A model generated the notes under the pieces. The model was not told the DNA's origin and searched no databases. It saw only the letters and a program-made list of their open reading frames with translations. This document shows positions 1 to 64,000 of a DNA stretch of 64,000 bases, piece after piece. This DNA comes from Macrostomum lignano (taxonomy: Eukaryota): assembly GCA_002269645.1 (NCBI GenBank), contig NIVC01003587.1:25452-89451 (forward strand). The letters are read 5' to 3'. Position 1 is the first letter of the stretch. The number at the start of each line of letters is the position of its first letter. A program made the position numbers and the translations under genes.

Positions 1-1052
1 TAAATACCTATGCTTTTTGTTTGAATATTTCAGCAAGACAATTTTTAAATGGATAAATTCTGTGATAGGTATTTCTTGAGAAAGACTTTTTTTGTCTCAA
101 ATCTTGTCTCAGTCCAAATCTCAAAATATAATAGCTCTAGACCAAAGACAAAGAAAGACCAAAAATTTAAGTCTATAAAGAGGTTACAACATTACAAATA
201 TATTTGAATTTACCTTAATGCCTAATTAATCTCTTTGTAGAAATTATAGAAATGGCAGCTATGTCTGATAATGTAAGACCTTATATAGACCTATCTGCCT
301 TATAAGCACACGCATACATGGTACTGTTGCTTTACATTTTAGCAATAAAAAGATTACCATAATCTCCAATGAAATTGATCAAATTGACTCCATATTAAGG
401 ACACAGTCATCTTCCATATACTAAAAATGAAAATCTTGCTTGTATGCTTGTATGTACGAAATCGATTATCTCCTGAATGGCTTGACCGATTTTCTTTGAA
501 CTTGCACTGTTCGATCAGAAATTTTTCTGTGACGGTATATGTGTCTTGGCTAAGAAATTGCTAAATGCTAAAGGAATGAAATATTAGAAAAAACATGCTT
601 TTTTGCAAAGGTCAAGCAAACTTTTTGACTTGAAATGCATTGTAAGAATGCTAGAGACAAAACTGACTGGTTGAATTCTGATTCTGAAATAGATTGCATC
701 ATAACTAAATTGTAACTCCAACTTGAATTGCGTCACAGTATTGAAAATGCAGTGTGGAAGCGTAGCACCAGACTTGATTTAGATTGAGTAACCATATTGT
801 TAACTGATACTGACTGACTGAGAAATTGATTATGTCATAACTGCTTCGTGTGATTTACTCTATGCTTGGATTTTAAAGTGTTGAATTATATAAGTGCTAA
901 ATTTCATGTTATCAAAACGATGAGAGCTAGCCTACAGGTAAACAGACTGAACTGCCAAATGCAGCGACAATGGTTTGAATTTTCATAGAGTGGAATTTTT
1001 GAATTAAAGCTTTTTAATGTCAGGAAAACTAAAAGACTTTAAAAAAAAGCCT

Positions 1053-4020
1053 CATGAAAAAATCATAGAAGCGTCATGTAAAAAATCATAGAAGCGTCAT
1101 GTAAAAATCATAGAAGCGTCATGTAAAAATCATAGAAGCATCATGTAAAAATCATAGAAGCGTCATATAAAAAATCATAGAAGCGTAATGTAAAATATCA
1201 TAAAAGCGTCATGTAAAAATTATAAAAACATCATGTAAAAATCATAGAAGTGTCATGTAAACAATCATAGAAATGTCATACAAACAATCATAGAAGCCTC
1301 ATAAAAAATCATAGAAGGGTCATGTAAACAATCAAAAGTGTCATATAAACAATCAAAGAAGTGTCATGTAACAAATCATAGAAGCGTAATGTAAAAATCA
1401 TAGAAGCGTTATGTAAAGAATCATAGAAGCGTCATAAAAAGTCATAGAAGAGTCATGTAAACAATCAAAGAAGCGTCACGAAAATATCATAGAGGCGTCA
1501 TGTAAAAATGATAGAAGCATCGTATAAAATATCATATAAGTGTCATGTAAAAAATCATAGAAGCGTCATATAAAATATCATAGAAGTGTCATGTAAAAAA
1601 TCATAGAAGCGTCATATAAAATATCATAGAAGTGTCATGTAAAAATCATAGAAGTGTCATGTAAAAAATCATAGAAGCATCATGAAAAATATCATAGAAG
1701 CATCATGTTAAAATCATAAAAGCGTAATTTAAAATATTATAGAAGCGTCATGTAAAAATTATAGAAACGTCATGTAAACAATCAAAGAAGTGTCATGTAA
1801 CAAATCATAGAAGCGTCATGTAAAAATCATAGAAGTGTTATGTAAAGAATCATAGAAGCGTCATAAAAAGTCATAGAAGAGTCATGTAAACAATCAAAGA
1901 AGCGTCATGAAAATATCATAGAAGCGTCATTTAAAAATGATAGAAGCATCATATAAAATATCATATAAGCGTCATGTAAAAATCATAGAAGTGTCATGTA
2001 AAAAATCATAGAAGCGTCATGAAAAATATCATAGAAGCGTCATGTTAAAATCATAGAAGCATAATGTAAAATATCATAGAAGCGTCATGTAAAAATTATA
2101 GAAACGTCATGTAAAAATCATAGAAGTGTCATGTAAACAATCATAGAAGTGTCATATAAACAATCATAGAAGTGTCATGTAAACAATCATAGAAACGTCA
2201 TACAAACAATCATAGAAGCATCATAAAAATTCATAGAAGCGTCATGTAAACAATCATAGAAGTGTCATGTAAACAATCATAGAAGTGTCATGTAAACAAT
2301 CATAGAAGTGTCATGTAAACAATCATAGAAGTGTCATGTAAACAATCATAGAAATGTCATGTAAAGAATCATAGAAGCGTCATAAAAAGTCATAGAAGCG
2401 TCATAAAAAGGCATAGAAGAGTCATGTAAACAATTATAGAAGCGTCATGGAAAATATCATAAGAGCGTCATGTAAAAATCATAGAAGCTTCATGTAAAAA
2501 TCATAGAAGCGTCATGTAAAAATCATAGAAGCGTCATGTAAAAATCATAGAAGCGTCATGTAAAAATCATAGAAGTGTCATGTAAAAATCATAGAAGAGT
2601 CATGTAAACAATCATAGAAGCGTCATGTAAAAATCATAGAAACGTCATCAAAAAATTTTAGAAAAGTCATGTAAAAATCATAGAAGTGTCATGTAAACAA
2701 TCAAAGAAGTGTCATGTAAAAAATCATAGAAGCGTAATGTAAAAATCATAGAAGCATTATGTAGAGAATCATAGAAGCATCATAGAAAGTCATAGAAGAG
2801 TCATGTAAACAATCAAAGAAGCGTCAAGGAAAATATCATAGAAGCGTCATGTAAAAATCATAGAAGCGTCATATAAAGTATCATAGAAGCGTCATGTAAA
2901 AATCGTAGAAGTGTCATGTAAACAATCATAGAAGTGTCATGTAAACAATCATAGAAACGTCATGTAAAGAATCATAGAAGCGTCATAAAAAGTCATAGAA
3001 GCGTTATAAAAAGTCATAGAAGAGTCATGTAAACAATTATAGAGGCGTCATTGAAAATATCATTGGAGCGTCATATAAAAATCATAGAAGCATCATGTAA
3101 AAATCATAGAAGCGTCATGTAAAAATCATAGAAGCGTCATGTAAAAATCATAGAAGCGTCATGTAAAAATCATAGAAGCATCATAAAAATTCATAGAAGT
3201 GTCATGTAAACAATCATAGAAGTGTCATGTAAAATATCATAGAAGTGTCATGTAAACAATCATAGAAACGTCATACAAACAATCATAGAAGCATCATGTA
3301 AAAATCATAGAAGCGTCATGTTGAAAATCATAGAAGCGTAATGTAAAATATCATAGAAGCGTCATGTAAAAATTATAGAAAAGTCTTGTAAAAATCATAG
3401 AAATGTCATGTAAACAATCATAGAAATGTCATACAAACAATCATAGAAGCCTCATAAAATATCATAGAAGCGTCATGTAAACAATCATAGAAGCGTCATA
3501 TAAGCAATCATAGAAGCGTCATATAAACAATCAAAGAAGTGTCATGTAACTAATTATAGAAGCGTAATGTAAAAATCATAGAAGCGTTATGTAAAGAATC
3601 ATAGAAGCGTCATAAAAAGTCATAGAAGAGTCATGTAAACAATCAAAGAAGTGTCATATAAAATATCATAAAAGCATCATGTAAAAAATCATAGAAGCAT
3701 CATGTAAAATATCATAGAAGCGTCATATAAAAATCATAGAAGTGTCATGTAACAAATCATAGAAGTGTTATGTAAAAATCATAGAAGCGTAATGTAAAAT
3801 ATCTTAGAAGCGTCATGTAAAAATTATAGAAACATCATGTAAAAATCATAGAAATGTCATGTAAAAATCATAGAAGTGTCATGTAAACAATCATAGAAGA
3901 GTCATGTAAACAATCATAGAAGTGTCATGTAAACAATCAGAAGTCTCACATAAAAATCATAGATCTCTCATGTAAAGAATCTTAGAAGTGTCATGAAAGA
4001 ATTGTAGAGGCGTCATGGAA
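1053..4020 (+). repeat. AT-rich satellite, 22-23 bp unit (CATGTAAAAATCATAGAAGCGT), ~130 units
   Basis: 22-bp period read directly (e.g. 3121 vs 3143); many variant units; edges approximate. Confidence 0.95.
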
Positions 4021-4029
4021 TAATAAAAA

Positions 4030-5110
4030 AGTGTCAAGTCAAAAATAAAAGAAGCATCATGTAAAACTGTGCTGTGACCCTTGAGGAGAATTTCTCTGAT
4101 ATCAAGGCTCATGGAGAAAAACTGAGATTTCTAAGATGTCAATCTAAAAGCCAGAAGCTACATGTAGTTTACTCAAACTTTTTATTACATTCTTTGTTGG
4201 CTTGCCATGGGACCCGCTGATAGAAGAAGCATCATGTAAAAAAAGAGGGGAATAGCTGAGATGTCTAGACTTGCGACGGGAATAGCTGAGATGTCAATAC
4301 TTGCGAGGGGAATAGCTGAGATGTCAAGACTTGCAAGGGAATAGCTGAGATGTCAAGACTTGCAAGGGGAATAGCTGAGATGTCAAGACTTGCGAGGGGA
4401 ATAGCTGAAATGTCAAGACTTGTGAGGGGAATAGCCGAGATGCCAAGACTCACAAGGGATTGCTGAGGTTATTGCAAAGAGAAACTGTAGTTTAAACATG
4501 TACAAGCATAGTTTATTCAAAATTAGAATAAAGCCTTGACAAAAAAGTGTCATGTCAGACATAAAAGAAGTGTCATTTAAAAAACGTCACATGAAACTGT
4601 GTGCTATGACTCTTGGGGAGAATTACTATTGATGTCAAAGCTTACAGGGGAATAGCTGCGATGTCAAGGCTCATGGGGGAATAACTGAGATGTTAAAGCT
4701 AAAGTCAGAAGCTAACATGTAGTTTATTCAAAACTTTTATTACATTTTTTGTTGGCTCCTCACAGGGGGGTGCGTCACTAATAGAAAAAGCGTCATGTAA
4801 AAATAAAAGAAGCATCATGTCTAAGTTAAGAGATTCATTTGGATATCCCTACAATATCGAGGCTTGCAGGGAATCGCTATAATGCTGTAGTGCTATAATA
4901 ACTCTTGGGGAGAATTACTGAACTGTCAATGCATTAGGGTTAGGGTTAAGGTAGAAGGTTAACAGATTTTTTAAGATTTCAAGGCTTATGGGGGGAATTG
5001 CTGAGATGTCAAGGCTTACAAGGGACTGCTGAGGTATTGCAAAGAGATGCTATATGTAGTTTATTAAAAAACTTGTATTGCATTTTTTGGCTCCCCAACG
5101 GGGGCGCTGA
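4030..5110 (+). repeat. Three diverged copies of a longer (~200-300 bp) repeat
   Basis: Motifs GTGCT..GAC/TCTTGGGGAGAATT and ATGTAGTTTATTCAAAACTTTTATTACATT..TTGGCT recur at ~4070-4200, ~4600-4760 and ~4890-5095. Confidence 0.6.
4247..4455 (+). repeat. 30-bp minisatellite (GGGAATAGCTGAGATGTCAAGACTTGCAAG), ~7 units
   Basis: Direct repeats; explains the 10-aa periodic ORF 4265..4453. Confidence 0.9.
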
Positions 5111-5952
5111 TTGCTAGTCTATATCTATGTCTTCAAGAGTGTAATTGGTTGCTTGGCATTGGCTCTACTGTGATATGAATTTTACTGTTAAGTATGGCAA
5201 AACTGAAATATTATATTATGGCTGTAGCCTTTAGGCCAAAACATTAGATATTTTGTCAAAGTAATAGGTACCAGTTTACTTTTACTTTAGTTATTAAAAT
5301 GGTAGGTCTTATTGTTATAGAGACTATAAATATTGGAATGGTTTTTTTATTTTTTGTAAACAATATCTAAAGCAAATATAAATTTATACTTGGCCCTATG
5401 CCTTATATAAATTAATTAGGCCTAACAAACTTGCAATACAAATAAAAAGGTATTAAATAATTAATTAATTAAATTTCAATTTATTGTTTCATATTATGAA
5501 TCTTACTTTTCCATTTAAAAATGTCTTCATTTCTTAAATTTGGTTACAAAAAAGTAGGAATTTTTTAATTACTATAAAGTGCTATTTGTATGTTTTTTCT
5601 ATGGTTTTTTACATTACAGTCTGTGATAATTTCTTGTCAAAAGGTTGGTCTTTTAAATACCTATAGTCTAGATCATGGGATGGCAGGTGTATGTCAGAAT
5701 GAAGGTTGAAGTTTTTTATGCCAATGTAAAATAAAAGTTTTTATGCCCAACAAAGTTGCTTGTACATATGTAACTTTTTTAGAGAATATATTTTTTATAC
5801 TTTTATATTTAATAATTTTGTTAAAAGTCAAAACATTTAACTTGTAAAAAACATAGAAGTTTTTGGGGTTCCTGCATTTTTTCAAACAAGGAAAAGGCTA
5901 AATCCATACATACCCAACACCTGGTGGCAAGAAGTCTGGCCAATAAGGGTAA

Positions 5953-9015
<3,063 letters not shown>

Positions 9016-10419
9016 TAAGGGTAAACACTAAAATGAAATCTAATTTGAATCTGTTTGAATATAATGTGTTTATATTAATGTCTAGAAATCATGCTATATT
9101 CAAAATATTGGTATCTAACCTAGAGCTCTTTAGTTTCTTTTTTATATCTCAGATGCTTGGAACTTTTTAAATTGAGATTTAATTGAAAAGCTTGATTATG
9201 AGTAGTGCTCATGCATTTGTGTATGTTACATGGCCAAAGCAGGTTATTACCTCAAGAAAATCAAGGATGTATTATTCAAAGCCAAACTAGACAATTCACT
9301 TTCATGAAGAGATAAATCCATGTACTAATCTAGCAAGTAAAAGATAGATTTGATGCAAAACACTAATGGCAGTTGAATTCAATTATATTAGTTTTCTAGT
9401 CAAGTGACAATAATTTCTAACTTAAGTTCAATATTGTCCTATGTATAAATTTTAGTTAATCTACCAAAATGACCAAGTCAAGTGTAAATAGTGGTTGCAT
9501 AAGTCACTAAGCTAGAATGTTTGTCATGCAAAAAGTATATCTGGTAAGATAGCTCACTTGGCAAGTAGTAAGAAAAGGAAACAAAAAAATCAACATATGT
9601 TTAATGAATGATGCATTTTAATGAGTTGGTTCTAAATAAATATATATAATATCTGTGTAAATTGAATTGATAACTTATATATATATGATTTTAGTCCAGA
9701 ATTTAGCATATTAGATAGAAAGACAAGGTCTAAGGATAGGTAGTTTAGATTGCAACCAACTACCCAGAATGTGCAGCAATTGCCCCCCTCTTAGAACATG
9801 CAGAGAATTTGACCAGTGCCACCATGTTGAAGTTAAGTGTTAAGGCTAGGGGACAGATTTAATATATAGTGCTTCATGACTTGTATTGCTAGCTATGTTG
9901 GGCAGTAGTTAGTTGTGAAATTTTGTATTATGTAACCTATCGAACATTCTATCTTTATTGCTGACAAAGTCAATGGCTATGCATGCTCTTTCTCTGTCAC
10001 TGACATGTCACTGCATTAGTGCGAGCTGCATTGGTGTATATATGTATATACAATTGAGCTTCAGTTTATGCTCCTAAAGTGGTATTTTCATTGCCAAATA
10101 GTTGAGTCTGTAAAAGTAAATATTTGATTGTAAAATTTCTGACTTATGCTAGCTGTATTTGGACCCAGAGATATTGCTGCAGAGTTTAGATATTTTAATT
10201 TAGCTACTAGTCATTATACTACTATGTACTTATCGATAACTCAGTAGTATGATACTGACACAACTCAATTTTTTAACTAAACCAATTTTACTAAATTGGT
10301 ATTCCAGCTCAAGCGAGGCGCCACTCCGTCTCACTGCTTGTCAGGAGGCAGTCTGTTTGGCGCCTACTAATTATCTGCATACAATCCCACACACACACTA
10401 TCCAATCAAAACACGCACT

Positions 10420-13400
10420 ATGCAATCAGCTGTCAGTGCTGAGCAGTTGGCTATAGACGAACCGGCAACTCCTATAGAAGAGGCAGACTTGCCCAGCAGT
10501 GAAGAGTCTGTGGATAATGCCGATCCAGCTGCTAAAGATGTAGATGAAGATGCCAATGAGGAGCATGAGGACACTGACAATGCTGCTGATGCTGATGAGT
10601 GCAAAGAGTCGCCCGAATGGCAGGTGAAGGCCTGTCCAGATTTTGCGGCAGCTTGCTCATTCCTTGGCCAGTTCGGATCGGACCTGGGCGTGACGCTGAC
10701 CTTCGCCCAGCTGGCGAAATGCGCGCTGTCGGGTCAGAATCCGCAGTCCAAGCACCATCACTCGTCGCCCAGTAAAAGCTGGATTAATTTGCACGTTCGT
10801 TTATTAAATCGTTTGCGCTATTGCGTCAAAGAGGACAAATGGGAGAATGGCTTGCGCAAATTTTGCTCAGCAGTTGATGCGGATACAGCATCAGCCTCCG
10901 CGGTTGCCTCAGCTCTTGGCGTTGTTGACGCAGCCGCCGCGGCGACAACGCCGCTGATGCTGTTGCTGGAGCCGGGCGGCTACGCCAGTTTGGGTTATGC
11001 GGAACGGCTGCGCATCTTTCGCAGCCTGTTGGAGTGCCAGTTTGATAGAAATGTCAAGCTGAAAGCCAGAACTAACGCTATTAAAGCGGAGGAGCTCAGG
11101 CAGAAACCCATTGGCCAAGACATGGCCGGCTGTCAGTACTGGCTGCTCACCGACTCCGAGTACAGCGTGCTGCTCTATAAAGAGGATTCCGAAGCTGACG
11201 ACTCCGCTAGGCTGACTCTGGAAGCTGACAGTGTGGAAGCTATTCGACAGTTGTTGGTTCAGCTGCGATCTTGGACCGATCCGCGAGCTGTGCTGGACAC
11301 TCTGAGAGCGTCGGCCTTGTCTGCCGCTCTCATCAGTGGCAGCGGCAGCAGCGGCAGCAGCGGCAGCAGCAGCAAAGATGCCACGCCGCCGCCGCAACCG
11401 CCACCAAAAGAGAATGGCGCAGCCGTGAGCAAACTTGAGACCGTGCCGGAGGATGATAAAGAAGAGGAAGCTAAGCTGGAGCCTGAGCCAGAAACAGCTG
11501 AGCCCGTTGCTAACCAAGCCAAGCCTGAACCGGTTAAGTCTGAAGACAATAACGAAGAGAAGGTCGACGTGAAACTTGAAGAAGAAAATATCAAATCGGA
11601 AGAAGAATTGTCAACTCCAGTTAACAAGGGTCGCAAAGGCAAAGCGGATTTATCTGTGGCTGATGAGGCGGAGCAGCCAGCTGCCGCCACTGACGATAGC
11701 GGGCTTCGTCGATCGTCGCGCGTGCGCAAGCAGGTGACGCCGTTCGTCATCCAGCAGGAGCCGGCCAGCGCTAAGAAGCGAGGCAAACTGGCAACCGCTG
11801 ACAGCGGCGAAGATCAAGGCGACAGTGAGAAGACGGCTTCGCCAACTGCCAAAGCTTCTGCTAAACGGCAGAAACAGCAGCGAAAGTCCGACGGTATGAG
11901 CTACTGAATGTGTCTGTTTTTGTAGATTTCTAATATTCTATTTTATTCAGTGATGTGTAGCTTGAAACCCGTCATTCGTTTCACAAAGTCGCATTTGTCT
12001 GGGGTCTCTTATTTCATATTTTACCTGTGTTACCTGCAGCAGATTTTGGGCGCTACTTGGCCCAGGTTTTCAACGGGGAAGTTTTGAGGTCATGCAATTT
12101 GGAGCTTGTGCAATCATTATACTCTACTTCATAAGTAGTGCAGTACGCATATTTATACTATTTTCTCACCCTTCAACAGACAAGGCGCGCAAGCTCAAAC
12201 TAGCCTCCAAATCGCCGAGCAAAGCTAATAAAAAGCTCGCTAAAAAGCGGGCCAATAAGAAATTGGCCAAAGCCGCCGCCAACAAGAAGGCTAACGGTGT
12301 CGGCGTTGGCGCTAAAAAGCGACGCGGCGGCAATCCGTGGGAGCGCGGCGCCAGCAGCTCGGAGGAGGACGAAGAAGCCGAGGCGGATTTTATTCAGGCT
12401 TTGGACGCGGCCGATGAAGAGGAGGACGATGAAGGCGCGGATGCTGGAGCCATGTCTGACGACAGCTGGACTGACAGGCCAGAGTCCGACTTTGAGGTAG
12501 CTTTTTTGCTTGAAGTGTGAATCACTTGTATCCTGACTCTCAAGTCCTGAAGTTAGAAATCCAGATCTTCTTGCATATCCAAAGTGGGATTTCTACCGCA
12601 ATCCCCAAGTAGGGAGTCCTTCTCTAATCCTCAATTTAAGTTTTTCCCAGATACCCAAGTTATGGATTTCCACTCAAATCCTCAGATTGGGATTCCTGCT
12701 CAAATCCTCAGATAGGGGTTCCTGCTCAAATCCTCAGATTGGGATTCCTGCTCAAATCCTCAGATTGGGATTCCTGCTCAAATCCTCAGATTGGGATTCC
12801 TGCTCAAATCCTCAGATTGGGATTCCTGCTCAAATCCTCAGATTGGGATTCCTGCTCAAATCCTCAGATTGGGATTCCTGCTCAAATCCTCAGATTGGGA
12901 TTCCTGCTCAAATCCTCAGATTGGGATTCCTGCTATATGGACGCCGGTGGCTGCAATTGTGGGATTTTTTGCTGATGTAGCTTGAAATCCCATTTATGTA
13001 GATAGAAATCCCAAATATCCCATTGATGTAGCCTGACATCCCAAATATCCCACTGATGTAGCTTGAAATCCCAAATCCCATTGATGCAGCTTGAAATCCC
13101 AAATCCCATTGATGCAGCTTGAAATCCCAAATCCCATTGATGTAGTCTGACATCCCAAATATCCCATTGATGTAGTCTGACATCCCAAATATCCCATTGA
13201 TGTAGTCTGACATCCCAAATATCCCACTGATGTAGCTGGAAAACCCAAATATCCCATTGATGTAGCTTGAAATCCCAAATCCCATAGATGTAGTCTGACA
13301 TCTCAAAAATCCCATTGATGTAGCTTTAAATCCCAAATATCCCTAGATTTCTATTAAACTCGTTCATCTTTGATTTAAAGCTGGTTAAAACTATGCGATC

Positions 13401-16400
13401 CCAACTGCTCTCCCTCGCCAAAGGACGCGGCCCTGTCCGAGTCGGACTCAGAACACGAGTGCCGCGGTCGGAACTATCTCCGTCAGCGCAAACGCCAGCA
13501 ACAGCTGCTGGCCGAGGCGGCCGCCGGCCCGCCTTGTCCCTGCGTCCGCTGCGGCAAAGAAGACCTGCCGGAGTGGCTGCTGTTGTGCGATAGTTGCGAT
13601 GTAGCTTGGCACGCCATGTGCTTGAGGCCTCCGCTGTTTCTCATACCTACTGGCGATTGGTTTTGCCCCGTTTGTCAGCATAAGAGCCTCTGCGACGCTT
13701 TAGAAAGCAAAGTGACGGAGTTGGAGCAGCAGCAGAAGCAGCGCGTTGCTAAACAGAGAATGCAGGTAATTTCTGCTTTCTGTAGTTTTCTTTCGATACA
13801 TATCGGCAGAAAATTGATTTCGTTGCTCCCATCTCATCTCGGTTTGATTTTATTTGCTTTTCGATACATATCGTTAGTTAATTGGTTTAGTCGCTCCCGT
13901 TTTAGTTTGATTTTATTTGGTTTTTTTCGATGCATATCCCATTTTAGCCGCTCCCGTCTCGGTTTGATTCTCTTTGCTTTTTGTTAGCAAGAAATCAGAT
14001 TTAATTTGGCTCTGGTGCATCGGGTAGATTTTTTATTTGTATTTCGATACATATCGGCATTGTAAAAAATATCTGCTAACTCAACAGGAGCGTCTCAGCT
14101 ACGTCAGCATCTCAGTTGGCAACATCATTGAGAGCTCGCGGGCCGGGCGCGCAGGCGGCGGCTTCGCTCACTACACCGAGGGCGGCTCCGATATTGAGGG
14201 CGCGTCCGACTCCCGGTCCGGTTCCGGTAGTTTCGGCTCTTCCGGTAGCGGAAGTGGCTCGGGTTCCGGTAGTAGCGAAGAGGAATCTTCGGACGAAGAG
14301 GCGTAAGTTACTCAGTGCTTTTTTTAGAGTTTGAGGATAATTGGGATTTTGAATCCAAATTATTATAATTTTGGGACTTGAACTTTCTCCATTGCATACC
14401 GGTATTGTGAGCGTTCAAAGCTTTCTCGATGGAATATTTACGATTTCGGACTTCGATACGACATATGGGATTTCCATCTACGTCAATGGGATATTTTGGA
14501 TTTCTATCTACGTCAATGGGATGTTTGGGATTTCTATCAACGTCAATGGGATATTTGAGATGTCAGGCTACATAAATGGGATATTTGGGATATCAGGCTG
14601 CATCAATGGGATTTGGGATTTCAAGCTACCTCAATGGGATTTGGGATTTCAAGCTACATCAATGGGATATTTGGGATTTCAAGCTACATCAGTTGGATAT
14701 TTGGGATGTCAGACTACATCAATGGGATATTTGGGATGTCAGACTACATCTATGGGATTTGGGATTTCAAGCTACATCAATGGGATATTTGGGATGTCAG
14801 ACTACATCTATGGGATTTGGGATTTCAAGCTACATCAATGGGATATTTGGGATGTCAGACTACATCAATGGGATTTGGGATTTCAAGCTACATCAATGGG
14901 ATATTTGGGATGTCGGACTACATCTATGGGATTTGGGATTTCAAGCTACATCAATGGGATATTTGGGATTTCAAGCTACATCAATGGGATATTTGGGATG
15001 TCAGACTAAATCTATGGGATTTGGGATTTCAAGCTACATCAGTGGGATATTTGGGATGTCAGGCTACATCAGTGGGATATTTGGGATTTCTATCTACATA
15101 AATGGGATTTCAAGCTACATCAGCAAAAAATCCCACAATTGCAGCCACCGGCGTCCAACCCGCCAGTCGGCCCGCACAGCCAACGTGAACTACCGTTTCG
15201 AAAACTACGACGCCATGATTAAAGAGGCCATCGAAGAGGACGACAAGTACCGCCTAGTCAAGGAGAACCCGGAGGCGGCAGCCGAAGCGGCAGCCGAGGC
15301 CCGGCGAGCCCGCAAGCGGCCTGGAGGCGGCAAAGACATGGAGAGCATCCTGGGCCCCGACTGGGACAAGAAGAAGCCGCCGTCGGCTGTTGAGGAGCCG
15401 CAGCCCAGCGCCAAGCCGGCAGCCGCGGATGCCCAGGAAGTCGCCACCGAAGACAGCCAAGAAGACGCAGCGGAAGCTGCTACAGCGGCGTCAAACGAAG
15501 AAGGCGACAATGACGGCGAGGAAAGCGACGTCGAAGGCGAGGGCGGCCGACCTGCACCGCCGGCTGCCACGGCGGCGGCCAAGCGGAAGCGGAAGCGCCT
15601 GGCCAAGCTGGGCGACACGGACAGCGAGGCCAACTCGGACGCTGACGAGCACCCGTCCGATGACGATTTCAAGCCGCCAAGCTCGGCCGACACCGACGAA
15701 GATGACGACGATGAAGCTGGACGAGGCCGAGGCAACTCGTCCGATGACTCGTACAGCGGCGCCGAGTCCGAGGAGTTGAGCAGCGACGCGAGCTGGAGGC
15801 CGTCTGGCTTGGCCATCAGTTCGCGTCGGCAGTCGTCCAGGCTGAGAGCGGCGGCGGCGGCATCGTCAAGGTGAGAATTCCGCTATTTTAGATGATTTTT
15901 TTCATGGCCGATATGTTGCGAAAAAACTTTAAATTTGCATATAATAAGTGGCTTTATGGCGAACTTGAAACAGCCGATATGTAGCGTATAACTATTTAAA
16001 TTGGTATAATATGTGGCTTTATAGCGAACTTATAATGGCCGGTATGTAGCGTATAACTATTTAGATTATCATAATGTGCAATTTAAATTAAAATTTAAAG
16101 TTAAAAGGGCCTGTAATTTGACTGCCATTCATATTAGTTGGAATTGCACGGCTTTAAGGTTAAAGTTCAATTAACCGATATGTAGCGTAAAATACTTTCC
16201 AGGGCAGAATTCGTTATAGTTATATTATAACTACTATTTCCTATTCGCCAGGCACAAGCGGTCGTCGCACGGCAGCAAAAGCAGAAAAGACAAGAAGCAC
16301 AAAAGGAGCAGCCGGCATCGGAGTGGCAGCGCAGGAGGCGGCGGCCGTCACAGTCGTAAGCGTCGGCGTAGACGCGAAGACGACGATGCGGAGGACGATG

Positions 16401-18010
16401 AGGACGGAGACGACTGGCGACCCGGCGGAGGCGGCGAAGGTCGACGTCGCTCCCGGCACCCGCCGCCGGCTAAGCGAGGCCGACGGCGAGGACGCGGCCG
16501 CAACGAATACGACTCAGATGACGACATTGAGGAGTCTGAGGAGGATCAGTCCGAGGATGAGGCGCGGCGCCCGACTCGGCGAGCTGCAGCCCGGCGGGTC
16601 GTGTTCCAGGAGGACGAGGAAGACGAGGAAGAAGAAGAAGAAGAAAATGAAGCAGAGGCGGCACAGAAGCCGGGAAAAGCTAAAGAAGAAAATGAGGAAA
16701 AAGCTGAAGCAGAAGACGAGGCAGACGAAGACGCTCATGGCCGGCCAAAGTTGCAGATTGCTGGCAGGCAAAAGCAGCTGCAGAAGCGTCGAGCCGCTTG
16801 TCTTGAAGACAGCGACGAAGAGTGGAAAGGGTCAGATGAAGAGGAAGAAGAAGAGGAAGAGGAAGAAGAGGAGGAAGCAGAGGCGGAAGGGGAGGAAGAG
16901 GAACCGCCTCCAGCAAAGGAAACGGTTGCTAAGCGGCAAAAGCTAGCCACGATTGATGATCGAAATAAAGAAAAAGAAGAAGACAATGAGAAACAACAAA
17001 CAGCAGCAGAAGAGAAGGCCGATGCCGAGACGGTAGCAGAGTCTAAACAGACAGTAGAGTCGAAAGAGGCTGAAATAGTTGATGAAGCTAAGAATAAAGC
17101 CATTGAAGAAGAAGTGGCTGAGACAGCGGTTGCTACTGCTCCAGCGGAAGCTGAAGACAATCCGGCCGGAGAGTTTGACAATGCGGAAGACGAGGAGCTG
17201 CCGGATAAGGAGGCCGAGCTGCGCGAAGCCGAGCTGCGGATGGCGCAGGAGGCGGCCAGCTCGATGCCGCAGCAGCCGCCTGCTGTCCAGCGGCTGGAAG
17301 CGCCAGCAGCAGAAGCAGCCGAGCCTGTCCCCACTGCGGCAGCAAAGCCAGCAGCAGCAGCAACAACAAGCAGAACTCAGCAGCAAAGGAAGCAGAAACA
17401 GCAGAAACAGTTGCAGAAGCAGCAACAACAGCAGCAGCAGCAATCTATTCAACAGCCTTCAATACCTTCGCAGCCAATGCAACCGCCAGTGTCTACAGTT
17501 GGTCACGTGATGCCGCCTCAGGCGCCGCCGCATCCGCAGTACATGCCGCAGCAGCAGCAGACAGTCTTGCCGCAACACCAGCCGCACATCGTGTCCACAA
17601 CAGCTGCCTGCCCGCCGCCGCCACCACCGCCGCAGCAGCCAATACCTCCCGATATTAGAGAGCTCTACCTGCCGTCCTGCACTTACGGCGGGCCCAGCTA
17701 CCAGCCTCAGCATCCGCAGCCATATCCGGTGTACACAGCTTATCAGCCACAGCCGCAGCTTCCTCCCATGCAGGCCGGTAGCATGCTTGCCGAGCTGAAC
17801 GACTTGACACCTCCGCCGCCGCCTCCACCAGCGCCGCAGATGCTGCCTCCCATGCCTGCTGTAGTCAGCAGCAGCAGTAGCGCCAACAGTGCCGGAGGAG
17901 CAGCTGGCGGGACGCCGTTCTATATTGAGTCTCTGTTGCATCAGCAGCAGCCGGCGCCAACTTATCCGCCTGCCACCGGGGCTTATGGACAGCAGCATCA
18001 GCCGTTTTAA
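10420..18010 (+). CDS. RSF1: Remodeling and spacing factor 1 (RSF1)-like; DDT/WHIM N-terminus, PHD finger, acidic and Gln/Pro-rich C-terminus; ~1610 aa
   Basis: Exons 10420-11893, 12180-12496, 13424-13765, 14088-14302, 15145-15870, 16252-18010; all GT-AG with matching phases; total 4833 nt = 1611 codons. Motifs CPDFAAACSFL, WENGLRKFC, LLECQFDRN, PIGQD..GCQYW, PHD CxxC..LLLCDSCDVAWHAMCLRPPL..GDWFCPVC, ERLSYVSISVGNII, VNYRFENYDAMIKEAIEED resemble human RSF1 as recalled. Start codon and exon-3 acceptor less certain. Confidence 0.9.
12675..12934 (+). repeat. 26-bp minisatellite (CTCAAATCCTCAGATTGGGATTCCTG), ~10 units, RSF1 intron 2
   Basis: Near-perfect direct repeats. Confidence 0.95.
12938..13345 (-). 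repeat. Inverted copy of RSF1 intron-4 array plus exon-5 acceptor (left arm)
   Basis: Reverse complement of ~14750-15157, including TTGCAG|CCACCGGCGTCCA. Confidence 0.92.
14470..15125 (+). repeat. 28/30-bp minisatellite (GGGAT[AT]TTGGGAT[GT]TCA..CTACATCAAT), RSF1 intron 4 (right arm of inverted repeat)
   Basis: Mixed 28- and 30-bp units ending ~20 nt before the exon-5 acceptor. Confidence 0.92.
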
Positions 18011-18134
18011 AGTAACAAGACAGATGGCGCACTGTTTTCTGTTTGACATTGTTGTTTGGTTTGTAAGTTTATTGATACTATATATTGTATATGCGTTTAT
18101 GCTAATGTTTATAATTGTAATTAAGTCTCGGCTG

Positions 18135-18918
18135 TGTCAGTTAAGAACCAACTGTGTCAGTAAGAACCAATTTTGTCAGTTGGGAATCAGCTGTGTCAGT
18201 TGAGAATCAGCTGTGTCAGTTGAGAACCAGCTGTGTCAGTTGAGAACCAGCTGTGTCAGTTGAGAATCAACTGTGTCAGTTGAGAATCAGCTGTGTCAGT
18301 TAAGAATCAGCTGTGTCAGTTAAGAATCAGCTGTGTCAGTTGAGAACCAGCTGTGTCAGTTGAGAACCAGCTGTGTCAGTTGAGAACCAGCTGTGTCAGT
18401 TGAGAATCAGCTGTGTCAGTTGAGAATCAGCTGTGTCAGTTAAGAATCAGCTGTGTCAGTTAAGAATCAGCTGTGTCAGTTAAGAATCAGCTGTGTCAGT
18501 TTAGAATCAGCTGTGTCAGTTGAGAATCAGCTGTGTCAGTTGAGAACCAGCTGTGTCAGTTGAGAACCAGCTGTGTCAGTTGAGAATCAACTGTGTCAGT
18601 TGAGAATCAGCTGTGTCAGTTAAGAATCAGCTGTGTCAGTTAAGAATCAGCTGTGTCAGTTTAGAATCAGCTGTGTCAGTTGAGAACCCTGTGTCAGTTA
18701 AGAATCAGCTGTGTCAGTTGGGAATCAGCTGTGTCAGTTGAGAATCAGCTGTGTCAGTTGAGAATCAGCTGTGTCAGTTAAGAATCAGCTGTGTCAGTTA
18801 AGAATCAGCTGTGTCAGTTGGGAATCAGCTGTGTCAGTTGAGAATCAGCTGTGTCAGTTGAGAATCAGCTGTGTCAGTTAAGAACCAGTTGTGTCAGTTG
18901 AGAACCAACTGTGTCAGT
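18135..18918 (+). repeat. 20-bp minisatellite (GTTGAGAATCAGCTGTGTCA), ~39 units, downstream of RSF1 stop
   Basis: 20-bp period; degenerate units at the left edge. Confidence 0.95.
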
Positions 18919-20149
18919 GTAATCAATTTTAGTCAGAAGTACCGGTCATGTGACTTAAGCCCCGCCTATTCTATACGAGTCCACAGCAATGCAATCTGAC
19001 TGTCAATTCTGTTTATATTTCGTATTTGTTTATCGAATTTTTGCATTACCCTGTCTGTTACGCCCCTGTGCAATGTTTATAAATTGATCCTTAATTTAAA
19101 TTTGCGCACACCGCTTTACATCATGCTATCATACGTACTACTGATGCTATACATTCTGAGTAGTCTGTCATATTTTTGTGTATGTACGCTTATCTATTCT
19201 GAAAACTTTTCTCTAAGAAAAACTTCGGGCACACCTGCAGTATACTACTAGTAGATAGTTATGTGCGTTTAAATTAATACATACAGAGCCATCCTGCTTT
19301 TAACGCGTTTTTTGTTTCTTTTTTTACTTTTGTACAAACAGATTGTGTGACCAACCTACTCATTAACAAGGCCTGCTGTTGTATGTTAGGTTACCTGTGT
19401 AGCGTGTCTGTTGTAGTTCACTTTATTGTCTAAAACTATATTTATTTCTTAGTTATATCATTTCCAACCCGAAGTTAATCGTCTGTACAGATCTGTTAAA
19501 ATTGTCCCGAGTGTTCAGTTCTGCATTCTCTCTGTAAGTAGTATCTGTTGCTTATGCACGCTCCTCTTAACTGTTAATTCTATCACATTTGCAATTAATG
19601 TAACATCTATCTTAACTCTAATCTAAAAAATATATATGATAAAATTAAGTCTGTGCAAATTTTGTTCTTAAAAGCCTCGCACAAATGCGCTTACAATTAT
19701 AACAAACTTTAAATTGAAGACAATGTCAGTGTAAAGTCACAAAGTGCTTTTTTACTTTAAGTAGCATGACTCGCGCATGCTCTCTTTATTTGCGTAGTTT
19801 TTATAATATCGAATAAATATCCTTAAAAATTTGTGATTTTGTGATTAAGCATGGTTCAATCCATGCTCAATAGATCTATTTAAGGCATATTTGCTTACTT
19901 ACATGTTAGTTGGTCGGGACAAAGTCACATAAGTGACATACCATGCATTGTGCCGTGCCGTGCGGAGCCTGCCCACTGCCACTAGACTGAACTCAGTGTT
20001 ACATATATTTCTTCGATACATATCGCCATTGGCTACAAAAAAACATTTTATTACGAGTATTCTTCGGGGCAGTTGTTTAACGTTTGGTGCTAAAAAATAA
20101 TTTCGACTAATAACTAATGAGTTCGTTCTTATTTTGCATTGATAAGAGC

Positions 20150-20154
20150 AAAAA
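20150..20154 (-). terminator. Pol III terminator (T5) of tRNA-Glu(TTC)
   Basis: AAAAA on + strand, 9 nt past the tRNA 3' end. Confidence 0.7.
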
Positions 20155-20162
20155 GCATTATT

Positions 20163-20234
20163 TTCCCTGACCGGGAGTCGAACCCGGGCCACCTGGGTGA
20201 AAACCAGGGATCCTAACCGCTAGACCATCAGGGA
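20163..20234 (-). tRNA. tRNA-Glu (TTC)
   Basis: 72 nt TCCCTGATGGTCTAGCGGTTAGGATCCCTGGTTTTCACCCAGGTGGCCCGGGTTCGACTCCCGGTCAGGGAA; acceptor stem TCCCTGA/TCAGGGA, anticodon stem CCTGG/CCAGG with loop TT-TTC-AC, B box GGTTCGACTCC. Confidence 0.96.
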
Positions 20235-20812
20235 CTTAGTGTGGGAGTTGGTTGAGTAGTATTTTAAACTTACACAAGCCTTATTTTACGTAAAAATGAT
20301 TTTACTTACAAGTTACAACTCACAACACGTTGATTGATTCGAAATTGCTATAGCAGTACCATTACTTTTATTAGTGTACAGTCGCTTAATCTGCAAAATT
20401 ATCTATTTTATCGACTTTCTATCTATTAGTATCGATCGTAGTAGTATCGTTATAGTATCAAAGTCAAAGATAATTGTTTATAAAATTATTCCAGTGGCTG
20501 TCTGGCTTGATTGGTTATTTTGTCAATAGATTGTATTAGTATGTGTAGCTCGTATACTACTAAATCAGTTAAATTTTTAAACGAGGTTTATGATTCTACT
20601 TATTCTTGCTTTCAATTTTCATTGTTTTGTAAGTAGCCAGTAACGCGTATGCCAGCCGTTCGCTTAATAAGTATAAAAAACTGATGGTCCATTTTTGCTT
20701 AGATTAATAAATGACATGCGCATAATGAAGCTTTTGTGTTTTAGGTTCAGTTGTGTGCTACTGGTTATGGGGATCAAGATTAAAATGAATAACTGATTAA
20801 TAAGGCTGCTGT

Positions 20813-20817
20813 AAAAA
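20813..20817 (-). terminator. Pol III terminator (T5) of tRNA-Glu(CTC)
   Basis: AAAAA on + strand, 6 nt past the tRNA 3' end. Confidence 0.7.
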
Positions 20818-20822
20818 CTATA

Positions 20823-20894
20823 TTCCCTGACCGGGAGTCGAACCCGGGCCGCCTGGGTGAGAGCCAGGAATCCTAACCGCTAGACCATCAGGGA
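20823..20894 (-). tRNA. tRNA-Glu (CTC)
   Basis: 72 nt, 4 differences from the TTC copy; anticodon loop CT-CTC-AC. Confidence 0.96.
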
Positions 20895-21119
20895 CTGATA
20901 CTAAGGCGACGCGATGGGGGGCAAACGGCAACTTAAACCGAGGGACTCTGTGACATCCGCCAGCTTTTCGTTTTTCGAGGAGGCTCTTCCCCCTCCTTTT
21001 CGTTCTGGCCTGGCGTGGAAGCGGCTAGCTTCCTCGTCTTGGTCTGCTGGTGGGGGACGGATCCCCCCTGCTGCTTTTTTGCGGGGCAGGTGGCTGCTAA
21101 GTAGTTGGCTGCTGGCTAA

Positions 21120-26204
<5,085 letters not shown>

Positions 26205-27241
26205 TCCTTGTGCTCTTTTACCTTGGGGTTGCGATAGGGGCCTCGCGGCCTATTCGCGGCGCCTGCGCCCCCCGTCAGTAGTAAGTAAGTAAGGCGACGC
26301 GATTGTATCCATAAAATACTTGTAAGCATATAACACCTTTTAGTAATGCCCCAGGCGGCCAGGGCCCAGTCCTAGTCAGAACTGTACAAATACATGTAGC
26401 TAAGGAAAAAACTGCATCGAGTAGACCGAAAATACGAATGCTAGTGTTGTGGTTGCTAATTTCTATTGCTAGTGTTTATATAATATCACACTATCGATCG
26501 ACTTCGATCGATTGACGATCGGCTGTCCTCTCCATTTGACCTCCAGCGACCCCCAATCCCATTGATCGTCCTCGATTCACGTCGATTGACTTCAATCGAC
26601 CCTATTTATTCTGCAAATTGATTCGACCCCCATAAAACAACATTGACCCCTGTCCAAACAAAACTAGAAGTGCTCCGAAAGAGTGCAATTATGATTATTG
26701 ATTGGCTGAGCAACGGCCTAACGACGGCCATCGGATTTTTCCTTAGCAAACGTACGCAAAGCATGCATGGGTAATAAATGGTATTATTTACTTATTGTAC
26801 CATAGACATTTTGCCTAAGCTACGCTTTAAGAGTGAGGGATAGGGGCTTGGGAGCCCCACTTTGGGGCTCGATCCCCACCATAGACTATTTTAGCAGCAG
26901 TCGCAAAAATTTGTTTTCATGAGCTAACTGCTAAATAAAGCATGATGCAGCTTTCCCGGTGCCCGGCCACGATTTCAAACATTTTGCCGTATCGATAAAA
27001 AGAGCATTGCTCACAAGAAAATTCTCAGTCTCTGAGCACGAGCGCAGTTGCTCTAACTTGATAATATTCTCCGAGTGCGAGCAAAATGCTCAAGAGGCAG
27101 AGGATATGAATAAAGAAAATCATCAAGCTCTGAGAATTTCCTCCGTGACCAGAGCAAATCCGCAGCCACTTTAAACCATAGACAAGACGTCTTCCCACTT
27201 GATTCTATTGACCTTTGCGTGGATCTGAAGCATATATACCA

Positions 27242-27558
27242 CATGGAGGAAAGAATAGAATGGAGTGCTAATCTGAGCAAGTTATTTTTGTCTCGCTACG
27301 AGAGATCTTCACTTTTAACATCCCTCCCCCCTCGTTCTTTCCTATTGGCTCGTGACTGCCATAGACAAAGTATTTTTCGTCTCGTTTTCGTTTTCGTTCC
27401 CCTCTGAAAGGTCTGTCCCAGCATAGTACGAGCTCGCATCAGAATATGCTTTCAGCCAATAGGAAGGAACGGGGGGAAAGGGATGTTAAAAGCGAAAATC
27501 GAGCGAGATGAGAATAACTGGCTCAGATTAGCAACTCCATTCTATTCTTTCCTCCATG
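27242..27558. mobile_element. 317-bp hAT-like MITE with ~110-bp imperfect TIRs
   Basis: Ends CATGGAGGAAAGAATAGAATGGAGT.. / ..ACTCCATTCTATTCTTTCCTCCATG; 8-bp TSD ATATACCA at 27234-27241 and 27559-27566. Confidence 0.85.
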
Positions 27559-28871
27559 ATATACCAATAGACTGTAGGCATTCATTTTGGCGCCTCAGCC
27601 ACTCCACTTTGGCGCTGCAGGCGCTATTTTTTAGCGCCCTAAAGCACAATTATTGATTTCCATAACGGGTCACAAGGTGGGGTGGGAGGGAGACAAAGCA
27701 TCGGCATGTCCCCCTCCCTATCCTCCCGGAGGCGACGCCCCTGAACCCTTGCCTTGCCTTTTGCCTTGGACACCTGGTTTTTGCCGGGCTACATTGGAGC
27801 TCGATCGACTTCGAATAACCTCCATTCGCCCTCTATATCGACCTCAATCCATGAAAAAGCCCATGCCTTAACTGCCTAGCATGTAGCTGTAATACTGTAA
27901 TTCCGACCTGGCCTTGCTTGCCTCTACGGCGGAGGCTGAGGCAGCCTGGTAGCAGCTGCGGCATCGGTCGGGCTAGCAGTGAACATATCAAGAAGACAAA
28001 GGTGATGACCTGTTCCTGAGGAGCTGCCTATCAACATCACCTGCCGGGACGCTGACGGTCGTGCAGCAACTCTACCTCGCTGCACACGCTTCACGCTCGA
28101 CGGTCTTGTGCCCAGCCTTCGGCCCAGCGGTCTTGTGCTAGGAAAGCTGATCTGGCACCGCCCTTTGTGAACGACGGTGTGCCTGAGTTGTAGCTTTTGT
28201 TGCTGTAATTCCGAATTGTGTTATTAATTGAGGACAGGCCCAATGTTTTTGTGCAATTGTTTATAAGATACTGGCGAAGATCCTGTTGTGAATGATATTT
28301 TAATTATTTGTTTTACTGCTTGTGACAGGCACAAACGCCAAGCTACAGTTAAATATTTTAATTATTTGTTTTACTGCTTTTAACAGGGCCAAGCTGAAAG
28401 CTACGCAAAGAGAAGTTTACGGTTAAAATTTATTATTAACTAACTACATGTATAGGTATTGAATAACTAACTTTTTCGAATGGCTAACTACATGTAAATG
28501 CAGCTAGGACGCCATTGTGCACTTTATTTCACAGTTAAATTACACCATAAGCATTGTCAAACGGAACGCTGATAAAAGAATATTGGAAGATTAATAAATT
28601 AATAAATCAAAGATATCCGATCCATCGTTTAATTGAAAATTAATTCAGATAACCATTCTACAAAGAATCGCTGGTTGATATTGAATAGAGTAAAACAATT
28701 ATTTTCGAATCGGGACTTGAATCTACTATTTTATCAAAGTTTTACCAGATCTAGGCGAAATCAAAGGTTACGAGAGCTGGTCAAGTATTGCAATAGTACG
28801 TGACTGTATCATTCTAATGAAAATCCGAACAATTGTTATACCGCTATCAGCTATAAACAAAATCCGGACAC

Positions 28872-31800
28872 TCAGGCGGGACTGTCCTGAGCTGGCATGA
28901 TCACCGCCGCCTGCTTCTGCTCCAGCGCAGCACCGAACGGTACGCCTCGTTTCGGCACGTACTCGCCTACGCGGGGCACCATGGTGATGCAGTCGATGAT
29001 TGGGCAGACAGAGGCGCACAGGGTGCAGCCGGTGCAGTCGTCTGTCACTCGTGGCAGATGCGTCTCGGCGTCAAACTCGATGGCCTGGCGGTGGTGGCGG
29101 CGGGGGTGGCAGTGCAGGGAATGAGTCACCCTAGACAACTCTCTGTAAGAGTGCACCGTAGACAACTCTAACCTCTGTAAGACACCCTAGACAACTCTAA
29201 CCTCTGTAAGACACCCTAGACAACTCTAACCTCTGTAAGACACCCTAGACAACTCTAACCTCTGTAAGACACCCTAGACAACTCTAACCTCTGTAAGAGT
29301 GCACCCTAGACAACTCTAACCTCTGTAAGAGTGCACCCTAGACAACTCTAACCTCTGTAAGAGTGCACCCTAGACAACTCTAACCTCTGTAAGAGTGCAC
29401 CCTAGACAACTCTAACCTCTGTAAGAGTGCACCCTAGACAACTCTAACCTCTGTAAGACACCCTAGACAACTCTAATCTCTGTAAGACACCCTAGACAAC
29501 TCTAACCTCTGTAAGACACCCTAGACAACTCTAACCTCTGTAAGACACCCTAGACAACTCTAATCTCTGTAAGACACCCTAGACAACTCTAACCTCTGTA
29601 AGACACCCTAGACAACTCTAACCTCTGTAAGACACCCTAGACAACTCTAACCTCTGTAAGACACCCTAGACAACTCTAACCTCTGTAAGAGTGCACCCTA
29701 GACAACTCTAACCTCTGTAAGAGTGCACCCTAGACAACTTAACCTGATTACCTGATATCCCGAATCGTTGCAAGTCATGTAGCACTTGCCGCAGTTGATG
29801 CACAAATCGTCGTTAACCAGAGCCACCACCTGCTGTTTATTATCGAGGTCGTAGTAGTTTCCAACCAGGCCGACACTGGCGCCAACAATGTCTGAAACTT
29901 TCGGAACTGGCTTCACGACCGGCCGCTGCCTCTGGGCCAAACCGGTTGAAGCCGGGTCAGGCTTGAGTAGGTCGCGAGTTCGAAGCAGCTCGTGCTCAAG
30001 CGCTTCCCTGCGCTGCTTGTAGGGCCCAAAGGCGGGCAGGGATTGGCCGGTAGCCAGCAGCGACTTGCCGCGCTGGTGCACCGGCGTTGGCGGGCTCTGG
30101 CCGGTCCAGTCCGCCAGGCCTGTTCCAGTTGAATGGGATAAATGGAGATTTAAGGTTTTCATTGGGCCTCGCTTCAGTCGTTAGAACAGCTGTGTTGTGT
30201 GTGCACTGGAGACACGTGGTCGAAAATGCCAAAACTGTTTGGCGTCAGGCAAGGCCAGCAGTCTAGTTCTTCCAGGTGGATTAATTAAAGTTGCTAGAGT
30301 CTCCGAATTGGTTGCTAGGGTCTTCGAATTGGTTGCTAGGGTCTTCGAATTGGTTGCTAGGGTCTTCGAATTGGTTGCTAGGGTCTTCGAATTGGTTGCT
30401 AGGGTCTTCGAATTGGTTGCTATGGTCTCGTATTTTGGTTGCTATGGTCTCGTATTTTGGTTGCTACGGTCTCGTACTTTGGTTGCTAGGGTCTCGTGTT
30501 TTTGTTGCCAGGGTCTCGTATTTTGGTTGCTCGGGTCTTTTTATCTTGGTCGCTAGGGTCATCGTATTTTGGTTGCAACTCTTCGACTTGGTTGCTAGGG
30601 TCTCGAATTGGGTTGTTAGGTGTGCCTAATGGTTAGCTAAGAGCACCAAATATGTACAAAAGCGATTCTAGTAAAATCAACGAAAATGTGTACAATCTCA
30701 CAAATAAAAAAATTAGACATCGGGCAAGAATTAGTTTGTAGTTTCTCAATAAACCTACTTGCAGTAGTCAAGCCAGACAACTAGACCCCATCAGAAATTG
30801 ACTCCCCCAATTTAATCATTCATCAATTTGACGGCAACATGCGCGAGCTGATAAGAGCGAGCAGCCGGTGCGAATCATAAAATTCGCGTAATAAAGTTGA
30901 TAAGAATTTTTTACAACTTTCGCCCATCGGTTCTAAATTGCAAGCTACAGAGCAGACAACCGGGAGGGGGTAGTAGCCGCCTGGATTAAAGATAAAAAAT
31001 ATGATTAAAGCTGGAAAAGTACGCGGTTTAAGACTTGAAAAGACACTGGATCAAGGACCATCTATTATTGGAAACTATTGGAAATATACTCGTAGTATTA
31101 TTGGAAATGGCCAATATCCACTTCTCTCTAATCTCCTCTCCTTTCGCCTCTCCTCTCCCGTTGTCTCCTTACGTATCCTTTATTCTCTTGCCTCTCCTTT
31201 CTCCTATCTCTCTTCTCTATCTCCTCTCTCCCCTCGGGCCCTCTCTCCCCATGCAACAGTTTCCCCACCTGGCCCTTGAGGTAAAATACTTTGCCGCCCC
31301 TCTGAAGTAATTAACTCTACTCGATAGCCCTATTAACCGATGAAGCAGCCAAAACGGCAAGATGCTGAATCAGACTGGGATTTCCAGCTCATCAGATGAT
31401 GAATGGTCATTTAGCTTTACGGCGAAACCGACCTTTGTCTAGAAATACTCGTGATTTAATCTACTTTCCTTTGACCCGTTTTGCCGAGAAAAATCTGCAC
31501 TACAAAAATCAGATTCTGGGGAACGTACTAAAATGAGGGCGTATAGGTTTCTCACTGGGACTGCAGCGATCATTTCTAAGAAAATGGAGTGTAGCCTGAC
31601 ATTAGACACCAGACATTAGACACCAGACATTAGACACCAGACATTAGACACCAGACATTAGACACCAGACATTAGACATTAGACATTAGACACTAGACAT
31701 TAGACACCAGACATTAGACACCGGAGATTAGACACCAGACATTAGACACCGGACATTAGACACCAGACATTAGACACTAGACATTAGACACCAGACATTA

Positions 31801-34800
31801 GACACCAGACATTAGACACCAGACATTAGACACCAGACATTAGACACCAGACATTAGACATTAGACATTAGACACTAGACATTAGACACCAGACATTAGA
31901 CACCGGAGATTAGACACCAGACATTAGACACCGGACATTAGACACCAGACATTAGACACTAGACATTAGACACCAGACATTAGACACCAGACATTAGACA
32001 CCAGACATTAGACACCAGACATTAGACACCAGACATTAGACACCAGACATTAGACACCAGACATTAGACACCAGACATTAGACACCAGACATTAGACACC
32101 AGACATTAGACACCAGACATTAGACACTAGACATTAGACACCAGACATTAGACACCAGACATTAGACACCAGACATTAGACACCAGACATTAGACACCAG
32201 ACATTAGACACCGGAGATTAGACACCAGACATTAGACACTAGACATTAGACACCAGACATTAGACACCAGACATTAGACACCAGACATTAGACACCAGAC
32301 ATTAGACACCGGAGATTAGACACCAGACATTAGACACCAGACATTAGACACCAGACATTAGACACCAGACATTAGACACCAGACATTAGACACCGGAGAT
32401 TAGACACCAGACATTAGACACCAGACATTAGACACCAGACATTAGACACCAGACATTAGACACCGGACATTAGACACCAGACATTAGACACCAGACATTA
32501 GACACCAGACATTAGACACCAGACATTAGACACCAGACATTAGACACCAGACATTAGACACCAGACATTAGACACCAGACATTAGACACCAGACATTAGA
32601 CACCAGACATTAGACACCAGACATTAGACACCAGACATTAGACACCGGACATTAGACACCAGACATTAGACACTAGACATTAGACACCAGACATTAGACA
32701 CCAGACATTAGACACCAGACATTAGACACCAGACATTAGACACCGGACATTAGACACCAGACATTAGACACTAGACATTAGACACCAGACATTAGACACC
32801 AGACATTAGACACCAGACATTAGACACCAGACATTAGACACCAGACATTAGACACCAGACATTAGACACCGGAGATTAGACAGCGGACATTAGACACCAG
32901 ACATTAGACACTAGACATTAGACACCAGACATTAGACACCAGACATTAGACACCAGACATTAGACACCAGACATTAGACACCAGACATTAGACACCGGAG
33001 ATTAGACACCAGACATTAGACACCGGACATTAGACACCAGACATTAGACACTAGACATTAGACACCAGACATTAGACACCAGACATTAGACACCAGACAT
33101 TAGACACCAGACATTAGACACCAGACATTAGACACCAGACATTAGACACCAGACATTAGACACCGGACATTAGACACCAGACATTAGACACTAGACATTA
33201 GACACCAGACATTAGACACCAGACATTAGACACCAGACATTAGACACCAGACATTAGACACCAGACATTAGACACCGGAGATTAGACACCAGACATTAGA
33301 CACCAGACATTAGACACCAGACATTAGACACCAGACATTAGACACCAGACATTAGACACCAGACATTAGACACCAGACATTAGACACCAGACATTAGACA
33401 CCAGACATTAGACACCAGACATTAGACACTAGACATTAGACACCAGACATTAGACACCAGACATTAGACACCAGACATTAGACACCAGACATTAGACACC
33501 AGACATTAGACACCGGAGATTAGACACCAGACATTAGACACCGGACATTAGACACCAGACATTAGACACTAGACATTAGACACCAGACATTAGACACCAG
33601 ACATTAGACACCAGACATTAGACACCAGACATTAGACACCAGACATTAGACACCAGACATTAGACACCAGACATTAGACACCGGACATTAGACACCAGAC
33701 ATTAGACACTAGACATTAGACACCAGACATTAGACACCAGACATTAGACACCAGACATTAGACACCAGACATTAGACACCAGACATTAGACACCAGACAT
33801 TAGACACCGGAGATTAGACACCAGACATTAGACACCAGACATTAGACACCAGACATTAGACACCAGACATTAGACACCAGACATTAGACACCAGACATTA
33901 GACACCAGACATTAGACACCAGACATTAGACACCGGACATTAGACACCAGACATTAGACACCAGACATTAGACACCAGACATTAGACACCAGACATTAGA
34001 CACCAGACATTAGACACCAGACATTAGACACCGGACATTAGACACCAGACATTAGACACTAGACATTAGACACCAGACATTAGACACCAGACATTAGACA
34101 CCAGACATTAGACACCAGACATTAGACACCAGACATTAGACACCGGACATTAGACACCAGACATTAGACACCGGAGATTAGACACCAGACATTAGACATC
34201 AGACATTAGACACCAGACATTAGACACCAGACATTAGACACCGGAGATTAGACACCAGACATTAGCCATCAGACATTAGACACCAGACATTAGACACCAG
34301 ACATTAGACACCAGACATTAGACACCGGAGATTAGACACCAGACATTAGACACCAGACATTAGACACCGGAGATTAGACACCAGACATTAGACATCAGAC
34401 ATTAGACACCAAACATTAGACACCAGACATTAGACACCGGAGATTAGACACCAGACATTAGACACCAGACATTAGACACCAGACATTAGACACCAGACAT
34501 TAGACACCAAACATTAGACACCAGACATTAGACACCGGAGATTAGACACCAGACATTAGACACCAGACATTAGACACCAGACATTAGACACCAGACATTA
34601 GACACCGGAGATTAGACACCAGACATTAGACACCAGACATTAGACACCGGAGATTAGACACCAGACATTAGACATCAGACATTAGACACCAAACATTAGA
34701 CACCAGACATTAGACACCGGAGATTAGACACCAGACATTAGACACCAGACATTAGACACCAGACATTAGACACCAGACATTAGACACCAGACATTAGACA

Positions 34801-37800
34801 CCAGACATTAGACACCAGACATTAGACACCAGACATTAGACAAATAGACGAGACAGAGCCACATAAACCTTAAAATACTGAAATCTCAAGCAACACACGA
34901 TGATGCATCAGCTGATAGCAGATAGTAACTAAAACAAACTGACTGAGCAGAGCTGCTCAAGCACTGCAGCTAAGCTAGAGAGGAGAAAGCTGCAGCAGAA
35001 GGCCCAGGCAACGCCAGCCTGTCAGAGCTGTCAGCCTCGCAGCCCTATCGATTTTCGGCCTCAGTTTCAGCTGCTGAGGGACACGCCGGGAGTAAAAAAA
35101 ATCGCCAGCGCAATGAAAGCCCATGGAGACTGGAGCACATCCTCCTCACCACTGCCACTGCCTAATCCTAGCAGGCAGAGTCCGCTAGACAGGCAGGAAT
35201 GAAGTAGAAGAGAATTATTGTAGATAATGCTAATTCACCGCCAATGCTGGCTCGCTTCTTTTTCGAGTTCGCTCCGAATTCCCCTGGCAACTGCATAACC
35301 CTAAGCGCAGGGATTGTACTAGGCGAAATCGCGCTGATTTGGGCAATTTTTGAGATCTAGCGATATGGGAAATGCAATCTGTATGCTCCCAACTGTCTTC
35401 CTGAGGGGATTCTGCAATGAAAGAATCCAGTTTGAAATTTGAACTCATTACTCAGGCCGCGATTCCTTGTTCCGTTTTGATTTTAAATCAGTTTTTAATG
35501 AGAATTAAATTTTTGTTAAGCCTTTTTTCGACGGGAACACTGCCCTAACACCCACCCCAAAGCACCCTTCCCAAACCAAACACACAAGAAACACCCACCC
35601 CACAACACCCACCCAAAACACTCACCCCAAAACACCCACCCCACAACACCCACCCCAAAACACCCACCCCAAAACACCCACCCCAAAACACCCACCCCAA
35701 AACACCCACCCCAAAACACCCTTACCGTCCAGGGACTTCAAGTACAGCAAGGTTTTCAATCCGGTGACATAGTCGTCAATCAAAGTGAAGTCCTGATTCT
35801 GCACAGCGCTGCACACCTGTGAATTTGGAATGGATATTGTGCAGAATTTAGACTTCAACTCGACTGCGCAAATACAATACGAGCGGACTGAAACGATCGC
35901 CAGCTGCCCCGTAGAAAAAAGCCAAATAGGCTGCAAAATTTCCTAACCTTGTCGGGCCAAAATGCGGTATACTGCTGGAGAAGCCCTAGCTAATTAAAAA
36001 AGACGAGGCCTTATTGCTGGATTGCGTTTCGCGGAGGTAAGAAGGCCTCTTGTGCGTCAGGATCAGACAAATTCAAGGCGATGAGAGCTGCAGGGTGAAG
36101 GGCTGCCCAAGGTTTGGGTGCAGCTCGCTAGCTGACTATTTATCTAGCTGTCAAAGATACAGTCAAGTACAGTTGAGTTTCTATCGAAATTATGAATTAT
36201 GAAATTATGAAACTGGGAAAGAAGTTGGGATAGAAGTTGGGAAAGATTCTAGTATGGATGCTTAGAGACCGTTTTCGCATGTGAATAAATGGCGATTTAA
36301 GTATTTGTATGCCGCTGGCGGAATTGTCTACTGCATAGATAAGATTCCGGGTCCCTGACTCTCCGGCTGTATGACTCTCCAACTGTCTGACTCTCCAACA
36401 GTCTGACTCTCCGACTATCTGACTCTCCAGCAGTCTGACTCTCCGACTATCTGACTCTCCAGCAGTCTGACTCTCCGACTGTCTGACTCTACAACAGTCT
36501 GACTCTCCGACTATCTGACTCTCCAACAGTCTGACTCTCCGACTATCTGACTCTCCAACAGTCTGACTCTCCGACTGTCTGACTCTCCGACTGTCTGACT
36601 CTCCGACTGTCTGACTCTCCGACTGTCTGACTCTCCGACTATCTGACTCTCCCAATGTCTGACTCTCCGACTATCTGACTCTCCGACTATCTGACTCTCC
36701 GAATGTATGACTCTCCGACTATCTGACTCTCCGACTGTCTGACTCTCCGACTATCTGACTCTCCGACTGTCTGACTCTCCAACAGTCTGACCCTCCGAAT
36801 GTATGACTCTCCGACTGTCTGACTCTCCGACTATCTGACTCTCCGACTGTCTGACTCTCCGACTATCTGACTCTACGACTATCTGACTCTCCGACTGTCT
36901 GACTCTCCGACTATCTGACTCTCTGACTGTCTGACTCTCTGACTGTCTGACTCTTCGACTGTCTGACTCTCCTTTTGTGAAAATTCAGGGGAATTTTTGG
37001 AGAATCTTTGAAAATCTCTGGAAATCTTTGGAAATTTTGCAAATTTATATGGCAAGAGTTGGAAAAATTTCCTGATCCAGACGCCAGCGGTAGATGCTAC
37101 TCAAGTCTGCGGAAACTCTGAACTCTGTCACAAGCACCTGGTGCAATGCAGGCATATTCGGCTTAGCAATTGTGAATGAAGGGTGGCGAGAAAGCGGGCA
37201 GGCGCTTCCTGTGTTGAAGCGCGGTGCCTCTCCTGAATCTGCAATTAAGTCGGCTGCGAAGAATTCGTAGGCGTTGGCGGCAGCTGGGATTGAAGAAAGC
37301 GCATGTCCGCTCAGGGGATTAGCGGCAGTGGGGGGGTTGGAGACCAAGGCGATCTTGAACAGGAATTTGGAGTAGGCCAACTCCCCATGCTGCTTAAAGA
37401 CTTTTGCAGGGGTTTAGGTCAGAAACTCACACCGTAAGTCGGAATCATGGGCATTAGAAGGACACTACAAGCGTACACTCGCGAATCTTTAGATTATAGA
37501 TTAGCTCTTTTGCGTAGCGCTAAATGAGGTTTCTCCATAGACAAGTTCAGTTGAGAAATATTCGCGCTAGAAAAAGACGCAAAAGAGATAAGAACAACAG
37601 AAGTCTCGCCGGAGCCAGGCTTGCTTGCCGGGCCAAAGTGGGAATAAAAACGTTTCTGTAGTCTATGGCCGGTCCCGAGTGATTTAGATAAAATTCTGTA
37701 GTCTATGGCCAGGCTCAAGTGAGGAATAAATACAACTCTGTAGTCTATGGCCAGGCTCAAGTGAGGAATAAATACAACTCTGTAGTCTATGGCCAGGCTC

Positions 37801-40800
37801 AAGTGAGGAATAATTACAACTCTGTAGTCTATGGCCAGGCTCAAGTGAGGAATAATTACAACTCTGTAGTCTATGGCCAGGCTCAAGTGAGGAATAATTA
37901 CAACTCTGTAGTCTATGGCCAGGCTCAAGTGAGGAATAAATGCAAGTCTGTAGTCTATGGCCAGGCTCAAGTGAGGAATAAATGCAAGTCTGTAGTCTAT
38001 GGCCAGGCTCAAGTGAGGAATAAATGCAAGTCTGTAGTCTATGGCCAGGCTCAAGTGAGGAATAAATGCAAGTCTGTAGTCTATGGCCAGGCTCAAGTGA
38101 GGAATAAATGCAAGTCTGTAGTCTATGGCCAGGCTCAAGTGAGGAATAAATGCAAGTCTGTAGTCTATGGCCAGGCTCAAGTGAGGAATAAATGCAAGTC
38201 TGTAGTCTATGGCCAGGCTCAAGTGAGGAATAAATACAATTCCATAGAGCAGAGCTTACAAAAGTTGGTTCAAGCTAATAGAGGTTTTTGTTATTATATG
38301 TATATTCATAAGTTATTTTTACTCAGCCAAGGAAGAGCTCGCCTCTCCGGATTTCGGGTCCTGTCCTCCTTGACTAGTCCTCTGGGACTTAGCAGCTCCC
38401 TATCCAATATTTTCTCTTCCTCTCGCTGACCTTCGCTTTTCGGTTTTTATTCGATTTTAAAGAAGAATTTTTTACTTCGCACAGGGGAAATCTGAACTGC
38501 GACACCGCGTGCCAAGTTAAAAAGGGTCCGGACTGGCTACAGAAAATGGAATTTCAGTTTTCTCGAGTTAACCAACCAACTGCGTGGGCTGGCAGCTTGC
38601 AGGAAGTCCGCCATGGAATTTAATTTCATTCCTTTTTCGATGCCTCGCACAGGCTGGGACACCTGGAGAGCGCGTGTCTGCGGCGGGCCCCGAGCGTCAG
38701 TAACTACGGGGAGCTGACCGACAGACAAGAAAGTACATTTAGCAGGCGCCAAACAGGATTATATGGGAATCCGTGGACGGCACTTAATCCATTTGTAGCG
38801 AATTCGAATCGATCTAGGCCGCCGATTCAATATAAGCCTTATTCAAGCCTGCAACTAATCAATTATTCAGTTAGCTTCTTCAATAACGGGCCTGGAAAAG
38901 ATAGCAGCATTCGGCAAGACAAAATTCGATTTCCGTGCTGTTACTTGCTGAGACGAACTTGCACGAGTTGGTACAAGTTGGTACAGACAGAGAAGTCCTT
39001 ATTCTTTTCAGGAGAAAACTATCTACATTAACTGCCCTGTCTGCTGCTGTGAAATCAATGCCTCAACGTGTTTCACTCAATAAATAAATTTATTACTCTG
39101 ATAAAATTTTCTAATATAGGCTGTCCAAAAATAAGATTTATAGGTCAAAGTTATCGTTTAGGCTTCACAATCAATGGTTCCCACCGATTTTTATGTTTCA
39201 AGGTCAAGGCTACACTGATTGAGAAGTTTCAAGGTCAAGGCTACTGATTGAGAAGTCTAAAGGTCACGGCTACTGATTGAGAAGTCTAAAGGTCAAGGCT
39301 ACTGATTGAGAAGTCTAAAGGTCAAGGCTACTGATTGAGAAGTTTCAAGGTCAAGGCTACTGATTGAGAAGTTTCAAGGTCAAGGCTACTGATTGAGAAG
39401 TCTAAAGGTCAAGGCTACTGATTGAGAAGTCTAAAGGTCAAGGCTACTGATTGAGAAGTTTCAAGGTCAAGGCTACTGATTGAGAAGTCTAAAGGTCAAG
39501 GCTACTGATTGAGAAGTCTTAAGGTCACGGCTAGTGATTGAGAAGTCTAAAGGTCAAGGCTACTGATTGAGAAGTCTAAAGGTCAAGGCTACTGATTGAG
39601 AAGTTTCAAGGTCAAGGCTACTGATTGAGAAGTCTAAAGGTCAAGGCTACTGATTGAGAAGTTTCAAGGTCACGGCTAGTGATTGAGAAGTCTAAAGGTC
39701 AAGGCTACACTGATTGAGAAGTCTAAAGGTCAATGCTACTGAATACTGATCGAGAAGTTTCAAGGTCACGGCTACTGATTGAGAAGTCTAAAGGTCAAGG
39801 CTACTGATTGAGAAGTCTAAAAGTCAAGGCTACTGATTGAGAAGTCTAAAGGTCACGGCTACTGATTGAGAAGTCTAAAGGTCAAGGCTACTGATTGAGA
39901 AGTCTAAAAGTCAAGGCTACTGATTGAGAAGTCTAAAGGTCACGGCTACTGATTGAGAAGTCTAAAGGTCAAGGCTACTGATTGAGAAGTCTAAAGGTCA
40001 AGGCTACTGATTGAGAAGTTTCAAGGTCAAGGCTACTGATTGAGAAGTCTAAAGGTCAAGGCTACTGATTGAGAAGTTTCAAGGTCACGGCTAGTGATTG
40101 AGAAGTCTAAAGGTCAAGGCTACACTGATTGAGAAGTCTAAAGGTCAATGCTACTGAATACTGATCGAGAAGTTTCAAGGTCACGGCTACTGATTGAGAA
40201 GTCTAAAGGTCAAGGCTACTGATTGAGAAGTCTAAAAGTCAAGGCTACTGATTGAGAAGTCTAAAGGTCACGGCTACTGATTGAGAAGTCTAAAGGTCAA
40301 GGCTACTGATTGAGAAGTCTAAAAGTCAAGGCTACTGATTGAGAAGTCTAAAGGTCACGGCTACTGATTGAGAAGTCTAAAGGTCAAGGCTACTGATTGA
40401 GAAGTCTAAAGGTCACGGCTACTGATTGAGAAGTCTAAAGGTCAAGGCTACTGATTAAAAGTTTACCGATGAAGGTTACCGGTTGAAAAGTTTAAAAACC
40501 AGAAATCTTCTACGAAACTTTGGAAGCATTATTGTAAAAATAAACCAACGAGTCAGCTCTCAAAGTCAAAGCTCACCTGCAGCACTGACGCGCCGGCGTA
40601 CAGGAACTGGATGCCCGCGTCCGCCGAATCGATGCCGCCCGTAGCCAGGATAGGAAAGCCGGGCATGTCACGCGCAATGTTCGACACGGCACGCAGGGCG
40701 ATCGGGCGAATGGCGTTGCCAGACACGCCGCCGTAGGTGGTTTTCTGCTGGCGGCCGATTCGCGGCCACGGTCGGCCATTTGCGTCCAGCCCCATCAGGC

Positions 40801-43800
40801 CGGACACCGTGTTGGTGGCCGTGACTCCGTCGGCGCCTCCCTCCTTGGCGGCGCGGGCAATGTCCAACACGCTAGTGACGTTCGGCGTCAGCTTGGCGAA
40901 CACGGGAATCTTTACGGCCGCCTTCACCCAGCGGCAGATGTTGCGCACCAGCTCGGGAGACTGGCCGCAAGCCAGGCCCATGCCCTTCTCGCCCATGCCG
41001 TGCGGGCAGGACATGTTTAGCTCGAGCGCGTCCGCCCCAGCCTGCTCGGACATGACGGCCAGCTGCGTCCAGTCCTCCTCTGAGTAGCCGCACATCACCG
41101 ACGCGATGAGAACCTTCTCGGGGAAGTCGCGCTTCAATTCGGTGATGCTGCGGCACCAGTAGGCGGCCCGCTTCTCGCTGATCAGCTCAATGTTCAGGAA
41201 GGAGCCCTGGCCAGGCCCGTAGTTGTGCCCGGAAGTGGTGCCCCGGACAATCCTGGGCGACACGTTGGTGATGATGTCCTTGTCCAGCACGAATGTTTTG
41301 GTCAGGGCGAAGCCCCAGCCAGCTTCGAACGCCTTGCGAATCATCGCGCTAGTCGTGGTTGGCGGCGCGCTGGCCAGACCGAACGGGTTCTCGAAGCGCA
41401 GGCCGCACATCTGCACGCTGATGTCAACTGAATCGATTGGCGAGTAGAACTTCGGCAGCCGCGGCTCCACAGGGATCTCCTCGGAGGCGGAGTCGCTGCC
41501 GACGGACTGCAAGTAGCGGTGCATGCTCCAGGCAGCCATCTTGCCGTCGTTGACGGATTCCACCGTCGTCTGGGCGACTCCGGCCACGTCGCCGCCAGCG
41601 AACACCCAGGGCTCGCTAGTTGCCATGGTGACCGAGTCCACCACTGGCAGACTCCAGCGGTTGAGCTTCACCGGAGCGATGGCTTCGATCAGATCCGGGT
41701 CCTGCAGTCCGGAGCCGAACGCCGAGATCAGGTAGTTGGCCTTCAGCCGCACGATTTGCTCCTCGTCCTCGCACCAGTCGCCGTTGTCGTCCTGCTCTGT
41801 GCGGCAGAACTCCACGCCGGTGATGCGGCCATCCTCCCTAGTCAGCACCTTGCGCGGCGACAGGAACGGGTGGAACTCGCAGTTCTCTTCCCTGGCCAAA
41901 TCCATCTCCTCCGGCACCGGACTGATGGTTGTGAAGCCTTTGCGGAACACCACAAACACTCGGCGGGCGCCGCAGCGCAGCGCCGAAGTGGCGCAATCGA
42001 AGGCGGTGTCGCCGGCGCCAAGCACGATGACGGAGCCGCTGAGCTGCGGCAGCGAAGGTCCACCGCCTCCGCCGCAGCCGCACATGCCTGGCTTTGAAGC
42101 GGCTGCCACCAGCGGCAGAAACTCCTTAGACGTGTAGAATCCCTGCTCAACCGTGAGCCCCTTGAACGCTGGAATCAGTTTCGGATTCGGCAGCCCGAAG
42201 CCCAGGAAAGCGCAGGCGTAGCCCTCGGACTTCAGCGAGGCCAGAGTTCGTCCGGCCTTGACTGAAAGCGGAGCCTCGAGCCGGATGTTGACGCCGAGGT
42301 CCTTCACTAGCTGCACTTCGTAGTCGACCACGTTGAATGGCAGACGGAACTGCGGTATCTCGGTGCTGCTCAGGCCGCCAACCGTGGCAGAGCGCTCGAA
42401 AATGTCCACCCGGCTGTAGCCGAGTCTGGCGAGAAACGTGGCGCAGCTGAGGCTGGCCGGGCCGCAGCCGATCAGCGCCACGGGCTGCTGGTAGGCCGGC
42501 AGGTCGCGATTTCCGGCCAGTTCCGGTGGCACCACCTGCGGCAGACGCATCTGCATGAACGTCTCGGTGGCGAAGTGCTGAAGTCCCCCGATGTTGATGG
42601 GGCCCTCCTCACTGGCGTACAGGTTGCAGCCTCCGACGCAGAGGTCGCTGGTCGGGCACACCATGCCGCAGGTGAGCCCGAGTGGATTGTCGGAAAAGAT
42701 CGACCTAGCCGCTCCGTAGTAGTTCTTGTTGGCTATTGAAGTAATGAACGACTTGACGTCTATCTGGGTTGGGCAGCCTTTCTGGCAAGGAGCGTCGGCA
42801 CACTTCAGACAGCGGGCAGCTTCGCGCAGGGCGCCCCGCTCGGATAGCGTCGTGTGCTTGATGTCGCGAAAGTCGCGCTCCAAGGGATGACAGGTGCTGC
42901 AGTTTTTGTCCTTGTTGCGCTTCCAGTGAGCCTTGCCCTGAATAAATAATGGGTAATGATTTGGTTCTGTATTTATTCTGTACTTTTACTAGTGGCTACA
43001 TTATTCCGAATTGGCCCTAAGTAGCGGCACTGTTAATGGCTCTTCTCTTTGTACATTGGGTATAACAGCTTTCTGACGTTTTTATTGAGCCAAAAGTTAT
43101 TGTGCCCTAGGTCGGGCGGGCGTGCATTGGGTGAACAATAAAAACTATCCTATCTTAGTCAGACTCGTTTCTCAGTCGTTCAGACGGCCACCGATAAATA
43201 AATAAACGGGAGAGATTATATACTTCTATTCCGCAGAAAGGAGAGCGAGGAATCCATTTTTCCTTCCCTAAAGATAGCTGGTGCGATGGAGTGGTGGGCG
43301 TTAGCTATGTACATTGTTTCAGAATGGAGAGCAAGGAATCCAGTTTTCTTTCCCTAAAGATAGCTGGTTAGCTGGTGCGATGGGGTGGCGGGCGTTAGCC
43401 GTTAGCTATGTACATTGGCTCAGAATGGAGAGCGAGGAATCCAGTTTTCCTTCCCCAAAGATAGCTGGTGCGATGGGGCGGTGGTTGTTAGCTATGTACA
43501 TTGGCTCAGAATGGAGAGCGAGGAATCCAGTTTTCCTTCCCCAAAGATAGCTGGTGCGATGGGGTGGTGGGTGTTAGCTATGCACATTGGCTCAAAATGG
43601 AGAGCGAGAAATCCAGTTTTCCTTCCCTAAAGATAGCTGGTGCGATGGGGTGGATGGTGCTAGCTATGTACATTGGCTCAGAATGGAAAGCGAGGAATCC
43701 AGTTTTCTTTCCCTAAAGATAGCTGGTTAGCTGGTGCGATGGGGTGGCGGGCGTTAGCCGTTAGCTATCTACATTGGCTCAGAATGGAGAGCGAGGAATC

Positions 43801-45897
43801 CAGTTTTCCTTCCCTAAAGATAGCTGGTGCGATGGGGTGGCGGGTGTTGGCTATGTACATTGGCTCAGAATGGAGAGCGAGGAATCCAGTTTTCCTTCCC
43901 CAAGGATAGCTGGTGGGATGGGGTGGCGGGTGTTGGCTATTTACATCGTCCAAAGTTAGATCCTGGAGTCTGTCAATAGCGCTTTTCTATTCTCTATTCC
44001 CTTTCCTTTTCAAGTTAACGTGTGTTGTGGTCCTTGCGCACACTTTAGGAAATCACACAGGCACGCACCTTTTTACACATACTGGTGGATGAAGTTAGGA
44101 ATGAAATATGCAAAAATACATGAAATCCTTGATAATAATAGAAACATCTTCTGGCCAGGGTAAAAATCCTTAATATGCAGGAACACACACTAGCTAGTGA
44201 CTGGCCTTTTCATTGCCGCAATGTCAAAAGGGATTTAAAGTTCTGTATGAGCTGACTATTCCCTTTTCCTCGCTCAATGCAAGGCTTTATCTTCAAAGTA
44301 CTCAAAAAAGCTGTGCTTCACGTGTATGCCTCCGTCCCCATTCACGCCCGCACTGCCTCAATTGCCCACGTCAATCGCTAATGAAGCGCCGAGCCTCCTG
44401 TGTCAGTGCAATGCAACCCAAGCGGCTAACGGTTTGTTGCCAGCCAGGCAACCCAGGCTTAAAGAGTGAGAAAGTACTAAGCTGCTGGGCGCAGAAAAAG
44501 AGTACAAGAGAAAATTAACCAAGTGGAAGAAGCAAAATCACTACATGTTACTTACACATTGTAAAACAGAAATCCATGTTTTCTGTTTCGTCCTAAATAG
44601 TTAACCACGGATAACTCAATAACAAATCATTTGCTTATAGCTTATGAATTTTACTTCTCAGTACCCGAGATTTGCTCACGCTGCTGCCATGCAAGAAAAC
44701 CCCATACGTTCTCAAATGTTCCTTGGCTTCGTATCGCTAGTTGGATAGGCTTCTGCGGAGTTGCACTCCAGCAAGGCCAGAGACAGATAAAAGAGTTTAT
44801 CTGCAAAAGCCGTTTGAGTTGGGAGTTCTCATTTACAGAAAAAAAGTGTTTACGCACCGCCAAGAACGGGTTGCCTCTGCCGTTATTCACAGCTAGTTGA
44901 CAACAATTCTCATAGAAAATCGTTGGGAGCGACAATCTTTGCTCGGATATGTCAAGGTTGAAGACGGTCAATAGCATCGCGAAACTTGATAACATACCCA
45001 TATATCTGACTAAGAATACTTTACTGACGCCTTAAGTCTTCCCTAATATTTCTAATCACCTACTATGGCACATTCATAAGCCACCCCTGACATTTATTAG
45101 CCACCCCTGACATTCATTAGCCACCCCTGACATTCATAAGCCACCCCTGACATTCATCAGTCACCCCTGACATTCATTAGCCACCCCTGACATTCATTAG
45201 CCACCCCTGACATTCATCAGTCACCCCTGACATTCATCACTCACCCCTGACATTCATCAGTCAGCCCTAACATTCATAAGCCACCCCTAACATTCATCAG
45301 CCACCCCTGACATTCATTAGCCACCCCTGACATTCATTAGCCACCCCTGACATTCATCAGTCACCCCTGACATTCATAAGCCACCCCTGACATTCATCAG
45401 TCACCCCTGACATTCATTAGCCACCCCTGACATTCATCAGTCACCCCTGACATTCATTAGCCACCCCTGACATTCATCAGTCACCCCTGACATTCATTAG
45501 CCACCCCTGACATTCATCAGTCACCCCTGACATTCATAAGCCACCCCTGACATTCATTAGCCACCCCTGACATTCATCAGCCACCCCTGAAATTCATAAG
45601 CCACCCCTGACATTCATAAGCCACCCCTGACATTCATAAGCCACCCCTGACATTCATCAGCCACCCCTGAAATTCATAAGCCACCCCTGAAATTCATAAA
45701 GTCTCCGCTGACATTCATAAAGCCTCCACTGACAAATTCATAAAGCTACCCTTGACACATTCACATAAAGCCATCTCGACTCTCCTTACCTTTTTAGTCA
45801 GAGCAGTTGGCACTGCATTGGCATGCGGCCTAATCACTGGGTTGAGCTGCAGAATGCTCTCGATATCCTGCGCATGCTTGCTCATCAGATCCGACAT
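28872..45897 (-). CDS. DPYD: Dihydropyrimidine dehydrogenase [NADP+], ~1046 aa
   Basis: Exons 45897-45790, 42937-40577, 35816-35726, 30119-29752, 29084-28872; GT-AG, phases consistent, 3141 nt. Motifs [45 protein letters not shown], active-site loop [19 protein letters not shown]-terminal 4Fe-4[12 protein letters not shown] and [12 protein letters not shown]. Confidence 0.96.
29128..29740 (+). repeat. 29/32-bp minisatellite (CTAGACAACTCTAACCTCTGTAAGA[CACC/GTGCACC]), ~20 units, DPYD intron 4
   Basis: Two unit variants arranged in blocks; fills almost the whole intron. Confidence 0.93.
30287..30620 (+). repeat. 21-bp minisatellite (TTGGTTGCTAGGGTCTTCGAA), DPYD intron 3
   Basis: 6 near-perfect units followed by degenerate ones. 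Confidence 0.9.
31598..34842 (+). repeat. 14-bp satellite (AGACATTAGACACC), ~230 units, DPYD intron 3
   Basis: 14-bp period, itself AGACATT+AGACACC; variant units GGAGATT, GGACATT, CTAGAC. Confidence 0.97.
35545..35721 (+). repeat. 14-bp C-rich repeat (AAAACACCCACCCC) abutting DPYD exon-3 donor
   Basis: Direct repeats; GGGGTGGGTGTTTT on the pre-mRNA strand. Confidence 0.9.
36354..36972 (+). repeat. 16-bp minisatellite (ACTGTCTGACTCTCCG), ~38 units, DPYD intron 2
   Basis: 16-bp period (16-aa periodicity in ORF 36197..36655). Confidence 0.93.
37697..38237 (+). repeat. 42-bp minisatellite (CTGTAGTCTATGGCCAGGCTCAAGTGAGGAATAAATGCAAGT), ~13 units, DPYD intron 2
   Basis: Three variant blocks (TACAACT x2, TTACAAC x3, TGCAAGT x7). 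Confidence 0.95.
39199..40456 (+). repeat. 29-bp minisatellite (CTACTGATTGAGAAGTCTAAAGGTCAAGG), ~43 units, DPYD intron 2
   Basis: 29-bp period (39241 vs 39270); internal ~415-bp block duplication. Confidence 0.95.
43235..43945 (+). repeat. ~86-bp minisatellite (CAGAATGGAGAGCGAGGAATCCAGTTTTCCTTCCC...), ~8 units, DPYD intron 1
   Basis: Period 86 (43421, 43507, 43593); two units carry small insertions. Confidence 0.9.
45075..45718 (+). repeat. 20-bp minisatellite (CCACCCCTGACATTCATTAG), ~32 units, DPYD intron 1
   Basis: 20-bp period; degenerate units continue towards the exon-1 donor. Confidence 0.95.
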
Positions 45898-46424
45898 GGC
45901 TGCTTCCGGTAAATTGTATATAGCTAGCAATGCTAATTCTAAGTTGCATTCACGCAGTCCAGGGTTGCTGTTGCGCCCAGGGGAGACAAGTCAGGTGATA
46001 GGCTGAACTCTATAATTTATAGACACCTAAGGCAGTGATATTATGCAGCTGATAAGCGCTGGGGCCCTGGGGAGGGGGGAGGCTCGCCCCCTAAGCTCGT
46101 GTACAAGCTCTGCGTGTAGTTTAGTCAGTGCCTCACCTTATCTCGGGCAGAGAGATACCTAGTATTAGCGCCATGGAGTTCATTTGTTTGTACAATTAGC
46201 GACAAGTAAAGTGGTGAAGTGATAGTTTTAGTGACAGAAAATGAGTTTATTTTAAACTGACAAGCAACTAACTCGTAGGTTCGCCACACAGTGCAGTCAC
46301 TACACGGGACGAAATTCTATGTACGAAGCATTTTAAGTACATCGTCACATTTAATCACGTGAAATTTAACTAGTTCACTATGCAAATACGTGGATCTGGT
46401 CTATGATCTGTGGTCTAATTTTCT

Positions 46425-47370
46425 GCATATTGCACTGTCTAATGTTGTTGGTTCAAGTTTCTGCATATTGCTCTGTCTAATGTTGTTGGTTCAAGTTTCT
46501 GCATATTGCTCTGTCTAATGTTGTTGGTTCAAGTTTCTGCCTATCGCTCTGTCTAATGTTGTTGGTTCAAGTTTCTGCATATTGCTCTGTCTAATGTTGT
46601 TGGTTCAAGTTTCTGCCTATTGTTCTGTCTAATGTTGTTGGTTCAAGTTTCTGCATATTGTTCTGTCTAATGTTGTTGGTTCAAGATTCTGCCTATTGTT
46701 CTGTCTAATGTTGTTGGTTCAAGTTTCTGCCTATTGTTCTGTCTAATGTTGTTGGTTCAAGATTCTGCCTATTGTTCTGTCTAATGTTGTTGGTTCAAGT
46801 TTCTGCCTATCGCTCTGTCTAATGTTGTTGGTTCAAGATTCTGCCTATTGTTCTGTCTAATGTTGTTGGTTCAAGTTTCTGCCTATTGTTCTGTCTAATG
46901 TTGTTGGTTCAAGTTTCTGCCTATTGTTCTGTCTAATGTTGTTGGTTCAAGTTTCTGCCTATTGTTCTGTCTAATGTTGTTGGTTCAAGATTCTGCCTAT
47001 TGTTCTGTCTAATGTTGTTGGTTCAAGTTTCTGCCTATTGTTCTGTCTAATGTTGTTGGTTCAAGATTCTGCCTATTGTTCTGTCTAATGTTGTTGGTTC
47101 AAGATTCTGCCTATTGTTCTGTCTAATGTTGTTGGTTCAAGATTCTGCCTATTGTTCTGTCTAATGTTGTTGGTTCAAGTTTCTGCCAATCGCTCTGTCT
47201 AATGTTGTTGGTTCAAGTTTCTGCCAATCGCTCTGTCTAATGTTTTTGGTTCAAGTTTCTGCCTATCGCACTGTCTAATGTTGTTGGTTCAAGTTTCTGC
47301 CAATCGCTCTGTCTAATGTTGTTGGTTCAAGTTTCTGCCTATCGCACTGTCTAATGGTGTTGGTCAAATG
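46425..47370 (+). repeat. 38-bp minisatellite (CTGTCTAATGTTGTTGGTTCAAGTTTCTGCCTATTGTT), ~25 units, upstream of DPYD
   Basis: 38-bp period (46441 vs 46479). Confidence 0.95.
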
Positions 47371-48662
47371 TTTTATGTTTCTATGTATATATCTTCTACG
47401 AGCATGTGATCCTTTCTTAGTATCTGTCTCACTGCCTCACATTTCACCAGTGCATAGTCTTTCTGTGTACTATTTAATTGCAGTAGGTCCTTTTATCCAT
47501 CCCATTTCTTTATTGGTCAGTCTGGTTGTCCATAAAAATCATTCCACAAAGACCTTCCTGCACTCCATAGAGCCCCAATTTTCACAGATGATTGACTCAC
47601 AAAATGGACTCGCAGAATTCCGGAGCAGCTCCATCAGAAACTGAATTCTTTCATCTCTGGGCAAAAATGAAAGCAACTCTGATTGCAAAAACTAAAGTTC
47701 TCCAGCACCGACTGAATGAACTGAATGATCCAGCCCTGGACTAATTCCTTTGCATTCCGCATGGGGCAGGATATTAATGCATTAATATATAGAAATAAAC
47801 TGCCATATAGGCGTAAATTGAAATTATCAATCAGCCCGAAAAAATGATTGAAAGCATTCAATATAATCGCGACCCCCAGCTCCCAGGCCACCCAAGCTCA
47901 ATGGTATTAAGAAACTGCAAAAAACCCGAGAAGAGTCTGAGGAGGAAACAGCTCTCCCCCCCACAAATCTTCCAAGTCAACGAGGCTTCCCATGGTTTTT
48001 CTCTCCTTCTCCTAATCTTTCTCCCAAATTTCTCCTCTTCATTTCCCAGTCAAACTGGTCGATTTTCAGCCGAGCCTTGCAGCCCAGAAGTCGCAGGGCA
48101 CCGCAGAACTTGCGGTCAAGCAAAGCGCGAAACTTAGCGTAGCTGTATATGAGCTCATTTATGAATAAAACTGCTCATACATCCTATATAGTAATAGCAC
48201 ATATAGCCTTAGGCGTCAACTAGAGGCCATCCGCAACCCTCACACTCCTTTCTCGCCTCTTCTTTGCTCAATTCATTTTTCATAACTGGCCGTTCAATAA
48301 AGCCACGGGATGAAAACTTCTCCACCGCGGCAGGGGGGCGAAGGGGAGACGAGCAAGAAATTAAAATGCTAGCTGAGCTTCTGGGTCGGAATGAGATGTG
48401 AATCCGGTGCGGAATGGCGCTATGCGGGCTGCTGGGCCGGCTCAACTTTAATTGGATTTTTCATCTCCCGCCTATCCCCCAGACTTTTCACACAGACTTA
48501 TTGTGGCAGAAACAGACTGGCAAATGTAAATATGTATTCATTGAGGACTTATGGTCAAAATTTCAGGGTGTTTAGGACGCGGTGAAATGCTGGGGGCGTT
48601 GCTTAGACAACGATAAGTCAACGGTTGGGCATTCAGAATAAAAGAAAAGACAGTGTCTCATG

Positions 48663-48715
48663 CATGGACAACTAGAGTAGTTGTCCACTCTAGTTGTCTA
48701 CTCTAGTTGTCCATG
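48663..48715. mobile_element. 53-bp hAT-like miniature inverted-repeat element
   Basis: Perfect 18-bp TIRs CATGGACAACTAGAGTAG / CTACTCTAGTTGTCCATG; 8-bp TSD GTCTCATG at 48655-48662 and 48716-48723. Confidence 0.8.
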
Positions 48716-49320
48716 GTCTCATGCCATAGAAAGATCAATGAAAAGTGTCTCAGGCCATGAAGATCGCAAAAGGCATATTATGAAAAGCAATCATAGAAAT
48801 TAAATACTCCCAGAATGTAAGCGCATTATCCGTGGTTCAATCTCGTCAGAAATTTTGAAAGCATTGACTTCCCAAAATAACTATTAAACCATTGAAAAAT
48901 TCCATTTTCATAGGCTCTAATGCGTTTTAATATAGTCTTTTGAATTCTATTTTCGTCATTTTGCATTCCGTTTAGACAGTTGCGCCAGTACTGAGCAAAG
49001 GAGTTTTTTCTCAGACAGAACTTATTAATTCTTTTTGCTGCATTTCATCCTTTCTCAATTCTGATCTTCGGTGCTTCACCGTGTATCTTTGATCAACTGA
49101 ATTACCTTTTTCCGTCTATGTCGGTCTAATGGACGAGACCTAACCTTCTGGGAAATGGGAATTCTCAACTTGGCTGACAAAAGCAATAGGCTCAAGCGCT
49201 CGTGCATGTGACAAGCAATCTAACACAGCTGAGCCGCGTTAACGCGTGGGGAAATGCCAAAAGTCATAGTTTGTCTCAAGAAGAAAGTATGTTTTAGACA
49301 GACCTTGCTCAAACTCAAGA

Positions 49321-49645
49321 GAGCTGATAGCTTAGTGGTTGGAGCGTCAGACTCACGACTTACAAGTCGGGGGTTCGATTCCGAATACCAACTGGAACAA
49401 TTTGTGTCTTTAAGCAAGACACTTTCCCTGCATTGCTTCAGTTCACCCAGCTGTAAAATGAAAATGGGTGCCAGCATTAGCCGGGGTAATTGAGGGTGTG
49501 TGTGGCGACCCCCCAGTCCTTGGACTGAACAGCCGTACGCAGCCTTCAGATGCACCGCGCAATAGCTGCGGCTGAGCTGTCGGTTGCACATCTGCCCATT
49601 GGGACAGGTGTAATCAATTATAGCTCGGATTACTATATTATTACT
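49321..49645 (+). mobile_element. tRNA-derived SINE with CORE (MIR-like) domain
   Basis: A box TAGCTTAGTGG 49328-49338, B box GGTTCGATTCC 49372-49382; then TGTGTCTTTAAGCAAGACACTTTCCCTGCATTGCTTCAGTTCACCCAGCTGTAAAATG, similar to MIR CORE (TGTGACCTTGGGCAAGTCACTT..CCTCAGTTTCCTCATCTGTAAAATGGG, recalled); possible TTA-type tail ~49630-49645; 3' end and TSD uncertain. Confidence 0.7.
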
Positions 49646-50306
49646 CGAACACATGATTACTCGAACACGCTCGAACACAGTACCTTGGAACTGCGAGACA
49701 GACTGCGGTCCCGGTGCCCGGTGCCACTGCTTGACCGTCTTCTCGCATTTCTGGCCACCAGCTAATTAGCATATGATGTCTTGAAATGAATGGCCGACTG
49801 AACTAAATTTAATAAAGGCCGAAATAAGCTCCCGAAAATAATTTTCAAGTAAAGATAGTCGCGTAATGACGGCCACCATAATAAAATTATCAGGCAGATT
49901 CTTGTAGGTAATCAGCGGCGGAACGATTTTCCATTGACATTTCAAGCCCAGAGTAGAAAGATAATTACTGTTCACTCCATTGATCTCTTTCTTCTTTTCT
50001 GGGGCCGACATAATATATAACCCATTTTGAATTTCAGTGAAAACAGGCCGTGGACTACCCTCACCCCGAGCTGTTCTATCGATATGCATTTCGTGCTCCG
50101 CACTTCTGTTGGCCATTGACATCCGAATTAGAAGCGGGCGGCGGTTGTACCATGATTTCCTAAGAAAGTGCTCCTTCATCAAATGAATCCATTCCGTGCC
50201 CGCTACTTTTGTCTATGGTTAATGCTTAGTGGCGCCCTCGAAATGATGAGACAACACAGCGCTGTCAATGGATTTGAAAGCAGGAATGAGATGGAATCCT
50301 CCGACA

Positions 50307-50444
<138 letters not shown>

Positions 50445-50445
<1 letters not shown>

Positions 50446-51945
50446 ATCTTTATGGCCTGAGACACTATTTTCATTGATCTTTATGGCCTGAGACACTGTT
50501 TTCACTGATCTTTATGGCCTGAGACACTGTTTTCATTGATCTTTATGGCCTGAGACACTGTTTTCATTGATCTTTATGTGTGCGCTTCAACCATAGACGA
50601 ATAAAACCATGGGTCTTAAAGCATCAAAGCGCTGCTTCTAGGAAATTCGTAGTTTGAACGTCTGCTTCAACGTTGTTGAGCTAAATCGTCAGCTTTGGTG
50701 CATCTTTGACAGGATGTTGAAATAATCGTTAAGAAAATACGAGCTATGGACTCAATTTTCGGACCTGAGACACTTTTCATGATCTTTATGGCCTGAGACA
50801 CTGTTTTCATTGATCTTTATGGCCTGAGACACTGTTTTCATTGATCTTTATGGCCTGAGACACTGTGTTCATTGATCTTTATGGCCTGAGACACTGTGTT
50901 CATTGATCTTTATGGCCTGAGACACTGTGTTCATTGATCTTTATGGCCTGAGACACTATTTTCACTGATCTTTATGGCCTGAGACACTGTTTTCACTGAT
51001 CTTTATGGCCTGAGACACTGTTTTCACTGATATTTATGGCCTGAGACACTGTTTTCATTGATCTTTATGGCCTGAGACACTGTTTTCACTGATATTTATG
51101 GCCTGAGACACTGTTTTCACTGATCTTTATGGCCTGAGACACTGTTTTCATTGATCTTTATGGCCTGAGACACTGTTTTCATTGATCTTTATGGCCTGAG
51201 ACACTGTTTTCACTGATCTTTATGGCCTGAGACACTGTTTTCACTGATCTTTATGGCCTGAGACACTGTTTTCATTGATCTTTATGGCCTGAGACACTGT
51301 TTTCATTGATCTTTATGGCCTGAGACACTGTTTTCACTGATCTTTATGGCCTGAGACACTGTTTTCACTGATCTTTATGGCCTGAGACACTGTTTTCATT
51401 GATCTTTATGGCCTGATACACTATTTTCATTGATCTTTATGGCCTGAGACACTGTTTTCATTGATCTTTATGGCCTGAGACACTATTTTCATTGACCTTT
51501 ATGGCCTGAGACACTGTTTTCATTGATCTTTATGGCCTGATACACTATTTTCATTGATCTTTATGGCCTGAGACACTGTTTTCATTGATCTTTATGGCCT
51601 GAGACACTATTTTCATTGACCTTTATGGCCTGAGACACTGTTTTCATTGATCTTTATGGCCTGATACACTATTTTCATTGATCTTTATGGCCTGAGACAC
51701 TGTTTTCATTGATCTTTATGGCCTGAGACACTATTTTCATTGATCTTTATGGCCTGAGACACTATTTTCATTGATCTTTATGGCCTGATACACTATTTTC
51801 ATTGATCTTTATGGCCTGAGACACTGTTTTCATTGATCTTTATGGCCTGAGACACTATTTTCATTGACCTTTATGGCCTGAGACACTGTTTTCATTGATC
51901 TTTATGGCCTGAGACACTGTTTTCATTGATATTTATGGCTTGAGC
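50445..51945 (+). repeat. 31-bp minisatellite (GATCTTTATGGCCTGAGACACTGTTTTCATT), ~42 units, interrupted at ~50579-50762
   Basis: 31-bp period (51122 vs 51153). Confidence 0.95.
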
Positions 51946-52835
51946 TTTCAAGGAAGGATTTACTATGAATTAGCACTGCAACTGGCAACGTTTTTACCAT
52001 AGACTACTATGAAATTTTCAGTAGCCAATCGGTGCGAACTGGAGCTTCGCGGAGCAAATTTGTTACCCCTTAAAATTTAATTCAAAAAAGCAATCTACGG
52101 TTTTATTCATCACATGGCTTCAAACCTCGTTTCAACACTACAGCGACTTTTGTGAAGACCGAAAAGCAGTCATCTGAAAATGTTCACCAACATTCAGGCG
52201 TATGCATTTAGCTTCTCAAGTTTCAACCAAATCGTTTTTTTGTTGTTAAACTTCAGGTCGAGTGCTCCGTGTCTGTGTGAGAGTCAATGTTTCTGCTCTG
52301 CACTCTGTGAGCATGCTCACTGATTCTCGGACGGCTTAAAAATGTTGCAAGAGAGCGGTGCATGGCTCAATGTATAACGGTTGAGATGTTCAGGGTTTGA
52401 AAGCAGCTTAAAAATTGAGTAGGCTCAGAAGACAGCATACTGTTCAGCAATTGCAGTGCACTTCCTAAATTCCTTTGAAAACAATCCCCTCAGTCAGGCC
52501 CGGCTGCCCCTCAAATCCCAAGCCTCGCCCATTTCTCTTAGTCCTCCGGTTCGTCTCTCCTCCTCTTCTCACTGGTTCAATTTGCCCTCAGCCAATGGCG
52601 ATTCATCCAGCAGATTAAAGATGGATTTCCTAAGCTGCTGAGCGAGTGAGGGAGAGAGACACAGAGAGATTGGGGGAGAGGCCCTCATAACTGAGACAGA
52701 GTAACTGCCCAGAGATTGAGATGCTGGTCACGATCTTGAGCTGAGCTCCAACCGAGAAGACAACCTCAGCTGAGCACCGCGGGTATTCAATTTGAACAAA
52801 AAGCCACGAACTGAGACAAGCTGAGCACCGCGGGC

Positions 52836-53570
52836 ATGTCCTCAACAGCCGGGAACCCAGTCATCGAGCTGAATGTCGGCGGTGTCATCTTTGCCACCAC
52901 GCTGGAGACGCTGCGGAGCGAGTCCGACAGCCTTCTGGCCGAGTGGTTTCAACAGCCGGAGAGGCACCTGGCCAAGGACAGCCAGGGCCGCTTCTTCATC
53001 GACCGGGACGGCCAGGCGTTCGGCCAGCTGCTCAACTGCCTTCGCGATGGCGGCGACGCCCCCGTGGTGGTCTCCTCGTCCAGCATCTGCAGCCGACTCC
53101 GACTGCGCACCGAGGCCACCTTCTACGGCTTGAAAGGCGTCCTGGCGTCGTTGGACCGCGGCTGTCCGCAGCCGGGCTTCGACGCTGCCGGCCCCGCGTC
53201 CGCCTGCATCACCGTCGGCTACCGCGGCACCTTCGCCTTCGGACGCGACGGCCTCGCCGACGTGAAATTTCGCAAGCTGACGCGCATCCTGGTGGCCGGG
53301 CGCATCTCTCTGTGCCGCCAGGTGTTCGGCGACACGCTGAACGAGAGCCGCGACCCGGACCGCGGCGAGGACGACAGGTACACCAGCCGGTTCTTTCTCA
53401 AGCACAACATCCTTGAGCAGGCCTTCGAGATGCTGTACGACGCCGGCTTCAGCATGGTGGGCTCCTGCGGCTCCGGCACCAACAGCAGCATGACGGACGT
53501 GAAGCCGGGCCAGGACAACGAGGAGACGAAGTGGCAGCACTACAATGAGTTTGTGTTCGTCAGGAACTGA
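52836..53570 (+). CDS. KCTD12: BTB/POZ-domain protein of the KCTD8/12/16 (Drosophila Ktl) subfamily, intronless, 244 aa
   Basis: T1-type BTB (VIELNVGG..TTLETL, FFIDRDG, EATFYGL); H1 domain (ITVGYRG, KFRKLTRILVAG, VFGDTLNESRDPD, RYTSRFFLKH, EQAF, YNEFVFVR); no H2 domain; orthology to a single vertebrate paralogue cannot be resolved. Confidence 0.9.
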   Translation: MSSTAGNPVIELNVGGVIFATTLETLRSESDSLLAEWFQQPERHLAKDSQGRFFIDRDGQAFGQLLNCLRDGGDAPVVVSSSSICSRLRLRTEATFYGLKGVLASLDRGCPQPGFDAAGPASACITVGYRGTFAFGRDGLADVKFRKLTRILVAGRISLCRQVFGDTLNESRDPDRGEDDRYTSRFFLKHNILEQAFEMLYDAGFSMVGSCGSGTNSSMTDVKPGQDNEETKWQHYNEFVFVRN

Positions 53571-53912
53571 CAGCTCCTGTTTCAGAAGAGAAATTCAAAC
53601 TAGCTGTTGAAGAGTGATTTCAAATTGGTTTTAGACTACTCATTTAACTGTCACTTTTAATGTCTGTAGTATTTAATTATTGCCCATGAAATGGAAATAT
53701 ATTTTCCGCTCATTTCTAGTCTTCTAGATCACATTAATAACTCTATCAGCTCTTCAACCAAAGCTTTCATTGCTTCTTCGCTACGAGCTGCTCTACTTCA
53801 AGTAATATTTGATGGATACGAAATGATTAATGATAGTCTGTCGGTTTGTAAGTTAAAAGGTCACCGCATCCGCGAGTGAAGGGCGGCGACAGAAGTAGCT
53901 ACTCGTAGGGGA

Positions 53913-54385
53913 GAGGCGCCAAACAGAAGATGAAAAAGGGCGCCAAACAGAAGATGAAAAAGGGCGCCAAACAGAAGATGAAAAAGGGCGCCAAACAGAA
54001 GATGAAAAAGGGCGCCAAACAGAAGATGAAAAAGGGCGAAGGGCGCCAAACTGAAAGAGAAAAAGCGCCAAAACGAATGATAAGGAGGGCGCCAAACTGA
54101 AAGGGAAAAAAGACCTTTTTCCGTTCGGCGCCAAACCGGGCGGCGCCAAACTGAAAGGGAAAAGGATGCCAAACAGAATATTAAAAAAGGCACCAAACCA
54201 AAAGAGAAAATGGGCGCCAAACTAAAAAATATATAAGAGGTGCCAAATCAAAATAGAAAAAAAGCGCCAAACCGAAAGAAAGGGCGCCAAACTGAGGGTG
54301 AAAAGAGGCGCCCAAATGGAAAAAAGAAGGTGGCGGGAATCTTATCTGGAAAAGGACGCCAAACAAAACGAGAAAGAGGCGCCAT
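53913..54385 (+). repeat. 24-bp repeat (GGCGCCAAACAGAAGATGAAAAAG x5) grading into degenerate GCGCCAAA-anchored units
   Basis: Five perfect units, then ~12 diverged ones. Confidence 0.85.
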
Positions 54386-55242
54386 AGACAGAGGAAGTCG
54401 CGTCAGAACTCGACAGACTTTACTGCAGCCATTCAAACCGGCCGCAAGTCGCAAGCGAGAGCCAGCTGGCACAGGAAGACAGTCTGCATGGGCACAGGAC
54501 CGGGTACGCGCTGGTGTCACTCGCAAACTCGCCGAAACTAATGAAGCTTCAGCCAAAAAGCTTGCTGTTTCTAAGAAAACTAGAAAATCAATTGGCCAAT
54601 TCTCATCAGGGCAGCTGTCACCTGGAGCCGCCTGGCCGCAACAGACATTCCTCAGTTCTCAAAGCTTAACTTCTCCCATAAGTTCCTTGCTGGGCCACTG
54701 TTGGGAAATAAAGCCAAGAAGCTTTTAATTAAATTACGCTGTCAGCAACAGAACGAAGCAGGACAAAAAGAATTTTCTGAATAAAAGTGCAGCCAGACAG
54801 AGAAACACCGCGGGTACCTGTGGATATACAGCACATAAAAGAGGTTCTCGTACAACTTTGGCTGGGGCAAAACGGCTACTGCAGTGCAGGATTATATTTA
54901 CGTAGTTGATGGATGACTGCATTGCTGCTTCTGAAGCCAGAATCCATCATTCTCTGGCTCAACTAGCTGAATATTTTGTGTTTCTGAGAGCCCTGCAGTC
55001 TCCTGAGAAGGTTTTTAGCAGAATTCTACCTGTTCAAACAGCATTAGTGCCGCGACCGGTTAGAGAGCATGCTAGAGTACATTGGTGTTTGATTTGGTCT
55101 TGAGTTCACGAACTCTGACGCATGCAGCTAAAGTATTAATCAGATGGGATATTGTTCCCATGCACGAGACTATCGACATCTACTCTCCTATGTAGTCAAA
55201 ATACCACTCCTAATCCGCCCTCAGAGAATCCGTGTTGAAAAA

Positions 55243-55582
55243 GCACTCCCAATCCACAGAGAATCATTCCCAGTCCACAGAGAATCACACCCAATTAACA
55301 GAGAATCACACCCAATCCACAAAGAATCACTCCCAATCCACAGAGAATCACTCCCAATCCACAGAGAATCACTCCCAATCCACAGAGAATCACTCCCAGT
55401 CCGCAGAGAATCATTCCCAGTCCACAGACAATCACTCCCCGTCCACAGAGAATCACCTCCAATCCACGGACAATCACTCCCAATCAACAGAGAATCACTC
55501 CCAATCAACAGAGAATCACTCCCAATCAACAGAGAATCACTCCCAGTCCACAGAGAATCACTCCCAATCCACAGTCACTCCC
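55243..55582 (+). repeat. 21-bp minisatellite (CACAGAGAATCACTCCCAATC), ~16 units
   Basis: 21-bp period. Confidence 0.92.
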
Positions 55583-56899
55583 AATTTAAAAAGAGTCACT
55601 TCTAGCGCCACCCTAATAACCCGCTAAAACGAATTCAATGCTTGAATAAAAATAATGAGTTCAGAACACTTCCCTTCCGAGTCTCCATGGATACTTACTG
55701 ACTGCGTCACCGACTCTGCTGTTTTGGCTCGAACTGAGACACCCCACTTAATCACGGTTTAAAACCCGTAAGGATAGATCAAGCACAGCCCCACAAAATC
55801 TTCCTGACAAGACGAGAATTAAATTTAATCGATAGTTTAAAAAAGCCTTTCAACGCTTGGAAAAGAGTGACTTCGGCCTTCTTTATTGTATTTTTAATGA
55901 CGATTCGCAATTCCTACCATGCAGTATTGCCTTCAAGCTGGTAAACCCGGTATGCCATGCTCAAATTCAGTCAGAATTCTTATCATTCATAATTAACGAA
56001 TACCGCTAATCATCTCTTACAGGAGCTTAGCGAAGCGTTGTCAATGCCTATTCAAGTAAAACAAGTAAACTTTACTGTGTGACAGTAGCTGGCCGCCTGT
56101 ATCTGTTAGGAATAATTCTCAATAATTCATTAGACGTTTCGAAGAAACGTATGTTTGAGCCAAAACCTCTAAGGTACGGAGCGATCTAGAGCCAAGGCTG
56201 AATTATTAACATCCGTGATGCTACTCCATCATTTCTTCTTATGCGTCTGCATTGAAAAAAACTTCCATTTTTAACAAGGTTTCTTTAAAGAGTTCGCGAT
56301 GCTTTTTCATAGAAACATAAAAAGGCCGAAATGTGCGTGTTGTACTCCATGACTGTTTTTAATGAGCTGAGAATGGGACATTGGGGTGTCAGATGGGTTG
56401 ATATTGGTGTCAGGTGTGTTAACATTGATGGCCATGTTGGTGTCAAAAGGGGCAAGCATTGTGCCGAAATGATAAGCTACAACAAAAAACACATTTACGA
56501 TTGTAAACTGTAAACTGTAAACTGTTCTTTAACAAGAAAATATTCTTTCACAGTTATATTTTTAGCAAAAAATCGCAACACACTATTTTAAGAATATAAA
56601 AGGAGACTGCAAAAAACTGCAAATAATATCGTAAGTGAAAAAAATAATGAAAAAATAAATAAACTAAATAGCTATCGATAACAACTGAAATGCAACATGA
56701 GCGTTAAAATATTATTACTTGTAGAGTTACTGTGTGCGTTAGCTGTCTCGCTTAACTTTTCTCCAAATAAAAACAATACAATACTATTTTATTATTATTT
56801 TCTAAACGAATAAAACTTCGTGATTTCTGAAAACCAGAAAACTATCAACCTAAACTATTAAGTGGGGTAGGCGTCTGGTCCATTCAGTTTTACGAGGTA

Positions 56900-57290
56900 G
56901 GTAGGGGGTTGGAAAGCTACGGAGTGGGGTGGGGCGTCTGGTCCAATCAGTTTTCGGGAGGGGTAGGGAAGCTACGGAGTGGGGTGGGGCGTCTGGTCCA
57001 ATCAGTTTTCGGGAGGGGGTAGGAAAGCTACGAGTGGGGTGGGGCGTCTGGTCCGATCAGTTTTCGGGAGGGGTAGGAAAGCTACGGAGTGGGGTGGGGC
57101 GTCTGGTCCAATCAGTTTTCGGGAGGGGGTAGGAAAGCTACGGAGTGGGGTGGGGCGTCTGGTCCAATCAGTTTTCGGGAGGGGGTAGGAAAGCTACGGA
57201 GTGGGGTGGGGCGTCTGGTCCAATCAGTTTTCGGGAGGGGGTAGGAAAGCTACGGAGTGAGGTGGGCGTCTGGTGGGGGTAGGAAAGCTA
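56900..57290 (+). repeat. 56-bp G-rich minisatellite, ~7 units, just past the PHKA stop codon
   Basis: GGTAGGAAAGCTACGGAGTGGGGTGGGGCGTCTGGTCCAATCAGTTTTCGGGAGGG units. Confidence 0.92.
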
Positions 57291-57325
57291 TACGTTGTGG
57301 GGTGGGTGCCACTTACAGAGCTCCC

Positions 57326-60300
57326 TCACTGCACCAGGCAGTCGATACAGGCGTGCCCGCTCTCGCCCTGAGGAATTTCCACAAAGTCGGGCATGGCTCT
57401 GGCCAGATAGGTCAAAGTGCCGTATCTTCCGCTGGGCGCTGAGTCGTAGAAGTGCAAGCAGACGCCGCATGCGCCACCGCAATGCAGGCGCGCAGTCTCG
57501 CTCAGCCAGTAGTTGCTATCGAAGTCGCGGCGGTTGATGACTCGCTCAACGCAGCAGCGATTGGCATCGCCTCTCTGCTCAGCCTGGTCCAGCAGGAACA
57601 GCCAGTTGGCGCGATGAACCAGCTGCTCAACCTGAAGCACGAGGCCAAGATTGATCCGGCCGGCTGGGTCCACTTCAGGCAGGCGGACCAGCAGGCTGAG
57701 GGCTTCCACAATTAGCTGGCGATATTCCGGCACCGGCACGCGGGTGATAATAGACTCCACCTGCGTAAGGCATTTACAGTACATGAAATTAGGTATAGAG
57801 CAGGGTCGGCAAACTCCGGCCCGTGGGCCATGGGCCACAAAGACCCTCGGGTCTTTTGAAACTTCACAATAGCAATCTGTCCCGCTTCCAGTATATGTCT
57901 CTTCTCAGCTCTCTTCTTTTTTCTCCCCTCTCCTCTTTTCTCTCTCTCTTCTCTTCTTATCTCTCTCTTCTCTTCTCTTCTCTCTCCACTTTTCCTCTTC
58001 TCCTCTCCCCTCTCCTTTCTCCCCTCTCCTCTCTTCTCTCTCATCTCCCCCTACCCACTCTTCTTTCATGTCCCATCTCCTCTCTTGTCTCTCATCTCCC
58101 CTCCGCTCTCTTCTCCTCTTCTTTTTTCTCTCTTCTTCTCCTCTTCTCCTCTCCCCTCTCCTTTCTCCCCTCTCCTCTTCTCTCTCTCACCTTCCCTCTC
58201 CTCTCTTCTCTCTCATCTCCCCCTCCCCACTCTTTTCTTTCATGTCCCATCTCCTCTCTTGTCTCTCATCTCCCCTCCGCTCTCTTCTCCTCTTCTTCTC
58301 TCTCTCTCTTTTCTTCTTTTCTCTCCTCTTCTCCGCTTCTCCTCTTCTCCGCTTCTCCTCTTCTCCGCTTCTCCTCTCCCCTCTCCTTTCTCCTCTCTCA
58401 TCTCTTCTCTCTCATCTCCCCTCTCCCCTCTTTTCTCCCCACTCCCCTTCCCGTTCTCCTCTCCCTCTTCTCTCATCTCATCTCTCTGACTCGCAGTCAA
58501 GCCCTAGAGAAAAGTTTAAGTTAAAACAGTTTGCCCCTGCTCCAGAGCACAATTTTTATGGAGAGGCGAAGACAGCCAGTTGCCCAGTGCAACCCCCCCC
58601 CTACCTGCAGGGCAAATTTGACCTCCCCGGCGGTCATTTCGCGCGTGAGATGCTGGCCGATGACTTCGCCTCGAATGCTGAGCCCGTCCGTCCGTTCAAT
58701 GAGTCGCCAGATGTTATTGTAGAAGCCGCTCGGCACGCGGTTGAGAGCGCCGTCAATTTTTCGCCGACGAATCCACTGGCCGCCCGGCAGCTGGAGCTGT
58801 CCGCCGCCTCGGCTGGCTGGCCAGCAACCGAATCAATTCTCTTGCCCTGCTCCTAGAAGCAAGATGTTGTTTGATAAAGGATGCTGGCTAGATATGTAGA
58901 AAATTGGCTCCTGGGTTGTCATGCGGTTAACACCTGTGAGGGCCAATCCCAAGGCACAGACAGTGTACATTCCTGACGATTAGAAAATCAGGGCCGCTGT
59001 ACACCCAAGGACTACTCAAGTATGGCTGAAAATTTGCCTGACAATATGGCAGCCATATCGCAACTCCTCCAGAAGACTCACCGCTTGCAAAGCGAACAGC
59101 ACTGCATCCGAGCTCATAGTTGGACTGGCATCGGCGATTGCAGAGCCCGCTGTTTGTGCGGCGGTACTGACGACAACCAGGCTGGGTGCGAACGGCACCG
59201 GCGAGGACCGCTGGCTCTGACGGCGCTGCTGCAGTGAGCGGCCCATCTCGGTCTCGTTGCGCGACAAGATGCACAGACGGGCCTGGTCGCCAAGTCCGAC
59301 TTGAGCGTGTGTGGCAGTGTGCAGGGGTGTTGCAGAGTTGCCATGAGCAAAATTTCTAACAAATATACATTATATGTGTCATTATTTCGTCACATAGGAG
59401 AATCATTGGAAAGAAATGGATTAATTTCTGTAATACACTGGGCTGCCGCGACGCTACCGCTCAAACATGGTTGCTGCGAGGCCAATGATGAAACGTGGTT
59501 TTTGTGATATGCCAATATCGAAATGCTCATGTTTCAGAATTCATGTACAATCCGTAAGGTCGATATACTTGAAGTATACGAGTATAGCCATCAGGTCATT
59601 GGGTAGTAGGCTATAGGTTTAGGTAGCAAAAATATAATTAGCACGCAATCATGATTAGCTTACTATACTCGGCTCGAAATTCTTTGCCACTAAGCAAATA
59701 GTGAAGCAAAGTTTTCATTGCGAACGGGCTTAGGCTAAGCAGATGTTCCGTAGCTTCGTCCGCTGAAAATTAAAATTAAAATTTGCTTACTGTTTTGTAA
59801 GCAATGATAGAAACACTGAGTGAGGTGGGTGTCGGGGTAGGAATTTAAGGCGGAGTGAGGTTGGTGTCGGGGTAGGAATTTAAGGCGGAGTGAGGTGGGT
59901 GTCGGGGTAGGAATTTAAGGCGGAGTGAGGTACGTGTCGGGTAGGAATTTAAGGCGGAGTGAGGTGGGTGTCGGGGTAGGAATTTAAGGCGGAGTGAGGT
60001 ACGTGTCGGGTAGGAATTTAAGGCGGAGTGAGGTGGGGTCGGGGTAGGAATTTAAGGCGGAGTGAGGTGGTTGTCGGGTAGGAATTTAAGGCGGAGTGAG
60101 GTGGGTGTCGGGTAGGAATTTAAGGCGGAGTGAGGTACGTGTCGGGTAGGAATTTAAGGCGGAGTGAGGTGGGTGTCGGGGTAGGAATTTAATGAGGTTA
60201 CGTGTCGGGTAGGAATTTAAGGCGCAGTGATGTGGGTGTCGGGTAGGAATTTAGGGCGGAGTGAGGTGGGTGTCGGTAGGAATTTAGGGCGGAGTGAGGT

Positions 60301-63300
60301 GGGTGTCGGTAGGAATTTAGGGCGGAGTGAGGTGGGTGTCGGGGTAGGAATTTAATGAGGTTACGTGTCGGGTAGGAATTTAAGGCGCAGTGATGTGGGT
60401 CAGTCTTGGCCAGCATGCTGAGGTACACAAGAATCTCTTGAGTTAGCATGCCCAGCGTGATGTCGTTGCCACAGGCGCTCTTGATTAAATCGGCCAGTAC
60501 AGCGGACGATTTCGGCGAGGTTAAAACGCAGTCCTCTGGCTCTGGCGGTAACCCGATGGTGACTTGTTTCTGACGGACCAGCAGATCCGTGAGACAGATT
60601 GGTAGAGTTTCAACGCGCTTGTCAAGCATTCCAGCCGTATAGCGGACCAGCCACCACTGCTTGAGACTGCCGGCGTGCTCGTACAGCTCCTTGACCAGGT
60701 CCCGAACTGTCGTTGGAGCACCGTTTTTGTCTCGCCAGCCTGTGTCGTAGCTGGGGCCTCTGTGGGTTTATGTAGTTTATATTGTGCTTTATATGCTTTA
60801 AACGTATGCCTTATAGCTGTATTTATTATCCGACGGTCTGAATGCTATATTATCTGATGGTCTGGATGCTATATTATCTGATGGTCTGGATGCTATATTA
60901 TCTGATGGTCTGGATGCTATATTATCTGATGGTCTGGATGCTATATTATCTGATGGTCTGGATGCTATATTATCTGATGGTCTGGATGCTATATTATCTG
61001 ATGGTCTGGATGCTATATTATCTGATGGTCTGGATGCTATATTATCTGATGGTCTGGATGCTATATTATCTGATGGTCTGGATGCTATATTATCTGATGG
61101 TCTGGATGCTATATTATCTGATGGTCTGGATGCTATATTATCTGATGGTCTGGATGCTATATTATCTGATGGTCTGGATGCTATATTATCTGATGGTCTG
61201 GATGCTATATTATCTGATGGTCTGGATGCTATATTATCTGATGGTCTGGATGCTATATTATATTATCTGATGGTCTGGATGCTATATTATCTGATGGTCT
61301 GGATGCTATATTATCTGATGGTCTGGATGCTATATTATCTGATGGTCTGGATGCTATATTATCTGATGGTCTGGATGCTATATTATCTGATGGGCTGGAG
61401 GGCTCTAATCACGCCCGGATTCTTACCTAGATGTGTATAGGTGATAAACTATATCGAACTGTTCGTAAAGCAGTTCCGATTGTTCCAATCTGGCCAGCAA
61501 GCTGTCTTCCCCAATTTCGGCTAGAGAAGCGCACGAATTGCGTCGCTTTTCCAGTGTTCGGTGATTGAAGGCTCGGCCGCCGGCCGCGCTCTGATCTGAT
61601 GCGCCGATTACCATGCTGGACAAAGAGCTACCTGAGCTGCTCTCCAAAGACATCGGCTGGCGGAGCTTGCGATAGGCTGGCGCTGTGGTGAAGAATTTGG
61701 TTGCACATCGGAACTTGAACACCCGCTTTTCTTTTCTGTGCGCCAGTCACCCATCCCACTCTGCTTTTCTTTTCTGTGCGCCAGTCACCCACTTCACCTT
61801 GCTGCCCATACCTACCTCAATAACCCACCTCAATAACCACCCACCCACGTCTGCCTATTCCCCTAGTCGCCCACCCCACCCCGGCTAGTCTATCTCACAC
61901 ATTAGGTTAGCATTAGTATTAGGTTTAAGTTGTCAAAGCGAACAAAGGCAAACAAAAAAATACCGTCGTCTTCTTCCGAGTTCCACAGGTAAAACGGCGA
62001 TAACGCTGTAAATTGTGGAAAGTTGGCTACACATAGTTCTTCTATTTTGAAGATAGTTAATAGAATAAGAAGTACTGCGTAAAGTAGTGTGGTTTGGTGA
62101 GTGGGGCACGGATAGAAAGAAGAGTGGGGTGGGTGACTAGGGCAGGGATAGACAGCGGAGTGGGGTGGGTGACTAGGGCAGTGATAGACAGCGGAGTGGG
62201 GTGGGTGACTAGGGCAGGGATAAACAGCGGAGTGGGTGGGTGACTAGGGCAGGGATAGACAGCGGAGTGGGGTGGGTGACTAGGGCAGGGATAGACAGCG
62301 GAGTGGGGTGGGTGACTAGGGCAGGGATAGACAGCGGAGTGGGGTGGGTGACTAGGGCAGGGATAAACAGCGGAGTGGGTGGGTGACTAGGGCAGGGATA
62401 GACAGCGGAGTGGGGTGGGTGACTAGGGCAGGGATAGACAGCGGAGTCGGGTGGGCGACTAGGGCAGGGATAGACAGCGGAGTCGGTGGGTGACTAGGGC
62501 AGGGATAGACAGCGGAGTGGGTGTGGTGACTAGGGCAGGGATAGACAGCGGAGTGGGGTGGGTGACTAGGGCAGGGATAGACAGCGGAGTGGGGTGGGTG
62601 ACTAGGGCAGGGATAGACAGCGGAGTCGGGTGGGCGACTAGGGCAGGGATAGACAGCGGAGTCGGGTGGGTGACTAGGGCAGGGATAGACAGCGGAGTGG
62701 GGTGGGTGACTAGGGTAGGGATAGACAGCGGAGTGGGGTGGGTGACTAGGGCAGGGATAGACAGCGGAGTGGGGTGGGTGACTAGGGTAGGGATAGACAG
62801 CGGAGTGGGGTGGGTGACTAGGGCAGGGATAGACAGCGGAGTCGGGTGGGTGACTAGGGCAGGGATAGACAGCGGAGTGGGTTGGGTGACTAGGGCAGGG
62901 ATAGACAGCGGAGTGGAGTGGGTGACTAGGGCAGGGATAGACAGCGGAGTTGAAGGATGTTGAAGTAAGGACTGCGTATCATCACTATTAATATTAATAA
63001 GGAAATATTAGCAAAACATAGTGGCTTACATTCATCCTCTAGTTGCTGCTCTACTGATCCAGACTCGATTTCTTTTTTCTCATTTAGCGGTAGTCCGTGC
63101 ATCTCAGCGGATACTGCGCTGCTGAGCACGCATGATTTCTGCCGCTTCCAAGCTGCAAACTGTTCCTGTTGCCGGGCTGCTTGAGTGGCCGCCGCCGCTG
63201 CCGCCACACTGGCCATTGCGGTCGAAGTTGACGTATCGAACACACTCGAGGTGGGACGAATTCGACCGATGCAATGCAGCGTGCTAGTGGTGGCCCGGGC

Positions 63301-63317
63301 CTTGCCAAGCAGCTCGT
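57326..63317 (-). CDS. PHKA: Phosphorylase b kinase regulatory subunit alpha, 3' part (5' exons beyond the window; model has an apparent gap and a frameshift)
   Basis: Exons 63317-63030, 61676-61427, 60759-~60400, 59355-59082, 58852-58605, 57760-57326. Motifs [131 protein letters not shown]; C-terminal CaaX CLVQ. Confidence 0.9.
57895..58490 (+). repeat. ~600-bp polypyrimidine (CT) tract filling the last PHKA intron
   Basis: Almost only C/T on +; internal duplication ~58010-58130 vs ~58160-58300. Confidence 0.9.
59817..60400 (+). repeat. 34-35-bp minisatellite (GAGTGAGGTGGGTGTCGGGGTAGGAATTTAAGGCG), ~17 units, PHKA intron
   Basis: 35-bp period (59821 vs 59856). Confidence 0.93.
60838..61393 (+). 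repeat. 24-bp near-perfect minisatellite (TCTGATGGTCTGGATGCTATATTA), ~23 units, PHKA intron
   Basis: Essentially invariant units; one slippage at ~61258. Confidence 0.97.
62122..62950 (+). repeat. 36-bp G-rich minisatellite (GGGTGACTAGGGCAGGGATAGACAGCGGAGTGGGGT), ~23 units, PHKA intron
   Basis: 36-bp period (12-aa periodic ORF). Confidence 0.95.
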
Positions 63318-63377
63318 CTGCAGTGCGAAACGTTGAGAGACGACAGTTTGTTTAAGGGCCTCAGAATCAGTTTTTTA

Positions 63378-63575
63378 GGGGTCAGTCTGTTTGGGGGTCA
63401 GTCTGTTTGAGGGGGGTCAGTCTGTTTGGGGTCAGTCTGTTTGGGGGCCAGTCTGTTTTGGGCGTCAGTTTGTTTAGGGGTCAGTCTGTTTAAGGGTCAG
63501 TCTGTTTAGGGGTCAGTCTGTTCAAGGGTTAGTCTGTTTAAGGGTCAGTCTGTTCAGGGGTCAGTCTGTTTGAAG
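63378..63575 (+). repeat. 17-18-bp minisatellite (GGGGTCAGTCTGTTTAG), ~11 units, PHKA intron
   Basis: Degenerate direct repeats. Confidence 0.85.
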
Positions 63576-64000
63576 GTCAAACGATTTTTTTCACGAAGCA
63601 GTGACACCGTCTGTTATCATTTGGCGCATTACCGCCTTCTTGGGTCCAGAAAGCTCATGTGGTCACGCAGCTGGTGTCCAAAAAATCCGAAAGGCGTCCC
63701 AGAGTGACACTGGAAAAGTTAATTGATTGACTAGAAACCTGATCACCCTTTTTAACAAAGCTTATAAGCAGCTTCGGTTACCTTCAGCTACACCTTTATG
63801 ACCTCCAACCCAGCCTCTTAGATCATCACCGCTGAAGTAGTAGATGGATTTAAATTTTAATAAACTGCTCAAAACTGCTCACTATCTTTGAATGCGTTTA
63901 CCAAAACCGAAAAGTTACAATATAAGGGTGTTTGTCGTCGAACCTTTGGTTCATTAAATCTTTGGTCGAACCGTGTTCAGAACCTATTATTCCCTTTGAG

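What the first reader, a model, noticed from the sequence alone, without database searches (positions are those of the whole stretch)
12938..15157. Inverted duplication of the RSF1 intron-4/exon-5 junction brackets the PHD-finger exon: built-in dsRNA switch or circRNA driver
Seen: 12938-~13345 (intron 2) is the reverse complement of the end of intron 4. It includes the non-repetitive acceptor AAAAAATCCCACAATTGCAG and the first 13 nt of exon 5 (CCACCGGCGTCCA). I see about one mismatch in the terminal ~140 bp. The arms enclose exon 3 (PHD finger) and exon 4 (557 nt together). Established: inverted intronic repeats promote back-splicing and exon skipping and are ADAR/Dicer substrates. Inference: the pre-mRNA can fold a ~400-bp duplex that masks the exon-5 3' splice site and loops out exons 3-4. 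Joining exon 2 (phase 0) to exon 5 (phase 2) would frameshift, so the outcomes would be an exon 3-4 circRNA and/or NMD-coupled control of a chromatin remodeller. The inverted copy includes unique splice-site sequence, so it is a local inversion-duplication, not a dispersed repeat.
Basis: partly seen in the sequence, partly recalled or inferred. Interest (0 to 1): 0.72.

Follow-up and report, generated by a model that had tools for sequence, protein, structure and literature searches.

The report
Inverted intron duplication bracketing two exons
In the flatworm Macrostomum lignano, about 400 bases from the end of one intron of an RSF1-like chromatin gene (including the splice acceptor and 13 bases of the next exon) were copied backwards into an upstream intron, so the pre-mRNA could form a long double-stranded stem around the PHD-finger exons; the structure is real, but any effect on splicing is untested.

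Summary
Window 12938-13343 is the reverse complement of 14664-15157: 390/404 aligned bases match, there are four gaps (30, 28, 2 and 30 nt), and the outermost 144 nt match at 143/144. The match includes the unique acceptor and the first 13 nt of exon 5. Both arms are built from a 28/30-bp minisatellite that occurs nowhere else in the 64 kb. The window is from Macrostomum lignano (assembly Mlig_3_7). A duplicate contig about 99% identical carries the same right arm and the inner 126 nt of the left arm, so a read or assembly artefact is very unlikely. A third copy, about 93% identical, has the right arm and acceptor; its upstream intron could not be reached. RNA folding predicts a duplex of about 390 bp (-706 kcal/mol) that loops out exons 3-4 (557 nt) and buries the exon-5 acceptor. 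Skipping exons 3-4 gives a stop after 25 codons. I read it as a young, local inverted duplication in a minisatellite-rich, partly polyploid genome. It has the geometry of known circRNA-promoting intronic inverted repeats. No RNA data could be reached, so "switch" remains speculation. It is a new member of a known kind and of modest interest.

The parts
12180..12496 (+). Exon 2 of the RSF1-like gene; it ends in phase 0 with a GT donor at 12497
   Evidence: Reading frame and splice sites
12673..12934 (.). A different 26-bp minisatellite (10 copies, 98% matches) that ends 3 nt before the outer end of the left arm; probable insertion site
   Evidence: TRF; sequence. Similarity to the 30-bp unit is not significant
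12938..12950 (-). Inverted copy of the first 13 nt of exon 5 (CCACCGGCGTCCA)
   Evidence: Exact match
12951..12986 (-). Inverted copy of the unique 3' end of intron 4 (acceptor AG, A-run, last partial repeat unit)
12987..13343 (-). Left-arm minisatellite, about 12 units of 28/30 bp, in inverted orientation
   Evidence: TRF; unit matches; alignment. The inner 126 nt is also present in the duplicate contig L002
13344..13423 (+). Last 80 nt of intron 2, with the exon-3 acceptor, between the left arm and exon 3
13424..13765 (+). Exon 3, 342 nt, PHD finger
   Evidence: Pfam PF00628, E=1e-9; PHD matches in PDB
13766..14087 (+). Intron 3, with 57-68-bp repeats (TTTCGATACATATCGGCA motif); copy number differs in L002
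14088..14302 (+). Exon 4, 215 nt, ends in phase 2
14303..14465 (+). Unique first 163 nt of intron 4, between the exon-4 donor and the right arm
   Evidence: identical in L002
14466..15108 (+). Right-arm minisatellite, about 22 units of 28/30 bp; the source array
   Evidence: TRF. L002 is 690/692 identical over the right arm 14466-15157. A shorter version is present in the third copy L003
15109..15144 (+). Unique 3' end of intron 4, with acceptor ...AAAAAATCCCACAATTGCAG
   Evidence: conserved in L002 and L003
15145..15157 (+). First 13 nt of exon 5 (coding for A-H-R-R-P), paired with 12938-12950 in the predicted duplex
15145..15870 (+). Exon 5 (726 nt)
   Evidence: Frame and splice sites; gap-free alignment to P0002 across the junction

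Best explanation
This is a real, evolutionarily young, local inverted duplication in the RSF1-like gene of Macrostomum lignano.

**Origin (inferred).** A segment made of the distal part of the intron-4 minisatellite, the unique branch and acceptor region, and the first 13 nt of exon 5 was copied in reverse into intron 2. It landed at the edge of another minisatellite, 80 nt upstream of exon 3. The likely route is a replication or repair template switch (a templated inverted insertion). Afterwards the two arrays gained and lost whole repeat units.

**RNA consequence (computed, not observed).** Both arms lie in the same pre-mRNA. They can form a stem of about 390 bp that closes a loop holding exons 3-4 and sequesters the exon-5 acceptor.

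**Most likely effect (inferred).** When the stem forms before introns 2 and 4 are removed, that transcript is diverted to a non-productive fate. The options are an exon 3-4 circle by back-splicing of 14302 to 13424, exon 3-4 skipping with a premature stop, or a retained, edited or diced pre-mRNA. The rest are spliced normally. I regard this as a tolerated by-product of minisatellite turnover in a genome with redundant gene copies, not an evolved switch.
For: **Structure**
- 390/404 identity overall, 143/144 in the terminal block, and an exact 33-mer that includes the acceptor and 13 exonic nt.
- It is the only large inverted repeat in the window.
- The repeat-unit family is confined to the two arms.

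**Direction of copying**
- The 13 nt are coding in exon 5. A homologue aligns without a gap across the junction. The left copy is antisense and intronic.

**Not an artefact**
- The organism is M. lignano: the DPYD ORF is 100% identical to BOX15_Mlig007577g1.
- The window equals contig NIVC01003587.1 (100% over 12 kb).
- A separate contig, NIVC01001727.1 (L002), carries the right arm (690/692) and the inner 126 nt of the left arm (124/126) at the same positions.
- The arms differ by unit-sized indels and enclose 1.1 kb of non-inverted unique sequence. A fold-back read would not produce that.

**Age**
- The arms differ by 0.7% in the terminal 144 nt and 3.5% overall.
- The window differs from L002 by about 0.3% outside intron 3.
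- The window differs from the third copy L003 by about 6-7%.

**RNA folding**
- duplexfold gives -705.9 kcal/mol. In the cofold, 394 of the 406 left-arm nt pair with the right arm.
- The MFE structure of 12497-15300 keeps 390 left-right pairs, including the AG and the 13 exon-5 nt.
- Geometry: the arms lie 80 nt upstream of the exon-3 acceptor and 163 nt downstream of the exon-4 donor.
- Skipping gives a stop after 25 codons.

**Genome context**
- 15% of the genome is simple and tandem repeats, and 180 Mb lies in duplicated blocks at least 95% identical (PMC5730564).
- TRF reports 65 tandem-repeat rows across this window (overlapping rows can describe the same array), nearly all arrays locus-specific.
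Against: - No RNA evidence of any kind could be reached: no back-splice or skip junction, no editing, no small RNAs.
- The outer junction of the left arm, the part with the 13 exonic nt, is seen in one contig only. In L002 it lies just beyond the stretch that could be fetched.
- Both contigs come from the same PacBio data set and the same assembler.
- The rest of the genome could not be scanned, so a dispersed family with this unit is not formally excluded.
- Full-length coding genes are on record at the equivalent position on the two sister contigs. If intron 2 is removed co-transcriptionally before the right arm is made, 1.1-1.8 kb later, the stem may rarely form.
- The proposed origin by template switching has no clear microhomology at the outer junction. 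At most there is 5 nt (ATCTA) at the inner one.
Confidence: 0.55

Rival explanations
1. The duplication is real but inert at the RNA level. Intron 2 is spliced co-transcriptionally, or helicases and RNA-binding proteins prevent pairing, so the stem essentially never forms. The element is a neutral structural variant with no measurable effect.
For: - The right arm is transcribed 1.1-1.8 kb after the left arm.
- Full-length coding genes (1628 and 1588 aa) are on record at the equivalent position on the sister contigs.
- The structure looks young.
- The gene exists in at least three copies, so selection on any one copy is relaxed (PMC5730564).
Against: - A near-perfect 390-bp complement with many possible pairing registers nucleates very easily.
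- By established knowledge of circRNA minigene work, 30-40 nt of flanking complementarity is enough to drive back-splicing in other animals.
Confidence: 0.28
2. One reading: an evolved dsRNA switch. The stem is maintained by selection to tune output of the chromatin remodeller, through circRNA production and/or skipping coupled to NMD.
For: - The terminal 144 nt are fully pairable: 143 Watson-Crick pairs plus one G-U.
- The stem covers the acceptor itself.
- The structure is kept in two gene copies.
- The geometry is typical of circRNA-promoting repeats.
Against: - High complementarity is equally explained by youth. The arm-to-arm divergence is similar to the divergence between the two contigs.
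- No compensatory changes could be assessed.
- There is no conservation evidence beyond two ~99% identical copies.
- There are no RNA data.
- The arms are ordinary minisatellite of the kind that fills every intron here.
Confidence: 0.1
3. The arms belong to a mobile element. Either it is a foldback-type transposon whose long terminal inverted repeats are made of tandem subrepeats, or there were two insertions of a minisatellite-bearing element in opposite orientation. In that case the exon-5 acceptor and first 13 nt would be element-derived.
For: - Foldback elements do have inverted terminal arrays of short tandem repeats (established knowledge).
- Both arms end in the same unique sequence.
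Against: - There is no target-site duplication at the outer ends: the flanks are ...CTGCTATA on the left and ACCCGCCAG... on the right.
- The interior is host sequence with two conserved coding exons.
- The 13 nt are in frame and align with a homologue.
- No other copies occur in the window; in ~110 kb of related loci exact-unit matches and the stretch of L003 that was read lie only at the equivalent positions.
Confidence: 0.04
4. Assembly or read artefact: a chimeric or fold-back PacBio read, or a Canu mis-join in repeats.
For: - The region is highly repetitive.
- The assembly comes from early, error-prone PacBio reads (PMC5730564).
- The outer junction is seen in a single contig.
Against: - The same arrangement occurs on a second contig that differs by point substitutions and by intron-3 repeat number.
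- The arms are not identical: 14 mismatches and four indels.
- The arms are separated by 1.1 kb of unique, correctly oriented exons.
- The assembly was polished with Illumina reads.
Confidence: 0.03

Closest known systems
Intronic reverse-complementary matches that promote back-splicing (inverted Alu pairs in human; DNAREP1 repeats at Drosophila laccase2; complementary matches in C. elegans introns)
   Same: Inverted complementary sequences sit in the two introns that flank the looped-out exons, close to the relevant splice sites (80 and 163 nt). Pairing across the introns is predicted to dominate the fold.
   Different: - The arms are not dispersed transposon copies. They are a locus-specific minisatellite plus a copy of the gene's own acceptor and 13 exonic nt.
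- The stem also buries the downstream 3' splice site.
- No circle has been observed.
Mouse Sry locus, where long inverted repeats of local origin flank the single exon and give a circular transcript
   Same: A locus-specific inverted duplication, not a transposon family, brackets exon sequence in one transcript.
   Different: The Sry arms are tens of kb long and flank the whole gene. Here the arms are 0.4-0.7 kb, lie inside two introns, and bracket two internal coding exons.
Drosophila hairpin-RNA (hpRNA) loci that yield endo-siRNAs
   Same: An inverted duplication of a gene fragment gives a long, near-perfect hairpin. Flatworms have Dicer-2 orthologues, and RNAi-signal amplification genes were found only in M. 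lignano among the flatworms surveyed (PMC5594548).
   Different: The arms are almost wholly intronic. Only 13 nt match mature mRNA, which is too short for siRNA targeting. The hairpin lies inside its own parent gene, and small RNAs were not examined.
ADAR editing-site complementary sequences (for example the intronic sequence that pairs with the GluA2 Q/R exon)
   Same: An intronic inverted copy pairs with exon sequence next to a splice site. The paired exon stretch holds two adenosines: 15147 in a His codon and 15157 in the third position of a Pro codon.
   Different: It lies upstream rather than in the adjacent downstream intron. It is part of a 390-bp perfect duplex, which would attract promiscuous rather than site-specific editing. 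No editing data exist. ADARs are documented in planarians (PMC8797187) and were not checked in M. lignano.
Foldback transposons
   Same: Long inverted arms composed of short tandem subrepeats with unique outer ends.
   Different: No target-site duplication, host exons inside, and no other copies seen.
Templated inverted insertions from replication template switching or repair synthesis (FoSTeS/MMBIR-type events)
   Same: A short nearby segment is copied in reverse orientation into a site 1-2 kb away, with both breakpoints at or next to tandem repeats.
   Different: The mechanism is inferred from the end product only. Microhomology at the junctions is weak or absent.

Membership tests
circRNA-promoting intronic inverted repeats | Complementary sequences in inverted orientation in the introns on both sides of the circularised exon(s) | tested here: met
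   left arm in intron 2 and right arm in intron 4, 96.5% over 404 nt
circRNA-promoting intronic inverted repeats | Pairing across the flanking introns outcompetes pairing within each intron | tested here: met
   390 left-right pairs in the MFE fold of 12497-15300. No partner for either arm exists within its own intron. This is thermodynamic prediction only.
circRNA-promoting intronic inverted repeats | A back-splice junction (exon-4 donor 14302 joined to exon-3 acceptor 13424) is detected in RNA | not testable with these tools
   No RNA-seq access. A library search for papers holding both 'Macrostomum' and 'circular RNA' listed five, none with Macrostomum in title or abstract.
Foldback transposon or MITE | Target-site duplication flanking the outer ends | tested here: not met
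   the outer flanks CTGCTATA| and |ACCCGCCAG share nothing
Foldback transposon or MITE | Multiple dispersed copies in the genome | tested here: inconclusive
   None elsewhere in the 64 kb window; in ~110 kb of related loci exact-unit matches and the stretch of L003 that was read lie only at the equivalent positions. The whole genome is not searchable here.
Foldback transposon or MITE | The interior is element sequence, not host exons | tested here: not met
   The interior holds the PHD exon and exon 4 of the host gene
hpRNA / endo-siRNA hairpin locus | Long, near-perfect hairpin from an inverted duplication of a gene fragment | tested here: met
hpRNA / endo-siRNA hairpin locus | Arm sequence matches mature target mRNA over at least ~21 nt | tested here: not met
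   Only 13 exonic nt are in the arms
hpRNA / endo-siRNA hairpin locus | 20-23-nt small RNAs from both arms | not testable with these tools
   No small-RNA data reachable
ADAR editing-site complementary sequence | Intronic sequence base-pairs with an exon stretch that contains the edited adenosine | tested here: met
   15145-15157 pairs with 12950-12938. The adenosines are at 15147 and 15157.
ADAR editing-site complementary sequence | A-to-I (A-to-G) change seen in cDNA but not in DNA | not testable with these tools
   No RNA data
RSF1 (remodeling and spacing factor 1) orthologue | PHD finger followed by a conserved post-PHD segment and long acidic/basic tracts | tested here: met
   PHD: Pfam. 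Post-PHD colinearity with the insect protein P0002: E=6e-36. That protein is itself unnamed.
RSF1 (remodeling and spacing factor 1) orthologue | N-terminal DDT/WHIM-type region, and best reciprocal match to a named RSF1 | tested here: inconclusive
   - No Pfam family in the N-terminal 491 aa.
- No homologues found for the N-terminal region.
- PDB matches cover the PHD finger only.

The most novel reading that the evidence does not exclude
The hairpin is a working autoregulatory device of the RSF1-like gene. When the ~390-bp stem forms, it shuts the exon-5 acceptor and releases an exon 3-4 (PHD-finger) circle. The stem is also edited or diced. M. lignano is the one flatworm reported with RNAi-amplification genes, so arm-derived siRNAs could be extended by an RNA-dependent RNA polymerase into exon 5 and silence all gene copies. 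Alternatively, ADAR could recode the first full codon of exon 5 (His to Arg at 15147). That would be a gene carrying its own dsRNA trigger, built from a copy of its own splice site.
Probability: 0.07. Interest if true: 0.6.

Novelty: new member of a known kind. Interest (0 to 1): 0.3.

Why it matters
If the stem acts in vivo, this is a clean natural test case for intronic complementarity in splicing. It has near-perfect arms, a known origin and known polarity. The animal can be made transgenic, is sensitive to RNAi, and carries sister gene copies that may lack one arm as built-in controls. It would show how a single local rearrangement can create circRNA or exon-skipping potential, and mask a splice site, without any transposon. 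A library search turned up no circRNA study of this flatworm group. If the stem does nothing, the locus still shows how minisatellite-rich introns generate inverted templated duplications, and how polyploid redundancy lets them persist.

Tried and rejected
- **Reaching the outer end of the left arm in the sister contigs.** L002 stops 126 nt into the left arm and L003 stops inside exon 4, because of the 10-kb flank limit.
- **Exact-ORF look-ups across the left arm, exon 3 and exon 5.** These were meant to find independent read assemblies. None are on record.
- **Scan of JGI metagenome contigs for the 33-mer.** No match.
- **Protein searches for the gene's own annotated product or transcripts.**
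  - The exon 3-5 query gave only two distant homologues.
  - The N-terminal query gave none.
  - The exhaustive search with exon 5 gave none.
  - So no transcript-level check of isoforms was possible.
- **Common origin of the neighbouring 26-bp minisatellite and the 30-bp arm unit.** The similarity is not significant: 38 of 500 shuffles score as well.
- **Fold-back read artefact.** Rejected on geometry and on the second contig.
- **Foldback transposon.** Rejected for lack of a target-site duplication and because host exons lie inside.
- **Alternative exon-5 acceptors at 15166 and 15178.** Both are out of frame, by reading the sequence.
- **Rfam and tRNA scans.** Nothing in the region.

Full report
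**1. What is in the sequence**

The stretch 12938-13104 is the reverse complement of 14991-15157 (167 nt, 96%).

The 33-mer AAAAAATCCCACAATTGCAG|CCACCGGCGTCCA is present exactly twice in the 64 kb, once on each strand, at 12938-12970 and 15125-15157. None were expected by chance.

Most of each arm is a minisatellite of 28/30-bp units (consensus TGGGATTTCAAGCTACATCAATGGGATATT). There are about 12 units on the left (12987-13343) and about 22 on the right (14466-15108). Units of this family occur only in these two blocks, all minus-strand on the left and all plus-strand on the right. This is the only sizeable inverted repeat in the whole window.

When unit-sized gaps are allowed, the left arm 12938-13343 aligns to 14664-15157 with 390/404 identities and four gaps of 30, 28, 2 and 30 nt. 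The outermost block is 143/144. Its one difference (T at 13023, G at 15072) still pairs as G-U in RNA.

**2. Gene model**

The frames and GT-AG sites give this model:

| Exon | Coordinates | Note |
|---|---|---|
| 1 | 10420-11893 | |
| 2 | 12180-12496 | ends in phase 0 |
| 3 | 13424-13765 | 342 nt |
| 4 | 14088-14302 | 215 nt |
| 5 | 15145-15870 | |
| 6 | 16252-18010 | |

- The product is 1610 aa.
- Exon 3 is a PHD finger (Pfam PF00628, E=1e-9; only PHD matches in the PDB).
- Joining exon 2 to exon 5 reads PPASNPPVGPHSQRELPFRKLRRHD and then a stop (frame 0).
- The exon-5 start at 15145 is supported by a gap-free alignment across the exon 4/5 junction. SSEEESSDEEAHRRPTRQSARTANVNYRF aligns to SSEEESSEEEPVYQLRQRKAATNLTYRF of an insect protein (E=6e-36). 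The next two AG sites downstream are out of frame.
- The 13 nt shared by the arms are therefore genuine coding sequence in the right arm. The left arm, antisense and intronic, is the derived copy.
- The 'RSF1' name is plausible but weakly tested. Nothing beyond the PHD finger is recognised by Pfam, and the N-terminal region has no detectable homologues.

**3. Organism and independent copies**

A large single exon at 40553-42883 (minus strand) encodes dihydropyrimidine dehydrogenase. It is 100% identical to a Macrostomum lignano protein.

That protein is encoded on two contigs of assembly Mlig_3_7.

- **L001 (NIVC01003587.1).** It is 100% identical to the window over 12 kb, so it is the window's own contig.
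- **L002 (NIVC01001727.1).** This is a duplicate locus.
  - It reaches back to window position 13218.
  - It shows the same layout: the inner 126 nt of the left arm (124/126), the 80-nt spacer, exon 3 (340/342), intron 3 with a different repeat number, exon 4, the 163-nt unique part of intron 4, the right arm (690/692) and exon 5.
- **L003 (NIVC01000070.1).** This third copy was found through a cluster member of the same enzyme.
  - It is about 93% identical.
  - It shows the end of exon 4, a shorter right array (about 15 units) and the same acceptor. It has one synonymous change at the first base of exon 5.
  - Its upstream intron lies beyond the retrievable stretch.

The genome paper explains the copies. 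The sequenced DV1 line has extra large chromosomes and 180 Mb of duplicated blocks at least 95% identical. Simple and tandem repeats make up 15% of the genome. The assembly is Canu on PacBio reads, polished with Illumina reads (PMC5730564).

**4. Artefact or real?**

A fold-back or missed-adapter read gives a perfect palindrome around a single point. Here the arms differ by 14 substitutions and four indels. They are 1.1 kb apart, with correctly oriented unique exons between them. The left arm is joined on its far side to a different minisatellite and then to exon 2.

The same arrangement sits on a second contig that differs by point changes and by intron-3 repeat number. I put the artefact reading at about 3%. 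The remaining weakness is that the outer junction, the piece with the exon fragment, is seen on one contig only.

**5. Transposon or local event?**

- There is no target-site duplication at the outer ends.
- The interior is host exons.
- The 13 nt are in-frame coding sequence.
- No further copies occur in the window; in ~110 kb of related loci, exact-unit matches and the stretch of L003 that was read lie only at the equivalent positions.
- TRF reports 65 tandem-repeat rows across the window (overlapping rows can describe the same array), and nearly all arrays are locus-specific. Arrays in this genome therefore arise locally.

The simplest history is a templated inverted insertion. The copied segment was the distal intron-4 array plus the acceptor region plus 13 nt of exon 5. 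It landed at the 3' edge of the 26-bp array in intron 2. That step is inferred. Microhomology is absent at the outer junction and is at most 5 nt at the inner one.

**6. Age**

- Arm-to-arm divergence is 0.7% in the terminal 144 nt and 3.5% overall. The overall figure is inflated by unit turnover.
- The window and L002 differ by about 0.3% outside intron 3.
- The window and L003 differ by about 6-7%.
- The single terminal mismatch looks derived in the right arm. The left arm and the nearest L003 unit share CAAT, while both near-identical right arms have CAGT. Unit homology is not certain here.

The event, or the last conversion between arms, therefore predates the window/L002 split. It is probably younger than the split from the L003-type copy. 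That copy may well lack the left arm, and this is a direct, cheap test.

**7. What the RNA could do**

Both arms are on the sense strand of one pre-mRNA.

- ViennaRNA gives -705.9 kcal/mol for the inter-arm duplex. In the cofold, 394 of the 406 left-arm nucleotides pair with the right arm.
- The minimum-energy fold of the 2.8-kb stretch 12497-15300 keeps 390 left-right pairs. These include the acceptor AG (15143-15144) and all 13 exon-5 nucleotides.
- The stem base lies 80 nt from the exon-3 acceptor. The exon-4 donor is 163 nt from the start of the right array.

This is the arrangement known to favour back-splicing, and it also hides the exon-5 3' splice site. These are computed properties, not observations.

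Against a large effect:
- The right arm is transcribed 1.1-1.8 kb after the left arm, so intron 2 may often be gone first.
- Full-length coding genes (1628 and 1588 aa) are on record at the equivalent position on L002 and L003.

Flatworms have Dicer-2 orthologues, and RNAi-amplification genes were reported only in M. lignano (PMC5594548). ADARs that restrain dsRNA responses are documented in planarians (PMC8797187). So enzymes that act on long dsRNA are reported in flatworms, though ADAR was not checked in M. lignano. A library search for 'Macrostomum' together with 'circular RNA' listed five papers, none with Macrostomum in title or abstract.

**8. Verdict**

The functional half (switch, circRNA driver, NMD control) is untested.

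I estimate about 55% that the stem diverts a measurable fraction of transcripts as a by-product. I give about 28% that it is inert and about 10% that it is a selected regulator. Small remainders go to the transposon and artefact readings.

It is a new member of a known kind, namely inverted intronic complements flanking exons. Its unusual and useful feature is that one arm is a copy of the gene's own splice acceptor and exon start. Interest is 0.3.

Noticed in passing
window 14042-14070 and 15895-15923 (also 13788-13807, 13847-13873, 15973-16001): A second, short inverted relation. The intron-3 repeat (TTTCGATACATATCGGCA...) and the intron-5 65-bp repeat (GCCGATATGTAGCG...) are reverse complements over 29 nt at 83%. 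The local score exceeds all 500 shuffles, and the duplex energy is -33 kcal/mol. The motif CTACATATCGGC has 6 hits against 0.17 expected. The pair lies 18 nt upstream of exon 4 and 24 nt downstream of exon 5, so exons 4-5 are also bracketed.
   Followed up: partly
window 20916-26289: A non-LTR retrotransposon of about 5.4 kb lies between the RSF1-like gene and DPYD. Its ORFs at 21270-22388, 22388-23236 and 23404-25983 were read as a retrotransposon from their translations, without a domain search. It is absent from the duplicate contig L002, whose flanks abut at 28751/28764. A second copy at 5995-8922 matches it closely wherever their ORF translations overlap. This is an insertion difference between recently duplicated loci.
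   Followed up: partly
window 20163-20234 and 20823-20894, minus strand: Two tRNA-Glu genes (anticodons TTC and CTC) lie just downstream of the RSF1-like gene.
   Followed up: no
whole window, e.g. 1047-4066, 18131-18918, 31598-34842, 39200-40456, 46420-47364, 50764-51944: TRF reports 65 tandem-repeat rows (overlapping rows can describe the same array). Unit sizes are mostly 13-42 bp and arrays reach 3 kb. They fill introns and spacers, and nearly every array is a different, locus-specific family. This fits the published figure of 15% simple and tandem repeats.
   Followed up: no
window 40553-42883, minus strand (with the last coding part near 29698-30162): Dihydropyrimidine dehydrogenase, with a single 776-aa exon. 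The protein is 100% identical on two contigs, and a third near-identical copy exists. There are therefore at least three copies of this whole neighbourhood in the DV1 assembly.
   Followed up: partly
L002 35178-35634 versus window 13766-14087; L003 37616-37676 and 37010: - Between gene copies, intron 3 differs in the number of its ~60-bp repeats.
- The ~93% copy has a 3-nt deletion at the end of exon 4.
- The ~93% copy also has a synonymous C-to-G change at the first base of exon 5.
- The left arm in the window carries the C state.
   Followed up: partly
window 52836-53570, plus strand: A single-exon BTB/KCTD-type gene of 244 aa. A 244-aa gene with BTB_2 and H1_KCTD8_12_16 Pfam hits is on record in L002, on the same side of DPYD.
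   Followed up: no
window 13344-13360 and 12540-12670: Just inside the left arm, the plus strand reads TAGATTTCTATTAAAC. This resembles the right-arm unit variant GGGATTTCTATCTAC in direct orientation. Similar direct-oriented fragments (GGGATTTCTACC, TGGATTTCCACTC) lie further upstream in intron 2. They could be remnants of older units or chance matches.
   Followed up: no
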